Assembly: GCA_963721805.1 (NCBI GenBank)
Contig: CAVRJY010000001.1
Location: 1,120,001-1,184,000 of the forward strand
Origin: Nitrospirota bacterium
GTDB lineage: Bacteria > Nitrospirota > Thermodesulfovibrionia > Thermodesulfovibrionales > JdFR-86
Reading direction: 5' to 3'
DNA: 64,000 bases
The notes under the pieces were generated by a model. The model had not been told where the DNA came from, searched no databases, and saw only the letters and a program-made list of their open reading frames with translations. A program made the translations under genes and the position numbers. Numbering within the stretch: position 1 is the first letter of the stretch; each line of letters begins with the position of its first letter. Shown here piece by piece: positions 1-64,000 of this stretch.

Positions 1-292
1 GAAGCGGCTGCTCGTCGGTGGCGGTTGTTTGCGCTGAGACTTTTCTGCCGAAGCTCGTCCGCAAATGGAGCAGATACCTGAGAATAGTGCTACTCTCCTT
101 CAAGTCTCGCTCCGATCTTTGCAATGGAAGTCTCGCGCTGAAAAAAGATGGCGGTTAAAATAGGTTTTTCCGGTTTAACTGACTATAAGTATACAGCATT
201 ACCAGCCATCAGCATACTGAATGCATACCTTGCAAAGGTCTCGCGCTGTAGTGCCTGCTATACAAAAATATACGGTTTGGCCCAAAATCAAT

Positions 293-376
293 AAAAAAGG
301 GGCTACGATTTCTCGTAACCCCTTGATTTAAAAAGTGGAGCTGAACGGATCGAACCGTCGACCTCTTGAATGCCAT
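293..376. repeat. Displaced att copy: 3' half of tRNA-Ala (from the anticodon loop) plus downstream terminator; direct repeat of 11742-11826
   Basis: AAAAAAGGGGCTACGATTTCTCGTAACCCCTTGATTTAAAAAGTGGAGCTGAACGG-ATCGAACCGTCGACCTCTTGAATGCCAT matches 11742-11826 except for one missing G. Confidence 0.95.
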
Positions 377-389
377 GCATGGCAAGGGC

Positions 390-480
390 TTGCACCGTGT
401 TATACGGTGTTAGCCCTTGTTCTGTTTTAAAAGGGTTTTTTGACACGGTCTTGTACGATGTTACACGGTGTTGTACGGTG
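390..480. repeat. Six 10-bp repeat units (consensus TTRYACGGTG) just inside the left att
   Basis: 390-409 TTGCACCGTG TTATACGGTG; 441-480 TGACACGGTC TTGTACGATG TTACACGGTG TTGTACGGTG. Confidence 0.8.
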
Positions 481-531
481 TCTGGTATACAAAAAGTGTA
501 CAGTCTATAGCTCGATGAAAACTGTATGCCG

Positions 532-587
532 ATGAAAATGTCCGTGATACAATTTTATTGTTATGGTATTTTTCGACTCATTCCGCC
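532..587 (+). repeat. 56-bp imperfect direct repeat, copy A (extended -10 plus start of a short ORF)
   Basis: 46/56 identical to 1259-1314; contains TG-A-TACAAT at 545-553. Confidence 0.85.
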
Positions 588-667
588 GGGTCCGTGTCTC
601 CGAGCCTCTGAAGACCGGGATTTGCAGATACGAGTTTGAGAAAGGTCCAATGGGGTATCTGCTATGA
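563..667 (+). CDS. Putative 34-aa leader peptide MVFFDSFRRVRVSEPLKTGICRYEFEKGPMGYLL
   Basis: ATG 9 nt after TACAAT; its TGA overlaps the ATG at 664 (ATGA). Confidence 0.35.
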   Translation: MVFFDSFRRVRVSEPLKTGICRYEFEKGPMGYLL

Positions 668-1218
668 AAGCACAGCCGGGCGCACAGGACACCGTTATAT
701 TTACAATCGGCCACTCTACAAGACCCGTTTCTGAGTTTATAGAAATTATTAAGGCCTATGGAATCAAGAAGGTAGTAGACGTCCGGACTATCCCGAAATC
801 ACGGCATAACCCCCAGTTCAACAAGGACGAGCTCAAAGAAAGTTTAAAGGTGGTCAAGATCGGATATCTCCATATGAAGGGCCTCGGAGGACTTCGCCAT
901 GCGCTGAAGGACTCACCGAACATGGGATGGAAAAACGCATCTTTCAGGGGGTTCGCTGATTACATGCAGACAGAAGAATTTAAAGAGGCCCTCGATAATC
1001 TTATGTCGGAGGTGCAGAAACGGGCAACGGTTATCATGTGTGCCGAAGCGTTACCGTGGCGCTGTCACCGATCGTTGATAGGAGATGCATTACTAACTCG
1101 GGGAATCCATGTGATAGATATCATGAGCATTACGAGCAGCAGAGACCATACTCTTACGCCATGGGCGAAGGTACATGGGAGCAAAATAACCTATCCCCCG
1201 GAGCCCGATCAATTATAA
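664..1218 (+). CDS. DUF488-family protein
   Basis: IFTIGHS, VVDVRTIPKSRHNPQFN, LGGLR and MCAEALPWRCHRSLI motifs. Confidence 0.85.
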   Translation: MKAQPGAQDTVIFTIGHSTRPVSEFIEIIKAYGIKKVVDVRTIPKSRHNPQFNKDELKESLKVVKIGYLHMKGLGGLRHALKDSPNMGWKNASFRGFADYMQTEEFKEALDNLMSEVQKRATVIMCAEALPWRCHRSLIGDALLTRGIHVIDIMSITSSRDHTLTPWAKVHGSKITYPPEPDQL

Positions 1219-1258
1219 AACTGTACGTGTCAACTGAATCCGAATCATAAATAGTCCA

Positions 1259-1314
1259 ATGAAAATATCCGTGATACAATTAATGTATTATGGGAATTTA
1301 TGACTCATTCCGCC
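1259..1314 (+). repeat. 56-bp imperfect direct repeat, copy B
   Basis: ATGAAAATATCCGTGATACAATT...GACTCATTCCGCC; TG-A-TACAAT at 1272-1280. Confidence 0.85.
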
Positions 1315-1358
1315 TCTTTCGCGTAGCCGCCATCACAAGGGAAAGCCATCAATTATGA
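1290..1358 (+). CDS. Putative 22-aa leader peptide MGIYDSFRLFRVAAITRESHQL
   Basis: ATG 9 nt after TACAAT; TGA at 1356-1358 overlaps ATG 1355 and ATG 1358. Confidence 0.35.
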   Translation: MGIYDSFRLFRVAAITRESHQL

Positions 1359-2071
1359 TGTCTCTGGTGCCCAAGAGAAGGCGCGGCCCCGAGCTGATTG
1401 ATCTCCCCGAGAGCTACAGCCAGCCAGAGTATGCCGGGAGCCTTACGGACATCAGGACTGTCAACCGCTACCTCGGCGACTATCGTGCTACACTCAAATT
1501 CTTTTCAGCCCTTGTATCGGGCATCGCGGCGGACAGGCCCGTCAAGGTGCTGGATATCGCGACCGGGTCTGCGGACATCCCCGTAGCTATGGCGAGATGG
1601 GCTCGCGGGCGGGGGATAAGAGTCGTCATTACCGCCGTGGACATCAACCCGCTGGCTATACGCGAGGCCGCCGCTGTTACCGAAGCATACCCGGAGATAA
1701 CCGTATCTGTCGCCGATGGCTTCTCGCTTCCGTTTGAGGACGGGAGTTTCGACATAGTTCTGTGCGCCAAGACCCTGCACCACTTCAGCGAGGATGATAC
1801 GGTCCGAATCCTGAAGGCAATGTACAGGCTGGCCTCAGTCGGCTATATCGTCATGGATCTAAGGCGCAACTGGGTGCCATGGCTGCTCATAACCATGCTA
1901 TCGCATATCTTCTCACATAACAGGCTTACCCGGCACGATGGCCCGATGTCGGTGCTGCGTTCATACACGGTCGCCGAGTTAGGCACCCTTGCCGACAGTG
2001 CGGGCCTTGCGGGCCATGTGATCGTGAGGCAGCCTTTCTGGCTGATGGTACTCTCCGGAAGGAAGTCCTGA
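1355..2071 (+). CDS. Class I SAM-dependent methyltransferase of the type often adjacent to type III PKS genes
   Basis: VLDIATGSAD motif I, DGFSLPFEDGSFDIV, LHHF, TRHDGPMSV. Confidence 0.85.
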   Translation: MMSLVPKRRRGPELIDLPESYSQPEYAGSLTDIRTVNRYLGDYRATLKFFSALVSGIAADRPVKVLDIATGSADIPVAMARWARGRGIRVVITAVDINPLAIREAAAVTEAYPEITVSVADGFSLPFEDGSFDIVLCAKTLHHFSEDDTVRILKAMYRLASVGYIVMDLRRNWVPWLLITMLSHIFSHNRLTRHDGPMSVLRSYTVAELGTLADSAGLAGHVIVRQPFWLMVLSGRKS

Positions 2072-3295
2072 ATGAGCACATACGGCTTGTCGGTAGCGAC
2101 CAATTTCGACGATGGACTGCTGGACGCCATATCGGGATATCCGGTAACGGAGGTCTTCGGCAAGCTCCCCTCCGACGCTGTCGGCGGTGGCCGGGCCTCC
2201 TTCACGCTCCAGCCGCTGTCGCGCAGGCGGTTTGAGCGCCACGTCGAAAAGGCCAGATCGCTGGGCATCGGATTTAACTACCTCCTTAACCCGGCGTGCA
2301 TGGACAATCGCGAATATACCAGACAAGGACAGCGTGAGATCGAGGCGCTGCTTGGGTATATCGAAAGCGTGGGGGTGAGCGCGGTGACGATATCGCTCCC
2401 GTTGTTGCTGCCGATCATAAAGAAGCGCCATGCCGGGCTTAAGGTGCGTGTAGGCGTATACGCAAGGGTTGACGGTGTGGCCAAGGCCAGGTTCTGGGAG
2501 GATGGCGGTGCGGACTGCATAGCGCTTGAATCGCTGAGCGTCAACCGCGACTTCGAGATGCTGACGGCTATCAGGAAGGCGCTTAAGACAGAGCTGCAGC
2601 TTATCGTCAACGCCAACTGCCAGCTCTTCTGTCCGCTCTCGGGCCAGCACATGGTAAACCTCTCGCACGCATCGCAGAAGGGCCACCCATCGCGAGGGTT
2701 CATGCTGGACTGGTGCGTTATGAAATGCTCATACGACAAACTAAAAGACCCGGCGCAATATCTGAGATCCGAGTTCATCAGACCGGAAGACATGGGCATG
2801 TACCTCGATTTGGGTTACGACTCATTCAAGATATTGGAGCGGGGCGCCCCCACGCCTGTCCTGCTCAAACGGGTAAAGGCTTACTCCGAAGGCCACTACA
2901 ACGGCAACCTGCTGGACCTCATACAGCCCTTCGGGTATAAGGAGAAGAGCGGAGCGTCGCTGGCAGGTGGCCTGTTTAATAAGTGGAGGTATATGTTCAG
3001 ACCGCGCATGGTCAGACTGACGAAGCTCTTGAAATTGAAGGAGCTTGCCGCCAGGCGCGGGATGCTGGAGCCGCTCGCGGGTGAGCCCGTATATATCGAT
3101 AACGGCGAACTGTCCGGATTCATACCCGGCTTCAGGGACCGGGATTGCCGGTCGACCGACTGCGCCGCATGCGGCTGGTGCGCCGCTTATGCCAGAAAAG
3201 CCGTGCGGGTCGATGATGCTTATCGTGTGGAACTCCTCGGGCTTTATGACGAGGTCTTTGCTGATATGTATTCGGGTGATATGTGGGGAATTTAG
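2072..3295 (+). CDS. Peptidase U32-family Fe-S protein (putative O2-independent hydroxylase)
   Basis: FNYLLNPAC, NANCQLFCP, WCVMKC, FIRPED and SFKILER motifs; C-terminal CRSTDCAACGWC. Confidence 0.75.
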   Translation: MSTYGLSVATNFDDGLLDAISGYPVTEVFGKLPSDAVGGGRASFTLQPLSRRRFERHVEKARSLGIGFNYLLNPACMDNREYTRQGQREIEALLGYIESVGVSAVTISLPLLLPIIKKRHAGLKVRVGVYARVDGVAKARFWEDGGADCIALESLSVNRDFEMLTAIRKALKTELQLIVNANCQLFCPLSGQHMVNLSHASQKGHPSRGFMLDWCVMKCSYDKLKDPAQYLRSEFIRPEDMGMYLDLGYDSFKILERGAPTPVLLKRVKAYSEGHYNGNLLDLIQPFGYKEKSGASLAGGLFNKWRYMFRPRMVRLTKLLKLKELAARRGMLEPLAGEPVYIDNGELSGFIPGFRDRDCRSTDCAACGWCAAYARKAVRVDDAYRVELLGLYDEVFADMYSGDMWGI

Positions 3296-3317
3296 GCATC
3301 GTGCCGGAAGGAGTATT

Positions 3318-3575
3318 TTGAGCACCTTGGATCGCATCAGAAAACTGTTTCTCAAGAATTTTGATTTCCCCGAGGAGCGGCTCCGGCCGGAGGCCACGGT
3401 CGAGAGTCTGGGCCTCGATTCTCTGGATAAGATCGAGTTCATGTTCGATCTCGAAAAGGAATTTAACGTGAAGGTCCCTGATCGCGAAGTTACCCTCAAC
3501 TCCATTGAGGATATTATCAATGTCGTCGACAGGCTGCTTGACGCGCAGCGCCAAAGCGGCGGGACGCCTGTATGA
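3318..3575 (+). CDS. Acyl carrier protein
   Basis: LGLDSLD phosphopantetheine site; TTG start at 3318 after AAGGAG. Confidence 0.9.
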   Translation: MSTLDRIRKLFLKNFDFPEERLRPEATVESLGLDSLDKIEFMFDLEKEFNVKVPDREVTLNSIEDIINVVDRLLDAQRQSGGTPV

Positions 3576-4816
3576 GACGTGTAGCCATTACCGGCATGGG
3601 CATCATATCCCCGGTGGGGAATACCTGCGAGGATTTCTTCAATAACCTGATCGCCGCTAAATCGGGGATCAGAAGATTAGTTCCTGATTTCGACGCCCGG
3701 TTGTCTATACGGATCGCCGCTCAGGCGGATTTCTCGGCCGAAAAGCATTTCACGACTAAACAAGCACGGACGCTGGACAGGGTGAGCCAGTTTGCACTGG
3801 TCGCCGCATCGCAGGCATGCAAGGACGCCGGGCTGGAGCTTACAGATGCGGAACAAAGGCGCAGCGGTGTATATCTGGGCACGGGCATGGGAGGTGCGCG
3901 GACGCTCGAGGCCTCCTATGAACAGCTCTATAGTCAGCATGTGAAACGTCTGCATCCGCTTACCGTGGTCATGGTGATGAATAATGCTGCCGCCTCCTCG
4001 ATCTCGATCGAGCACAGCTTGCAGGGCCCCTGCCTTACATTTTCCACCGCCTGCTCATCTTCAGCCGTAGCAATAGGCGAGGCCTTCCGCCTGATCAAGC
4101 ACGGATATGCCGATGTTATGCTCGCCGGGGGGACGGAATCGCTCCTCACCAGCGGGGTGATGATGAGCTGGGAATCAATCGGGACACTAGCCCTGGAATC
4201 GGAAGACCCTTCGGCCTCCTGCCGGCCCTTTTCAAAGGACAGGACCGGATTCGTCCTTGGCGAGGGGGCGGCTGTCGTGGTATTGGAAACCATGGAGCGG
4301 GCACAAAGGCGTGGCGCTCTCATATACGGCGAGATAGCAGGCTACGGCTCAACTGCGGACGCGGAGCATATCACGAAACCCTCTGTGCAAGGACAGGCGC
4401 TTGCTATGGAGGCGGCTCTGAAAGAGGCCGGGATGGACGCGGAGCATATCGACTATATCAATGCCCACGGTACGGCCACCTTGGCCAATGATCTGGCGGA
4501 AACGCAGGCCATCAAGAGCGTGTTCAGTAAGCGGGCCTATGACATCCCCATAAGTTCCACCAAGTCCATGCACGGGCACCTGCTCGGAGCGGCCGGGGCC
4601 GTGGAGCTTGTCGCCTCCGTCCTGGCGCTCAAACATCAGATGATCCCGCCAACCTCGACCCTGATGGTGCCCGACCCTGAGTGTGATCTCGACTATGTGC
4701 CCCTGAAGGCCAGGACAGGCGTGGACCTAAAGGCAGTCATGTCCAATTCCTTCGCCTTCGGCGGGACGAATGCCGTGCTGATCGCGCGTAAACACGTCCA
4801 GAGTTCAGATCAATAG
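3572..4816 (+). CDS. Beta-ketoacyl-ACP synthase (FabF/KASII type)
   Basis: TACSSS, YINAHGTAT, KSMHGHLLGAAG and SNSFAFGGTN; Cys-His-His triad intact. Confidence 0.92.
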   Translation: MRRVAITGMGIISPVGNTCEDFFNNLIAAKSGIRRLVPDFDARLSIRIAAQADFSAEKHFTTKQARTLDRVSQFALVAASQACKDAGLELTDAEQRRSGVYLGTGMGGARTLEASYEQLYSQHVKRLHPLTVVMVMNNAAASSISIEHSLQGPCLTFSTACSSSAVAIGEAFRLIKHGYADVMLAGGTESLLTSGVMMSWESIGTLALESEDPSASCRPFSKDRTGFVLGEGAAVVVLETMERAQRRGALIYGEIAGYGSTADAEHITKPSVQGQALAMEAALKEAGMDAEHIDYINAHGTATLANDLAETQAIKSVFSKRAYDIPISSTKSMHGHLLGAAGAVELVASVLALKHQMIPPTSTLMVPDPECDLDYVPLKARTGVDLKAVMSNSFAFGGTNAVLIARKHVQSSDQ

Positions 4817-6267
4817 TGAAGACCGATGCGGCTGTCAGCGGCATGAATATTCTCATCATTAATACAAACCGCGATGCCTATCCAGTGCCGGTGCTGCCGT
4901 CAGGCGCATGTATGATCGCGGAGGCCGCAGAGAGGGCGGGACACGCGGTTTCGCTTGTTGACCTCATGTTCACGGATGACCCTGATCGTACCCTCAAGAC
5001 GGCGCTCGAAAGTACAATATTCGATGTCATCGGCCTGTCCGTACGGAACATCGACAATATCGACATGCGTGCTCCCCGGTATTTTATCAGCGAGCTCATC
5101 CCACTCATCGACACTATACGCCGGTCCTCGGACGCACACATCGTCCTTGGCGGCGCCGCGCTGATGGTTATGCCCGAGGAGATCATGCGGGCAACTGGAG
5201 TTCCGTGTGCGGTGGTTGGAGACGGTGAATCCGTATTCCCCCGGCTGATAGAGAGGATGGCACGGAATGAACCGTGGGCGGAACTGCCGGGCGTTGCATC
5301 ACTAGTTGGCGGCAGATACCGCGCGAATGCCACGGTACCCGGTCTTTCTCATAGCTGCTCGGGACCTGATTATGGCCGGTGGCTCGATATGAAGGCCTAC
5401 TGTTCGCATATGGCTACGATCCCTCTACAGACGAAGCTCGGATGCCGCTTTCAGTGTGTCTATTGCACCTACCGCAAGATCGAAGGCCACGGCTACAGGC
5501 TGTCGGAGCCTTCGAGCGTGGCCGAGGCCGTGCGCCGTTATGCGTCATCCGGATTTAAAGACATAGAGTTCGTCGACAACGTGTTTAACTCTCCATACGA
5601 CCATGCCATCGAGGTATGCGAGGCGATAATAAGTTCAAAAAAACACCGCGCTCGCCTTCAAAGCATCGAGCTTAGCCCGGTCTCATTCGACCAGCGCCTG
5701 CTCTGCACCATGGAGCGCGCGGGCTTTGTGGGGATCGGCCTTACTGTGGAGAGTGCATCAGGCGCGGTCTTGCATGGGCTTAATAAAGGTTTCACTGCGC
5801 GCGAGGTCCATGCGGCGGCGGAGGTGGTGAGGCGCAACCGGCTGCCGTGCCTCTGGATTTTTATGATGGGCGGCCCGGGGGAGACCCGCGATACCGTGCG
5901 CGAAACCCTGAGTTTCGCCGAGAAGTTCATCCGGCCTCAGGATGCCGCTTTCTTCAATATAGGCGTCCGAATCTATCCGAGGACTGAACTGGAGTCCATC
6001 GCACGCAGCCAAGGCGTACTTGCTCCTCTTGCCGATTTGCTGGAGCCAGCGTTTTATGTCTCGCCCGAGGTAGAGGCGGACTGGATCGCGGGGCAGGTGA
6101 AGCTTTCAATGAACAGCCATATGAACTTCATGGACGGGGATTCGATGTCGTTTTCCTATCTTCCGCAGATCAGCCGTCTTGGACATCGGATGGGGCTCAA
6201 GCCGCCACTCTGGCGGTATACCCGCCTTATCCGAAGGGGTTTGCGCTCGGTCGGGATGCGCGTATGA
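4816..6267 (+). CDS. Cobalamin-binding radical SAM protein (start may be ATG 4843)
   Basis: N-terminal B12-binding-like domain (VIGLSVRNIDN, IVLGG, VVGDGE); CRFQCVYC motif; GGPGET. Confidence 0.88.
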   Translation: MKTDAAVSGMNILIINTNRDAYPVPVLPSGACMIAEAAERAGHAVSLVDLMFTDDPDRTLKTALESTIFDVIGLSVRNIDNIDMRAPRYFISELIPLIDTIRRSSDAHIVLGGAALMVMPEEIMRATGVPCAVVGDGESVFPRLIERMARNEPWAELPGVASLVGGRYRANATVPGLSHSCSGPDYGRWLDMKAYCSHMATIPLQTKLGCRFQCVYCTYRKIEGHGYRLSEPSSVAEAVRRYASSGFKDIEFVDNVFNSPYDHAIEVCEAIISSKKHRARLQSIELSPVSFDQRLLCTMERAGFVGIGLTVESASGAVLHGLNKGFTAREVHAAAEVVRRNRLPCLWIFMMGGPGETRDTVRETLSFAEKFIRPQDAAFFNIGVRIYPRTELESIARSQGVLAPLADLLEPAFYVSPEVEADWIAGQVKLSMNSHMNFMDGDSMSFSYLPQISRLGHRMGLKPPLWRYTRLIRRGLRSVGMRV

Positions 6268-6295
6268 GGACGAGACATATGGAAAGGAATCTTGC

Positions 6296-7363
6296 ATGAT
6301 GGATGAACAGGCTGCCGCGCCGCATATAGCATCGGTAGCGGTGGCAACGCCTCCCTGCACCGTCGAGCAGGCGGAACTAGAACGCCTTGCGTACAAGCAT
6401 TACAAAGACAGGCTAAGCCCGCGAAGCATCTCGCTCATACACGCGCTCTTTGCCCATCCAAGCATTAAAACGCGGAGCTTCGCCATAGGAAACGTCGAGG
6501 ACCTCGTGGACGAGGACCCTGACCGGCGCGTTGCGCGTTTTACTCACTGGTCGCAGGAACTCTCGGCGAAGGCGATCTCTAAAGCCCTGGCGCAAGCGGG
6601 CTTGGGAACAAGCGATGTGGCCGGACTTGTCGTGAATACGTGTACGGGATATATCTGCCCCGGAATCTCGACATATCTGATCGAGAGGCTCGGCCTCGCG
6701 CGCGACGTACGCGTGTACGATCTGGTCGGGAGCGGATGCGGTGGGGCGATCCCAAACCTCGAGGTCTCGGAGTCGCTCATGAGGCAGACGGCAGACGGGG
6801 TGGTGGTGAGCGTCTCGGTCGAGATCTGCACCGCAACCTTTCAGATGCAGGATGACATCAGCCTCCTTCTCTCAAACACGCTCTTCGGAGACGGCGCGGC
6901 GGCCGCCGTTTTGTGGGGCAGGCCACAGGGATACGAGCTTGTCGCCTCGGCCAGACGGTATGTGCCGGAGCAGCGCGAAGCGGTCCGCTACATCCACAAA
7001 AACGGCCAGCTCCACAACCAGCTCTCGCTCAGATTGCCGGAGCTGGTCGGGAAGACGGCCTCACAGGTCGTCTTGGATCTTTTGGCCCCCTATGGGCTTA
7101 AACCACAGGATATAAAACACTGGGCCCTGCACAGCGGCGGCGAAAAGATCATTAACGCCGTCCAGTCGGGACTTGGGCTGTCGGAGGATCAGGTCCGTGC
7201 GACGCGCTGCGTGCTTTCGGAATACGGGAACATGTCCTCGCCCACGGTCTGGTTCGTGCTCAACGAGATCGAGAAGCGGGGCGTTGCCCCGGGAGAGTGG
7301 TGCATCATGGTCGTCTTTGGCGCGGGTCTATCTGCGCATGCATACCTGCTGCGAAAGAAATAG
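6296..7363 (+). CDS. Type III polyketide synthase (chalcone-synthase superfamily)
   Basis: Catalytic Cys (GSGCGG), His (HSGG) and Asn (YGNMSS); LFGDGAAA; AAAGGA SD before ATG 6296/6299. Confidence 0.92.
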   Translation: MMDEQAAAPHIASVAVATPPCTVEQAELERLAYKHYKDRLSPRSISLIHALFAHPSIKTRSFAIGNVEDLVDEDPDRRVARFTHWSQELSAKAISKALAQAGLGTSDVAGLVVNTCTGYICPGISTYLIERLGLARDVRVYDLVGSGCGGAIPNLEVSESLMRQTADGVVVSVSVEICTATFQMQDDISLLLSNTLFGDGAAAAVLWGRPQGYELVASARRYVPEQREAVRYIHKNGQLHNQLSLRLPELVGKTASQVVLDLLAPYGLKPQDIKHWALHSGGEKIINAVQSGLGLSEDQVRATRCVLSEYGNMSSPTVWFVLNEIEKRGVAPGEWCIMVVFGAGLSAHAYLLRKK

Positions 7364-7373
7364 TACGGACAAT

Positions 7374-7826
7374 ATGAGAGCAAGCATTGTAATACTCTGG
7401 CTGTGCGTATTTATATCCTCTGCCGCCTATGCGGCCCAGGGTGACGAAATTTTAGGTGTGTGGAATAACGAGGGAAAAGACGCCAAGATAGAGATATTCA
7501 AATGCGGCGGAAAATACTGCGGGAAGATAATTGCTCTGAGAGAACCGAACTATACACCGGATTTCAACTACGGTGTGATCGGCACGCCAAAACTTGATCA
7601 CAACAACCCCGACACCGCTAAAAGGTCCGTGCCAATTATGGGCCTCCAGATCGTGAATAAATTCACCTTCGCAGGCGGAAACGTTTGGAAGGACGGGACT
7701 GTGTACGATCCCAAAAACGGCAAGACATATAGCGGCAGGCTTACGCTCGTTTCACCGATTCGGCTTGACTTAAGGGGTTTTGTCGTTATCCCGCTCTTCG
7801 GCAGAACCACTACGTGGACACGGTAG
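7374..7826 (+). CDS. DUF2147-like secreted protein
   Basis: Signal peptide; GVW, YCGKI, DHNNPD, WKDGTVYDPKNGKTY, LRG and FGRTTTWTR motifs. Confidence 0.8.
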   Translation: MRASIVILWLCVFISSAAYAAQGDEILGVWNNEGKDAKIEIFKCGGKYCGKIIALREPNYTPDFNYGVIGTPKLDHNNPDTAKRSVPIMGLQIVNKFTFAGGNVWKDGTVYDPKNGKTYSGRLTLVSPIRLDLRGFVVIPLFGRTTTWTR

Positions 7827-7844
7827 GTTCGGGGCTGGCAGAAA

Positions 7845-7873
7845 TTGACATCACCCATTTGCAGGAGTAGGAT
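7845..7873 (+). promoter_or_regulatory. Sigma70-type promoter of the gluconate dehydrogenase operon
   Basis: TTGACA-N17-TAGGAT, 6 nt before ATG 7880. Confidence 0.6.
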
Positions 7874-7879
7874 TCGTTT

Positions 7880-8581
7880 ATGAACGGATCAGAAAAATCG
7901 CCCAGCCGCCGCGATTTCCTCCGCAAGATGATCATCCTGGCCCCGACCATCACTATAGCCGCATGCGCACCCATGTCGGCTCTGAAGACATTCCCTGAGC
8001 AAGCCTATTCGCCCAGGTATTTTTCACCTGAAGAGTTGACCTTCCTTAACGCTGCCTGTGAGCGCCTGATTCCCACTGACGAAAACGGTCCCGGTGCATC
8101 GGAGCTCGGCGTGCCGGATTTCATCGACCGTGAAATGGATGGATCCTTTGGGCATGCGGCTAACTGGTACATGCAGGGCCCATTCGCCTCTGGAGCGCCC
8201 GAACTAGGCTACCAGTCGCCCCTGACGCCGCGCGAGGTCTACCGCGCCGGCATCGCCGCGGTGAACGCGCACTGCCGGAACGTATACGGCAACAAGCCTT
8301 TTTCAGAACTTCCTGCCGCAACGCAGGACTCGGTGCTGACCGGGCTGGAAAGTGGCACACTGAAATTCGAGAATGTATCAGCTACTGCCTTCTTCGGCTT
8401 TTTGCTTCAGAACACCAAGGAGGGCTATCTGGCCGATCCTATCCATGGCGGCAATAAAAACATGGAGAGCTGGAAGATGATCGGCTTTCCCGGCGCGCGC
8501 GCGGATTTCATCGACTGGGTGGATAAGCATGGCGTGCGCTATCCGTACGGCCCGGTCAGCATTTCGGGCATGAAGGGCTGA
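7880..8581 (+). CDS. Gluconate 2-dehydrogenase subunit 3 (gamma), Tat-exported
   Basis: SRRDFLR twin-arginine motif; ERLIP, GVPDFID and EGYLADPIHGGNKNMESWKMIGFPGA. Confidence 0.9.
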   Translation: MNGSEKSPSRRDFLRKMIILAPTITIAACAPMSALKTFPEQAYSPRYFSPEELTFLNAACERLIPTDENGPGASELGVPDFIDREMDGSFGHAANWYMQGPFASGAPELGYQSPLTPREVYRAGIAAVNAHCRNVYGNKPFSELPAATQDSVLTGLESGTLKFENVSATAFFGFLLQNTKEGYLADPIHGGNKNMESWKMIGFPGARADFIDWVDKHGVRYPYGPVSISGMKG

Positions 8582-8586
8582 TCGCG

Positions 8587-10359
8587 ATGGCCGATATAAA
8601 TAAATCAGCTGTCGACGCGGTGCTTGTCGGGTTCGGCTGGACCGGCGCCATAATGGGCATGGAACTCACCGAGGCCGGTCTGAATGTAGTCGCGCTCGAA
8701 CGCGGAGAGAACCGTGATACCTATCCTAATTTCGCCTATCCGCTCAGTGCCGACGAGCTGACATACGGCATACGCGGCAGGCTGTTTCAGAACCTGTCGC
8801 GCGAGACGCTGACGATTCGCCATTCCCCCGGGGACCGCGCCCTGCCTTATCGTCAGCTGGGGTCGTTTCTGCCGGGCACCGGTGTAGGTGGCGGCGGGGT
8901 GCACTGGAACGGCCAGCACTGGCGCGTGCTGCCTGAGGAATTGCGGCTCAAGAGCCACGTTACGGAGCGCTATGGCAAGGGTTTTATACCCGACGGCATG
9001 ACGATCCAGGATTTCGGCGTCAGCTATGATGAACTCGAGCCCTGCTTCGACCAGTTCGAACGCGTATGCGGCACCTCGGGTAAGGCCGGAAACCTGGGCG
9101 GTACGATAGTCGAGGGTGGCAATCCGTTCGAGGGACGACGTTCCAGGGAATATCCGCTGCCACCGCTTGCCGACGTCTACGGCGCCACATTATTTGCCAA
9201 GGCGGCTAAGGAGCTCGGCTACCATCCTTTTTCGGAACCGGCAGCGAATGCCTCACGGCCATACACTAACACCTATGGCGCCCAGCTTGGGCCGTGCAAC
9301 TTATGCGGCTATTGCGAACGCTTCGGCTGTTATAAGTATGCCAAGGCCTCTCCGCAAACGACCATCCTGCCGGTGCTGATGAAGAAACCTAATTTCGAAT
9401 TGCGCGCCCAGTCGCACGTGGTGCGCATCAACCTCGACTCCTCGGGCAAGCGCGCCACCGGGGTCACCTACATCGACGCCCAGGGCCGCGAGGTGTTCCA
9501 GCCTGCGGAGCTCGTCGTCCTTAGCGCCTATCAGCTAAATAACACCAGGCTGCTGCTGCTCTCCGGGATCGGCAAGCCATACGATCATGCGACAGGCACC
9601 GGGGTCGTCGGGCGCAACTATGCCTATCAGATGATCGGCGGCGTCATGGTGTTCTTCGACAAGGACAAGCCTATGAATCCCTTCATCGGTTCGGGCGCGG
9701 GCGGACAGATTATAGACGACCTCAACGGCGACCATTTCGACCACGCCCCGCATGGGTTCATCGGCGGAGGTTATATCGGGGTAATTCAGACCGGCGGCCG
9801 GCCTATCCAGCAGATGCTGCTTCCCAAAGCCACGCCGCAGTGGGGCGCTAAATGGAAGCAGGCGATCAAGGACCATTATCTGTACTCCGTCAACATACTT
9901 ACCCACGGCACTGTCATGTCACACCGCGACAATTACCTCGACCTCGATCCCACGTATCGCGACGTATTCGGCCAGCCGCTTCTGCGCATGACCTTCGACT
10001 GGAAGGAAAACGAGATCAAGATGACCCAGTTCATAACCGGCAAGGCAAAGGAAATCGCCGAGGCGATGGACGGCAAATCGGTAGAGGCAAAGATGAAACA
10101 GACCGGCGATCACTACGACACGCGGGTATACCAGACCACGCACAATGTCGGCGGCGCGGCCATGGGCGAGGACCCGCAGCGAAGCGTGGTCAACCGCTTT
10201 TTGCAGTCCTGGGACGCGCACAATGTGTTCGTAATGGGCTCGAGCGTCTATCCGCAAAATATCGGTTACAACCCGTTGGGCCTGGCGGGCGCACTGGCGT
10301 TCTGGTCCGCAAAGGCCATTCGCACGGCCTACCTGAAATCGCCCGGGCCACTGGTATAG
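8587..10359 (+). CDS. Gluconate 2-dehydrogenase flavoprotein subunit (GMC oxidoreductase)
   Basis: VLVGFGWTG FAD site; GVGGGGVHWNG; CNLCGYCERFGC; YQTTHNVGG. Confidence 0.9.
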   Translation: MADINKSAVDAVLVGFGWTGAIMGMELTEAGLNVVALERGENRDTYPNFAYPLSADELTYGIRGRLFQNLSRETLTIRHSPGDRALPYRQLGSFLPGTGVGGGGVHWNGQHWRVLPEELRLKSHVTERYGKGFIPDGMTIQDFGVSYDELEPCFDQFERVCGTSGKAGNLGGTIVEGGNPFEGRRSREYPLPPLADVYGATLFAKAAKELGYHPFSEPAANASRPYTNTYGAQLGPCNLCGYCERFGCYKYAKASPQTTILPVLMKKPNFELRAQSHVVRINLDSSGKRATGVTYIDAQGREVFQPAELVVLSAYQLNNTRLLLLSGIGKPYDHATGTGVVGRNYAYQMIGGVMVFFDKDKPMNPFIGSGAGGQIIDDLNGDHFDHAPHGFIGGGYIGVIQTGGRPIQQMLLPKATPQWGAKWKQAIKDHYLYSVNILTHGTVMSHRDNYLDLDPTYRDVFGQPLLRMTFDWKENEIKMTQFITGKAKEIAEAMDGKSVEAKMKQTGDHYDTRVYQTTHNVGGAAMGEDPQRSVVNRFLQSWDAHNVFVMGSSVYPQNIGYNPLGLAGALAFWSAKAIRTAYLKSPGPLV

Positions 10360-10363
10360 GATT

Positions 10364-11662
10364 GTGCGCGTTGCGTTAAATATAAAGGTCATAGCGGCCA
10401 TTGTCGTGATGATTGCAACTAGCGCGATGGCGCAAGCCGCACCAGATGAGCTCGTGCAGCGCGGCGCCTATCTCGCGCATGCCGGAGACTGCATTGCCTG
10501 CCATACCGCCCCGGACGGAAAGCCATACTCCGGCGGGGTGCCGATAAACACGCCGATCGGGATGATTTATTCGACCAACATCACTCCGGACCTCGAAACC
10601 GGGATCGGTAAATACAGCATGGACGAATTCGTGAGGGCCATGCGCGAAGGCGTGGCGAACGACGGGCAACATCTTTATCCGGCCATGCCCTATACGTCCT
10701 TCACGAGGCTGTCGAAGGAAGACCTGACGGCGCTCTATGCCTACTTCATGCATGGCGTCGAGCCGGTGCACAAGCAAAATCACGAGACGAAATTGAGCTG
10801 GCCGCTCAGCATGCGATCTCTCATGGCGCTCTGGAATGATCTATATCTCAAGAAGGGCGAATACGCCGCCGATCCGAATAAGAGCGCGTCATGGAACCGC
10901 GGCGCATATCTCGTGCAGGGTCTCGGACATTGCGGCGGATGCCACACGCCGCGGGGAGTTGGCGGCCAGGAGTTGGCGGACAGCGAAAAGGGCGGCAGTA
11001 AATTCCTCGCCGGGGCCACGCTGGACGACTGGCATGCATCATCCCTGAATGGGGACCTAGATACCGGGCTGCATGCCTGGTCGAAAGAGGAGCTGGCCGA
11101 ATTCTTAAAAACCGCCCGCACCGCACGCGTCGCGGCATTTGGCATGATGGCGGGAGTGGTCGGAATGAGCACCCAATATCTGACTGATAATGACCTTATG
11201 GGGATTGCCGAATACCTGAAATCAATGCCGCCTTCAGAGGACAATGCCGCGGATTCGGCCGTGCAAGCCAATGCCGTCAGTGCTGCGACGATAGCGCTGC
11301 GCGCTGGTGATATCTCGATGCGTGGATCGCGCGTCTATCTGGACAATTGCGGCGCCTGCCATGGCTCGGACGGCGCGGGCGCAACGCGGACCTTCCCGCA
11401 CCTGACGAAAAACGAAGAGGTCAACTCCAAAGATCCAACCTCAATGATTCACATAGTGCTGGGTGGGTCAGCAATGCCGTCAACGCAAACCGCGCCCTCA
11501 GCGCTCGCCATGCCCGACTTCGGCTGGCGACTGAGCGATGCGGAAGTGGCTGATGCGCTAAGCTTTATACGCGGCAACTGGGGCAATCATTCGGCAGCGG
11601 TCAGCAGCGATGAGATCGGCCGCTTGCGCAAATCCCTCGCTCTTCAAAATACAGTTCAGTAA
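10364..11662 (+). CDS. Gluconate 2-dehydrogenase triheme cytochrome c subunit
   Basis: Signal peptide; CIACH, CGGCH and CGACH; STNITPD, LYPAMPY and MPDFG. Confidence 0.9.
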   Translation: MRVALNIKVIAAIVVMIATSAMAQAAPDELVQRGAYLAHAGDCIACHTAPDGKPYSGGVPINTPIGMIYSTNITPDLETGIGKYSMDEFVRAMREGVANDGQHLYPAMPYTSFTRLSKEDLTALYAYFMHGVEPVHKQNHETKLSWPLSMRSLMALWNDLYLKKGEYAADPNKSASWNRGAYLVQGLGHCGGCHTPRGVGGQELADSEKGGSKFLAGATLDDWHASSLNGDLDTGLHAWSKEELAEFLKTARTARVAAFGMMAGVVGMSTQYLTDNDLMGIAEYLKSMPPSEDNAADSAVQANAVSAATIALRAGDISMRGSRVYLDNCGACHGSDGAGATRTFPHLTKNEEVNSKDPTSMIHIVLGGSAMPSTQTAPSALAMPDFGWRLSDAEVADALSFIRGNWGNHSAAVSSDEIGRLRKSLALQNTVQ

Positions 11663-11740
11663 CCTTGAAACGCTGGCAGTATCCGCTTGATATAGCTATC
11701 CCAAGTAAACAATAAGTATACAATTTGCCCCAAAAGCATA

Positions 11741-11773
11741 AAAAAAAGGGGCTACGATTTCTCGTAACCCCTT
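11741..11773 (-). terminator. Rho-independent terminator downstream of tRNA-Ala
   Basis: Minus strand AAGGGGTTACGA-GAAA-TCGTAGCCCCTT followed by a T run. Confidence 0.75.
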
Positions 11774-11784
11774 GATTTAAAAAG

Positions 11785-11857
<73 letters not shown>

Positions 11858-11866
11858 GAGACCGTA

Positions 11867-11920
11867 ATTATATCCGTTAGCGGCCACCCGTTGTCAAGGC
11901 GGACAGGTATCCTGTACAAT
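11867..11920. promoter_or_regulatory. Back-to-back promoters for tRNA-Ala (-) and the 11948 gene (+) with overlapping -35 boxes
   Basis: Minus strand TTGACA(11897-11892)-N19-TATAAT; plus strand TTGTCA(11891)-N18-TACAAT. Confidence 0.45.
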
Positions 11921-11947
11921 CCGCACCGGTTTGAATTACACTTATGC

Positions 11948-12364
11948 ATGGGATTTATTATAAGGCTCCTGATGCTTACGATACTGGCGGGGATCATATT
12001 CATAGGCGTCGCGCTGTTCCGGGGTGGCTCGGATATCAGGCACGCCGGCGACGTGATCGCGCGCACCTTTGATTCGGCCGCTGACAAGGCCGACCGGATC
12101 AGGCATATCGTTACCAAGACCGACAGCACGATCGAGCGCGTCGGCGACACCATCAATGACGCGGCCCATGGGGCCGCCGAACGGCTCAAGGACACTAAAG
12201 ACAAGATCGACGGCAAGGCCTCCGAACTAAAGTGCCGCGCGGACGATAAGGCCGATGAACTCCGCCGCATCAAAGACTGCGTCAACAACTCGATCTCAAA
12301 TTCGGTGGATTCATTCAATAAAGGGAAAGACCGTCATGCAACAGCCACCGGCGATAAGCGTTAG
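11948..12364 (+). CDS. Membrane-anchored helical hypothetical protein
   Basis: N-terminal TM segment (MGFIIRLLMLTILAGIIFIGVALF) followed by a charged amphipathic helical region. Confidence 0.55.
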   Translation: MGFIIRLLMLTILAGIIFIGVALFRGGSDIRHAGDVIARTFDSAADKADRIRHIVTKTDSTIERVGDTINDAAHGAAERLKDTKDKIDGKASELKCRADDKADELRRIKDCVNNSISNSVDSFNKGKDRHATATGDKR

Positions 12365-13019
12365 CGGCCTCAGGAAGTCCTACAAGACCCAGGCCGGGCA
12401 ACTCGACGTCCTAAAGGGCATAGACCTCGATATCGCCGCCTCGTCGATGTCAGCGATAATGGGGGCCTCAGGGGTGGGCAAGAGCACGCTGCTCCAGATG
12501 CTCGGCACGCTCGACACCCCAAGCGAAGGCAGCATCTCATACTACGGGAGCGATATATCCGGCCTCGGCGAGGCCGAGCTATCGGCATTCAGGAACCGGA
12601 CTATCGGGTTCATATTCCAGTTCCACCACCTGCTGCCGGAGTTCAACGCGCTCGAAAACGTGATGATGCCTGTGCTGATCAATGGCTCGGTCGGCAGGGA
12701 CGAGGCCGAGCGCATGGCAAGGGGGCTACTGGACGAGGTCGGGCTCGGCGAGCGTCTCACGCACCGCCCGGGGGAGCTCTCGGGCGGAGAGCAGCAGCGC
12801 GTGGCCGTGGCGCGGGCGCTCGTGATGTCGCCGCGCGTGGTGCTCGCCGACGAGCCCACGGGCAACCTCGATACGCGCACCGGGATGGAGGTCTTCGACC
12901 TGCTTGAGCGCCTGAACCGGGCGCGCGGGATAACCTTCGTGATCGTCACGCATAACGAGGCGCTCTCTGAGCGCTGTCACCGCGTGATAGAGATGGTCGA
13001 CGGAAGGATTAAGTCCTAG
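12336..13019 (+). CDS. lolD: Lipoprotein-releasing ABC transporter ATPase (LolD-like)
   Basis: [38 protein letters not shown] and ADEPTGNLD. Confidence 0.75.
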
Positions 13020-13070
13020 CAAAAGCCGCTCTATTGCATCCCATCGCGCAGCGAGCGCGGAGCGTTGCCC

Positions 13071-13769
13071 CTAGCAAATGGACGCGGGGATGTCCCTGGA
13101 CAGCACGCCCTTGCTCATCCAGAGCATGCGGTCGGCCTGTTTCGCGAGTTCCATGTTGTGGGTTACGAGTATGAAGGTTATGTTGCGCTCCTTGCACTTT
13201 CCGCGCAGGAACTTCATCACTTCGCCTTCGGTCTCCTCGTCGAGGTCCCCCGTCGGCTCGTCCGCAAGAATGATCTCGGGGTTGTTGATCAGCGCGCGGC
13301 CGATGGCCACGCGGCGCTGCTGGCCGCCGCTGAGCTGTGAGGGCAGCGAGTCCATCTTGTCCTTAAGCCCCAGAGAGGTGAGGCATTCCTCGGCGAGTTT
13401 CATGTCCTCGGAGGTGGGTTTCTGCTTGCACCTAAACAGCGAGGGCAGGATGACGTTTTCGCGCGCGGTAAGCACTTGCAGGAGGCTCGCGAACTGGAAT
13501 ATGTACCCCACGCTGTCGGCGCGATAGCCGGAGAGCCCGTCGTCGTTCTGCGCGTATACGTCCATGCCGTTAAACACGATGCTGCCCGAGGTGGGCCGGA
13601 GTATCCCGCCCATGATCGAAAGCAGGGTCGTCTTGCCGGAGCCGGAGTGCCCGACTATCGAGAGGAACTCGCCCTTCTCGACCGTGAGCGATGCGTTATC
13701 GACGGCCCTGAACTCCGAGCCCTCTATCGTGTAAAGCTTGCTTACGTTATTGACTTCGATCTGGGCCAT
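13071..13769 (-). CDS. ABC transporter ATPase (LolD/MacB family)
   Basis: GHSGSGKTT, LSGGQQRRV and ADEPTGDLD. Confidence 0.9.
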   Translation of the reverse strand: MAQIEVNNVSKLYTIEGSEFRAVDNASLTVEKGEFLSIVGHSGSGKTTLLSIMGGILRPTSGSIVFNGMDVYAQNDDGLSGYRADSVGYIFQFASLLQVLTARENVILPSLFRCKQKPTSEDMKLAEECLTSLGLKDKMDSLPSQLSGGQQRRVAIGRALINNPEIILADEPTGDLDEETEGEVMKFLRGKCKERNITFILVTHNMELAKQADRMLWMSKGVLSRDIPASIC

Positions 13770-13777
13770 GCTGTCTC

Positions 13778-14965
13778 CTATTGCTCCTTGAGCACGTCGA
13801 GCGGCTCGAGCCGCTTGATATGGTTTACGCTGGAGAGCGATCCCACCACGCTGATGCCGACTCCGACCGCGAGGCCCAGAAGCGCGATCAGCAGCCTGTC
13901 GCCGAGCGTGAGGGACACGTTCATGTCCCTGATGAGCGTAAACATTTGCGTGAGGCCAAGCGACATGAGCGTGCCGGCTATTATGCCGACTACGCTGCCC
14001 ATCGAGCCGAGCGTCACAACCTCGATCAGGAAGGCGCGGGCCACGTCCTTGCCCCTCGCGCCTATCGCGCGCAGTATGCCGATTTCGCGCGCGCGCTCGT
14101 TGACAATGGCCGAGAATATCGTCCAGGTCAGGAATACGGCGATGAGCGCGGCTATGGATATCGTGAGCAGAAAGATGCGGTTGATGTCCTTGAGCGTACC
14201 TATAATGCCCTTGCCGATGTCGTCGCGGTAGATGTAATTGACGTCGTTGAGGTCGCCCGCGATCTGGCGTCCGACCTTGTAAGGGTCGTAGCCGCTCTTG
14301 AGCTTGACGAATATCATCGATATCTGCCCTGCCTTAAGCGGCGTCTTGGCGAGCTTCACGATATCGGGGAGGTTCTCGTCGCTTATGAAAATGGCGTTGT
14401 CCAGTCCGGTGCCGGTCTTTATGAGCCGGCCTATAAAATTGAACTTCTTATTGAAGAGCACGCTGCTCGATACGCGAATGAGATCGAGGTTCTGGTTGGC
14501 CTGATACCCGATGATGGCCTCACCCTTGACCATCTTGCGGTCGACGATGCCGGAGAGCCACGGCTTTACGATGAAGTCGGTGTCCTGGTCGATCGCGACG
14601 ACCTTCACGGGCGGGATGTCGCAGCATACGCCGAGGATCGATTCGAGGAACGTCTGGGAGGTGACGGCTGCAACGCCTTCGACCTGCTTGATCTTGTCGA
14701 CGTAGTCGCGGGGCATGTAGAAGTTCGGGCCCTTGCCCTCGAGCAATACCGTCTCGGCCGAGTCCGAGGCGCCCATCGGGACTATCGCGAGGTCGGCCCC
14801 GAACCTTGCGGTTGCGCGGGCCACGCCCAGCGAGACGCTCTCGATGAAAGAAGTGCCGAAGACGAGGATAGCCACGAGGAGCCCGATCGAGAGGACGAGC
14901 ACAGCCGTGCGGAACGGCTTCAGCATCAGGTTGCGCATCGCGAGGCTCATGAGCCCGAAAGTCAT
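13778..14965 (-). CDS. FtsX/MacB-family ABC permease
   Basis: TM1, periplasmic domain (with CC motif), ERAREIGILRAIGA and three C-terminal TMs. Confidence 0.88.
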   Translation of the reverse strand: MTFGLMSLAMRNLMLKPFRTAVLVLSIGLLVAILVFGTSFIESVSLGVARATARFGADLAIVPMGASDSAETVLLEGKGPNFYMPRDYVDKIKQVEGVAAVTSQTFLESILGVCCDIPPVKVVAIDQDTDFIVKPWLSGIVDRKMVKGEAIIGYQANQNLDLIRVSSSVLFNKKFNFIGRLIKTGTGLDNAIFISDENLPDIVKLAKTPLKAGQISMIFVKLKSGYDPYKVGRQIAGDLNDVNYIYRDDIGKGIIGTLKDINRIFLLTISIAALIAVFLTWTIFSAIVNERAREIGILRAIGARGKDVARAFLIEVVTLGSMGSVVGIIAGTLMSLGLTQMFTLIRDMNVSLTLGDRLLIALLGLAVGVGISVVGSLSSVNHIKRLEPLDVLKEQ

Positions 14966-14990
14966 ATCTGGTGTTGCCGCCTTTCTTGAT

Positions 14991-15041
14991 AAAAAAAGAA
15001 TCGGGACGCCTCTATATTATACACAGCAGAGGCGTCCCGAT
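14991..15041 (-). terminator. Rho-independent terminator after the 15074-16201 gene
   Basis: 14-bp stem ATCGGGACGCCTCT/AGAGGCGTCCCGAT followed on the minus strand by TCTTTTTTT. Confidence 0.8.
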
Positions 15042-15073
15042 CCATCAAGCCGCGTCAGGCGGCCGTTGCGTTC

Positions 15074-16201
15074 TTACTTGAGGTTCCCGTCCATGCCGCA
15101 AAGCGGGGCGTTGATCTCTTTGCCCAGCATCTTGGTGTGGCAGCCGTTACAAACTGAGGTCGGGTTGCCGACGATCTTCTTGGCGGCTATGTCATAAAGC
15201 GCGAGCTTGCCGTCCTGGATGGTCTTCTCGGGGTTAGCCGGGTCCTTCTCGTTGGCCCTGAGGGTGAGGATGGCGTACTTGCCGTCCGGTGTAGGCATCG
15301 CATCGTGGTTCTCCGCGTCGGTCATCATCGTGGTGGCCTCGACCTTGAGGGTCTTGGCGTCGACTACGTAGAACCTGTCACCCGCGGCCTGGAGGATCTT
15401 CTTGCCGTCCGGGGTGAAATACTGCCTGAAGCCGATGGTGTGGTACTTCTCGCCGGCGACGCTGCTCCTCTTGAGGACCTTCACGTTGCCTTTTACGAGC
15501 TCGGGGAGGTCAAGCAGCATGAAGTCGACCTTGCCGTTGAGGCCGTGGAACGGCTGGGTCGCATCCCAGCTGTCGGCGCCGTCGATGGCGACTACGAAGG
15601 TCTTCATGTCAGGGGAGTTCGTCCCGTGGAAGAACAGGTAGTTGTTCTTCCAGCCCTCTTTGTCGAGGAATATGGTCTTCTTCGTCTTCATGGTGGCCTT
15701 GTCGACGATCTGGATGAAGGCTTCCTGGGTCATCGATACCGGGATGTAGTCCTTGGTGGTCTGGCCGGAGGCGCAGAATACCGCGCCAGCCCATGCGGCG
15801 CGCTCGGGAAGGGTCTCTACGTTGTCAGTGGTGACCTTGCCGGTCTTGAAATCCACGACTCCGCGGTGATATTTCTGGGCACCGGCTTTCTCGTCAAGCT
15901 GATAGGTCGAGAAATAGCCCTTGGTGCGGTCCTTGTTGTCGATCCTGACGTCATGGATGGCCTGGGCGGCCACGACGATGCGGTCGAGGTCCTTGTTGAG
16001 CTTGATCGGCTCTGCTGCGGACGGGTCGATCGTGATGTCGGCGACGGCATAGTGCCCGCCGTCACCAGCAACATACACGGTGCCGGAATAAGTCTTGCCC
16101 TTGGCGTCAGCCGTGGGCGTGGTCTTGTCCACGGTCGTGAAGGCGAGGTAGCCCGCCAGGACGAGGCACATGCTGATTGCGACTACTAAAGTTTTTTTCA
16201 T
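15074..16201 (-). CDS. Secreted beta-propeller-like protein with one C-terminal c-heme motif
   Basis: Signal/anchor peptide; repeated SPD/TPDG turns; CNGCH; strongly biased codon usage. Confidence 0.7.
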   Translation of the reverse strand: MKKTLVVAISMCLVLAGYLAFTTVDKTTPTADAKGKTYSGTVYVAGDGGHYAVADITIDPSAAEPIKLNKDLDRIVVAAQAIHDVRIDNKDRTKGYFSTYQLDEKAGAQKYHRGVVDFKTGKVTTDNVETLPERAAWAGAVFCASGQTTKDYIPVSMTQEAFIQIVDKATMKTKKTIFLDKEGWKNNYLFFHGTNSPDMKTFVVAIDGADSWDATQPFHGLNGKVDFMLLDLPELVKGNVKVLKRSSVAGEKYHTIGFRQYFTPDGKKILQAAGDRFYVVDAKTLKVEATTMMTDAENHDAMPTPDGKYAILTLRANEKDPANPEKTIQDGKLALYDIAAKKIVGNPTSVCNGCHTKMLGKEINAPLCGMDGNLK

Positions 16202-16504
16202 TCTTGCTTCTCCCCGAAAGTTTAAGTGTTAGTACGGTTCGATGAAGCTTCGCCTAAACCTTGTGCAAGGGCGGCGGTCCAGCTGTCCTGATCTCCCTTC
16301 TCACCCCCTCTGGTAATGAGATTTAAATGGATTAATAAGAAACCTTGATACATTCAGTTTATTCGCGATAACTATTGGAAATCAACTTGAAATTATGAGT
16401 TTAGGGAAGCTATTATTACGGCTGTAACCCCCGTGAGCCCGTTTTCGGGATGCCGCGCGTGATTTCCTTGATCGGCGCTGACGGTTTGACGTATCATAGG
16501 CGTC

Positions 16505-16894
16505 ATGAAACAAACAAAGTTCACCCCAATAAAGCTCACACGGCCGAAGCAGAAGACAACCGAGAAGAACTGCAGCGCCTGCCCGGCGATATGCTGCCAC
16601 GACCTCTCCATCGTGATCATGAGGCCCGAGACCCGCAAGGAGATCGACGACCTCAAGTGGCACCTGCACTACGACACCGTCGGCGTCTACATCCGCAGCC
16701 GCCGCTGGCACGTCGTCGTCAAGGGCAAGTGCATGTACCTCGACGCGAACAACATGTGCACGATCTACGACCGCCGCCCCGACAAGTGCCGGAACCACAT
16801 GCCGCCCTCGTGCGAGCGCTACGACACCTGGTACGACGTCCTCTTCACGAAGCCCGAGGAGCTGGAGGCTTACCTCAAAAGGAAGAAGAAATAG
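16505..16894 (+). CDS. YkgJ-family CxxCxxxCC cysteine-cluster protein
   Basis: CSACPAICC and CMYLDANNMCTIYDRRPDKCR. Confidence 0.85.
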   Translation: MKQTKFTPIKLTRPKQKTTEKNCSACPAICCHDLSIVIMRPETRKEIDDLKWHLHYDTVGVYIRSRRWHVVVKGKCMYLDANNMCTIYDRRPDKCRNHMPPSCERYDTWYDVLFTKPEELEAYLKRKKK

Positions 16895-16897
16895 CCG

Positions 16898-17392
16898 ATG
16901 AAGAAGCTCGGCTCGCCTCCCACCTCGTGTGACTGGAAGGGTGCGGCGCAAGGGCCGAAGGCCGGGCCGGCGGCCCGGCCGCGCGGGCGCGTCATGCGCT
17001 ACGAAGAAGACGGCGCATGGCAGGGCGTGGCTGCCGAGCGGTACAAGAGCCCCGACGGCTCGTGGGCCTCTGTCATAAGGCGAACCCTCGTCGGAGGGCT
17101 CAAGGGCGAGCGCACGAAGTTCCACCTCAGGTATTTCGAGATCGCACCCGGCGGCAGGACGTCGCTCGAACTCCACAGCCACGAGCACGTCGTGGTCGTG
17201 GTCCGCGGCAAAGGGATATGTAGGATCAGGACAACCCGCCACGAGATCGGGCCGATGGACGTGGCCTACATCCCGCCGGGCGCGCCGCACCAGCTGAGCA
17301 ACCCCAACAATGAGCCTTTCGGGTTTTTCTGCATAGTCGACGCGGAGCGCGACAGGCCGGCGCCCGCCGGAGCAAGGGGCCGGAAACCATGA
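16898..17392 (+). CDS. Cupin-domain protein
   Basis: YFEIAPGG-TSLELHSHEH and YIPPGAPHQL. Confidence 0.85.
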   Translation: MKKLGSPPTSCDWKGAAQGPKAGPAARPRGRVMRYEEDGAWQGVAAERYKSPDGSWASVIRRTLVGGLKGERTKFHLRYFEIAPGGRTSLELHSHEHVVVVVRGKGICRIRTTRHEIGPMDVAYIPPGAPHQLSNPNNEPFGFFCIVDAERDRPAPAGARGRKP

Positions 17393-18417
17393 ACAAGGAC
17401 AGTGCGACCTCCGCGATACGCGGCCGCATCAGGCTTTCGTTCTGGATATTCCTGGGGGTGCTCGCTACCGGCACAGGAGGCTACTGGCTGATAAGCGATG
17501 GCAAAGCCTCGCTCCTGGATTGTTTTTACATGACCGTGATAACGGTCTCGACGGTCGGTTACGGCGAGGTCATAAGCATAACGCCTTTTTGGTACGCGAA
17601 GCTCTTTACGATCGCGCTGATATTCGCAGGGATGTCGGTGATACTGTATTTCATCTCGAACGTCACGGCGTTTCTGATCGAGGGCAACCTGAAAGAACTC
17701 TTCTGGAGGAAGAAGATGCAGAAGCTCATAGGCAAGCTCAACGGGCATTACATAGTGTGCGGCGCCGGAAAATTCGGCGAGCACATCATACGCGAGTTCG
17801 TCGACACGCGGCGGCCGTTTGTCGTGATAGAGGCCGAGCGCGAACACGTGACCGAGGTCGCCGTGCGGTTCCCGGATGCGCCCGTAGTGCACGGCGACGC
17901 CGCGGAAAACGACGTGCTAGAGGCCGCAGGGGTGGGGCGCGCCGCAGGCATGCTGGTCGCGACCGAAAACGACAAGGACAATATAGTCATCACGCTCACC
18001 GGCCGCCAGATGAACCATACAATGCGCATCGTTACGCGCTGCAACGACGCGCGCCACTCAGAGAAGCTCAAGCGCGCCGGCGCGGACTCCGTGGTATCGA
18101 CTAACTTCATCGCCGGGCTCCGCATGGCGTCTGAGATGTTCAGGCCGTCGGTCGTCTCGTTCCTGGACAAGATGCTCAGGGACAAGGAGCGCAACCTGCG
18201 CATAGAGGAGATGGTGGTGCCGGAGGGCGCGGGACTCGGCACGATGCAAGAGGCTCGGCGGTACGCCCTCGTGCTTGCCATCAGATACCCGGACGGGTCG
18301 TATCAGTTCAACCCCTCAGGCGAGACAGTGCTCGCACCGGGCGCGACTCTGATCTTCATGGGCAGCCCCGATGACCGCGGGAGCCTTAGCAAGGCGCTCT
18401 TAGGGGGTGCGGCTTAA
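17389..18417 (+). CDS. Potassium channel with RCK (TrkA-N/C) domains
   Basis: TVSTVGYG selectivity filter; IVCGAGKFG; AGADSVVS. Confidence 0.92.
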   Translation: MNKDSATSAIRGRIRLSFWIFLGVLATGTGGYWLISDGKASLLDCFYMTVITVSTVGYGEVISITPFWYAKLFTIALIFAGMSVILYFISNVTAFLIEGNLKELFWRKKMQKLIGKLNGHYIVCGAGKFGEHIIREFVDTRRPFVVIEAEREHVTEVAVRFPDAPVVHGDAAENDVLEAAGVGRAAGMLVATENDKDNIVITLTGRQMNHTMRIVTRCNDARHSEKLKRAGADSVVSTNFIAGLRMASEMFRPSVVSFLDKMLRDKERNLRIEEMVVPEGAGLGTMQEARRYALVLAIRYPDGSYQFNPSGETVLAPGATLIFMGSPDDRGSLSKALLGGAA

Positions 18418-18432
18418 GCCGGGCAGGGGGGA

Positions 18433-18789
18433 TTAGAACTCGTGCGCTATGCTGGCGGCGGTCGACTTAAGCAGGAACCTGGCCTGGCCGGAATTGCCTG
18501 ACGGCCTGAGCACCGCCGCGAAATAATATTCGGGCGTGATGGCGCTGAGCACTACGGTGCATTTTTCGGTCTTGAACGTGGCCTCGGAGGCAGTGCCGAG
18601 GCTGAGGCTCTCGCAGGCGTCGGCTATGTTGCGCATGAGCTGCGAGGTCTCGGCGTTGAGGTCCTCCGGCTCCGTGATCGTGGCCGACCCAACGTGCTCG
18701 ACCGGCATCCCGTCGATGCCGCAGATCATCAGCAGTTCGGCCCCCCTGATCCTGACGAGCAGGTCCTTAAGCGTTTCCGCGAAACTCAT
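18433..18789 (-). CDS. Roadblock/LC7 (MglB-like) protein
   Basis: 118 aa; ICGIDGMPV; GNSGQARFLL; located after the TPR gene. Confidence 0.75.
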   Translation of the reverse strand: MSFAETLKDLLVRIRGAELLMICGIDGMPVEHVGSATITEPEDLNAETSQLMRNIADACESLSLGTASEATFKTEKCTVVLSAITPEYYFAAVLRPSGNSGQARFLLKSTAASIAHEF

Positions 18790-19969
18790 CCCGCCTCCTT
18801 CCGAGCGCCTCGGCGAAAGCTACCAGCTTTCCCTCCAGCATCTCCGAGTCGCGGCCGAGCATCTTCATAAGCATCTGGAGCTCGGCGGCGCGCTGCAGCG
18901 CAGCCTTGTTTTGAGGGGCGATGATCAGTACTTCGTTGAGGATCGACATTGCACGGCGGAAGTCCTCGGTGGCCACGGCGAAGTCCGCCTCCCCGATCAT
19001 CGCGTCCAGGTCGGGGGTGGGTTTGAAGGCCGGAAACGGCTCGGCTAAGGGTTGCGCTGCGGGCGGCTGCGCTGCAAAAGAGGGCGCTGTCCCGGCGGCA
19101 TCGGACGATACCTCCTCGGCCACCCCGACGATCTCCGCATCAGAGGTATCGGATGATATTTCCTCAGCGACCTCTGCGACCTCGGCCTCGCCCGCATCGG
19201 ACGATACCTCCTCGGCGATCTCGACTATCCCGGCCCCGGAGGGCTCTGACGATACCTCCTCCGTGACCTCTACGGCCTCGGCCACGGCGCCGGATAAATC
19301 GGACGCTTCGGCCTCATCCCCGATCTCGATGGCCTCTTCGGCCTCATCCGCGGCCGGAGTATCGTCCATGAGCTCTTTATCCGAGAGCGAGGCGCTGAAC
19401 TTTCGCATCTCCTCCTCGAGGTCGGCGGGCGGTTCCTCGGCTGCCTTGGGCGCATGTGGCAGCTCCTCTTCAATGGCAGCCGCTTCTTCCACCTTCGCCA
19501 CGGTGGCGGCCAGGGGCACCTCGCCGTGCTCCAGGTGTGAGGAGCCGGCGGCAGGCAGTTCGGCGGGCCGGGACATGGTGGCCTCGAGGGCACGGATCTC
19601 GGCCTGAGCCGAATCGTCCATCGGGTTCATGCCGAGCAGGACCTTGTATCGCTCTATCGCGCGCGGCGCATCGCCGAGCGCCTTATATATCTCGGCAAGT
19701 TTTTTCTGCGCGAAGAAGTTGTCGGGGTTGCTCGAGACGACCTCCTCGAACGCCTTGCGCGCGTCCGCGGTCTGGCCCTTGTCGAGGTATATCTTCCCTA
19801 GCGAGACCTTGGCGCTGGTATAGGTGGGCTGCCTCTCGATCCCGGCCACCAGCACGTCTATGGCCTCGTCGTGCCTGCCTGCCTTGCGGTATTCCTCGGC
19901 CAGCGGGACGAAGAGAGTGGAGTTGGGGTCCTTGTCGACCTTTTCTTTTAGCTTGTCTATCGGGTCCAT
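18767..19969 (-). CDS. TPR protein with an acidic repeat linker
   Basis: DPNSTLFVPLAEEYRKAG TPR N-terminus; four 16-aa V/I-x-x-AEEVSSD repeats. Confidence 0.8.
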   Translation of the reverse strand: MDPIDKLKEKVDKDPNSTLFVPLAEEYRKAGRHDEAIDVLVAGIERQPTYTSAKVSLGKIYLDKGQTADARKAFEEVVSSNPDNFFAQKKLAEIYKALGDAPRAIERYKVLLGMNPMDDSAQAEIRALEATMSRPAELPAAGSSHLEHGEVPLAATVAKVEEAAAIEEELPHAPKAAEEPPADLEEEMRKFSASLSDKELMDDTPAADEAEEAIEIGDEAEASDLSGAVAEAVEVTEEVSSEPSGAGIVEIAEEVSSDAGEAEVAEVAEEISSDTSDAEIVGVAEEVSSDAAGTAPSFAAQPPAAQPLAEPFPAFKPTPDLDAMIGEADFAVATEDFRRAMSILNEVLIIAPQNKAALQRAAELQMLMKMLGRDSEMLEGKLVAFAEALGRRRDEFRGNA

Positions 19970-20003
19970 GACACTACTATTTCGACAAAATCGGCAATAA
20001 ATG

Positions 20004-21173
20004 TCAAGTTATATTCTCGGCGAGCCTGTCGAGTATGAGATCGGCGGCATCGTCCTTGCTCATCAGCGGGCACTCGGATTCGGCGTGGCGCTCTATGATC
20101 ACTATCCGGTTGGTGTCAACGTCGAAGCCCGCCTCGGGATCCGAGATGTCGTTATAGACGAGGATGTCAGCGCCTTTCTTGAGGTACTTTTCCCTCGCGC
20201 GCTCTATCGACGTGTCGGCCGCGAAGCCTACGATCACCGGCCGCTTTTTCATCCGTCCCACCTCGGCCAGTATGTCTGGGTTGAGCGTGAGCCTGATCTC
20301 TTTGATCTCCGACTTGCCGACTTTGGCGGCGGTATGCCCCCCGCCTTCGGCCCTGAAGTCGGCGACCGCGGCCGCCATCACAAGCGCGTCGGCGCCGGCA
20401 AGTTCGGCCTTCACCGCATCGCGCATCTGAAGGGCGCTGACAATGTCTATCGTGCGCACGCCGTCGGGGGCGCTCAGGGCGGAGGGGCCGCTTATGAGCA
20501 CGACGTCAGCGCCGCGCCTGCGCGCCGCGCGCGCCACGGCATAGCCCATCTTGCCCGACGAGCGGTTCGATATGAAGCGCACCGAATCCATGAACTCGCG
20601 CGTCGGCCCTGCGGTTACGACTATCTTTTTGCACGTGAGGTCCCGCTTCGAGACCGCGGCGCGGGCCTCGGCTATGATGCTCTCGATCCGGGCCATGCGG
20701 CCCCTGCCTTCCTCGCCGCAGGCGAGCGAGCCGCACTCGGGCGCCACCTCGCGCACGCCGCGCCCCTTTAGAAGGGTGAGGTTCTGCTGCAATACAGGAT
20801 TGTCGTACATCCTCCAGTTCATCGCGGGAGCCACGACTACGGGGCCGCTGTATGCAAGCAGGAACGTGCTCAGGAGGTCGTCCGCGATGCCGTGGCTGAA
20901 CTTGCCGATTATGTCGGCGGTCGCAGGGGCTATGATCGCGAGTTCGGCCTCGGCAGCGAGCGCGATGTGCGCCAGCGGGTCGTCGAACAGCCCCTCGTGG
21001 ACCTTCTCGCCCGAGGCGAGCGAGACCGACAGAGGGGTTATGAAATGCCTGGAGGCATCGGTCATCACTACGGTGACGGATGCCTCCAGATCTTTTAGCC
21101 TTCTGATCAGGTCGACGGCCTTGTAGGCCGCGACGCTGCCGGTGATACCGATTACTATGCGCTTATTCTTCAG
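20004..21173 (-). CDS. coaBC: Bifunctional phosphopantothenoylcysteine decarboxylase/ligase; probable CTG start
   Basis: IVIGITGSVAAYK, APATAD, APAMN, TAGPTRE and NRSSGKMG; open frame extends 35 codons beyond the ORF-track start. Confidence 0.92.
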   Translation of the reverse strand: MKNKRIVIGITGSVAAYKAVDLIRRLKDLEASVTVVMTDASRHFITPLSVSLASGEKVHEGLFDDPLAHIALAAEAELAIIAPATADIIGKFSHGIADDLLSTFLLAYSGPVVVAPAMNWRMYDNPVLQQNLTLLKGRGVREVAPECGSLACGEEGRGRMARIESIIAEARAAVSKRDLTCKKIVVTAGPTREFMDSVRFISNRSSGKMGYAVARAARRRGADVVLISGPSALSAPDGVRTIDIVSALQMRDAVKAELAGADALVMAAAVADFRAEGGGHTAAKVGKSEIKEIRLTLNPDILAEVGRMKKRPVIVGFAADTSIERAREKYLKKGADILVYNDISDPEAGFDVDTNRIVIIERHAESECPLMSKDDAADLILDRLAENIT

Positions 21174-21576
21174 GCTTCTCTTCCTCTTCGGTGGTCTCCT
21201 CGGTGTCCGCGAACAGGTCGTCGAACGCCTGGCGCTCCGCGTCCTCGCGCTCGGTGAGGTATACGCGCAGGTCCTTCTCGAGGTCCGAGAGGTCCTCCGG
21301 CATAGCCTCGCGGCGCTTGTCCTCGAGGAACCTCTTGTAGTCGAACTTCTTGGCCTCTTCGTTGGCGACGCGTGCGTCCTCGCCGGTCAGGAACTCGACC
21401 TTGTTCTCGAGCGCCTCTTCGATGGCGATGGTCGGGAACTTGCGGTACTTGGTCGTGATCTTCGGCTTTGCGCCCACGGCCAGCTCCCTCGCACGCTGCG
21501 CGGCGATCAGCACGAGCCTGAAGCGGCTGTCTATCTTGTCCTTCTCACGCTCTATTGGGAGCGAAACGATGTCCAT
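21163..21576 (-). CDS. rpoZ: RNA polymerase omega subunit with acidic C-terminal extension
   Basis: IDSRFRLVLIAAQRAREL and IAIEE; lies between gmk and coaBC. Confidence 0.9.
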   Translation of the reverse strand: MDIVSLPIEREKDKIDSRFRLVLIAAQRARELAVGAKPKITTKYRKFPTIAIEEALENKVEFLTGEDARVANEEAKKFDYKRFLEDKRREAMPEDLSDLEKDLRVYLTEREDAERQAFDDLFADTEETTEEEEKPEE

Positions 21577-21578
21577 CT

Positions 21579-22199
21579 CTAGCCGTCCTCCTTAAGAAAA
21601 TGTCTCTCTATCCAGCCGGGATCGATGTTAACGGTCCTGAGGGCCGAGGCGGTCACTACCGCGTCGAGTTCCGCAAGCGCCTGCTCGATCTTATCGTTAA
21701 TAATAACATAATCATATATCAAATACTCGCTTATCTCGGCCGAGGCCCGGCCGAGCCTTACGCGGAGGTCTTCCTCGGTGTTGTTCCCGCGGCCGCGTAG
21801 CCGCTCGGCTAGCGCCTCGAGCGAGGGCGGGAGGATGAAGACGAGCACCGCGTCCGGGAACTGCTCCCTGATCTGACGCGTCCCGTTTACGTCTATGTCG
21901 AGCACGACGTTCACCCCGCTTTGGAGCATATCTTTGAGCCTGGCCTTGGAAGTGCCATAGAGAGAGGTGTGCACCGGGGCCCATTCCGCGAACTCGCCGC
22001 GGTGGATCATAGCGCGGAACTGGGGCTCGTCTATGAACGTGTAGTCGAGGTCGTTGACCTCGCCCGGGCGGGGCAGACGCGTGGTATACGAGACCGAAAA
22101 TTTCAGGTCTCCGCGATTGGACATGAGCTGCTTGAGCAGGGTGGTCTTGCCGGTCCCGGACGGGGCCGAGATCACGAAGAGCGTTCCAAGGCGTTTCAT
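21579..22199 (-). CDS. gmk: Guanylate kinase
   Basis: [27 protein letters not shown] and FILPPS. Confidence 0.95.
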
Positions 22200-22480
22200 C
22201 GGGGCTCCTCTGTCTGGGGTGTCAGGGGCTCAGGGGCCGCGGAAAGCCTCTGGCTGATCGTCTCGGTCTGAAGCGCGCTTAGGATCACATGCCCGCTCTC
22301 GGCCACTATGATCGAGCGCGTCTTCCTGCCCTCGGTCGCGTCGACCAGCAGGCCGGCCTCGCGCGCGACGTCGCGCAGCTTCTTCATCGGGGCCGAGCCG
22401 GGGCCGACCACTGCCACGACCTTCGCGGCCGCCACCATGTTGCCGAACCCTACGTTCAGAAGCCCTATCTGGGTGCCCAT
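22196..22480 (-). CDS. remA: RemA/DUF370-family protein
   Basis: [22 protein letters not shown] and HVILSA; lies between yicC and gmk. Confidence 0.85.
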
Positions 22481-22487
22481 GCCGCCC

Positions 22488-23339
22488 TCACTGGACGTTC
22501 TGGACCTGCTCGCGCGCCCGCTCGATCTCGGTCTTCATCTCGATGACGCAATCTATCAGGCCGGGGTCGTCCGTCTTGGAGCCTATGGTGTTTGCCTCGC
22601 GGTTTAGCTCCTGAAGCAGGAAGTCGAGCTTGCGCCCTACGGTGCCGCCTGCGCGGAGCATCTCGGACATGTGCTCAGCGTGGTGGCGGATGCGCGTGAT
22701 CTCCTCGGTAATGTCCGCGCGCTCGGCATACTGGGTGGCCTCCATCATGAGCCTCTGCTCGTCTACCGGGCTTTGAGACAAAAGCTCGGCGATGCGCTGC
22801 ATATAGGCGTTTCTGCGGGCCGCTATCGCTGCCGGAGCGCCGGCCGTGACCTTCTCGTTGAGCCCTGCGATCTTCTCGGTCATCGCCAGCATCTCATCCA
22901 GCAGCCCCGCGCCCTCCCTTGCCCTCATCCCGCAGAGGATCTCAAGCGCCTCCTCGAAGGCCTCATGCAGATGTGAAAAAGAGCCTAGTTCCTGGCTGGT
23001 TACGATATTATCCTTAAAGTAAAGCATATGGGATAATCCGACCTTCTCGGAGGATAGCTCAAGGGCCTCCGAGAGCCCATTGAGCATGGTATGGATGGCC
23101 TTGGCCGCAGGCATGTCCAGGCGGAGCCCAAGCGCGGACGAGCCGGTGTATGAGACCGTGATATCGACCTTGCCCCTGGCTATGCGCTCCTTGGCTCGGG
23201 CGCGCAGGGGCAGTTCATGGGCATTGAGTGCGGACGGCATGCGGACGTTCACGTCCAGATAGCGGTGGTTGAGAGAGCGGATCTCGACCTTAAACCCCTC
23301 GCGTTCGGCCGAGCCGAAGCCTGTCATGCTCTGTATCAT
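22488..23339 (-). CDS. yicC: YicC/YloC-family endoribonuclease
   Basis: [37 protein letters not shown] and REQVQNV. Confidence 0.92.
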
Positions 23340-23396
23340 GTGGTGTAAGGATATAAAGACCGCACCGGCCGAGTCAAGCGATAAAAAACCTTTCGC

Positions 23397-23945
23397 CTAT
23401 GGCCTGAGGTGCCATGAGGGTTCGAAGTCCCTGTGGCGTGAGTCCCGATCCGAGATTACGGCCGGCACCCCCGGCCACTTGATCGCGAACTCAGGGTCAT
23501 CCCACCTCACGCCGCGCTCAAGCTCGGGAGAATAGAATTCGGTCACGAGGTACAGGACCTCGGAATCGTCCGCCAGGGTCATGAACCCGTGGGCGAAACC
23601 CTTTGGGACGTACATCATCCTGCGGTTTTCGGCCGTGAGTTCCTCTGCGTACCATTGCCCGAACGTAGGTGAGCCCTCACGGAGATCCAGGATGCAGTCC
23701 CAGAGAGCGCCCCTTATGCAGCGGACGACCTTGGTCTCGGCCTTTGGGGCGAGCTGGTAGTGCATCCCGCGAAGGGTGCCTTTCTGCGCGCTCAGGGAGT
23801 TGTTGATCTGCACCACGTTTCTGTCGAGCCCCATCTTGTCGTACTCGTTGACGCAGAAAAACCTGGCGAAAAAGCCGCGCTCGTCCCCGCGCTTTTCGAG
23901 CTCGATCGTGTATGCGCCCTTAAGCGGAGTCTCGTTGAAGATCAT
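23397..23945 (-). CDS. rfbC: NDP-4-keto-6-deoxyhexose 3,5-epimerase
   Basis: DERGFF, GTLRGMHYQ, VPKGFAHGF and WDDP. Confidence 0.9.
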   Translation of the reverse strand: MIFNETPLKGAYTIELEKRGDERGFFARFFCVNEYDKMGLDRNVVQINNSLSAQKGTLRGMHYQLAPKAETKVVRCIRGALWDCILDLREGSPTFGQWYAEELTAENRRMMYVPKGFAHGFMTLADDSEVLYLVTEFYSPELERGVRWDDPEFAIKWPGVPAVISDRDSRHRDFEPSWHLRP

Positions 23946-24170
23946 CGTTTCAGCCTCCCTCGCGGATCTGATGGATTATACATTCTTATCGCAGCGTTCG
24001 CAACGGTACTTAAACCCGTCCGCGGCCACCGCTCTTCAGGCCGAGAAGGGCAAAAAACTTGACATTATGCGGGGTTCGGTTTTACGATAAGGCACGGTAC
24101 GCTTTATCATGCATGGGTTGGGCATGCCGTGCTCCTTTGCCGGAGCAATAACGCTTACACCGGGGTGGTC

Positions 24171-24782
24171 ATGGCCGAGATGAAAGGGATTAAGAAAGTG
24201 GGCCGCAAGACACCGCGGGCAGCGGCTGCCGCACCAAAGAAGGGTGCCGGAGGCGCCCGGGCCAAGGCACAGGCCGGCGGGGATGGGGGCGCGCGTCTGG
24301 CGGCCGAAATTGAGCGGGCAAAGCAGCTCGTGGCCGAAGGCCGCCCGGATGAGGCCCTCGTGGCGTTTATATCGATTAAGCGGGAAAACCCATCCCTCAT
24401 CGAGCTGAGCCCGGTCTTGTGCGACCTTTGCCTCGGCACAGGGAGACATGACCTTCTCGCGCCATCATGGATTACCGAGGCTGTGCGCTGCAACAAGGAT
24501 TTTGCCGGGAGCTTTATTGAGCTTGCGGCCGATGCATACCAGAAGAATATGGTCTCCGGAGCAACGGAAATACTGGCCGCCTTACTTGAAGCCGATCCGG
24601 ACAACTATAAGGCATGGAATAACTACGCCATATGTTTGACAGCTTCCGGCACCCAGATGCTTAGAAATGCGGAGGCGGCCTTCAGGCAATCCTTCCAGAT
24701 CAACTCAAAGATCGTCGAAACCGTTACGAACCTCGACCGGTTGACCCAGATCGTCGGATTTCTGAACAAAACTCTGGCTTGA
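24171..24782 (+). CDS. TPR-containing hypothetical protein
   Basis: K/A-rich N-terminus; DPDNYKAWNNYAI TPR. Confidence 0.6.
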   Translation: MAEMKGIKKVGRKTPRAAAAAPKKGAGGARAKAQAGGDGGARLAAEIERAKQLVAEGRPDEALVAFISIKRENPSLIELSPVLCDLCLGTGRHDLLAPSWITEAVRCNKDFAGSFIELAADAYQKNMVSGATEILAALLEADPDNYKAWNNYAICLTASGTQMLRNAEAAFRQSFQINSKIVETVTNLDRLTQIVGFLNKTLA

Positions 24783-24849
24783 TCCAACCCGTTTCCAAAT
24801 TCTGGCGGCTTGCTCCCATTCCAATCCGGAGTGAAAGAATGGCAACCGC

Positions 24850-24866
24850 TTGGCACGTTTAATGCA
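24850..24866 (+). promoter_or_regulatory. Candidate sigma54 (-24/-12) promoter of the glycan operon
   Basis: TTGGCACGTTTAATGCA: GG-N10-GC with the TGGCAC consensus. Confidence 0.55.
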
Positions 24867-24961
24867 TCTATAAATATGCGCCGTAGTTTTTTGCCATTAA
24901 TTTGACATGGCGCAGTAATGATATTGTATGGCGGCAATTATCATCAAGGCTGGAGGGACGG

Positions 24962-26779
24962 ATGATAGAGTGGACAGGTGAGAGATACGTTCCGTGGGTG
25001 GAGGACAAGAAGCTTACCTATGAGCATCTTCAGCGGTATTATTACGCAAAGAACTTCGTCAAGGGCAGGCGGGTATTGGATCTCGCCTCGGGCGAAGGCT
25101 ATGGGGCTAACATCCTCTCGGAGGACGCCGAGTCGGTCGCAGGCGTCGATATCAGCCCGGAGGCGGTCCGCCACGCGTCGTCCAAATACATAAGGGACAA
25201 CCTCAGATACTTCGTCGGCGACATCACGGCTATCCCGATCGAGGGCATGGGGGTGTTTGACGTGATCACCTGTTTCGAGGCCCTTGAACATATCGAAGAC
25301 CACGATGCCCTTCTGCGCGAGGTCAAGAGGCTGCTGAAACCCGAAGGCATATTCCTGATCTCGACGCCCAACAAGCTGATTTATTCCGATATCCCGAAGT
25401 ATACGAACAAGTTCCATCTAAAGGAGCTTTATTTTGACGAGTTCAGGGATCTGCTGGGCGGGCACTTCGCTGGCTGTTACTTTTATGGCCAGAAGGTATC
25501 GCCCCTTACTAGTCTTTTTGCGCTGTTTGACGGCGGCAGCCCCGGGCGCAAGAGTTTCGTCTCTATCGGGGACAAAGGGTTTCACGAGGTGACGTCCGCC
25601 GAGCGTCAGGCGCTTTATTTCGTTGCCGTCGCCTCTGATGGCGGGCTGGGGGCCGAGTCCCTGCCGTCCGAATATGAGATCGTCGATGTCTCGGACTCAT
25701 ATTTTAAGTGGATGGAATCCAGGGTCGCGGCGGCGGCGTCAGCAGCAGCCCAGAAAAGCAAGAGGGTCGAGGACCTGGACAGGGCGTTCAAGGCCGCGAC
25801 CGGAGAGCTGGAAGCCATGAAGGGCAAACTGGCCGATACCGCCCAGCTTAAGGCCTCGATAGGAGAAAAAGACGCATATATAAAATTCATCAGCGATACG
25901 CATGCCGAAAAAAACCGCATTATCACTTCACTGAAGGACGAGGTCGCGGCGCTCAACATCAGGGCCGGAAAGGACGAAGTCCTGAAACTCGAGCTGGCCT
26001 CGAAGGAAGAGACCATCAGGGCGCTGAACCTAAAGGTTTCCGAGATGGAATCTGAGATCGGCCGCATGCGTGCGGATCTCGGTGAAGTCGAGGCGAGGTA
26101 TAAGGGCCAGATGCAGGATGTCAGGGCCGAACTGATGAGGCTGTTCCCGGACAAACACGCCGGCGCGGCCAACAAGGAAGGCGACCTAAAGATCGCCAAC
26201 ATGCTCATGCTCGTCACCGAGAGCCTGCTGAGGGAGGACATGTCCTCCGAGGCTGCGAACGCCCTCGGAGAGGTCTGCTACAACTTCGGGAGCATGAGGG
26301 CCGCGCAGACGTTTTTCACCAAGGCCCTGGCGGCGAAACCCTCCAGCACCGATGCGCTGAACAACCTCGGCATGATCGGCCTGCACCTTGGCGACAAGCG
26401 TCTCGCCGCGGACCTCTTCAAGACGGTTCTCGACCGTGATGCGGACGACGAGGTGGCCGCGAAAAACCTGCGGTCCGTGACTGGCGGGATGATAAGAGAG
26501 GGCGAGATGCTGTTCGCCGAAGGGAAGCAGGACGAGGCGATGAAGAAGTTCGTCGACGTCGCTGACCTCGATCCCCGCAACTGGGAGAACTGGAACAACC
26601 TGGGCGTGGCCCTGATGGCAGCGGGCCTGAACGTCGATGCTGAAAAATGCTTCCTCACCGCGCTTGAGCTTAACGAAGGCTGCAAGGATGCCGAGGCAAA
26701 CCTCCGGGCCCTCAGGCAGAGGCAGCGTGAGCTGCCCGGCAGGCTCGCAAGCCCTGCCGCTGCAGCGGGGGTGAAATAG
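24962..26779 (+). CDS. Methyltransferase - coiled coil - TPR protein
   Basis: WTGERYVP, EHLQRY, VLDLASGEGYG, FEALEH and ISTPN; long heptad-rich region; C-terminal NNLG TPRs; GGAGG SD. Confidence 0.85.
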   Translation: MIEWTGERYVPWVEDKKLTYEHLQRYYYAKNFVKGRRVLDLASGEGYGANILSEDAESVAGVDISPEAVRHASSKYIRDNLRYFVGDITAIPIEGMGVFDVITCFEALEHIEDHDALLREVKRLLKPEGIFLISTPNKLIYSDIPKYTNKFHLKELYFDEFRDLLGGHFAGCYFYGQKVSPLTSLFALFDGGSPGRKSFVSIGDKGFHEVTSAERQALYFVAVASDGGLGAESLPSEYEIVDVSDSYFKWMESRVAAAASAAAQKSKRVEDLDRAFKAATGELEAMKGKLADTAQLKASIGEKDAYIKFISDTHAEKNRIITSLKDEVAALNIRAGKDEVLKLELASKEETIRALNLKVSEMESEIGRMRADLGEVEARYKGQMQDVRAELMRLFPDKHAGAANKEGDLKIANMLMLVTESLLREDMSSEAANALGEVCYNFGSMRAAQTFFTKALAAKPSSTDALNNLGMIGLHLGDKRLAADLFKTVLDRDADDEVAAKNLRSVTGGMIREGEMLFAEGKQDEAMKKFVDVADLDPRNWENWNNLGVALMAAGLNVDAEKCFLTALELNEGCKDAEANLRALRQRQRELPGRLASPAAAAGVK

Positions 26780-29700
26780 ATGGTCCGGACGAGGCAGGAG
26801 TATGCGCAGGAGTTCGACCTGGAGGGGATAAGAGTATCCGTGATCGGCTCCGGCAGGGTCCCGGATCCCCAGAGCGAGGTCAGGATCCTTGACGTTTATT
26901 CCAGGCTTCCGCTGGCATTTAAGTACATGAGCGCTGCCGAGGCCGAGCGAGCGTGGTTCGATGAGTCCGACATTGTTGTATTCAGCCAGTGCCGGAGCGC
27001 CGAGAGCGCAGCGCTTTTGGGCGAGGCCGTCCGTGCAGGAAAGGCTACGATATATGACGTCGACTCATACCTTTTCGAGCTGCCGGGCGCCGAGGCCACG
27101 CTCTCGGAGAAGGTCAACGTGCTGGCGTTCCTGCGGGGATGCAGCTGGATCACCTGCTCGAACATAGGCCAGAAGGCCAGGCTCATGAGATACTGCTCGC
27201 GCGTGGAGCTGATCGGCAACCGCGTGAGGCCGGTCGAAAATCTCTCGCTTATCGAGACCGGCAAGGTCCATATTCTGCTGGCCTGCCGCGGCCGGTTCAG
27301 ACTCCGCGAGTCCGCCATGCAGTTCATCGAGGCCCTGGACTCGATCATGGCCAAATACCCGGAGGTCATACTCACGCTCTGGGGCGAGAAATTCCCCCTC
27401 GAGATAGAGGAGATGGTAGAGGCCTACGGCGCGCAGGGGAGGGTCCAGCGAAGGAAGGATCCGGCCGCGTCGCACGAAGACTACATTGACGAGCTTACGG
27501 GGATGGGCGTTTCGTTCGCACTGGTGCCGCTGGAGGATACCTCCGAGTTCGCGCAGGAGCCCGACATGGGCTACCTGGAGCTGGCTTCGCTCGGAATCCC
27601 GGCCATCTTCAGCTCAACCGAGACGTTCCGCAGGTGCATCGCGCACAAGTCAAACGGACTCCTTGTGGACAACGAGCGGGCGCAGTGGTACGGCGCCATG
27701 GAGCTTATGATAAAGGACGCGGCGCTCCGGGCCGTTCTCGGCACGGGCGCATTTTCAGACGTAGAGAAAAACCGGAACCTCCGCGAGAGCATATACGACT
27801 GGGCCATGCTGCTGCGCGTGTGCATCGACGCCAGGACAGCCGCGAAATACTCGGCCGGTTCCTCGCACATGCAGGCCTCAGCCCTGAGCGCGAGGCTGTC
27901 CGCGGCACTTTCGTCGGCCGGGGCCGAAGCGTCCCTCGCCGATATGGACATAGCCCGTTCGCTGGAGGCCGCCGCACCGGCCCTCAACCATGCCCTCAAG
28001 GAACTTGCGGGCATGGATCTGCCTTCGGAGACCGCGAGCCTTCTGGGGCAGCTCTGCATGATGCTCGGCTCGACCGAGAACGCCGAGATCCTTTCCAGCA
28101 AGGCCCTCGGGCTATTCGCCGGCAACGGTTCGGCCCTCAACACCCTGGGCATGATCAAGCTCAGGGGTGGTGACATTGAGGGGGCCATCGGGCTGCTTGA
28201 AAGGGCGGTCAAGACCGATCCATGGAACGACCTGTTCCGGACGAACATCGAAAATGCCCTGGCGGAGCTTGTGAAAAAAGGCGAGGCGGCATTTGTCTCG
28301 GGGGACGCCGATGAGGCCGTCGCGATGTTTCAAAGCGTGCTGCGGCATGCCCCTGATAATGTCACGGCCCTGAACAACCTCGGGGTGATCGGCATCAAGC
28401 GCGGTGAGCTGGACGAGGCCGAGGAGTATCTCGCCGCCGCCCTGAAAATCGACCCCGGATATCAGGACGCGGCCAACAACCTTGCGAATCTCAGGATGAT
28501 GCTCCCGGACGCCAGGCGATGGAGGAAGCTCCACCTGCCGGGCAGGGAGGCCCTGGCCGCGATGGCCGGGGATTCGGCCGGGTTCGAGTTCAGGCCGCTT
28601 GTTTCGATAATCATGCCGGCGTATAACACCAAAGAACAATTCCTGCGCGAGGCGGTGGCCTCGGTGCTGGGGCAGGTTTATGACAACTGGGAGCTGTGCT
28701 TCGTCGACAACGGCTCGACCTCGACCGGCGTCTGGCGGACGATCTCGGAGTATGCGGCCGGCGAGCCCAGGATAAGGGCGGTGAGAATCGAGCAGAACCT
28801 CCATATCGCCGGGGGCTCCAACAAGGCCCTTGCGATGGCCGCGGGAAGCTACGTAACCTTCCTCGACTCGGACGACCGCCTGCACCCCCATGCCATCTTT
28901 GAGTTCGTAAAACTGCTGCAGGGCCGCCGGGAACTTGACTTTGCCTATTCCGACAACTGCACGATAGACGAGGCCGGCGATCCGGCCGGGATGATGCTCA
29001 AGCCGGGCTGGAGCCCGGAGTTCTACCTGACCACGAACTATGCCGTGCATATGTGCTTTTACTCTGCGCGGATCATAAAGAAGATCGGCCGGTTCAACGA
29101 GGCCGAGGGCTACCGCGGGGTCCAGGACATTGACCTCAAGGCAAGGCTCATAGGGCGCACGACCCAGATGGCGCACATACCCAAGGTGCTGTACGACTGG
29201 CGGATATCGAGCAAGTCCGTGGCGTCGAGTTCTGGTGCGAAGCCTTACGTCATGACAAACGCTATGCGGGTATTCCAAGACGTGCTCGACCGCCTGAGGA
29301 GCAGGGCGGTTGTGAAGATCCCCGACCTGGCGAAAGAGCTTTCGCTCGGATTTTATAAGCTCGACTTCAGCAGGGTTAAGACGAAGGGCGTAGACATCGT
29401 CATCCGCACCAGCGGGCTCGACGTCGACCTCAAGGCCCTGCGCGCCCTCGTGCGCGAGACCGAGTGGGGGGACTTCAGGGTGCACCTGATGGTGATGGGC
29501 TCGGACGGGGGGCTCAAGCTCGAGCCTGAAGCGGACATGAGCGCGGTGGTCCAGGTTCACGACGCGCCCGACGAGGCCGCGATGAACGCCGCGATCGGGA
29601 AGATGCGTTCGGAGTATATAGTCTTCGTGGGCAGCGGAGCGAGGCCGGGCGGCCCGGACTGGCTCAGGGAGCTGGTCGGGTATATGGATCTCGACCCCGC

Positions 29701-31690
29701 CATAGGGGCCGTGGGCGGCAGGGTGCTCGACGCCGCCGGCCGCATCGCGGACGGGGCCTACGTGTTTCTGGACGACGTACATGTCGTCAACAAGGGCAGG
29801 GAGCGCGACCACCACGGCTACTGGTTCAACAACGTGATAGCCCAGAATTTTTCGGCCGTCTCGGACAGGTGCATGATAACGAGGCGGGCGGCTTACCTTT
29901 CCGCCGGCGGGCTGAACTCCTCGGAGTACGGCCAGTACGCCGGGGCCGACTACTGCCTGAGGCTGGCCGCACAGGGGCTGCGCACGGTGTTCAACCCCTG
30001 GTGCACCATGACCGCGGCCGAGACCATGGCCGGCGACGGCGCGCCGAGATACCGCGACAGGCTCAGGGTGGACCACTACGAGCTGTACTGCAACGACCCT
30101 TATTATCCAGCCGGGATGTCGATCCACGAGCCGTACAAGTTCGACTTCGACGGCTCAGGCGCGAAGAAAAGGGGCAGGCTCAGGATTAATTTCGTCCTGC
30201 CCTCCGCGATGAAGCTCACGGGTGGCCCCCTGGCGATCCTTGAGTACGCGAACCGTCTTATCGACCGGGGCCATGACGTCTCGATCACGACATACCCGGA
30301 CGTCTGCTGGAGCGGGGATAACCCGTTCCCGTGGTTTAATTTCAAGGGGAAGATCATCTATAAGAAGCTCAGGGACAAGCTCGCCTCCGGCGACCTTTCG
30401 GGGGCGACGCAGTCGGAGTCCATCGCCCATGCCATGATGAACGGCGCCGGGCTTGAGGGCCTCAGGGACTTCATGCTCGGCATAGGCGGAGCGGCTGAAC
30501 TGAAAAAATCCCACGCCGCCGAGCACCTGCTTTTCGATTTCGTACTCTCTTCGTATCTGATCGAGGTGATGCCGGAGTGCGACATAAATATCGCCACGCT
30601 TTGGAGCACCGCGTTTCCCGTTTATCTGAGCCGCAAGGGCAAACCGGTATACTTCATCCAGCACTACGAGGAGGTGTTCTACAGCCACTGGCTGCTGCAC
30701 CGGCTTGCGGTGCGGTATACCTACACGCTCCCGATGTACAAGGTCGCCAACTCCTCCTGGCTTAAAAAACAGCTGCTCGACAAATACGGCGTGGACGTCC
30801 CGTTCTCAAACAACGGGATCGACCTGAACGATTTCGGGCCGATGCCCAAGACGAGCGCCAAAGATGGCATCATACGCGTGTTCACGTACTCGCGGCCGGA
30901 GGACTGGAAGGGCTTCGGGGACGCGGTGGCGGCGATGGAGAAGGTGGTCAGGAAGTACGGCGACAAGGTGCAGTGGAACGTGTTTGGCTTCCTCAACACG
31001 GCGCTTCCGCCGGACAACCCCTTCGTGAGGTACAACTACTACAAGGGCCTGCCGTTTAAGGAGCTGGCGAAGCTCTATGCCACGTCCGACATCATGCTGT
31101 GCCCCTCGTGGTATGAAAGTTTCCCGCTCCCGCCGCTTGAGGCCATGGCCTGCGGCACCGCCGTTGTGACCACCGACTACGGGACAGAGGACTACGCCTT
31201 CCACGAAAAAAACGCCCTCATCGTCAGGCCGCGCGACGTAAACGGCATGGCCGAGGCGGTCATGAGGCTCATAGAGGACAAAAAGCTCCGGGGCAGGCTC
31301 GCGAAGGCCGGCCTGAAGACCGCGGCTGGCTACGGGTGGGACACTGCGGTCTCAAACCGCGAGAAGATCCTGCTGGACATATACAAGAGCGAGCCGGGAT
31401 ACGATGTCTTCAAGTGCACGGAGACCGGGTTTACGGATTTCGAGGGCGTGCCCTTCGAGCACGCCCCCACTGATAACGAGGCGGCATCGAAGACCTTTAT
31501 AAGGGGGCGGAAGATGCGGCAGGCCTTCCTGGTGGACAACGGCAGGCGGAGGCCGCTGAGTTCGCCTGACATCCTCGGCTGGTTCGGCCTGACGCCCGAG
31601 GACATAGAGGAGGTCAGCGATCTGGACCTGTACAGGATTCCGGTCCTCACACAGATCACGGACCCCAGGGACATAACCAGCAAATTATGA
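26780..31690 (+). CDS. 1636-aa multidomain glycosyltransferase (GT-B-like, TPRs, two GT2-like, GT4-like)
   Basis: LVSIIMPAYNT, FLDSDD, HIPKVLYDWR, YFIQHYE and ESFPLPPLEAMACG. Confidence 0.88.
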   Translation: MVRTRQEYAQEFDLEGIRVSVIGSGRVPDPQSEVRILDVYSRLPLAFKYMSAAEAERAWFDESDIVVFSQCRSAESAALLGEAVRAGKATIYDVDSYLFELPGAEATLSEKVNVLAFLRGCSWITCSNIGQKARLMRYCSRVELIGNRVRPVENLSLIETGKVHILLACRGRFRLRESAMQFIEALDSIMAKYPEVILTLWGEKFPLEIEEMVEAYGAQGRVQRRKDPAASHEDYIDELTGMGVSFALVPLEDTSEFAQEPDMGYLELASLGIPAIFSSTETFRRCIAHKSNGLLVDNERAQWYGAMELMIKDAALRAVLGTGAFSDVEKNRNLRESIYDWAMLLRVCIDARTAAKYSAGSSHMQASALSARLSAALSSAGAEASLADMDIARSLEAAAPALNHALKELAGMDLPSETASLLGQLCMMLGSTENAEILSSKALGLFAGNGSALNTLGMIKLRGGDIEGAIGLLERAVKTDPWNDLFRTNIENALAELVKKGEAAFVSGDADEAVAMFQSVLRHAPDNVTALNNLGVIGIKRGELDEAEEYLAAALKIDPGYQDAANNLANLRMMLPDARRWRKLHLPGREALAAMAGDSAGFEFRPLVSIIMPAYNTKEQFLREAVASVLGQVYDNWELCFVDNGSTSTGVWRTISEYAAGEPRIRAVRIEQNLHIAGGSNKALAMAAGSYVTFLDSDDRLHPHAIFEFVKLLQGRRELDFAYSDNCTIDEAGDPAGMMLKPGWSPEFYLTTNYAVHMCFYSARIIKKIGRFNEAEGYRGVQDIDLKARLIGRTTQMAHIPKVLYDWRISSKSVASSSGAKPYVMTNAMRVFQDVLDRLRSRAVVKIPDLAKELSLGFYKLDFSRVKTKGVDIVIRTSGLDVDLKALRALVRETEWGDFRVHLMVMGSDGGLKLEPEADMSAVVQVHDAPDEAAMNAAIGKMRSEYIVFVGSGARPGGPDWLRELVGYMDLDPAIGAVGGRVLDAAGRIADGAYVFLDDVHVVNKGRERDHHGYWFNNVIAQNFSAVSDRCMITRRAAYLSAGGLNSSEYGQYAGADYCLRLAAQGLRTVFNPWCTMTAAETMAGDGAPRYRDRLRVDHYELYCNDPYYPAGMSIHEPYKFDFDGSGAKKRGRLRINFVLPSAMKLTGGPLAILEYANRLIDRGHDVSITTYPDVCWSGDNPFPWFNFKGKIIYKKLRDKLASGDLSGATQSESIAHAMMNGAGLEGLRDFMLGIGGAAELKKSHAAEHLLFDFVLSSYLIEVMPECDINIATLWSTAFPVYLSRKGKPVYFIQHYEEVFYSHWLLHRLAVRYTYTLPMYKVANSSWLKKQLLDKYGVDVPFSNNGIDLNDFGPMPKTSAKDGIIRVFTYSRPEDWKGFGDAVAAMEKVVRKYGDKVQWNVFGFLNTALPPDNPFVRYNYYKGLPFKELAKLYATSDIMLCPSWYESFPLPPLEAMACGTAVVTTDYGTEDYAFHEKNALIVRPRDVNGMAEAVMRLIEDKKLRGRLAKAGLKTAAGYGWDTAVSNREKILLDIYKSEPGYDVFKCTETGFTDFEGVPFEHAPTDNEAASKTFIRGRKMRQAFLVDNGRRRPLSSPDILGWFGLTPEDIEEVSDLDLYRIPVLTQITDPRDITSKL

Positions 31691-31700
31691 GGCGGGTAAT

Positions 31701-33005
31701 ATGAAAATAACCATACTTGGCGGCGGGCTCGCCGCGTTGTCGCTCTGTTATTTCCTTCAGGACAGGGCGGATGTCGAGTCCATAGACGTGATCGAAAAGG
31801 AGAACCGCCCCGGCGGGCTCTGCCGCTCTTTCGACCTCGGCGGCGGCGTGCTCTATGACGTCGGGCCCCACATAATATTCTCGAAGGACAAGGAAGTGCT
31901 CGGCCTGATGAAGGATCTCCTGGGTGAGAATATCCACGAGCTTCGGCGCTCAAACAGGATCATGCACAAGGGCAGGCTCGTGCAGTACCCGTTTGAAAAC
32001 GACCTCTCGAAGCTCCCTGAGGACGACCTCAACTACTGCGTCAACGCGTTCATGAACAACCCCTACGAGGGCTACCCGGCCGATAACATGCTGCAGTTTC
32101 TGCTTAAGACCTTCGGCGAGGGGATAACCAATACGTTCCTGCGGCCTTATAACGAGAAGATCTGGAAGTACGACCCATCGTACATGGACACCCAGATGGT
32201 CGAGCGCATACCGAAGCCCCCGAAAGAGGACATCCTCCGGAGCGCGAAGGGCGAGACGGTCGACGGCTACCTGCACCAGCTGTATTTTTCCTACCCCAAA
32301 CGCGGTGGGATACAGGCCATCGTCGACGGTTTCATATCGAGGCTCGGCGATAAGGTCAGGATACACACCGGCTGCGCGGTCACGGGCGTAAAGAAGGCCG
32401 GTACGGGGTTTTCAATAAGCGCCGGAGGGCGGGAGTTCAAGGCCGACCGGGTGGTCTCGACGATACCCGCCGGCCTGCTCGTCAGGCTTTATGACCGCAG
32501 CCCCGAGGACGTCACGGAGGCCGCGAAGGCGCTAAGGTATAACTCCATCGTCATAGCGCTTGCGGACCTGAAGGTCGACAAGGCGGGCGATAACTTCGCG
32601 TTCATGACAGCGGACAAGGAGGTCGTATTCCACCGGCTCTCTAAAATAGACTTCCTCGGTGAGGCGTACGGCAAGGGCACGGGCGCAAACCTCATGGTCG
32701 AGGTCACGTACCGCCACGGCGACCTTATCGACGGCATGCCGGATAGCGAACTCCTGACGCGCATCACGGCGGGGCTTGAAAAGACCGGGTTCATAGACAC
32801 GCCCGAGGACATAAACCGCATCGTGATCAAAAGGTTTGAGTACGCCTACGTGATATACGACATCGAACACCGCAAGAACATGGACCGCATACTCGGGTAT
32901 TTCCGCTCGGAGGGGCTTGACCTCAACGGCCGCTTCGGCGAGTTTGAGTACCTCAACATGGACGCCGTGATACGGCATTCGATGCAGCTTTCGGGGAGGT
33001 TTTAA
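31701..33005 (+). CDS. FAD-dependent NDP-sugar pyranose mutase-like protein
   Basis: ILGGGLAAL, GPHIIFS, PYNEKIW, YPKRGG and GRFGEFEYLNMD. Confidence 0.7.
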   Translation: MKITILGGGLAALSLCYFLQDRADVESIDVIEKENRPGGLCRSFDLGGGVLYDVGPHIIFSKDKEVLGLMKDLLGENIHELRRSNRIMHKGRLVQYPFENDLSKLPEDDLNYCVNAFMNNPYEGYPADNMLQFLLKTFGEGITNTFLRPYNEKIWKYDPSYMDTQMVERIPKPPKEDILRSAKGETVDGYLHQLYFSYPKRGGIQAIVDGFISRLGDKVRIHTGCAVTGVKKAGTGFSISAGGREFKADRVVSTIPAGLLVRLYDRSPEDVTEAAKALRYNSIVIALADLKVDKAGDNFAFMTADKEVVFHRLSKIDFLGEAYGKGTGANLMVEVTYRHGDLIDGMPDSELLTRITAGLEKTGFIDTPEDINRIVIKRFEYAYVIYDIEHRKNMDRILGYFRSEGLDLNGRFGEFEYLNMDAVIRHSMQLSGRF

Positions 33006-33011
33006 ATTACG

Positions 33012-33950
33012 ATGAACGCACTTATCACAGGCGGGGCGGGGTTCATAGGCAGCCACCTCGCGGACAGCCTCAGGGCCCGCGGCTATAACGTGGTCGCGCT
33101 CGACAACCTCTCTCTGGGCCGCATCGAGAACGTCAGCCACCTGATCGGCACAGGGGGCTTCGAGTTCGTCAAGGGCGACATACTCGACGAGGCGATGCTC
33201 GATGCGCTCTTTGCGAGATGCGGTTTCGAGGTCGTGTTCCATATGGCCGCGAACTCGGATATCGCGCGCAGCCGCGAGAACCCGGCCATAGACCTAAACA
33301 GCACCTTCATGACCACCTACCGCACCCTCGACGCGATGCGCCGGCATAACGTCAGACGGATAATCTTCGCCTCGACCAGCGCTGTATACGGCGAGGCGCA
33401 GGGGAGGCTCACCGAGACATACGGCCCCCTGCTGCCGGTTTCGCACTACGGGGCCGGGAAGCTCGCCTCAGAGGGCTTCATAAGCTCGTTCGGCGAAAAC
33501 TACGGCATAAGGGCATGGATCACCAGGTTTCCAAACGTGGTAGGCGAGCGAGCCACCCACGGCGTGATATTCGATTTCATAAACAAGCTCCGCAATAATC
33601 CCGCCGAACTCGAGGTCCTGGGCAACGGCGAGCAGTACAAGCCCTACCTGTACGTCAAGGACCTTGTAGACGCGATACTGTTCGTCTATGACAAGGCGGA
33701 CGCCAAGCTCAACCTCTACAACCTCGGCGTCGAGAGCCGCACGCGCGTGCGCGACATCGCGCGGATGGTCATAGAGGAGATGGGCCTCGGTGCGAAGATC
33801 AGGTACACCGGCGGCGACAGGGGCTGGGTGGGCGACGTCCCGGAGTTCAACTACGACCTCTCGAAGATCCACGCGCTCGGGTGGCGGGCGGCGGTAAACT
33901 CTGACGAGGCGGTCAGGAAATCCATCAGATACATCCTGGGCAAGCAATGA
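33012..33950 (+). CDS. NAD-dependent NDP-sugar epimerase/dehydratase
   Basis: TGGAGFIGS, STSAVYG and YGAGK (YxxxK). Confidence 0.9.
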   Translation: MNALITGGAGFIGSHLADSLRARGYNVVALDNLSLGRIENVSHLIGTGGFEFVKGDILDEAMLDALFARCGFEVVFHMAANSDIARSRENPAIDLNSTFMTTYRTLDAMRRHNVRRIIFASTSAVYGEAQGRLTETYGPLLPVSHYGAGKLASEGFISSFGENYGIRAWITRFPNVVGERATHGVIFDFINKLRNNPAELEVLGNGEQYKPYLYVKDLVDAILFVYDKADAKLNLYNLGVESRTRVRDIARMVIEEMGLGAKIRYTGGDRGWVGDVPEFNYDLSKIHALGWRAAVNSDEAVRKSIRYILGKQ

Positions 33951-35236
33951 AACTCGCGATAGTGGCCGGAGGCAGGGGGACGAGGCTCGGGTTTAAGGAC
34001 ATCCCGAAGCCGATGGTCCCGCTTGCCGGAAAGCCGCTGCTGCAGTATCAGGTAGAACTCGCCCTGCGCTACGGGATAACGGAGATATACATACTCTCAG
34101 GCTTCATGGCCGGAGCCATAGTGGATTACTTCGGCGACGGCTCGGCCTTCGGGGCGAAGATCACCCACGTGGTCGAGGACGAGCCCAAGGGCACCGCCGG
34201 TGCGGTAGGGCTTTTGAAGGACGTGATCGACGAGCGGTTTATGGTCTTTTACGGCGACACCGTAATGGACGTCGACCTTGCGCGGATGATCGAATTCGAC
34301 CGCGCGCACGAAGGCGCTGACGCGACAATACTCGTCCACCCCAACGACCACCCGAAGGACAGCGACCTGCTCGAGGCCGACGAACTCGGCAACGTCACGG
34401 CGATGCACCCCAAGCCCCACGAGCCCGGCCGGTATTACCGCAACCTCGTAAACGCCGCGCTCTACGTACTCTCGCCGGAGGTCTTCAAATACATCCCGGC
34501 GGACAGGCCGACGGACTTCGGCAGGGACGTCTTCCAGCTGATGCTTGATGCGGGGCGGAGGATTGCAGCCTACAGGACGCCGGAATACATCAAGGACATG
34601 GGCACCCCCGAGAGGCTCAGGCACACCGAAGCCGACATTATCTCGGGCAAGGTCGGCCGCCTGAACCTCGCAAACCGGCGCAGGGCGATATTCCTCGACC
34701 GCGACGGCGTGATAAACCGCGACGTGGATAACCTCCGCAGGGTCAGGGACTTCGAGCTCCTGCCCGACGCGGCGCCCTCGATCAGGAAGATCAACGAGTC
34801 TGAGTACCTCGCGGTCGTGGCGACCAACCAGCCGGTCATCGCGAAGGGCTTTTGCAGCGTTGCCGAGCTGGAGCTTATCCACAGTCGGATGGAGACAGAG
34901 CTTGGCGCGGGCGGGGCGTACCTGGACGCGATCTACTACTGCCCACACCACCCGGAGCGGGGGTTTGCGGGCGAGGTGCCGGAGCTAAAGATCGATTGCG
35001 AGTGCAGGAAACCCAAGCCCGGCATGCTCTTGCGGGCGGCACGCGAGATGAACATCGACCTCGGCGGCTCGTACATGGTCGGCGACACGGCGAGAGACGT
35101 CGGGGCCGCCGCAACAGCGGGCGTAAAGTCGGTCTTCGTCGGAGAGACGGCCTCGCCTGCCTCTGGCGTGGCCGATTACAGGTGCGGCACGCTTGCGGAG
35201 GCCGTCGATTTGATACTGGAGGGTGAAAAGGCATGA
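33947..35236 (+). CDS. Heptose-1-phosphate nucleotidyltransferase fused to heptose-1,7-bisphosphate phosphatase (HddC-GmhB)
   Basis: AGGRGTRL and PKPM; FLDRDGV, TNQ, CPHHP and CECRKPKPG. Confidence 0.88.
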   Translation: MKLAIVAGGRGTRLGFKDIPKPMVPLAGKPLLQYQVELALRYGITEIYILSGFMAGAIVDYFGDGSAFGAKITHVVEDEPKGTAGAVGLLKDVIDERFMVFYGDTVMDVDLARMIEFDRAHEGADATILVHPNDHPKDSDLLEADELGNVTAMHPKPHEPGRYYRNLVNAALYVLSPEVFKYIPADRPTDFGRDVFQLMLDAGRRIAAYRTPEYIKDMGTPERLRHTEADIISGKVGRLNLANRRRAIFLDRDGVINRDVDNLRRVRDFELLPDAAPSIRKINESEYLAVVATNQPVIAKGFCSVAELELIHSRMETELGAGGAYLDAIYYCPHHPERGFAGEVPELKIDCECRKPKPGMLLRAAREMNIDLGGSYMVGDTARDVGAAATAGVKSVFVGETASPASGVADYRCGTLAEAVDLILEGEKA

Positions 35237-36210
35237 TAATCACGAGGACGCCGTTTAGGATTAGCTTCGCCGGCGGGGGCAGCGACCTGAAGGAATACTA
35301 CCGCGAGTACGGCGGTGCGGTGCTGAGCGTGGCGATAAACAAGTACGTGTTCCTCTCGATGCACCCGTATTTCCATTTCAACAAGTACTTCCTGAAGTAC
35401 TCCAAGAGCGAATTTAAAGACAGCGTCGATGAGATCGACCACAAGATAATCAGGACCGTCTTTAAGGACTACGGCGTGCGCGGCGTGGACTTCAACTCCA
35501 GCGCGGACGTGCCCTCCGGCACAGGGCTCGGCTCATCGAGCGCATTCACCGTGGGGCTGATAAACCTCTGCAACGCCTACACCAACAAATACATGTCCAA
35601 GGAGGACATCGCCAACTACGCCTGCGAGGTCGAGATCGAGAGGCTCGGCGAGCCCATCGGCAAGCAGGACCAGTACGGCTGCGCCATGGGAGGCATAAAC
35701 CTCATAGAGTTCAAGCAGGACGACAGCGTGACGGTCGAAAAGGTGCTCATGAGGCCCATGGACTACAAGACCATCCAGCGCAGGCTGCTGCTTTTCTATA
35801 CCGGAAAGACGCGTTCGGCCTCAGCTATCCTCACCGAGCAGAAGGCCAATACCGTCAGCAAGCAGGACAAGATCGACAACCTCCATAAGATGGTCGGGCT
35901 CGCGCACCAGCTCTATAAGGAGCTGCTGGCCGGCAATGTCGACGCGCTGGGGCAGATAATGCACCAGGGCTGGCTCTACAAAAGGGAGCTGGCCTCGGCG
36001 ATTACGGACAGCTCCATCGACTATTACTATGACCTCGCGATGAAAAACGGCGCCGAGGGCGGAAAGCTCCTCGGCGCCGGAGGCGGAGGGTTCTTCCTGT
36101 TTTACGTCAAGGAGGAAAACCACGAGAGGCTCAGACGCGCCATAAAGGACCTCGATGAGTACCCGTTTGAGTTCGACGGCCAGGGTACGACCGTGGTCTA
36201 CTACAAATAA
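35233..36210 (+). CDS. hddA: D-glycero-alpha-D-manno-heptose-7-phosphate kinase (GHMP family)
   Basis: TPFRISFAGGGSD, PSGTGLGSSS, GKQDQY and GKLLGAGGGG. Confidence 0.88.
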   Translation: MIITRTPFRISFAGGGSDLKEYYREYGGAVLSVAINKYVFLSMHPYFHFNKYFLKYSKSEFKDSVDEIDHKIIRTVFKDYGVRGVDFNSSADVPSGTGLGSSSAFTVGLINLCNAYTNKYMSKEDIANYACEVEIERLGEPIGKQDQYGCAMGGINLIEFKQDDSVTVEKVLMRPMDYKTIQRRLLLFYTGKTRSASAILTEQKANTVSKQDKIDNLHKMVGLAHQLYKELLAGNVDALGQIMHQGWLYKRELASAITDSSIDYYYDLAMKNGAEGGKLLGAGGGGFFLFYVKEENHERLRRAIKDLDEYPFEFDGQGTTVVYYK

Positions 36211-36224
36211 CGGAGGGATTGGGT

Positions 36225-36812
36225 ATGGACTTCACCGGCGGCATAGAGGGCTACCTCGGCAGGCTCAAGGTCGTGCTGGACGCCATGGACCGCAAGGAGA
36301 TAGACGCGTTCCTAAACGCCCTCCTGGAGGCCCACCAGAAAGGGGCGAACATCTTCATCATGGGCAACGGCGGGAGCGCCTCGACCGCGTCGCACTTCGC
36401 GTGCGACATAAACAAGGGCGTCTCGCTCGGCATGGAGAAGCGCTTTAAGGTGATCGCGCTTACGGACAACATGGCGACGATCCTCGCCTACGGCAACGAC
36501 GAGGGCTACGAGAGCATATTCGTCGAGCAGATGAGGAACTTCGTCCGCCCCGGCGACCTCGTGATCGGCATATCCGGCAGCGGGAACTCCAAGAACGTCC
36601 TTCGCGCCATAGAGCATGCAAACGCGGTCGGGTGCGTGACGGTGGGCATAACCGGATACGGAGGGGGGAAACTCCGCCAGATGGCGAAGCTCAGCGTAAA
36701 CGCAAACGTGATGGACATGCAGCTTTCCGAAGACGTGCACATGGTCCTCGTGCATATGGCTATGCAACTTTTGAAGGCCGCGCTGAACCCTGCGGACGGG
36801 GCCAAGTGCTGA
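36225..36812 (+). CDS. gmhA: Phosphoheptose isomerase (SIS domain)
   Basis: GNGGSASTASHF, AYGND, ISGSGNSKN and EDVH. Confidence 0.9.
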   Translation: MDFTGGIEGYLGRLKVVLDAMDRKEIDAFLNALLEAHQKGANIFIMGNGGSASTASHFACDINKGVSLGMEKRFKVIALTDNMATILAYGNDEGYESIFVEQMRNFVRPGDLVIGISGSGNSKNVLRAIEHANAVGCVTVGITGYGGGKLRQMAKLSVNANVMDMQLSEDVHMVLVHMAMQLLKAALNPADGAKC

Positions 36813-37813
36813 CAAGACAGGAGAATTCCAGCCTGGACGTCAAGTGGCTCCCTGAGCAGGTCGTAAAGCTCAACGCCACCTATAGAAGCGGGCTCGGCTT
36901 TATAAAGGAAGACGGCAAGGTGGACCAGGTTGTAAGCGAGGCCGAGGTTTCGCTTTTCATCCATTCCCTGATAAGGCTCGTCGGAGCGACCCGCATCCTC
37001 GAGGTCGGCACTTATAACGGCTACACGACGTGCTACATGGCCTCGGCTGCCAGGGAGTTAAAGCCTGACGCAAAGGTCATTACCATCGACCCGTCGGACC
37101 CTGGCCACCTGTGGGAGGGCTCCGAGATAGCCAAGAATATCGTATGGATCAACAAGACCGTCCAGGATGCCTATGACGAGATAAAGCACCTGACCTTTGA
37201 CCTTATATTTATCGATTCATTGCACAGATACAGCCAGCTTGCGTGGGAACTCGGCAACCTCGACCCTCTGCTGCGGTCCGGGGGTTATTTCGTGATGCAT
37301 GACACGCTGGTCCATGACGGGCTCGGCGCATGCGTCTCACAGTTATACGATAACCCAAGGTTTGAGGTCATAACTTTCAACACGCCGAGGAAATACAACG
37401 AAATACTCGCCGTCGAGGCCATAACTCCGGGGCTGACCGTAGCAAGGAAGATTGCCAGCGGAAGCCCTTACCTGTTTACAGATCCGAACCTGATGGGGAT
37501 AGAGAAAGGGTTTCATTCGGGCAGCAGGCCGCTGTTGAGAAAAAAGCTCATCCAAAAACACGAGGGATATTACGATGCCCTTAATAGCCCAGTAGAGGCG
37601 CTGTTTGCCGGGGGTAAAAATGATGAGGCTTTAAATGCGGCGGACTCACTGCTTGCCGAAGACCCGCAAAACTACGTCGCCTGGAACAACAAGGCTGTGG
37701 TCCTAAACGCGATGGGCCGCGCGGGGGAGGCCGTCGAGTGTTTCAAGAAGGCCCTTTCCATCAGGGCCGACTATGACTCGGCCGCCAAGAACCTCGGCTT
37801 GCTCGGGGACTGA
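36806..37813 (+). CDS. Class I methyltransferase with C-terminal TPR
   Basis: ILEVGTYNGY, FDLIFIDSLH and VMHD; AWNNKA TPR; GTG start overlaps the gmhA stop region. Confidence 0.8.
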   Translation: MLTRQENSSLDVKWLPEQVVKLNATYRSGLGFIKEDGKVDQVVSEAEVSLFIHSLIRLVGATRILEVGTYNGYTTCYMASAARELKPDAKVITIDPSDPGHLWEGSEIAKNIVWINKTVQDAYDEIKHLTFDLIFIDSLHRYSQLAWELGNLDPLLRSGGYFVMHDTLVHDGLGACVSQLYDNPRFEVITFNTPRKYNEILAVEAITPGLTVARKIASGSPYLFTDPNLMGIEKGFHSGSRPLLRKKLIQKHEGYYDALNSPVEALFAGGKNDEALNAADSLLAEDPQNYVAWNNKAVVLNAMGRAGEAVECFKKALSIRADYDSAAKNLGLLGD

Positions 37814-37869
37814 AAGTTTCATGCGCCCTGAGATCGCGGATCATAACTGGATAGGAGGGCATTTTTTAT

Positions 37870-38739
37870 ATGGATAGCCGGGCGCCTATAATCACATTCG
37901 GGGCCGGGAGGTCGGGCTCGACGCTCCTATGCGATATATTCGACAGCCACCCGAAGATCTCCTACGGCAGCGAGAGCCTGTTTACGCCGGCGCGCATGTG
38001 GGAGATATTCTTCGACCCAATGAAGGACATCTTCATGACACAGGACAGGGACTACGCCGGGTTCATGCGCTGGCACTACTGGTGGAACCTATACCGGGGC
38101 CGCCACAGCATGGAGATGCCGGAATACATGCGCGAACAGGAAAAGAGGATCTGCGGGCTTATAGCGCAGATGGTCCTCGACGCCTTCGACCTCGACCCCA
38201 CCTCGATGGCCTGGGGATTTAAGGAACTCTGGAACGGCTCCTGCGAGCTCAGCCAGAAGTTCGACTGGGAGATATACGACAAGCTCTTCCCCCGCGCCTG
38301 GTGGGTACATAACATGCGAAACCCGTTTACTTTCATCCCCTCCTCAATCGGGCTGGAGACTGTTGAGCATGCTATCACGCGCGACCTGATGTTCAGCAAG
38401 ATCGAGCTCTGGATGTCCGTGGTGCGGCATTCGAGGACCCGCAAGGCGCACCCGCGGTGCTTCGAGGTCAGGTATGAGGATCTGACCAAGAATCCAAAGG
38501 CCGCCCTTATGCCGCTCCTGAACGCCGTGGGAGTGGGCTGGGACGATAAATGCATGAGCGCGACGCGTAAGACCCATGTCCCGTCGACGAGAAACTACAA
38601 GGTCGAATTCATGGAGGTATACAGGCAGGGCGAGATATGCGTGCCGGGCTTCTACGAACTCGTAGAGGAGTTCGGTTACGTCGACGAGATAAAGGCCATG
38701 GGCATACCGCTCGTGGATGACCGCAAAGGCGGGTGCTGA
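37870..38739 (+). CDS. Sulfotransferase-family protein
   Basis: GAGRSGSTLL (5'-PSB), MRNP (3'-PB) and VRYEDL. Confidence 0.82.
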   Translation: MDSRAPIITFGAGRSGSTLLCDIFDSHPKISYGSESLFTPARMWEIFFDPMKDIFMTQDRDYAGFMRWHYWWNLYRGRHSMEMPEYMREQEKRICGLIAQMVLDAFDLDPTSMAWGFKELWNGSCELSQKFDWEIYDKLFPRAWWVHNMRNPFTFIPSSIGLETVEHAITRDLMFSKIELWMSVVRHSRTRKAHPRCFEVRYEDLTKNPKAALMPLLNAVGVGWDDKCMSATRKTHVPSTRNYKVEFMEVYRQGEICVPGFYELVEEFGYVDEIKAMGIPLVDDRKGGC

Positions 38740-38814
38740 TGAGTGTGCAGCGCTGTTGCATAACAGGGATCGTTTTGTTATATTTATGAGATTCTCTCGG
38801 AGGAGGGCTGTGAA

Positions 38815-39585
38815 ATGCAGGTTGTGATACTATGCGGCGGCAAGGGCACCAGGATGAGGGAAGAGACCGAGTTCAAGCCCAAGCCGCTCGTCGAGATAGG
38901 CGGCATGCCGGTCCTCTGGCACATCATGAAGATATACTCCCACTACGGGTTCAACGATTTCGTGCTATGCCTCGGCTACAAGGGGACGATGATCAAGGAG
39001 TATTTCATGAACTTCGAGTGGCTCGCCAACGACTTTACGCTCGAACTCGGCAAGGGCAAGGGCAGGGTCAAGCACCATGTGCACGAACTCGACGACTGGA
39101 AGATCACCTTTGCCGACACCGGGGCCGAGACCGAGACCGGCGGCAGGGTCAACCGGATCGAGAAGTACCTCAAGGGCGACAGCTTCTTCCTGACATACGG
39201 AGACGCCCTGGCCGACGTCAACATAAAAGACCTGCTGGCGTTCCACAAATCCCAGAAAAAGATCGCCACGCTGACAGGGATTAACCCCCCGTCGCGCTTC
39301 GGCGTGCTCGAGGTCAAGGGCGGGGTGGCCGAGAGCTTCCGCGAAAAGCCGGTGCTCGAGGGGCTCGTAAACGGAGGGTTCTTCGTCCTTAACCGCAAGA
39401 TATTCGAGTTCCTCGACGAGGACTGCACGTTCGAGCAGCAGCCGCTCAAGACGCTCGCCTCAGCCGGTCAACTCGCGGTCTTCCACCACCAGGGTTTCTG
39501 GCAGTGCATGGACACGTTCAAGGAAGTCGAGACGTTCAACAGGCAGTGGGACGAAGGCAAACGGCCATGGGTGACGTGGGAGTAG
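38815..39585 (+). CDS. rfbF: Glucose-1-phosphate cytidylyltransferase
   Basis: ILCGGKGTR, PKPLVEIGG, TGGR, LTYGD and GFWQCMDT. Confidence 0.93.
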   Translation: MQVVILCGGKGTRMREETEFKPKPLVEIGGMPVLWHIMKIYSHYGFNDFVLCLGYKGTMIKEYFMNFEWLANDFTLELGKGKGRVKHHVHELDDWKITFADTGAETETGGRVNRIEKYLKGDSFFLTYGDALADVNIKDLLAFHKSQKKIATLTGINPPSRFGVLEVKGGVAESFREKPVLEGLVNGGFFVLNRKIFEFLDEDCTFEQQPLKTLASAGQLAVFHHQGFWQCMDTFKEVETFNRQWDEGKRPWVTWE

Positions 39586-39598
39586 AGGGCTGAGCGCG

Positions 39599-40678
39599 AT
39601 GTTCGGCGATATCTATAAGGACAGGACCGTGCTCGTCACGGGCCACACGGGCTTCAAGGGCTCGTGGCTGTCTCTGTGGCTTCGCCGCCTCGGGGCCAGG
39701 GTCGTGGGCTACGCCCTCGAGCCTGCGACAGACCCCAACCATTTCGATCTCCTGCGACTCGACATGGCATCGACGATCGGGGACATCAGGGACAGGGCCG
39801 GGCTTGAAAAGGTCTTTGAGACCTACAAGCCCGAGGTGGTGTTTCACCTCGCGGCCCAGCCGCTCGTGAGGGCTTCCTACCTGGATCCAGTCACAACCCT
39901 GGAGACGAACGTCATCGGCACGGCCAACGTACTGGAGGCGTGCAGGACCGCGCCTTCGGTCAGGGCCGTCGTGAACATCACCAGCGACAAATGCTATGAA
40001 AACCGGGAGTGGCTGTACGGCTACAGGGAGATAGACCCGATGGGCGGCTACGACCCCTACAGCGCGTCAAAGGGCTGCGCGGAACTGGTGACGAACTCAT
40101 ACCGGCGGTCGTTTTTCAGCCCTGAGGCATACGGGAAGAAACACGGCGTCCTGCTTGCGAGCGCGAGGGCCGGCAACATCATAGGCGGCGGCGACTGGTC
40201 AACCGACAGGCTGGTGCCCGATATGATAAGGGCCGCTGTCGCGGGGGCGAAGGTCTCGATAAGGAGTCCCAGGGCGATCCGGCCCTGGCAGCACGTGCTG
40301 GACCCTCTGGCCGGATACCTCATGCTCGGCCGCAAGCTGCTCGAAGGCGACGCCGCGTTTGCCGATGCTTGGAACTTCGGCCCGGACGAGGCGAGCTGCA
40401 TCGAGGTGGAACGGATAGTTAAGGGCGCACGTGCGGTTTGGGACAGGATCGATTACGAGAAGGCCGAGGACCCGGCCGGGCCTCACGAGGCCGGGCTCCT
40501 GAAGCTCGACTGCTCGAAGGCAAGGACCGTTCTGGGCTGGAGGCCGCTGTGGAAAATAGAGGACGCGCTCGATGCGACCGTCGGGTGGTACAGGGAGTTT
40601 TACGCAAGCGGCGCGGCCCGAAGCGCTCTGGACCTCGACCGGTACTCTGCCGCGCTGAGCGCAAGGGCCTCTTCTTAG
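39599..40678 (+). CDS. rfbG: CDP-glucose 4,6-dehydratase
   Basis: TGHTGFKGSW, HLAAQPLV, TSDKCYEN, DPYSASK and RPWQHV. Confidence 0.93.
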   Translation: MFGDIYKDRTVLVTGHTGFKGSWLSLWLRRLGARVVGYALEPATDPNHFDLLRLDMASTIGDIRDRAGLEKVFETYKPEVVFHLAAQPLVRASYLDPVTTLETNVIGTANVLEACRTAPSVRAVVNITSDKCYENREWLYGYREIDPMGGYDPYSASKGCAELVTNSYRRSFFSPEAYGKKHGVLLASARAGNIIGGGDWSTDRLVPDMIRAAVAGAKVSIRSPRAIRPWQHVLDPLAGYLMLGRKLLEGDAAFADAWNFGPDEASCIEVERIVKGARAVWDRIDYEKAEDPAGPHEAGLLKLDCSKARTVLGWRPLWKIEDALDATVGWYREFYASGAARSALDLDRYSAALSARASS

Positions 40679-40732
40679 CCCCGCGGCCTGGCAAAGAACT
40701 GCACAGCCAGAGGCGCCGGCATCCCCTGGCCG

Positions 40733-41329
40733 TTAACCCTGCGGTTTCGTCTTAAGCTGCTGCTCTTTGATCAGGTCCGAGTGGCAGGAGGTGTCGATAA
40801 TGAACTCGAAATTGCTGTTGCTCTCTATCAGGCCCAGCACGTCATAGCCCTTGGCCGATGCGTCCTTGAGGTATCTGCATGTCTCAAAATCGTTTTTCTG
40901 GATCGCCATGACCTCGGCCAGGGTCACCATGGCCGTGACGTCGTCGCCGTCGAGGTTCAGCGCGGTGCGGAGGTCGACCTCTGCATCGTCGACGCGGTTG
41001 AGGCGCATCAGCAGTATGGCCCTGTCGGTGTATGCGGGTTCGAGGTCCGGCTGTAGCGTCAGGGCAATGTCGTAATCGGCGAGCGCGTCTTTGTAGTCGT
41101 CCGTCTCGCGATACGCGGTGGCCCTCTGAGCGTGGAGCCATGCGCTCGTGTCATATTTCTTGAGGCCCTCGGTGGTCTTCTCTATGACCTTGGGCCAGTC
41201 GCCCCAGTACGTGGCGTCGATCTCTTCGGCCAGCGTCTCGGCGCGTTCGGAGGCGGTTGAGCACGAAAACAGGATCGCGCAGCAGGCGAACAGGAGCAGC
41301 GCCTTAAGCCTGAGTGTGCCTCCCAGCAT
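40733..41329 (-). CDS. TPR lipoprotein
   Basis: Lipobox-like LFSC after a hydrophobic stretch; TPR helices; TGG-TATAAT 6 nt before ATG 41329. Confidence 0.7.
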   Translation of the reverse strand: MLGGTLRLKALLLFACCAILFSCSTASERAETLAEEIDATYWGDWPKVIEKTTEGLKKYDTSAWLHAQRATAYRETDDYKDALADYDIALTLQPDLEPAYTDRAILLMRLNRVDDAEVDLRTALNLDGDDVTAMVTLAEVMAIQKNDFETCRYLKDASAKGYDVLGLIESNSNFEFIIDTSCHSDLIKEQQLKTKPQG

Positions 41330-41420
41330 GGGATAATTATACCAGAAACAGGCTTGCTTTACTGCTACAGCCGGCATCTGCTAAAATTTAAGTTGCCCAA
41401 AAAACGGGGGACCGGAAATC

Positions 41421-42341
41421 ATGTCAGAGAAGAAAGCCATAGGAATAGATATAGGCGGGACAAACCTGCGGGTCGCGCTCGTCTCGGCGGCCGGCGAGGT
41501 GCTCACCAAGGTCAAGGTTTCCTCTACGGGGGACATCATGGCCGCGATAGGCCGCGCCGTCGACGGGATGCTCGACGACGACGTGGTGGGGATAGGCGTC
41601 GGAGTGGCCGGGCTGATCGACCGCGAGGGCAGGCGGGTGCTCACCTCCCCGAACCTGCAGAACATCGAGGGCCTCGCTCTGGGCGAGATAGTGCCCGGCA
41701 GGCGCGTGGTCATTGAAAACGACGCCAACGCGGCCGCTATAGGCGAGCGCTGGATGGGCGCGGGGCGCGAGTTCAGAAACTTCGTCCTCCTTACGCTCGG
41801 CACCGGCATAGGCTGCGGGATCGTGCAGGACGGCACGCTGCTGCCCGTGCCCGCCGAGGCCGGGCACATGAGCATCCACGCCGCCGGAGAGCGCTGCCCG
41901 TGCGGCAACTACGGCTGCCTCGAACAATACAGCTCCGCGCGCGCCATAACGAACCGCATCCTGGGCGCCATCGAGAAGGGCACCGCCAGCATCCTGAAGG
42001 ATTACCATCAGGGCAACGTATACAAGATCACGCCCGAGGACGTGTACAAGGCCGCGTTCGAGGGTGATTCGCTCTCGCGAGAGACGCTCCGCGAGGCCGG
42101 GAGAAACCTCGGCGTCGGCATCGCGAACATGATAAACATCTTCGGCCCCGATGCCGTGATACTCACCGGGGGGCTCACGCGCGCCTGGGACATATACATC
42201 GTCGAGGCCATCCGCGAGGCGTCCAGGCGGGCCTTCCGCGAGATCTTCGAGAAGGCGCGGATAATCCAGTCCGGCCTTGGAGACGACGACACCGGCATCA
42301 TCGGGGCTGCGGCGCTTATCCTGCACACTGAAGATCGCTGA
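41421..42341 (+). CDS. ROK-family glucokinase
   Basis: [21 protein letters not shown] and [14 protein letters not shown]. Confidence 0.9.
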
Positions 42342-44146
42342 TGCCCGATACCTACGACATCGGGAAGATCAGAAACTTCTCGATCATCGCCCACATAGAC
42401 CACGGCAAGTCCACGCTCGCCGACCGCCTGCTTGAGCAGACCGGGGCCCTGACCCACCGTGAGATGTCCGCGCAGGTGCTGGACTCGATGGACCTCGAAC
42501 GCGAGCGCGGCATCACGATCAAGGCCCACTCGGTGCGCCTCAACTATAAGGCCAGGGACGGACAGGACTACGTCTTGAACCTCATCGACACGCCGGGCCA
42601 CGTGGACTTCTCGTACGAGGTCTCGCGCAGCCTCGCGTCGTGCGAGGGCGCGCTGCTGGTCGTGGATGCCGCGCAGGGCGTCGAGGCCCAGAGCCTCGCA
42701 AACGCCTACCTCGCCATAGACAACAACCTCGAGATCGTCCCGGTCATCAACAAGATCGACCTGCCTTCGGCCGAACCCGAGCGCGTCAAGGAGCAGATCA
42801 ACGATACGCTGCCGATTGACGCCAAGGACGCCCTGCTCGTGAGCGCCAAAACAGGGCTCGGCATAGACGAGACGCTCGAGGCGATCGTCCGCCTGCTGCC
42901 TCCGCCCGAGGGCGACTCCTCCAAGCCGCTTAAGGCCATGGTTTTCGATTCGTGGTTTGACAACTACCGCGGGGCGATAATGCTCGTCAGGGTCTTTGAC
43001 GGCGAAGTCAAACAGGGCACGAAGATCCTTCAGATGAGCACCGGCGGCGTATACGAGGTCGACGAGGTAGGGTACTTCACCCCGAAGCCCCTCAGGGCCG
43101 AATCGCTCCGGGCCGGAGAGGTCGGGTACATCACGGCCGGGATCAAGAACGTCCAGGACACGCGCATAGGCGACACGATAACCGAGGCCGAGAGCCCTAC
43201 GACCGAGCCCTGCCCTGGGTACAAGGAGATCAAGCCGATGGTCTTCAGCGGGCTGTACCCGACGGACATGAACCAGTACGCCCCGCTGCGCGACGCGCTC
43301 GAGAAGCTCAGACTGAACGATTCGTCTTTCGTCTACGAGCCGGAGAGCTCCATAGCGCTCGGGTTCGGTTTCAGGTGCGGCTTCCTCGGGCTCCTGCACA
43401 TGGAGATCATCCAAGAAAGGCTCGAGCGCGAGTTCAACCTCTCGCTCATCACCACCACGCCCACCGTCAGCTACCGCGCCACCGATACGAAGGGCGAGGT
43501 CACGATCATCCACAACCCGGCCCAATGGACCGGCAACTACGCCCTGCTCGAGGAGCCTTACGTCAAGATCGTGATCTTCGTGCCGGAGCGCTTCGTCGGC
43601 TCGGTGCTCGAACTCTGCCAGTCGAAGATGGGCGTGCAGAAGGAGTTCACCTACATCGGCAAGGAACGCATCATGGTAGTTTACGAGATGCCCCTGAGCG
43701 AGATCCTCTGGGACTTCTACGATAAGCTCAAGTCGGTCTCGAAGGGCTACGCCTCGATGGACTACGAGCTGGCCGGATACCGCGAGGCGGACCTCCAGAA
43801 GCTGGACATAATGATTAATACCCAGATCGTCGACGCCCTTTCCTTGATTGTCCACCGTGACAAGGCTTATTATAGGGGCAGGCAGATCGTGGACAACCTG
43901 AGGGAATCCATACCCCGTCAGATGTTCGAGATCGCGATACAGGCCTCGATCGGCGGGAAGGTGATCGCGCGCCAGACCGTGAAGGCCATGCGCAAAGACG
44001 TGCTGGCCAAGTGCTACGGCGGCGACATAACCCGCAAGCGCAAGCTCCTCGAGAAGCAGAAGGAAGGCAAGAAGCGCATGAAACAGGTCGGCAGCGTGGA
44101 GCTTCCGCAGGAGGCGTTCCTCTCGGTCTTGAAGACCGGCGAATGA
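42341..44146 (+). CDS. lepA: Translation elongation factor 4
   Basis: [24 protein letters not shown] and [14 protein letters not shown]. Confidence 0.97.
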
Positions 44147-44171
44147 TGGCCCAGGAGCAAGAAGGAGACAG

Positions 44172-44786
44172 ATGAATAAAGAGCGCAAGCGGGTCCTGCT
44201 CGAATACGCCGAGGCGATCGCCACGGCTGTCATCCTCGCGTTGTTCATCAGGGCCTACGTGGTCCAGGCGTTTAAGATCCCCACCGGCTCTATGGTCGCC
44301 ACCCTGCTTCCCGGCGACCACCTGCTCGTAAACAAATTCATCTACGGCACCGACATCCCCTTCACGCACATCGTCATACTCAAGGTCAGGGACCCCAGGC
44401 GCGGCGACGTCATCGTGTTCAAGTACCCCGAGGACCCGTCCCGCGACTTCATCAAGCGCGTGATCGGCGTCGGCGGCGATACGGTAGAGGGGCGCGACAA
44501 GCAGGTCTTCGTAAACGGCCAGCCGCTTGATGAACCGTACGTCCAGCACGCCGACCCGGACATGCACCCGCCGCAGCAGGACAAGCGCGACACCTTCGGC
44601 CCGGTCAAGGTCCCCGATGGCAAGTATTTCATGATGGGCGACAACCGGGACTTCAGCTATGACAGCCGTTTCTGGGGGCCGGTGGACAGGGAGGCAATCC
44701 AGGGCAAGGCTCTGGTAATCTATTGGTCCTGGGACGGACAGGAACACTTCCCGCGTTTCTCGCGGATCGGAAAGGTGGTACATTAG
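44172..44786 (+). CDS. lepB: Signal peptidase I
   Basis: IPTGSM, FIKRVIG and MGDNRDFSYDSRFWG. Confidence 0.95.
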   Translation: MNKERKRVLLEYAEAIATAVILALFIRAYVVQAFKIPTGSMVATLLPGDHLLVNKFIYGTDIPFTHIVILKVRDPRRGDVIVFKYPEDPSRDFIKRVIGVGGDTVEGRDKQVFVNGQPLDEPYVQHADPDMHPPQQDKRDTFGPVKVPDGKYFMMGDNRDFSYDSRFWGPVDREAIQGKALVIYWSWDGQEHFPRFSRIGKVVH

Positions 44787-44788
44787 CC

Positions 44789-45115
44789 ATGAAGTATGCA
44801 TTTAACGTTATCCTCACGCTCGCGATCGTGGGTTCTTTCTTCTATGGCATCTATCTTTTCGGGATGCCGTATTACCGCTATTACGCCTTTGACTCCGCGG
44901 TGCAGGACTCCTCGAAGTTCCACAGTTACAGGGCCGTTGACGTCCAGAAGGACCTCGTCGAAAAGGCGAAGGACCTCGGCCTGCCCCTTGACGAGAACAC
45001 CATAAATGTTTCGGGCAGTTTCGGTAAATACGTGATACAGGCGAAATGGTCTGAGACGGTTGACGTAGTTGGCCTGTACCAGTACGTATACCACTTTGAG
45101 TCACACGCGCCGTAG
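44789..45115 (+). CDS. Small membrane-anchored hypothetical protein downstream of lepB
   Basis: N-terminal TM; tightly packed between lepB and ribE. Confidence 0.6.
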   Translation: MKYAFNVILTLAIVGSFFYGIYLFGMPYYRYYAFDSAVQDSSKFHSYRAVDVQKDLVEKAKDLGLPLDENTINVSGSFGKYVIQAKWSETVDVVGLYQYVYHFESHAP

Positions 45116-45118
45116 CTG

Positions 45119-45769
45119 ATGTTTACCGGGCTGGTGCATGGGATGGGAGGCGTCGCGGCGCTCCGCAGGCAGGGGCCGGGGGCGGTGCTGCGCGTTGACA
45201 CGAAGGGCCTGATCGGCGAGCCGGCGATAGGCGACAGCATCGCGATAAACGGGGCATGCCTGACCGTGACCCGCATAGAGGGGCAGGTCGTTGACTTCGA
45301 CGTCTCGGCCGAGAGCCTCAAACACACGGTCCTGGGCGACCTCCGCCCCGGCGAGCGCGTGAACGTCGAGCCCTCGCTGAGGGCCTCGGACCGCATGGGC
45401 GGCCATATCGTCAGCGGCCACGTCGACGCTGTAGGCACGATCCGCTCCGCCGCGCGGGAGGGCGACGCCGTGCGGGTTACGATAGACGTCCCGCGCGCAA
45501 TCGCCGCTGAACTCGTGCCCAAGGGCTCGGTCGCGGTAGACGGGATAAGCCTGACCGTGGTGGAAGTGGGCGAGTCGTCATTTACGCTGGTCATCATACC
45601 GCACACCGCGGCCCAGACGACGATCGGCGTCAAGGCGCCGGGCATGCGGGTGAACATAGAGACTGACATCATCGGCAAGTACGTTGCGAAGTATCTGGCC
45701 GCGCATGCCTCAAAGGGCGACAGCGCGCTTACGGATAAATTGAAGCGCTCGGGATTCATGGGCGCATGA
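45119..45769 (+). CDS. ribE: Riboflavin synthase alpha chain
   Basis: MFTGLV, GDSIAINGACLT, GGHIVSGHVD and KGSVAVDGISLT. Confidence 0.95.
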   Translation: MFTGLVHGMGGVAALRRQGPGAVLRVDTKGLIGEPAIGDSIAINGACLTVTRIEGQVVDFDVSAESLKHTVLGDLRPGERVNVEPSLRASDRMGGHIVSGHVDAVGTIRSAAREGDAVRVTIDVPRAIAAELVPKGSVAVDGISLTVVEVGESSFTLVIIPHTAAQTTIGVKAPGMRVNIETDIIGKYVAKYLAAHASKGDSALTDKLKRSGFMGA

Positions 45770-45801
45770 GAAAATAGATCGAAAGGGCGCAAAGGGCTGA
45801 A

Positions 45802-47013
45802 ATGAAGAAATACAAGTTCAACACGATAGAAGAGGCCATCGAGGACATGCGCGAGGGCCGCATGGTCATACTCGTCGACGACGAGGACAGGGAGAACGAG
45901 GGCGACCTCACGATGGCGGCCGAGAAGGTGACGCCCGAGGCGATAAACTTCATGGCCAAGCACGGCCGCGGCCTGATATGCCTCTCGCTCACGCAGGAGC
46001 GCGTGGCCGCGCTCAAGCTCCCGATGATGTCCGAGGACAACACCTCGCAGTTCGGCACCGCCTTCACCGTATCGATTGAGGCCAAGCGCGGCGTCACGAC
46101 CGGCATCTCGGCCGCCGACCGCTCGGTCACTATACAGACCGCTATCCACCCCGACACGCGCCCCGAGGACCTGGCCAAGCCGGGCCACGTATTCCCGCTC
46201 CGGGCCAAGCCCGGCGGGGTGCTCCAGCGCGCGGGACAGACCGAGGGCTCGGTGGACCTCGCAAGGCTTGCCGGGCTCAACCCCGCCGGAGTGATCTGCG
46301 AGATCATGTCCGAGGACGGCACTATGGCCCGTGTGCCCGAGCTTATGGAGTTCGCCAAGACCCACGACCTGAAGATCTGCACCGTAAAGGACCTGATCAC
46401 CTACCGGATGAGCAAGGAGACGCTCGTGCGCCGCGTGGCCGACGTCAGCCTCCCGACCGAGTACGGCGATTTCCGCGCCATAGCCTACACCAGCGACCTC
46501 GACCCCAAAACTCACGTCGCGCTCGTCAAGGGCGAGATCAGGTCCGAGGACGACATTCTCGTACGCGTCCACTCCGAGTGCCTCACCGGCGACGTCTTCG
46601 GCTCGCGCCGCTGCGACTGCGGCGCGCAGCTCCACAAGGCGATGAAGCGGATCGAAAAAGAGGGCAAAGGCGTCATCCTCTACATGCGACAGGAGGGCAG
46701 GGGCATTGGGCTCGAAAACAAGCTCAAGGCCTACGAGCTCCAGGACATGGGCATGGACACCGTAGAGGCCAACATCAAGCTCGGCTTCGAGGCCGACCTG
46801 CGCGACTACGGCATCGGCGCGCAGATACTCGTTAACCTTGGCGTCCGCTCGATGAGGCTCATCACCAACAACCCGCGCAAGATCGTCGGGCTTGAGGGGT
46901 ACGGGCTCAAAGTCGCCGAGCGTGTCTCGATCGAGACCGCGCCGGATGAGAAGAATATAGCCTACCTCAAGACCAAGAAGAAGAAGCTTGGTCACATGCT
47001 GGAAAATGTGTAG
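45802..47013 (+). CDS. ribBA: DHBP synthase / GTP cyclohydrolase II
   Basis: [25 protein letters not shown] and QEGRGIG. Confidence 0.96.
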
Positions 47014-47016
47014 AGT

Positions 47017-47155
47017 TTGAAAGCGCTCTTGAAAGCGCTCCAAATCGCTTGATACTGCGTCACGTCTCGGAAATCCGTCCTCGATGTACGTCACAGTACA
47101 CCGTCGGACGTTTTCCTCGCCGTTTCCTTGTCTGAAGCCGATTTGGGCGCGCTTT
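47017..47155 (-). repeat. Structured intergenic repeat, copy 1 (long hairpin, MITE/REP-like)
   Basis: Ends AAAGCGCTCCAAATCG/CGATTTGGGCGCGCTTT; homologous in inverted orientation to 48000-48150; TTGAAAGCGCTC duplicated in tandem at 47017-47040. Confidence 0.7.
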
Positions 47156-47442
47156 GCGAAGTACGCGGCCCAGCCGCTGCCTCCGCGCCTCGCGGTCAAC
47201 GGCTTAGTTGAATCTGCCATCGTCGCTTTAGTTATATACATAGCTACCGCGTGCGCGCCCGCGTATTTTTTTAGAGCGTTCAAATGAACAAGCAAAACGC
47301 ACCTTTAACCCTGCGGAAAACTTGCATTTTCTGCGACCTCCCGTGTTCAGGCGTTCAGAAACGTTTTTCACGCTGCCTCCCGGTTTCTGCCTCGCTAATA
47401 TGTCTGCTAAATACTTCATGCGCGATTGTAGAACCAAAGGGC

Positions 47443-47510
47443 GGAACCCGTCCATGGGAACTGGTTCCTGGGAACCAGTTCCATGGAACCGGTTCCTAGG
47501 AGTCGGTTCC
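47443..47510. repeat. Five tandem 14-bp units built on the palindrome GGAAC-NN-GTTCC
   Basis: Units start at 47443, 47457, 47471, 47485 and 47499. Confidence 0.85.
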
Positions 47511-47672
47511 GCTAAGTGGTCAAGCCCAACAGCGGTGCGGGTTTGCGCCTGACCGTAATTAGTTTGTGCACAATCGTCCTATCGCAATTGATATTTAAAT
47601 TGTTGCGGATCGACCTGAGTAGGAGTAAGATTTTTTATGGTATCGATCCATATCTAAAGGAGGACAATTGCT

Positions 47673-47951
47673 ATGGGAGTCGTAGCCAGGTCAAACGAGA
47701 ACCTGAAGAAATGTATCTGTATGAAGTGCCCCAGCTATACGTTCACATGTAAGATGCTGAATATGCCGGGGAATATCATGGCGATGATGGGCGACGTTTC
47801 CAAAAAGATCGAGCTGGAGGCCATGTTTTGTGCGTTTGAAAAAAGCTCATGTATAAAGGAGGAAAAAGGCTGTATCTGCGGGACTTGTGCAGTCCACAAG
47901 GAAAACAAGCTCGAAAAAGGATTTTACTGCATCGCAACCGGCGGAAAATAA
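47673..47951 (+). CDS. DUF2769-like small Cys-rich protein
   Basis: CICMKCPSY, MFC, SSCI, GCICGTCAV and FYC; AAGGAGG SD. Confidence 0.75.
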   Translation: MGVVARSNENLKKCICMKCPSYTFTCKMLNMPGNIMAMMGDVSKKIELEAMFCAFEKSSCIKEEKGCICGTCAVHKENKLEKGFYCIATGGK

Positions 47952-47999
47952 GCACTCTCAAAGCCATTTCCTGGGTGTTCCCTGGCCTGGCATGGACAG

Positions 48000-48150
48000 G
48001 CGTTAAATCGCGAGAAATCGCGCCAGACAAGGGGCCAGCTGGCCCTTTCTTCAGGATAGGTGCCCGTGGCACCCGACGGTGTACTGCGACGTACTCCGAG
48101 GGCGCGTCTTTGAATCTCTGACGCAGTATCACGTGATTTGACGCGCTTTG
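48000..48150 (+). repeat. Structured intergenic repeat, copy 2
   Basis: Shares CAGACAAGG, CCGACGGTGTACTGyGACGTAC..CGAGG and TGACGCAGTATCA...GATTTG with the reverse complement of copy 1. Confidence 0.7.
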
Positions 48151-48189
48151 AAGTCCCACACTTTTAAGATTCTGTTATAATCAACGGTT

Positions 48190-48960
48190 ATGTTAGAAGC
48201 TATTGTATTGGGTATTATCCAGGGGATTACGGAATTTCTGCCGGTTAGCTCCACCGCGCATCTTGTGCTCGTGCCGTGGTTTCTGGGCTGGACCGGGCTG
48301 GTCGATTCGCTCGCGTTCGACGTCGCCCTGCACGCCGGGACCCTTCTGGCTATCCTGATCTGCTTCTGGCGCGATATCGTGGACATCCTCACCCGCCGAA
48401 TGTACCTAGCGGTGCTGATAATCTTCGCGACCATACCGGCCGGTGTGGTCGGCATCACGCTCCAGCACAAGATCGAGCACGAGTTCCGCACGCCGCTGGT
48501 CATAGCCGCGGGGCTGATTATCTTTGCCGTGGTGATGTTCATCGCGGACCGGGGCTTCAAGCGCCGCAACATGAACGATATCGGGTTTGGAAACGCGCTC
48601 TTCATCGGCTGCTGTCAGGCCATCGCGGTCATACCCGGAGTATCGCGCTCCGGCTCAACTATAACCGGCGGCCTGCTTACCGGCCTTCGTCGCGACGAGG
48701 CCGCGAGGTTCTCGTTCCTGCTCTCGATCCCCGTCATCGCCGGCGCGGCCCTGCTTGAGGGCCGCAAGATATTCAAGAGCCCGGAGCAATACGACATGTC
48801 GCTGCTCGCGGCCGGGTTCGTCGCATCCGCTATTACGGGAGTCCTCGCGATAAAGTTCCTGATGGGCTTCCTCAAACGCCACTCGATGAACCTGTTTGTC
48901 GCATACCGCTTCGCGCTCGGCGCGCTGATCCTCGTATGGTGGAAATGGTTCGCCGTGTAA
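48190..48960 (+). CDS. uppP: Undecaprenyl-diphosphate phosphatase
   Basis: QGITEFLPVSSTAH, PGVSRSGST and ARFSFLLSIP. Confidence 0.95.
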   Translation: MLEAIVLGIIQGITEFLPVSSTAHLVLVPWFLGWTGLVDSLAFDVALHAGTLLAILICFWRDIVDILTRRMYLAVLIIFATIPAGVVGITLQHKIEHEFRTPLVIAAGLIIFAVVMFIADRGFKRRNMNDIGFGNALFIGCCQAIAVIPGVSRSGSTITGGLLTGLRRDEAARFSFLLSIPVIAGAALLEGRKIFKSPEQYDMSLLAAGFVASAITGVLAIKFLMGFLKRHSMNLFVAYRFALGALILVWWKWFAV

Positions 48961-51047
48961 GTGAGGAGGTCACCGGGGTCTGCGCTATCCTCGGAAGCCT
49001 TTATCTGGGCATCTGCCTCCTGAGCTACGATGCTTGGGACAACGCGTTGTTCGCATACTCCGAGGCCCCGGTGCACAATATGGGCGGTGTCGTCGGCGCA
49101 TACCTGGCCGACGCGATGGCGGGCACGCTCGGCATTGGCGCGGCGGCGATTCCGGTATTCCTGCTCTCATACGGGATCAAGTGCCTGCTAGGCCGCGAAC
49201 ACTTCAAGGTCCATGCGCTCGGGGCCGTGCTCTTCGTTTTTTCGGCCGCGCTGTGGGCCGCGCTGCTCTCCGGCTCCCTCGGCATACAGTATGACATCGG
49301 CGGCATAGTCGGCAGGGTCGCGGGCTCCGCGCTTCAGGCGTCCATTTCTCAGGTCGGCGCGTATATCGTCGCTCTCGCCGGACTCCTGTCCTCGATCATT
49401 ATGCTGAGCCCCGTCTCGCTCATCCATCTGATAATGAACTCGCGCCGCGAGGCCGTACCGGTTAAGGCCAGGCAGGAGGAACTTTTCAGCAAGACCCCCG
49501 AGCCAGCAGAACCCATCGAGTTCGAGGAAGAGAACGAGGAATATGAAATTGTAGTGCCGGATACCACGCCTGTGGCGATGGCAGCCGAGCCGCTTTCGCT
49601 TCCGCTCGATGCATACGAGCCGCTTACGACGCATCGCAAGGTAAAAGAGGGCGGCTACGTGCTCCCGCCGCTGGACTTCCTCAAGCAGTACGAGCCTGCG
49701 CAGCGCGCTACAAAGGAAGAGCTTCAGCAGCGCTCGGCATTATTGGAGGCCAAGCTCGGGGACTTCGGGGTGCAGGGCAAGGTCGTGCAGGTCCATACCG
49801 GCCCGGTCGTTACTATGTACGAGTTCGAGCCCGCGCCCGGCGTGAAGATCAACCGCATCGTCTCGCTCTCGGACGACCTCGCGCTCACGCTCAAGGCGCG
49901 GAGCATCCGCATTTCGACGATGCCGGGCAAGTCCACCATCGGCATCGAGATCCCGAACGACAAGCCCGAGACCGTCTCGCTCCGCGAGATGCTGTCTTCG
50001 GAGCCCTTCAGGCGCGGGGGCTCGATGCTCACATTCGCGCTCGGCAAGGACATATTCGGCAACCCTGTGGTCACCGACCTTCAGCGCATGCCGCACCTAC
50101 TCGTGGCCGGCGCGACTGGCTCGGGCAAGAGCGTCTCGATCAACTCGATGGTGATGAGCCTGCTATACCGCGCCTCCCCTGACGAGGTCAAGATGCTGAT
50201 GATAGACCCCAAGCTCATCGAGCTATCGGTATACGACGGCATACCGCACCTGATCGCCCCTGTCGTGACCAGCCCCAAGGAGGCCACCGAGATGCTCAGG
50301 CGCATGGTCTTCGAGATGGAGCGGCGCTACAGGATGATCGCCGAGAAGGGCGTCCGCAACATCGACAGCTATAACGCCGATGTCCCCGAGGGGGAGCGCC
50401 TGCCTTATATCGTCGTATTCATCGACGAGCTCGCGGACCTGATGTACGCCTCCGCCTCCACGGTCGAGGAATCCATAGCGCGGCTCGCGCAGATGGCCCG
50501 CGCCTCGGGCATACACCTGGTGCTCGCGACGCAGCGCCCATCGGTGGACGTCATCACCGGGCTGATCAAGGCCAACTTCCCGGCGCGCATCGCGTTTCAG
50601 GTGACCTCGCGCATCGACTCTCGCACGATCATCGACACCCAGGGCGCGGAGCACCTGATCGGCCGCGGGGACATGCTCTTCATGCTCCCCGGCACGAAGC
50701 TCGTGCGGCTTCACGGCGCGCTAGTGACCGAGGGCGAGGTCAAGAGCGTCGTGGACTTCGTCAAGGCCCAGGGCAAGCCGGACTACAGCGTGATGGAGGC
50801 TATAGCGGAGGCCGAGCAGGAGGCCGCGGTCGTGGCCGAGGCCGAGGGGGACCGCGACGAGCTATACATCAAGGCCGTGCAGCTAGGCGAGAGCACCGGC
50901 GAGGTCTCGATAAGCTCGATCCAGCGCAGGCTGAAGGTCGGGTATAACCGCGCCGCGCGCATCATGGAGCTGATGGAGGAAGACGGCCTCGTCGGCCCTC
51001 CCAAGGCCGCCGGCAAACCGCGCGATTACCTCGGGCGCAGGATTTAA
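48936..51047 (+). CDS. ftsK: DNA translocase FtsK
   Basis: N-terminal TMs; PHLLVAGATGSGKS, IDELADLM, LATQRPS and gamma-domain GYNRAAR. Confidence 0.95.
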   Translation: MVEMVRRVSEEVTGVCAILGSLYLGICLLSYDAWDNALFAYSEAPVHNMGGVVGAYLADAMAGTLGIGAAAIPVFLLSYGIKCLLGREHFKVHALGAVLFVFSAALWAALLSGSLGIQYDIGGIVGRVAGSALQASISQVGAYIVALAGLLSSIIMLSPVSLIHLIMNSRREAVPVKARQEELFSKTPEPAEPIEFEEENEEYEIVVPDTTPVAMAAEPLSLPLDAYEPLTTHRKVKEGGYVLPPLDFLKQYEPAQRATKEELQQRSALLEAKLGDFGVQGKVVQVHTGPVVTMYEFEPAPGVKINRIVSLSDDLALTLKARSIRISTMPGKSTIGIEIPNDKPETVSLREMLSSEPFRRGGSMLTFALGKDIFGNPVVTDLQRMPHLLVAGATGSGKSVSINSMVMSLLYRASPDEVKMLMIDPKLIELSVYDGIPHLIAPVVTSPKEATEMLRRMVFEMERRYRMIAEKGVRNIDSYNADVPEGERLPYIVVFIDELADLMYASASTVEESIARLAQMARASGIHLVLATQRPSVDVITGLIKANFPARIAFQVTSRIDSRTIIDTQGAEHLIGRGDMLFMLPGTKLVRLHGALVTEGEVKSVVDFVKAQGKPDYSVMEAIAEAEQEAAVVAEAEGDRDELYIKAVQLGESTGEVSISSIQRRLKVGYNRAARIMELMEEDGLVGPPKAAGKPRDYLGRRI

Positions 51048-51154
51048 CCGAGCCCAGCTGTATGCCGCCACGGTGCATTTTCCTGCATGTTTGTTTTAAA
51101 ATATCAGACTAAATTCATATGGAGCATTCTGTGAATATACAGAGGGAGGAAGAC

Positions 51155-53597
<2,443 letters not shown>

Positions 53598-53656
53598 AGC
53601 TCATTTAAAATTCTCGTTTCCCTTGAATTTTAAATGGGTAGCGGAAGGGTTAATTC

Positions 53657-53694
53657 AAAGCACCCGTTGGAGCCATCCAACGGGTGCTTTTTTT
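53657..53694 (+). terminator. Rho-independent terminator after ahcY
   Basis: AAAGCACCCGTTGGA-GCCA-TCCAACGGGTGCTTT followed by TTTT. Confidence 0.85.
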
Positions 53695-54076
53695 ACTTTA
53701 GCGTCGAGAAAATCGGCGGGAGGCGGCGGGGCTTGCCGTCAAGGCCGGTGTGCGCGATGGTCACGACCGCCTCGGCTATCAGGAGGTCGCCCTTGAGGAT
53801 CAGGTGCCGAAGCCTCAGCGACGCAGGCCGGACCTCCTGCACCTCGGTAGTGATATGCAGGATGTCGCCCAGGCGGGCTGGCTTGCGGTAGTCGACCTCG
53901 ACGCGCGCCACGACGTACAGCTCGCCCGCCGCATGGCGCTCCGCGATGTCGAGGCCGTTGGCGGCCAGAAACTCCGTACGCGCGCGCTCGAGGTATCTCA
54001 GGTAATTTCCGTAATAGACCACGCCTCCGGCGTCTGTGTCCTCATAGTAGATCTTGACCTCGAATCTGTGGGGCAT
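53693..54076 (-). CDS. YbgC/4HBT-family acyl-CoA thioesterase
   Basis: IYYEDTDAGGVVYYGNYLRYLERARTE and YRKPARLGD. Confidence 0.9.
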   Translation of the reverse strand: MPHRFEVKIYYEDTDAGGVVYYGNYLRYLERARTEFLAANGLDIAERHAAGELYVVARVEVDYRKPARLGDILHITTEVQEVRPASLRLRHLILKGDLLIAEAVVTIAHTGLDGKPRRLPPIFSTLK

Positions 54077-54078
54077 GG

Positions 54079-54201
54079 TTATCTCTTCCTCAGTCGCCAC
54101 TCGGGCACAGGCGCGTCGACCGTGTATATCGGGTTTGCCATCGTCCACCAGCCCTCCTGCGGCTTCGAGGTAAACAGGAACTTGCGCCGCGTAGTTCCCA
54201 T
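54079..54201 (-). CDS. Putative 40-aa small protein MGTTRRKFLFTSKPQEGWWTMANPIYTVDAPVPEWRLRKR
   Basis: TGATG overlap with the peptidase stop; GGAGG upstream; fills the gap to within 2 nt of the thioesterase ATG. Confidence 0.45.
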   Translation of the reverse strand: MGTTRRKFLFTSKPQEGWWTMANPIYTVDAPVPEWRLRKR

Positions 54202-55958
54202 CACGCCTCCAGGGAGCTTATCATGTCCCCGACCACGCGGAATCCCCCGCGCCAGAACTCGGGGTCGTGCATCGGCACCCCGGCCTCGCTAAGTATATCG
54301 GCCGGGCTCTGCGCGCCGCCATGGCGCAAGATAGTCAGTATCCCCTCTGCCGCCTGCTGGCCCTGCTCCTGATACCGGCGGTATAGCGCGAGCGAGAGCA
54401 GCATCCCGAAGCTGTACGCATAGCAGTAAAACGGCGTGTGGTACATATGCGGGATCGCGAGCCACTCGCTGTGGAAGACCTCATCGACCTCGACCGCGTC
54501 GCCGAACTGGCGCGAGAGCGTTCGGCCGTATAGCGCGCTCAGCTCTTCTATCGTTGCGCCCTCCGAGACCGCCTTATGGGCCTCGGTCTCGAATATAGTG
54601 AAGTAAGCCTGGCGCAGCACCGTGGCGTAGACGTTATCGACTGTCTCGGCGATGATGTCGCGCCGGGCCCCGGGGTCGGTCTCGGCCTTAAGGAGCGCGT
54701 CCGTCAGCAGCATCTCGCTGAAAACCGATGCGGTCTCGGCCAGCGGGAGCGGGGCGTTGTACGTCAGCAGCGAATGCCCGGAGGCCAGCATCGCGTGCAC
54801 CGCATGGCCGAGCTCGTGCGCGAGCGTCGCGACCTGCCGGGGCTCGCCGGTGTAGTTGACCAGCACCCATGGGGTGAGCGAGGGGAGCACGCCGTAGCAA
54901 AACGCGCCGCCGCGTTTTCTGGCGCGGGGCTCCGAGTCGATGTGGCGCGCGTCGAAGACGCGCCGGGCGAGCTCCGAGGCCTCGGGCGAGAACTTCCCGA
55001 GGCACTGAAGCACCATCTCCACGGCCTCGCCATACGGGATGCGGCGCTCCTGCTTCTTGCGTATCGGGGCGTAGAGGTCGAACCGCCTGAGTTTAGGAGA
55101 CCCCAGCCATCCGGCCTTCATCCTGAAGTAGCGGTGGAATACCGGGGCCTCCTGCTCGCAGACCTCCAGAAGCGTGCTTATCACTGCATCCGGGATGTCG
55201 TTTGAGAGGTTGCGCACCGCTATGGGCGATCTGAATTTCCTGAGCGTCATGTTCTCGCTCGCCCAGTCCATAGCGGTGTGGACGTATATCTGCCCGAGCA
55301 CCGCGCTGTCTTCGGCATAGGGCTTGAACTGCTCGCGGTACGCGGCCTCGCGGACGCTGGCCTCGGGGTGGCGGACGTATGCCATCAGGGCGTCGCGCGT
55401 AAGCTCAAGCTGCTTGCCCTCGAGCTCTATATGGTATTTGTATTTGTTCGTGAGCATGTCGTATATGCGGGTTATCGCGTTCGGGCCGTGGAGGTTCTTA
55501 AGCGCTATGATGCGCTCCTCCGGCTCGGTGAGCGTATGGTCCTTAAACAACCGCTCCTGGTAAAGGTAATAGGCGTTATCCCCGGTGCCGGACATCAGCC
55601 TCTGAGCTGCTTCCTCAGGAAGCGACTTCCACCAGAGCGTCAGGAACAGGACGCGGTTGCTTGCGTCCGCAAGCGCCTGCTCGGACCGCGAGACGAACGA
55701 GAGCGCGGTGGTGTTTAGCGTGTCCTCCGAAAACCAGAGCTGCCCGTATGCGCCTATGCGTGTCGCTGTCTCGGCGAACTCCACGAGCGCCCGCATTACG
55801 GCCGAGAACGCCTCGGCCGTTATATCGGGTGAGAGTGTCGGACGCAAGGCCTCTATCGCGGCGGTTGCGGCTTCCAGCTTGGAGTATGCATCTGCGATGG
55901 CCTGCGGATTGTCGGGCGGGAAAAGGTCAGTAAGATTCCATTTTTGCGGCTCCATCAA
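54201..55958 (-). CDS. M3B oligoendopeptidase F-like
   Basis: WNLTDLF, GGAFC, TLAHELGH, AETASVF and PFYCYAY. Confidence 0.92.
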   Translation of the reverse strand: MMEPQKWNLTDLFPPDNPQAIADAYSKLEAATAAIEALRPTLSPDITAEAFSAVMRALVEFAETATRIGAYGQLWFSEDTLNTTALSFVSRSEQALADASNRVLFLTLWWKSLPEEAAQRLMSGTGDNAYYLYQERLFKDHTLTEPEERIIALKNLHGPNAITRIYDMLTNKYKYHIELEGKQLELTRDALMAYVRHPEASVREAAYREQFKPYAEDSAVLGQIYVHTAMDWASENMTLRKFRSPIAVRNLSNDIPDAVISTLLEVCEQEAPVFHRYFRMKAGWLGSPKLRRFDLYAPIRKKQERRIPYGEAVEMVLQCLGKFSPEASELARRVFDARHIDSEPRARKRGGAFCYGVLPSLTPWVLVNYTGEPRQVATLAHELGHAVHAMLASGHSLLTYNAPLPLAETASVFSEMLLTDALLKAETDPGARRDIIAETVDNVYATVLRQAYFTIFETEAHKAVSEGATIEELSALYGRTLSRQFGDAVEVDEVFHSEWLAIPHMYHTPFYCYAYSFGMLLSLALYRRYQEQGQQAAEGILTILRHGGAQSPADILSEAGVPMHDPEFWRGGFRVVGDMISSLEA

Positions 55959-57070
55959 TGCCTCCTCAGGCTCAGGCCCCGCGCAATGCGCGCGATGCCG
56001 GGCGTATGGCGTTTGATCGCCCTGTGCGGGCAGATCTCAAGACAGCAATAACAGCGGATGCACTTCTCGTAATCGAACTGCAGGCCGCTGCCGGTGTTGG
56101 TGATGGCCTTCGCCGGGCAGATATTTATGCACTCGCCGCAGAGCTTGCATATGGACGGGACGCTGCGCGGCCTCACGGTGATGTGCCGCCGCATGAATCC
56201 GTGCGCAAAGCGGGGGCCGAAGAGCAGGTCCTTCGTGTCCGGCCTTACGAATCCCTTGACGTGCGGAAGGCTGCCGGATACCGCGCAGTCAAGCGGCATG
56301 CCCAACCGCTCTGCGGCCCGGTTCGTAAGCAGCTCGCGCGGCTCAATACCGAGCATCCGGCATACCGCGACGTCGATAGAGAGAGCTTCGTTGCTCCCCA
56401 TCAGGGCGCCCAGGTGGCGCGGCGTGCCCCCCGCGCCCGGGCCGTCGCCCTCGAGGCAGAGGATGCCGTCCATAAGGTTTATTGCCGGGTTCACGGTCTT
56501 ATATATCGTGGCCAGAAGCTCCGCGAAGAGCTCGCGGTTCTCTCCGATGCGGAAGTGCCACTCCGGCTTGCGCATCCCGACTACGCAGCCGAAGAGGTTC
56601 TTCACCGCGAGCGTCAGGCCCATCTGGCCATGCGCCTTGAGCTTCGGCAGGTTGATCACCAGATCGGCGTCGAGCACGTCTCCGGAGAGTTCGAGCGTCG
56701 CCCACTTGCCTTCGAGCGCAACCGGCCTCGACGGCCCGAGCTCACGTAGATCGACATCCAGCCCCTCGAGCGCGTGGAATACGCCAGTCTTGCGCATGAT
56801 GCGCTCAAACGAGCAGATCGGAGGGCTGTCGGAAACCTGCACCAGAGCCCCGCGCCCGAGAGTATATTCCACTGCGGCGCGTATGACGAGCGGGTGCGTC
56901 GTGACCGCCTGCTCGGGGGTCGTCGCGGCGAGGAAATTGGGCTTTATAAGCACATGCATGCCCCTCTCGATCCTGCCCTGGTCGAGCCGCACCATGATAG
57001 AGAAGACCTCGGCCCTGAGCTGGTCGTAGTCGTATGAGGACGCTGTAACGATGACTTCCGGCATCATCAT
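55955..57070 (-). CDS. DUF362-family protein with C-terminal 2x[4Fe-4S] ferredoxin domain
   Basis: VLIKPN, TTHP, INLPKLKAH, AVKNLFG and EGDGP; CKLCGECINICP and CIRCYCCLEICP. Confidence 0.88.
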   Translation of the reverse strand: MMMPEVIVTASSYDYDQLRAEVFSIMVRLDQGRIERGMHVLIKPNFLAATTPEQAVTTHPLVIRAAVEYTLGRGALVQVSDSPPICSFERIMRKTGVFHALEGLDVDLRELGPSRPVALEGKWATLELSGDVLDADLVINLPKLKAHGQMGLTLAVKNLFGCVVGMRKPEWHFRIGENRELFAELLATIYKTVNPAINLMDGILCLEGDGPGAGGTPRHLGALMGSNEALSIDVAVCRMLGIEPRELLTNRAAERLGMPLDCAVSGSLPHVKGFVRPDTKDLLFGPRFAHGFMRRHITVRPRSVPSICKLCGECINICPAKAITNTGSGLQFDYEKCIRCYCCLEICPHRAIKRHTPGIARIARGLSLRRH

Positions 57071-57139
57071 ATTTTACAGTATGGCGCGGCATTCGTGAAA
57101 TCATTATAATAATCAAATGAGGTTCAGGTTAATATCCAG

Positions 57140-57715
57140 ATGAAGGTCACGGCCGGCGCAATGAAGGGCAAAAGAATATCCGCGGCTGGCGTGGGCGGCG
57201 CATCGGAGTTCGGCGCGCTTCGGGCCACCGGGGCGAAGGTCCGCGAGGCGATATTCAATATCCTCGGCCCGATGATCGAGGGCGCGCGGTTTCTGGACCT
57301 CTACGCCGGCACCGGCGCGGTCGGCATGGAGGCGATGAGCCGGGGCGTGAGCCAGGTCGTCTTTGTCGAGGCCGACCCGGCCAGGGCCAAGCGCCTCCAA
57401 ACGCTCCTGTGCGACTGCGGCTGCAGGCTCAAGTCCGTGATCGTAAACCGCAGGGCCTCGGAGTACGTCATCGACGCTGCCGCGAAGGGCGCCAGATTCG
57501 ACGTCATATTCATCGACCCTCCATACCATACCGGCGAGCTTTCCACTGTACTGATGGCGATGGCGTCCTCCGACATCCTGTCCCCGGACGGCGTGCTTCT
57601 GGTCGAGCACATAAAGAAGGCCGCGCTCCCGGACGAGCTCGGCAGCCTCCGCAAGCGCAAGTCATACAAATACGGCGACACGATGCTTACACAGTACAGG
57701 AGGCTATCGGAGTGA
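57140..57715 (+). CDS. rsmD: 16S rRNA m2G966 methyltransferase
   Basis: KVREAIFN, LDLYAGTG, IFIDPPY and YGDT; adjacent to coaD. Confidence 0.9.
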   Translation: MKVTAGAMKGKRISAAGVGGASEFGALRATGAKVREAIFNILGPMIEGARFLDLYAGTGAVGMEAMSRGVSQVVFVEADPARAKRLQTLLCDCGCRLKSVIVNRRASEYVIDAAAKGARFDVIFIDPPYHTGELSTVLMAMASSDILSPDGVLLVEHIKKAALPDELGSLRKRKSYKYGDTMLTQYRRLSE

Positions 57716-58194
57716 AAAAGACCGCCGTATACCCGGGGAGCTTCGACCCGCTCACGAACGGACATCTGGACCTGGTGAAGCGGGGCCTCAGGATATTCGA
57801 CGAGATAGTGATAGCGGTGGCCGTCAGCTCGCGCAAGGGGACGCTCTTCACGCTGGAGGAGCGCATCGCGCTGCTTAAAGAGGCGGTCTCTGAGTATCAA
57901 AACGTATCGGTCGAGTCATTCGACACGCTGCTTGTCGATTATGTCAAAAAGAAGGACGCGGTAGCTATTATCAGGGGCCTGCGTGCGGTCTCGGACTTCG
58001 AGTACGAGATGCAGATGGCGCTCATGAACCGCAAGATGGAGCACAACGTCGAGACCGTATTCATGATGCCGTCGCTTAGGTACATCTTCCTCTCATCGAC
58101 CATAGTCAAGGAGGCCGCCTCGTTCGGCGGCGCGGTCGAGGGGCTCGTGCCCGAGCACGTAGCGGCCGCGCTCAAGTCCAAGTTCACGGGATGA
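57712..58194 (+). CDS. coaD: Phosphopantetheine adenylyltransferase
   Basis: YPGSFDPLTNGH, IRGLRAVSDFEYE and LSSTIVKE. Confidence 0.96.
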   Translation: MKKTAVYPGSFDPLTNGHLDLVKRGLRIFDEIVIAVAVSSRKGTLFTLEERIALLKEAVSEYQNVSVESFDTLLVDYVKKKDAVAIIRGLRAVSDFEYEMQMALMNRKMEHNVETVFMMPSLRYIFLSSTIVKEAASFGGAVEGLVPEHVAAALKSKFTG

Positions 58195-59844
58195 TCATCT
58201 CCGTCTAACCGCGCCGTTGCCATCGTTCGTGCGGCCCTCCGCGGCATAGACCTCCGCCAGCAGCCGTCTCGGCCTCGGGTCAGCGGGGTCCTGGGCGATC
58301 AGCCCCTGCGCGGTCGCCTCCAAGGCGCCCCAGAGCGCCCCCTTGTCGAGCCCCGCGAGCGCGGGCGCGGCATCCACTCTCACGAAGACGAGCGCGACGC
58401 CGTCCTGGTAACTGAGCTTCCATGAGGGGTCCTTAAGGAGCTTGAAGACCAGCCCCGGCACGTTTAGGGTATTGGGGTCGAAGGGATGGATCATGACAGT
58501 GGCGATCCCCCATCTTTTAAATACCTCGTCTTGGTCCCCCATGTATGCGCGTGAGTATTCGTTCAGCACGCCCGCATCGAGCGCGCGGCCGTCGATGAAG
58601 TCCTGCTGCGCGGGATAGAGCCCCCACGTGACGATGTCGCCCCACTCATACGGGTGAAAGATCCGGGGCGGAAGGCCGCGATTTTTGATATACGCGATCG
58701 CGCCCGCCGGGATGCTGGCCCTCGCCGGGCCGCCGACGGCCAGCGCGTTATAGGGATACAGAATTGTGCCGAGCACCGCCATCAGCGCGCCGAGCGCCGC
58801 AATCTGGAGGCCGGGCATGCGGCCCTTGAGCCCCCCGCAGCAGACCGCAAGCTGCCTTGCGCATATGACCGTGGCCACGAGAAAAAACAGGATGCAGAAC
58901 CTGAAATGGGCGTAGCCCTCATACCCGAAGCCAGCAAGCAGCATGGCGTGCGCCGGGTCGACCCTGCGCCACGTAAGGAGCACGGCCGCCGCGACGGCCG
59001 CCCCGAACCCGAGCACGACGTACGGGAGCGAGGGAGAGGCTTCATAAGCCGCGTACTGCCAAAGCGGCAGGTACTCGTTGATCGTCTGCACGGTCGAGCT
59101 GCGCATCTCGGCCGCGTTTACGGCGAGGGCCTCGAACCCGGCCGGGTTTATGCCGGCCGAGAGCATCATCACGGCGCAGAGCGCCAGGAAGCGCAGCAGC
59201 AGTCCGCTGGCCAGCGGCTCGCGCCTGAGGGCGGCCCTCCCAAGCTCGGCCAGCGCATATACGGCGATGACCGCGTGACCCAGCATATAGCCCCGGTGCA
59301 CGTTGGCCCAGATTACCATCAGCGCCGGCCCGGCCGCGAGCAGCCACCAGGACAGCATCTTTCCTGCGCGCAGCCTGGCCGTAACAGCATCCATGTACCC
59401 TACGATCGCGACGACGAGCGTGAAGGAGATGAGCTGCGGTCTGAGGTCGTCATAGAAGCGGAGCAGATAGACCGAGGGCAGGGTGATGATGAGCGCGGCC
59501 ACGGGGTCGAGACCCTCGTGCACTGCAAGCCGCCAGGCCGCGAATATCCCAAACGCAAGCAGCGCGGCCTTAAGCGCGACCAGCCCATAGAGCCCCGCAG
59601 CGGCGTATGCGGCGTAGATGATGACCTGCGCGAGCCAGAAACCCTTCAGCACGACGTCGGTCCTGATGTTTGGAGCAATTTGCGCTGAGGTATATGAAAA
59701 CGGGTCCTGCTGCGGCAGGGCGTGGTGCTCAGCAATCCATTTGCCGGTGCCCAAGTGCCACCATAAGTCCCCGGTCCCGAGCGGGGTCAGGAAGGCCAGC
59801 AATACGAACGCGAAGAATATAACCGGTATGACCAGTCGCCTCAT
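58195..59844 (-). CDS. Polytopic membrane protein (possible GT-C fold)
   Basis: DLWWHL-G-WI, DPFSYT, RPQL, WANVH, INEY, WGD and FIDGR; many TM segments. Confidence 0.7.
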   Translation of the reverse strand: MRRLVIPVIFFAFVLLAFLTPLGTGDLWWHLGTGKWIAEHHALPQQDPFSYTSAQIAPNIRTDVVLKGFWLAQVIIYAAYAAAGLYGLVALKAALLAFGIFAAWRLAVHEGLDPVAALIITLPSVYLLRFYDDLRPQLISFTLVVAIVGYMDAVTARLRAGKMLSWWLLAAGPALMVIWANVHRGYMLGHAVIAVYALAELGRAALRREPLASGLLLRFLALCAVMMLSAGINPAGFEALAVNAAEMRSSTVQTINEYLPLWQYAAYEASPSLPYVVLGFGAAVAAAVLLTWRRVDPAHAMLLAGFGYEGYAHFRFCILFFLVATVICARQLAVCCGGLKGRMPGLQIAALGALMAVLGTILYPYNALAVGGPARASIPAGAIAYIKNRGLPPRIFHPYEWGDIVTWGLYPAQQDFIDGRALDAGVLNEYSRAYMGDQDEVFKRWGIATVMIHPFDPNTLNVPGLVFKLLKDPSWKLSYQDGVALVFVRVDAAPALAGLDKGALWGALEATAQGLIAQDPADPRPRRLLAEVYAAEGRTNDGNGAVRRR

Positions 59845-59847
59845 AGT

Positions 59848-61263
59848 CTACCTCCTCAACTTTCCGCTCGCGGTGCGGGGCAGGGCGGACACTATCTCGA
59901 TGGCCTTCGGGACCTCGTACGACGCGAGCATGCGATAGCAGTAACGGCGTATCCCGTCGGCAGCCGTATCCGGGTCGGCCCCTTCGCGCAGGACGACCCT
60001 CGCTGCCGGGAGCTGCCCGTAATGCGGATGGGGCTCGGCGTAAACGATTGATTCCAGCACGAGCGGGTGGCGGTTTAGGACATCCTCGACCTCCGCGGCG
60101 AAGACCTTCATCCCGGCGAAGTTGATCACGTCCTTGGTCCTCCCGACGATGAAGAGAAACCCGTCGCGGTCGATCCGCCCTATGTCGCCGGTGCGGAACC
60201 AGCCGTCCTTCAATATCTCACTCCGCGTCCTGAAGGGTGAGTAATAGGCGTCCAGCATGCCGGGGCCGCGCAGCCATATCTCCCCCGCTCCGGTCTCGTC
60301 CGGTGCCTCTATGCGCAGTTCGTAGTCCGGCAGCGTGCGGCCGACGGACCCGGGCGGGTTGCCCGGAAATCTGATAAACGGGAGCCCAACCTCTATGATG
60401 CCGTAGGCCTCGCTGAGTTCCATGCCGAACTTGACCCTGAACGCCCCGGCCAGCTCGTCCGGGAGCTTCATCGCGGTCGATACCGCGAGCCTCACTCCGC
60501 TGAGCGCATCGCGGGGGACGAACCCGGCGCTTGTGAGCATGCGGTAGTGAAACGGCGAGGCATAGATAAGCGTGCCGCGCCGCGACGTGACGGCCTCTAG
60601 CATCGAGTCCGGGAAGCGTCTAGTGGAGCATACCAGTATCGTCGCGCCCTTGCGCAGAAAAAGCAGTATCGTCACGACGAAGTGAAAGCTCATCGAGAGC
60701 ACCCAGACTATCCTGTCACTGGGTGTGATCATAAGACCCCGCTGGGCCGCGTCCGTGCGCTCGTGGATCGCTCGGTGAGAGAGCACCACGCCCTTGCTCG
60801 ACCCGGTGGTGCCGGAGCTGAAGCGTATGAACGCGGGGTCGAGGCCGCAAAACCCCTCGGGAGGGGCGGCTGCGGCGCGCCGCTCGATGATAAAACCTGC
60901 CAGACCGTCCGCATCAAGAGGCGCTGCGGCGGGGTATAGGGTGCTATTGGAGATCACGAACTCCACGCCGATCTTCTCGATGATCTCGTCCGTCTCGGCC
61001 TCGCTCTGCTCCGGCGCTATCGGGACGATCACGGCGGAGAGCGAGAGCACCGCGAGGCTGCATGCGATATACTCGACCCCGTCGTCGCACTTAAGCGCGA
61101 CGCGGTGGCATGGGAGCACGCCGTGGCCCGCGAGAGATAAGGCTATGCGCTCCGAAAGCGCGATGAGCTCTGAATACGTCACCTCGCGGCCCCCGTCGGC
61201 TACCGCGATATTCCCGGCATATGGCGCGGACTCTGCCTTTATCGTCTCGAATATGTTTTGCAT
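59848..61263 (-). CDS. AMP-dependent acyl ligase (ANL superfamily)
   Basis: FSSGTTGSSKG, AYGIIE, WFRTGDIG, GRTKDVI and PRTASGK. Confidence 0.9.
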   Translation of the reverse strand: MQNIFETIKAESAPYAGNIAVADGGREVTYSELIALSERIALSLAGHGVLPCHRVALKCDDGVEYIACSLAVLSLSAVIVPIAPEQSEAETDEIIEKIGVEFVISNSTLYPAAAPLDADGLAGFIIERRAAAAPPEGFCGLDPAFIRFSSGTTGSSKGVVLSHRAIHERTDAAQRGLMITPSDRIVWVLSMSFHFVVTILLFLRKGATILVCSTRRFPDSMLEAVTSRRGTLIYASPFHYRMLTSAGFVPRDALSGVRLAVSTAMKLPDELAGAFRVKFGMELSEAYGIIEVGLPFIRFPGNPPGSVGRTLPDYELRIEAPDETGAGEIWLRGPGMLDAYYSPFRTRSEILKDGWFRTGDIGRIDRDGFLFIVGRTKDVINFAGMKVFAAEVEDVLNRHPLVLESIVYAEPHPHYGQLPAARVVLREGADPDTAADGIRRYCYRMLASYEVPKAIEIVSALPRTASGKLRR

Positions 61264-61264
61264 G

Positions 61265-62389
61265 CTATCTGAGCCTGGCCGCCGCTATGCCTGCCTGCTC
61301 GCCGATGCTGAGGCATGCGCCCATGACGCGCGTCGAACCGAGGGCCTCATGCGTGGCCGAGATGCACCGCCCTGCCATGAACAGGTTTGTTATCCCCTTG
61401 GCCTTCATGCACCCAGGCGGTATCTCGTAATAATCGCCGGGCGGAGGATACCGAAGCACGGTCGGCCTACCGAGCCGCCAGAGCTCTATCGGCCACGCGT
61501 TTTTCACGGCGCCGTCGTCGAACTTTCGGGCTGAGAGTATGTCTTGTTCGGTCAGGACGTACTCGCCCTCGATCCTCCGGGTTTCCCGGACCCCAAGCAT
61601 TACTTTTTCTATCGCGCTTCGGCCGAACTCCGGCAGCCCCTCGCGTATCGCGGCGAACAGCAGCCCTGCGTCCCGCGCCGCGTCCTTTGCGGAAGCGTCA
61701 TTCTCTATGCTGAACTTGAGGTACCCAACAGATCCCGAGGCCGTGAACTGCGCGTATCTGAGCCGCTCCGGGAGCGTGCCGTGCACCGTGGCGCGGCTTA
61801 CGAGAAACGATACCCTTAGAGGCAGCATCTCGTCGGATACGGCGATGCCGTTTATCCGCACGATGCAGCCGGAGGGCTGACGCACGGCCGAGGGCAATAT
61901 CCCGGCCCCTGCCAGCGCGGCAAGCGAGCCGTCCCCTGTGCAGTCTATCGCGGCAAGGGCTGTTATCTCTCCGGCGTTAGTGACGACCTTCGTTATGCTT
62001 GCGCCCTCGCGCCCGGCCCTGACCGCCTCGGTATCGAACCGGATCTCTAGTCTCCCGGCCTCGGCCCGGCATAGTCCCGTAAGCACCTCGATGAGCTGTC
62101 CGGCCTCGTAAGGCAGGACGTATACAGAGCCAACCTTCAGCGGTCTCGAGGCAGGCGAGAGCCGCATCAGCGCTGCCGCGACCTCCCGGCTGATCCCGTC
62201 ATTGAGAGTCGCGCGGTCTGCTTCCTCGCCCGTGCCGTACAGGCCGCATATCTGATGGAGCATGCCCCCTATGCCGCCGAGCCTCGCGGTGCGCTCGACC
62301 AGGACGGTCGACGCACCGCTACGCGCCGAGGCAACCGCCGCCGCCACGCCCGCCACGCCGCCTCCGGCCACCAGCACGTCGCACCTCAT
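61265..62389 (-). CDS. FAD-dependent oxidoreductase
   Basis: DVLVAGGGVAG, IDCTGDG, GVRETRRI, AGRCISA and RVMG; ATGA overlap with the upstream gene. Confidence 0.85.
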   Translation of the reverse strand: MRCDVLVAGGGVAGVAAAVASARSGASTVLVERTARLGGIGGMLHQICGLYGTGEEADRATLNDGISREVAAALMRLSPASRPLKVGSVYVLPYEAGQLIEVLTGLCRAEAGRLEIRFDTEAVRAGREGASITKVVTNAGEITALAAIDCTGDGSLAALAGAGILPSAVRQPSGCIVRINGIAVSDEMLPLRVSFLVSRATVHGTLPERLRYAQFTASGSVGYLKFSIENDASAKDAARDAGLLFAAIREGLPEFGRSAIEKVMLGVRETRRIEGEYVLTEQDILSARKFDDGAVKNAWPIELWRLGRPTVLRYPPPGDYYEIPPGCMKAKGITNLFMAGRCISATHEALGSTRVMGACLSIGEQAGIAAARLR

Positions 62390-63684
62390 CGCGGCTGCCC
62401 CAGTCCCGCTAGGACCGTCGCCTCTATCCCGGCAGCCTCCTGCTCCGTGATCAGGCCCTCGAGCCACGAAAGCGTGAGGTGCAGCCTCTGGCCGAAGCGC
62501 GTGAAAAAAAGCCCGAGCCCCGGAGGGGAAGGGACGCGCGGCATATGGAAGCAGTCCTTAATCTCGTGCCCCATGAACCGCTCTCCGAGGTATGCGCTCC
62601 TGCCGATATACGAGAAGCAGAACGAGGCGAGCGTACCTTTGAAAGGCAGGTTCAGCGCGGCGCTCAGGGCCGGCAGCGGTGCTATGCGCATGAGGTGGCT
62701 CGCTTCGGCTATGTCGCGAAGCGTGCCGTCCTTAACGTGCTCGAACATCTGGGCCTTGAGCGAGCCTATAAGCCTCGCGCGGTCCGCGAGCTCATCGGGC
62801 CCTATCTTGAAAAACAGGTAAGTTACATAGTTAAAGAAGAGTTCTTTCCTTATGTCCTCGGCCGAGCGCGCATCGACAGTGACAGGCACCAGGTAGTTGG
62901 GCGAGGCGATCCCGCGCGACTTAAATACCCTGTCCACGGCCGGGACGACAGAGGCCAGCAGATACGGCATCTCAAAGAGGTATCCGGCCTCCTCCGAGGC
63001 CATTTTAAGGATGGCCGCGCTCTGTGCGGCATCAAACCCGAGCACTCGATACCTGAATCCGGGCCGGGCCGCGGCTGGCATCGGCAGGCACCGGGGCATA
63101 GGCCTTCCTAGCGCGATCAGCTTGCGGTTGATATTGCGGCCGGCCAAAAACTTCCGGCTCCAGCCGTCTAAGAGCGCGTCCTGAGTGAGGTTCACTCCTT
63201 GCGGCGCGGTGCCGCTTTGGTACAGATCGTTAATCAGCCAGAGGAAGGCCTCGGCCCCGCGCGCGTCAAACAGGCGGTGGTCGAAGGTGATCGCGAAGTG
63301 GCTGGTACCTTCTCGAGCCCGGATATAATGGTACGCCAGGTGGGTGTTTTCGTCCCTGAAGCCGCGGTTCGCGGCTGCCTCGAGGAGCGGCATCGGATCG
63401 CCGTCGTGCACGCTGAGGTCTGCCTTGCCGGATTTGCGCGGCATGCGCCAGTACGGGCAGAGGTTGAAATCGCGGCTGACGCGTCCGCTTAAGACCGGCA
63501 GCGCTTCGTGCATGCGGTCAAGCACGTCTCGCAGCGCGTGCTCGTCTATCTGGCCATTGAGCCTGAATACTATCTGCGAGGAGTTGCCGGAGCAGGTCGT
63601 GCGCTTCATCGCATAGTCCAGCATCGAGACGACCCAGTCGGGGCCCGTCAAGTAGCGCTTTCGCTTGGCTGACGGGACGCGCAT
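62386..63684 (-). CDS. Condensation-domain / CAT-fold acyltransferase-like protein
   Basis: DHRLFDARG resembles HHxxxDG; PVTVDAR; FSYIG. Confidence 0.6.
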   Translation of the reverse strand: MRVPSAKRKRYLTGPDWVVSMLDYAMKRTTCSGNSSQIVFRLNGQIDEHALRDVLDRMHEALPVLSGRVSRDFNLCPYWRMPRKSGKADLSVHDGDPMPLLEAAANRGFRDENTHLAYHYIRAREGTSHFAITFDHRLFDARGAEAFLWLINDLYQSGTAPQGVNLTQDALLDGWSRKFLAGRNINRKLIALGRPMPRCLPMPAAARPGFRYRVLGFDAAQSAAILKMASEEAGYLFEMPYLLASVVPAVDRVFKSRGIASPNYLVPVTVDARSAEDIRKELFFNYVTYLFFKIGPDELADRARLIGSLKAQMFEHVKDGTLRDIAEASHLMRIAPLPALSAALNLPFKGTLASFCFSYIGRSAYLGERFMGHEIKDCFHMPRVPSPPGLGLFFTRFGQRLHLTLSWLEGLITEQEAAGIEATVLAGLGQPR

Positions 63685-63691
63685 CGCGCCT

Positions 63692-63943
63692 CTAAACGCG
63701 CTGCTTTGCGCTTATGAACGCGGCAAGCGAGCGGATCGAGGAGAAGTCCTCCTTGCTGAGGTTGTGCTCGATCAGGCGCAGGCCGAAGTCTTTCTCGATA
63801 GAGACGATCACCTCGACGAGCCCCAGAGAATCGATGCCGAGCGTGTGCAGCGGGGCCTCGGCCGGGATCGCGGCAGCCTCGAGCCCGGTGATCGACGAGA
63901 CCGTGCCGGTCAGCCGTTTTTCTATCTCAGCGATATCCGCCAC
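63692..63943 (-). CDS. Acyl carrier protein
   Basis: LGIDSLGLVE; IEKDFG; FSSIRSLA. Confidence 0.88.
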   Translation of the reverse strand: MADIAEIEKRLTGTVSSITGLEAAAIPAEAPLHTLGIDSLGLVEVIVSIEKDFGLRLIEHNLSKEDFSSIRSLAAFISAKQRV

Positions 63944-63955
63944 AGAAGCCGGTGC

Positions 63956-64000
63956 TCAGCCCTTGCCGCTGGTGTTGTCGTAGATGAAGTTGGCAAGCGT
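63956..64000 (-). CDS. C-terminus of an upstream gene, possibly a second ACP (partial)
   Basis: ...TLANFIYDNTSGKG-stop resembles an ACP terminal helix. Confidence 0.35.
   Translation of the reverse strand, partial: TLANFIYDNTSGKG

Follow-up and report, generated by a model that had tools for sequence, protein, structure and literature searches.

A type III polyketide synthase operon with a U32-like protein and a cobalamin-binding radical SAM enzyme in a Nitrospirota bacterium: a candidate pathway to phenolic lipids without oxygen

A bacterium of the phylum Nitrospirota carries an operon in which a type III polyketide synthase (PKS) is accompanied by a U32-like protein and a cobalamin-binding radical SAM enzyme (rSAM enzyme). 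In this study, we show that the operon is composed of three separable modules: the rSAM enzyme with the PKS, a methyltransferase (MT) with the U32-like protein, which are gained and lost jointly, and an optional acyl carrier protein (ACP) with a beta-ketoacyl-ACP synthase (KS). By means of these modules the operon would make a tailored phenolic lipid without O2, a reading with predicted chemistry and product that we hold with moderate confidence. It probably yields a hydroquinone or a quinone methyl ether derived from an alkylresorcinol.

The window, a stretch of 64,000 nucleotides, contains the six genes of the operon at positions 1355-7363. All lie on the + strand and are nearly gap-free, with the positions and families that a previous sequence-only reading had given them. 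A seventh gene, encoding a DUF2147 protein, was missed by this reading. The genes are as follows.

1355..2071, + strand, MT, a class I SAM methyltransferase, UbiE/MenG-like, 238 aa
2072..3295, + strand, U32-like protein, a divergent U32-family TIM-barrel and candidate O2-independent hydroxylase, 407 aa
3318..3575, + strand, ACP, 85 aa, TTG start
3572..4816, + strand, KS, FabF-type beta-ketoacyl-ACP synthase II, 414 aa
4816..6267, + strand, class B (cobalamin-binding) radical SAM enzyme, 483 aa, with ATG 4843 as possible true start
6296..7363, + strand, type III PKS, 355 aa counted from ATG 6296
7374..7826, + strand, DUF2147 protein with signal peptide, secreted, 150 aa

The junctions between the six genes measure, in order, 0, 22, -4, -1 and 28 nt; the stop of MT abuts the start of the U32-like gene, and the ACP and KS reading frames overlap. 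The TTG start of ACP has a GGAGG located 4-5 nt upstream. For the PKS, ATG 6296 is a likelier start than TTG 6179; orthologs align from residue 18-19 on. Catalytic motifs are intact throughout the operon. An expression search listed no RNA run and, as its one match, a DNA run with 0.28 of the sampled words. The DUF2147 gene (PF09917, 1.6e-33) starts 10 nt past the PKS stop and is probably the seventh operon member. It is found directly 3' of the PKS in four further loci (L001, L002, L006, L010; 64-71% identity) and directly 3' of the U32-like gene in another (L012; 53% identity). Its AF2 model (pLDDT 47.8) was unusable for fold comparison, and a search for a relative of solved structure found none.

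MT matches the Pfam families Methyltransf_25 (8.5e-16) and Ubie_methyltran (9.4e-13) and has the SAM motif DIATGS at residue 67; its NCBIfam match, PRK06202, stays at 137 bits under the cut-off of 243. ACP (PP-binding, 4.9e-11) carries a DSL motif at residue 34, which provides the serine S35. The KS, with its Cys-His-His triad C161/H299/H336, barely exceeds the cut-off of TIGR03150 (494.5 versus 493.75 bits) and is one of six KS paralogues, six KS matches being found in the genome. The PKS is recognised by Chal_sti_synt_C (2.3e-21; 76.8 bits, gathering score 27) and FAE1_CUT1_RppA (2.2e-17; 63.8 bits, gathering score 27). The nearest solved PKSs are weak matches, the best with an E value of 1.6e-33, and align over about 275-325 of the 355 residues. 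In the alignment with 1ee0 (2-pyrone synthase) and 3oit (rice), the GC, HPG and GN motifs of these enzymes, which hold the catalytic triad, coincide with C148, H279 and N312; the Cys-His-Asn triad claimed earlier is indeed intact.

The rSAM enzyme combines an N-terminal B12-binding domain (PF02310, 5.2e-13; 49.3 versus 32.1 bits) with a Radical_SAM domain (PF04055, 1e-16; 62 versus 29.5 bits) containing C210x3Cx2C, the domain set of class B. The NCBIfam model nearest to it is TIGR04072, which it matches with 297.9 bits, short of the required 360; BzaD and tryptophan 2-C-methyltransferase, both of them ring C-methylases, come next. The best PDB match is the TsrM-type structure 6wte (5.8e-23). 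In the sequence-only reading, the rSAM enzyme formed one starter-building unit with ACP and KS. This grouping did not survive comparison across genomes. In 17/17 PKS loci without a U32-like gene (12/12 in Nitrospirota, 5/5 in Geobacterales), the PKS is immediately preceded by an rSAM ortholog, and since the two occur together in all of these loci, the rSAM enzyme is to be grouped with the PKS and not with ACP and KS. The latter pair is present in just one of the 17 and missing from the Geobacterales clusters.

MT and the U32-like protein make up the second module. Of 27 loci bearing a U32-like ortholog, 23 have an MT ortholog immediately before it, and MT orthologs (E<=1e-10) were found in none of five PKS genomes without the U32-like gene. 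As expected from the earlier reading, PKS and U32-like gene are conserved together, and this in two phyla. A PKS is present in 9/9 genomes of the phylum sample that carry a U32 protein of the window's clade and in 23/24 genomes with a U32-like gene in the Geobacterales sample, counts which overstate independence, as the compared genomes are related. In Geobacterales the two genes are always adjacent (<2.4 kb), in the order MT-U32-PKS. Several of these Geobacterales carriers are represented by megabase-scale single contigs (e.g. G369, G354, G408). Conversely, 34/43 PKS genomes in the window's phylum sample and 6/29 in Geobacterales have no U32 gene. The complete six-gene order recurs in four loci (L001, L002, L006, L048) and the order MT-U32-PKS in L013-L015 and L053-L057. 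In two genomes (G032, G033) MT-U32 and ACP-KS/rSAM-PKS reside on different contigs, both being retained. The cluster looks horizontally acquired, because the U32-like gene is present in 0/10 genomes of the window's own family and the closest copies (79-88% identity) are found in another family of the same phylum.

By Pfam alone, the assignment of the second gene to the U32 family is weak: with a gathering score of 22.4, PF01136 reaches 20.6 bits, and 22.6 bits when adjoining in-frame stretches are counted. Further backing comes from other sources: most close homologues are annotated with PF01136, U32 peptidase Mk0906 (5d88) is matched in sequence among PDB entries (4.5e-5), and the AF2 model (pLDDT 76.8) has the same 5d88 as its best Foldseek match (E 5.5e-10). 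An alignment of 21 sequences shows C76, C183, C187, H193, H199, C215 and C219 to be invariant. The resulting pattern C183x3C187x27C215x3C219 differs from the canonical U32 four-Cys motif CX6CX15CX3/4C (PMC6747719, excerpt). Aligned with UbiU, UbiV, RlhA and TrhP, only C183 and C215 fall into canonical ligand columns, with two further Cys beside them. The pair H193/H199 is particular to the U32-like family and not found in E. coli U32 proteins, from which an extra C-terminal motif (C359x4C364x2C367x2C370) is likewise absent.

A close relationship of the U32-like protein to UbiU, UbiV, RlhA or TrhP was not borne out. In a quick tree of U32 proteins, in which UbiV is placed on a long branch, the U32-like sequences form a separate, deep clade (29 rows, branch length 2.44, SH-aLRT 95), and comparing its profile to individual U32 proteins of E. 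coli gave weak results (TrhP 63% probability, RlhA 9.5%, UbiU/UbiV <2%). Judged by its sequence, the protein is none of these four. Shared with them are the U32 TIM-barrel fold and Cys at two Fe-S ligand columns. RlhA and TrhP hydroxylate RNA. UbiU-UbiV is the O2-independent system of ubiquinone hydroxylation; for the U32-like protein, too, a lipophilic phenolic ring is the proposed substrate, and its neighbour is a UbiE-like methyltransferase. However, whereas UbiU and UbiV form a heterodimer, the U32-like protein is the sole PF01136 match in its genome, which lacks a UbiU/UbiV-type paralogue pair, and a Pfam scan of the operon revealed no gene for the UbiU-UbiV partner UbiT (SCP2). The U32-like subfamily comprises 601 representatives at E<=1e-30. 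Selenocysteine was considered for the U32-like protein and rejected, the in-match TGA codons of three Geobacterales genomes being natural C-terminal stops. A complex prediction for MT and the U32-like protein gave a score of 0.00 and no verdict, and counts neither for nor against their interaction.

Known type III PKS operons provide the frame for the proposed function. The srsABC genes of Streptomyces griseus and pkqABC of Mycobacterium smegmatis and Streptomyces sp. MNU77 make alkylresorcinol-derived alkylquinones, termed polyketide quinones, which are active under low oxygen. In these systems PKS, methyltransferase and ring hydroxylase convert an alkylresorcinol to a methylated benzoquinone (PMC9927152, excerpt). 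The PKSs of hidABC of picocyanobacteria, which encodes hierridin synthesis, and of planctomycete mtr-fdo-t3pks are proven alkylresorcinol synthases, and the order methyltransferase-FAD oxidoreductase-PKS is described for hidABC and for 58/96 planctomycete PKS genes (excerpt of PMC10896814). A methyltransferase within the PKS operon is common to Srs, Hid, Pkq and the operon studied here, a likeness in gene content. The order of hidABC and mtr-fdo-t3pks, with methyltransferase, middle enzyme and PKS, is that of MT-U32-PKS in the Geobacterales relatives; here, however, the middle gene is U32-like and not an FAD-dependent oxidoreductase, and in the window ACP, KS and the rSAM enzyme are placed between it and the PKS. 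Compared with Srs and Pkq, a U32-like Fe-S protein occupies the hydroxylase position and a flavoprotein is missing; extra are the rSAM enzyme as constant companion of the PKS, ACP/KS and DUF2147.

The absence of a flavin monooxygenase, noted already from the sequence, was confirmed for window positions 1-16000, where Pfam scans and tblastn with the FAD_binding_3 proteins of L066 and L067 detected no flavin-dependent hydroxylase or oxidoreductase. Across genomes, an FAD_binding_3 monooxygenase accompanies the PKS in 2/20 loci without a U32-like gene and in 0/17 loci with one. The two are the sister loci L066 and L067, which combine the monooxygenase (1e-47) with a methyltransferase of a different type (27-28% identity); the other 18 have no hydroxylase nearby. 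The postulated mutual exclusivity of U32 and FAD enzymes thus shows no overlap but depends on two FAD cases. Likewise, replacement of an O2-dependent hydroxylase by the U32-like protein is favoured by gene position and by the FAD/U32 complementarity, whereas the cases are few and MT-U32 also occurs without PKS. These data, from few cases, support the U32-like protein as a putative O2-independent stand-in for the flavin hydroxylase. Because U32 sits in the place of the flavin hydroxylase, the probable product of the operon is a phenolic lipid with ring hydroxylation and methylation, made without O2.

We propose the following pathway. The type III PKS would extend an acyl starter with malonyl units to a resorcinol- or pyrone-type ring, the starter being dedicated where ACP and KS, the optional module, are present to supply it. 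The B12 radical SAM enzyme would contribute a radical modification, with C-methylation as the likeliest. Ring hydroxylation would fall to the U32-like Fe-S protein, with an organic oxygen donor, as has been proposed for UbiU/UbiV with prephenate, and the MT coupled to it would methylate the product after hydroxylation. The MT and U32-like pair would thereby take the place of the FAD monooxygenase and methyltransferase of Srs, Hid and Pkq. A more far-reaching version sees the operon as the anaerobic counterpart of the actinobacterial polyketide quinone pathway, with C-methylation of an alkylresorcinol by the rSAM enzyme, hydroxylation by a new U32 subfamily from an organic oxygen donor such as prephenate, and methylation leading to a membrane alkyl-benzoquinone/quinol that serves as electron carrier or redox lipid. 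We regard this version as rather unlikely.

U32 proteins have been associated with hydroxylation that needs no O2 and takes its oxygen from prephenate (PMC6747719 and PMC10990095, excerpts). They are described as the sole known hydroxylases drawing oxygen from an organic donor; most U32 subfamilies have no known function (PMC10990095, excerpt). Could MT and the U32-like protein serve in general lipid tailoring for PKS or KS without any ring hydroxylation? Such a role would comprise another Fe-S redox or radical-free reaction, for instance dehydration, reduction, decarboxylation or desaturation of an acyl-ACP or polyketide chain. We consider this the strongest competitor, although the less probable reading. 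It draws on a Nitrospirota family (f20) in which 7 genomes have MT-U32 orthologs (61-66% identity) and a search for type III PKS genes (E<=1e-30) came up empty (0/12 genomes); in the four loci inspected (L044-L047) MT-U32 adjoins a KS and an SRPBCC gene. A clade of U32 paralogues (36-44% identical) points the same way, one member lying beside two B12-rSAM and two phytoene-desaturase-like genes (L050) and another beside a KS and an aldehyde:ferredoxin oxidoreductase (L049); the neighbourhoods of U32 paralogues in two further loci, L031 and L052, showed no lipid genes. The same holds for the H193/H199 pair, the C-terminal four-Cys motif and the deep clade described above, and, according to an excerpt of PMC10990095, direct hydroxylase activity has been demonstrated in vitro for no U32 protein. 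On the other hand, every U32 protein of known role is tied to hydroxylation of an aromatic or heteroaromatic ring (PMC10990095 and PMC6747719, excerpts). In MT-x-PKS operons U32 is found at the position of the FAD oxidoreductase, FAD monooxygenases occurring only where U32 is absent, and KS with SRPBCC may build an aromatic ring, too. We retain ring hydroxylation as the preferred, still provisional, function of the U32-like protein.

Adjacent ACP, FabF-type KS and B12-rSAM genes are also part of candidate ladderane clusters, which contain rSAM enzymes of the Kuste2803 type belonging to TIGR04072 (PMC2649909, PMC13459092, excerpts). Such clusters exist in many non-anammox phyla, where their function is unknown (PMC9902471, excerpt). 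ACP, KS and the rSAM enzyme might accordingly make a modified membrane fatty acid with the PKS peripheral, and TIGR04072, named "lipid biosynthesis B12-binding/radical SAM", is the nearest NCBIfam of the rSAM enzyme. Against this improbable view, the enzyme stays below the TIGR04072 cut-off and has a type III PKS as its partner, a gene which the ladderane clusters lack; no PKS was found in K. stuttgartiensis according to an excerpt of PMC2649909. Another gene of this genome, in a separate cluster just beyond the window end, is the true member of TIGR04072, with 606.9 bits. Moreover, ACP-KS is missing in 16/17 U32-free rSAM-PKS loci, and among the loci examined the rSAM enzyme was never found apart from the PKS. 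Least of all do we believe that independent modules, each with a product of its own, recently came together by chance: every module is found alone elsewhere and the cluster looks horizontally acquired, but start and stop codons overlap or abut, the six-gene order is repeated in four other loci, U32-PKS adjacency holds in a second phylum (23/23) and both blocks are retained even if unlinked.

In open-access full text and bioRxiv we found no description of a type III PKS with a U32 protein or a B12-rSAM partner, in line with the earlier reading, to which no characterised cluster with this combination was known. The one paper in which all three terms occur is a genome survey of actinobacteria. 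The U32-like subfamily, embedded in polyketide and lipid clusters, offers a testable case of U32 chemistry in natural-product and lipid biosynthesis, and the operon gives a defined context to the widespread, unstudied pair of B12-rSAM enzyme and type III PKS. The proposed O2-independent pathway would account for hydroxylated phenolic or quinone-like lipids in anaerobes. If its more far-reaching version is true, a U32 hydroxylase would for the first time be seen to act beyond the metabolism of ubiquinone and RNA, the exchange of FAD and U32 enzymes would be a natural swap following oxygen availability, and strict anaerobes, among them Geobacterales and the anaerobic members of Nitrospirota, would have an auxiliary electron carrier or redox lipid.

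The operon under study consists of six open reading frames on the + strand (1355-7363) with nearly no intergenic DNA between them (junctions of 0, 22, -4, -1 and 28 nt). The sequence-only reading had recognised these six genes correctly but overlooked a seventh, encoding DUF2147, which starts 10 nt past the stop codon of the type III polyketide synthase (PKS).

Genes of the operon and the gene following it
1355-2071, + strand: methyltransferase (MT), UbiE-like class I SAM type; Methyltransf_25 8.5e-16, Ubie_methyltran 9.4e-13
2072-3295, + strand: U32-like protein, 407 aa; sole Pfam match Peptidase_U32, 20.6 bits vs gathering score 22.4
3318-3575, + strand: ACP; TTG start preceded by GGAGG; DSL motif
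3572-4816, + strand: FabF-type ketoacyl synthase (KS); TIGR03150 494.5 bits vs 493.75; Cys-His-His present
4816-6267, + strand: B12-binding radical SAM protein (rSAM) with CX3CX2C
6296-7363, + strand: type III PKS; triad C148/H279/N312
7374-7826, + strand: secreted DUF2147 protein

In alignments with 2-pyrone synthase and a type III PKS from rice, the PKS triad residues coincide with the catalytic motifs of those enzymes. Scans for promoters and terminators gave no signal above chance. Upstream of the MT gene lies an AT-rich spacer of 136 nt (1219-1354), which separates the operon from a DUF488 gene (664-1218). The G+C content of the DUF488 and spacer stretch is 0.46-0.48 as compared to 0.55-0.60 in the operon, and this stretch may be the edge of an acquired block.

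Sequence and a structural model place the U32-like protein within the U32 family, of which 12 groups have been published, but outside the four characterised subfamilies UbiU, UbiV, RlhA and TrhP. Taken alone, the Pfam score for Peptidase_U32 is borderline. Its sequence also matches that of Mk0906 (5d88, 4.5e-5), a U32 peptidase of solved structure, and 5d88 is the best Foldseek match (E 5.5e-10) of its AlphaFold model (21 homologues, pLDDT 76.8), followed by generic TIM barrels at about 1e-5. PF01136 is recorded for most of the protein's close homologues, and U32 clusters are its neighbours in the ESM Atlas. Its own family is both tightly conserved and large: of the candidates scored, 668 matched at E<=1e-3, and a profile search retrieved 1950 cluster representatives at E<=1e-3, of which 601 reached E<=1e-30. 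Invariant residues in 21 sequences include C76, C183, C187, H193, H199, C215 and C219 as well as a C-terminal C359x4C364x2C367x2C370. The published four-Cys motif of U32 proteins is CX6CX15CX3/4C (PMC6747719). Upon alignment with E. coli UbiU, UbiV, RlhA and TrhP, C183 occupies the column of the second Cys in the canonical CX6C and C215 a Cys column of CX3C; the remaining two canonical positions are not Cys, and C187 and C219 lie four residues off. The C-terminal four-Cys motif has no counterpart in these four proteins. A quick 37-row maximum-likelihood tree is divided by a long branch (length 2.44, SH-aLRT 95), with all 29 rows of the U32-like family to one side and, to the other, RlhA, UbiU, TrhP and four canonical U32 proteins encoded by members of the window's own order; UbiV stands alone on its own long branch. 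Because of this separate clade and the altered Cys pattern, the protein belongs to none of the four subfamilies with which the sequence-only reading had proposed to compare it. A search for a second U32 gene in the window's genome found none.

Distribution across genomes reveals how the operon is assembled. A search for related loci yielded 15, in MAGs labelled Nitrospirota, Acidobacteriota/Holophagales, Rokuibacteriota, Desulfuromonadaceae, Geobacter and Geomonas. Ten of them have an adjacent PKS ortholog, one is cut by a contig end, and in four the U32-like gene lacks an orthologous PKS alongside. Complete six-gene synteny is also found in L001, L002, L006 and L048. Two of the genomes with a solitary U32-like gene hold ACP-KS and rSAM-PKS genes together on another contig (L028, L029), and the locus cut by the contig end has its PKS on a second contig (L030), so that all parts are retained even when unlinked. 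Some copies look degraded: PKS (8520-10490) and KS (7262-8466) of L029 are split across several frames, L009 keeps a KS remnant of the first 63 residues only (9558-9743), and L010 has a partial PKS and no rSAM match. Either frameshift errors of long-read sequencing or decay of the clusters would account for this.

Among 301 genomes sampled from the phylum, U32-like orthologs (identity >=60%) are present in 16, PKS orthologs in 43 and both in nine, the latter being exactly the clade with U32-like proteins of 79-88% identity that includes the window. All 12 PKS loci fetched from phylum-sample genomes devoid of the U32-like gene have a B12-rSAM (48-65% identity) directly upstream of the PKS; ACP-KS accompanies one of the 12 and MT none. 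A genome-wide search of five PKS genomes without the U32-like gene found an MT ortholog in 0/5. In a sample of 151 genomes of the order Geobacterales, the U32-like gene occurs in 24, the PKS in 29 and both in 23, always on one contig and within 2.4 kb. Here the usual order is a B12-rSAM, one further gene, MT, U32 and PKS, followed by a second B12-rSAM on the opposite strand. The PKS-only Geobacterales loci number six, and each of the five fetched contains rSAM-PKS. Hence the operon has an invariant core, rSAM-PKS, joined by an optional ACP-KS and by a tailoring pair, MT-U32, whose two genes come and go together. The earlier proposal that ACP, KS and B12-rSAM form one starter-building unit does not fit this distribution, since rSAM tracks the PKS and ACP-KS is found in only 1/12 of the U32-free loci fetched from the phylum sample.

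MT-U32 also exists apart from a type III PKS. Seven genomes of one Nitrospirota family (f20) encode a U32-like ortholog at 61-66% identity, and none of 12 f20 genomes has a type III PKS at E<=1e-30. The expected co-conservation of U32-like gene and PKS holds in 23/24 Geobacterales genomes and in nine genomes of the phylum, but fails in these seven. The four f20 loci fetched (L044-L047) read MT-U32-SRPBCC (Polyketide_cyc)-KS, one also with an upstream B12-rSAM; KS and SRPBCC may stand in for the type III PKS. A paralogue clade of the U32-like protein (36-44% identity, about 470-490 aa, some members with a DUF2621-like tail) possibly acts in another lipid pathway. Its genes adjoin two B12 radical SAM and two phytoene-desaturase-like genes in L050 (90-7922), and KS, an ApbA-type reductase and an aldehyde:ferredoxin oxidoreductase in L049 (2853-9737).

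The window holds further clusters. A second, larger lipid-type cluster occupies 58195-64000 on the - strand and continues to G000:C1:~1205000 of the window's own genome (L058, L059). It encodes an AMP-ligase, a FAD_oxidored protein, GT2/DUF2062, the genome's true TIGR04072 B12 radical SAM (606.9 bits), a further radical SAM, a SPASM radical SAM, three KS paralogues, an ACP, a PlsC-like acyltransferase, an SDR and several familyless proteins, and resembles 'ladderane-like' or aryl-polyene-like clusters reported from non-anammox bacteria. A glycan/polysaccharide gene run (24902-40678) includes a 1636-aa TPR + GT2 + GT1 fusion protein, a TPR-methyltransferase, nucleotide-sugar enzymes and a sulfotransferase.

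Concerning the origin of the operon, the U32-like gene is absent from all ten genomes of the window's own family. The nearest copies are in another family of the phylum (U32-like 79-88%, PKS 75-82% identity). A binning error is unlikely, as the window lies inside a 1.55-Mb contig. The simplest reading is that the entire block was acquired horizontally. The genes for three gluconate 2-dehydrogenase subunits lie 3' of the PKS in the window (7880-11662) and in L030 (4927-8724), a MAG labelled Rokuibacteriota, with 66-86% identity between the two; in the window, DUF2147 intervenes. This common run suggests the transfer of a larger block from one phylum to another.

In known bacterial phenolic-lipid operons such as srsABC and pkqABC, the type III PKS is accompanied by a methyltransferase and a flavin enzyme (PMC9927152), and the order methyltransferase, FAD oxidoreductase, PKS is described for hidABC and 58/96 planctomycete PKS genes (PMC10896814). 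As compared to these operons, the Geobacterales relatives (MT, U32, PKS) carry U32 where the others have the FAD oxidoreductase. Two of the five U32-free Geobacterales loci (L066, L067) encode a FAD_binding_3 protein (PF01494, about 1e-47), a member of the family to which class A aromatic hydroxylases belong. In both, the FAD gene and then a methyltransferase directly precede rSAM-PKS; this methyltransferase is of a different type (27-28% identity), also found in L011 and L064. Using these FAD proteins as tblastn queries against all fetched loci, we found matches in 0/17 PKS loci with and 2/20 without the U32-like gene. For the mutual exclusion of U32 and FAD monooxygenase that the sequence-only reading asked to test, the loci thus show a complementary pattern, in only two FAD cases and among interrelated genomes. 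In the 18 other U32-free PKS loci no hydroxylase candidate was seen close by, the neighbouring genes having been scanned in six of them. Full-text searches of open-access papers and bioRxiv found no report that pairs a type III PKS with a U32 protein or a B12 radical SAM partner.

Gene families, intact motifs, linkage and distribution are established from sequence. In the proposed pathway, ACP-KS would supply a dedicated starter and the PKS would build a resorcinol- or pyrone-type ring on an acyl starter. The rSAM would probably add a C-methyl group; among named families it is closest to TIGR04072, then to BzaD and tryptophan 2-C-methyltransferase, and its best solved relative is 6wte. By analogy with UbiU/UbiV, for which prephenate is proposed as oxygen donor (PMC10990095), the U32-like protein, expected to bind one or two [4Fe-4S] clusters, would add a hydroxyl group without O2, and the UbiE-like MT would methylate the product. 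The main rival is that MT-U32 performs other Fe-S chemistry on the acyl or polyketide chain. In its favour are the KS+SRPBCC clusters holding MT-U32 but no PKS, the paralogues beside B12-rSAM and phytoene-desaturase-like genes or KS and aldehyde:ferredoxin oxidoreductase, and the His and Cys residues specific to the U32-like family. For the operon as a whole, we infer a phenolic-lipid operon of the Srs/Hid/Pkq type remade with oxygen-independent enzymes. Since the window's genome contains futalosine-pathway genes (two PF02621 matches), any quinone-like product would be auxiliary to menaquinone.
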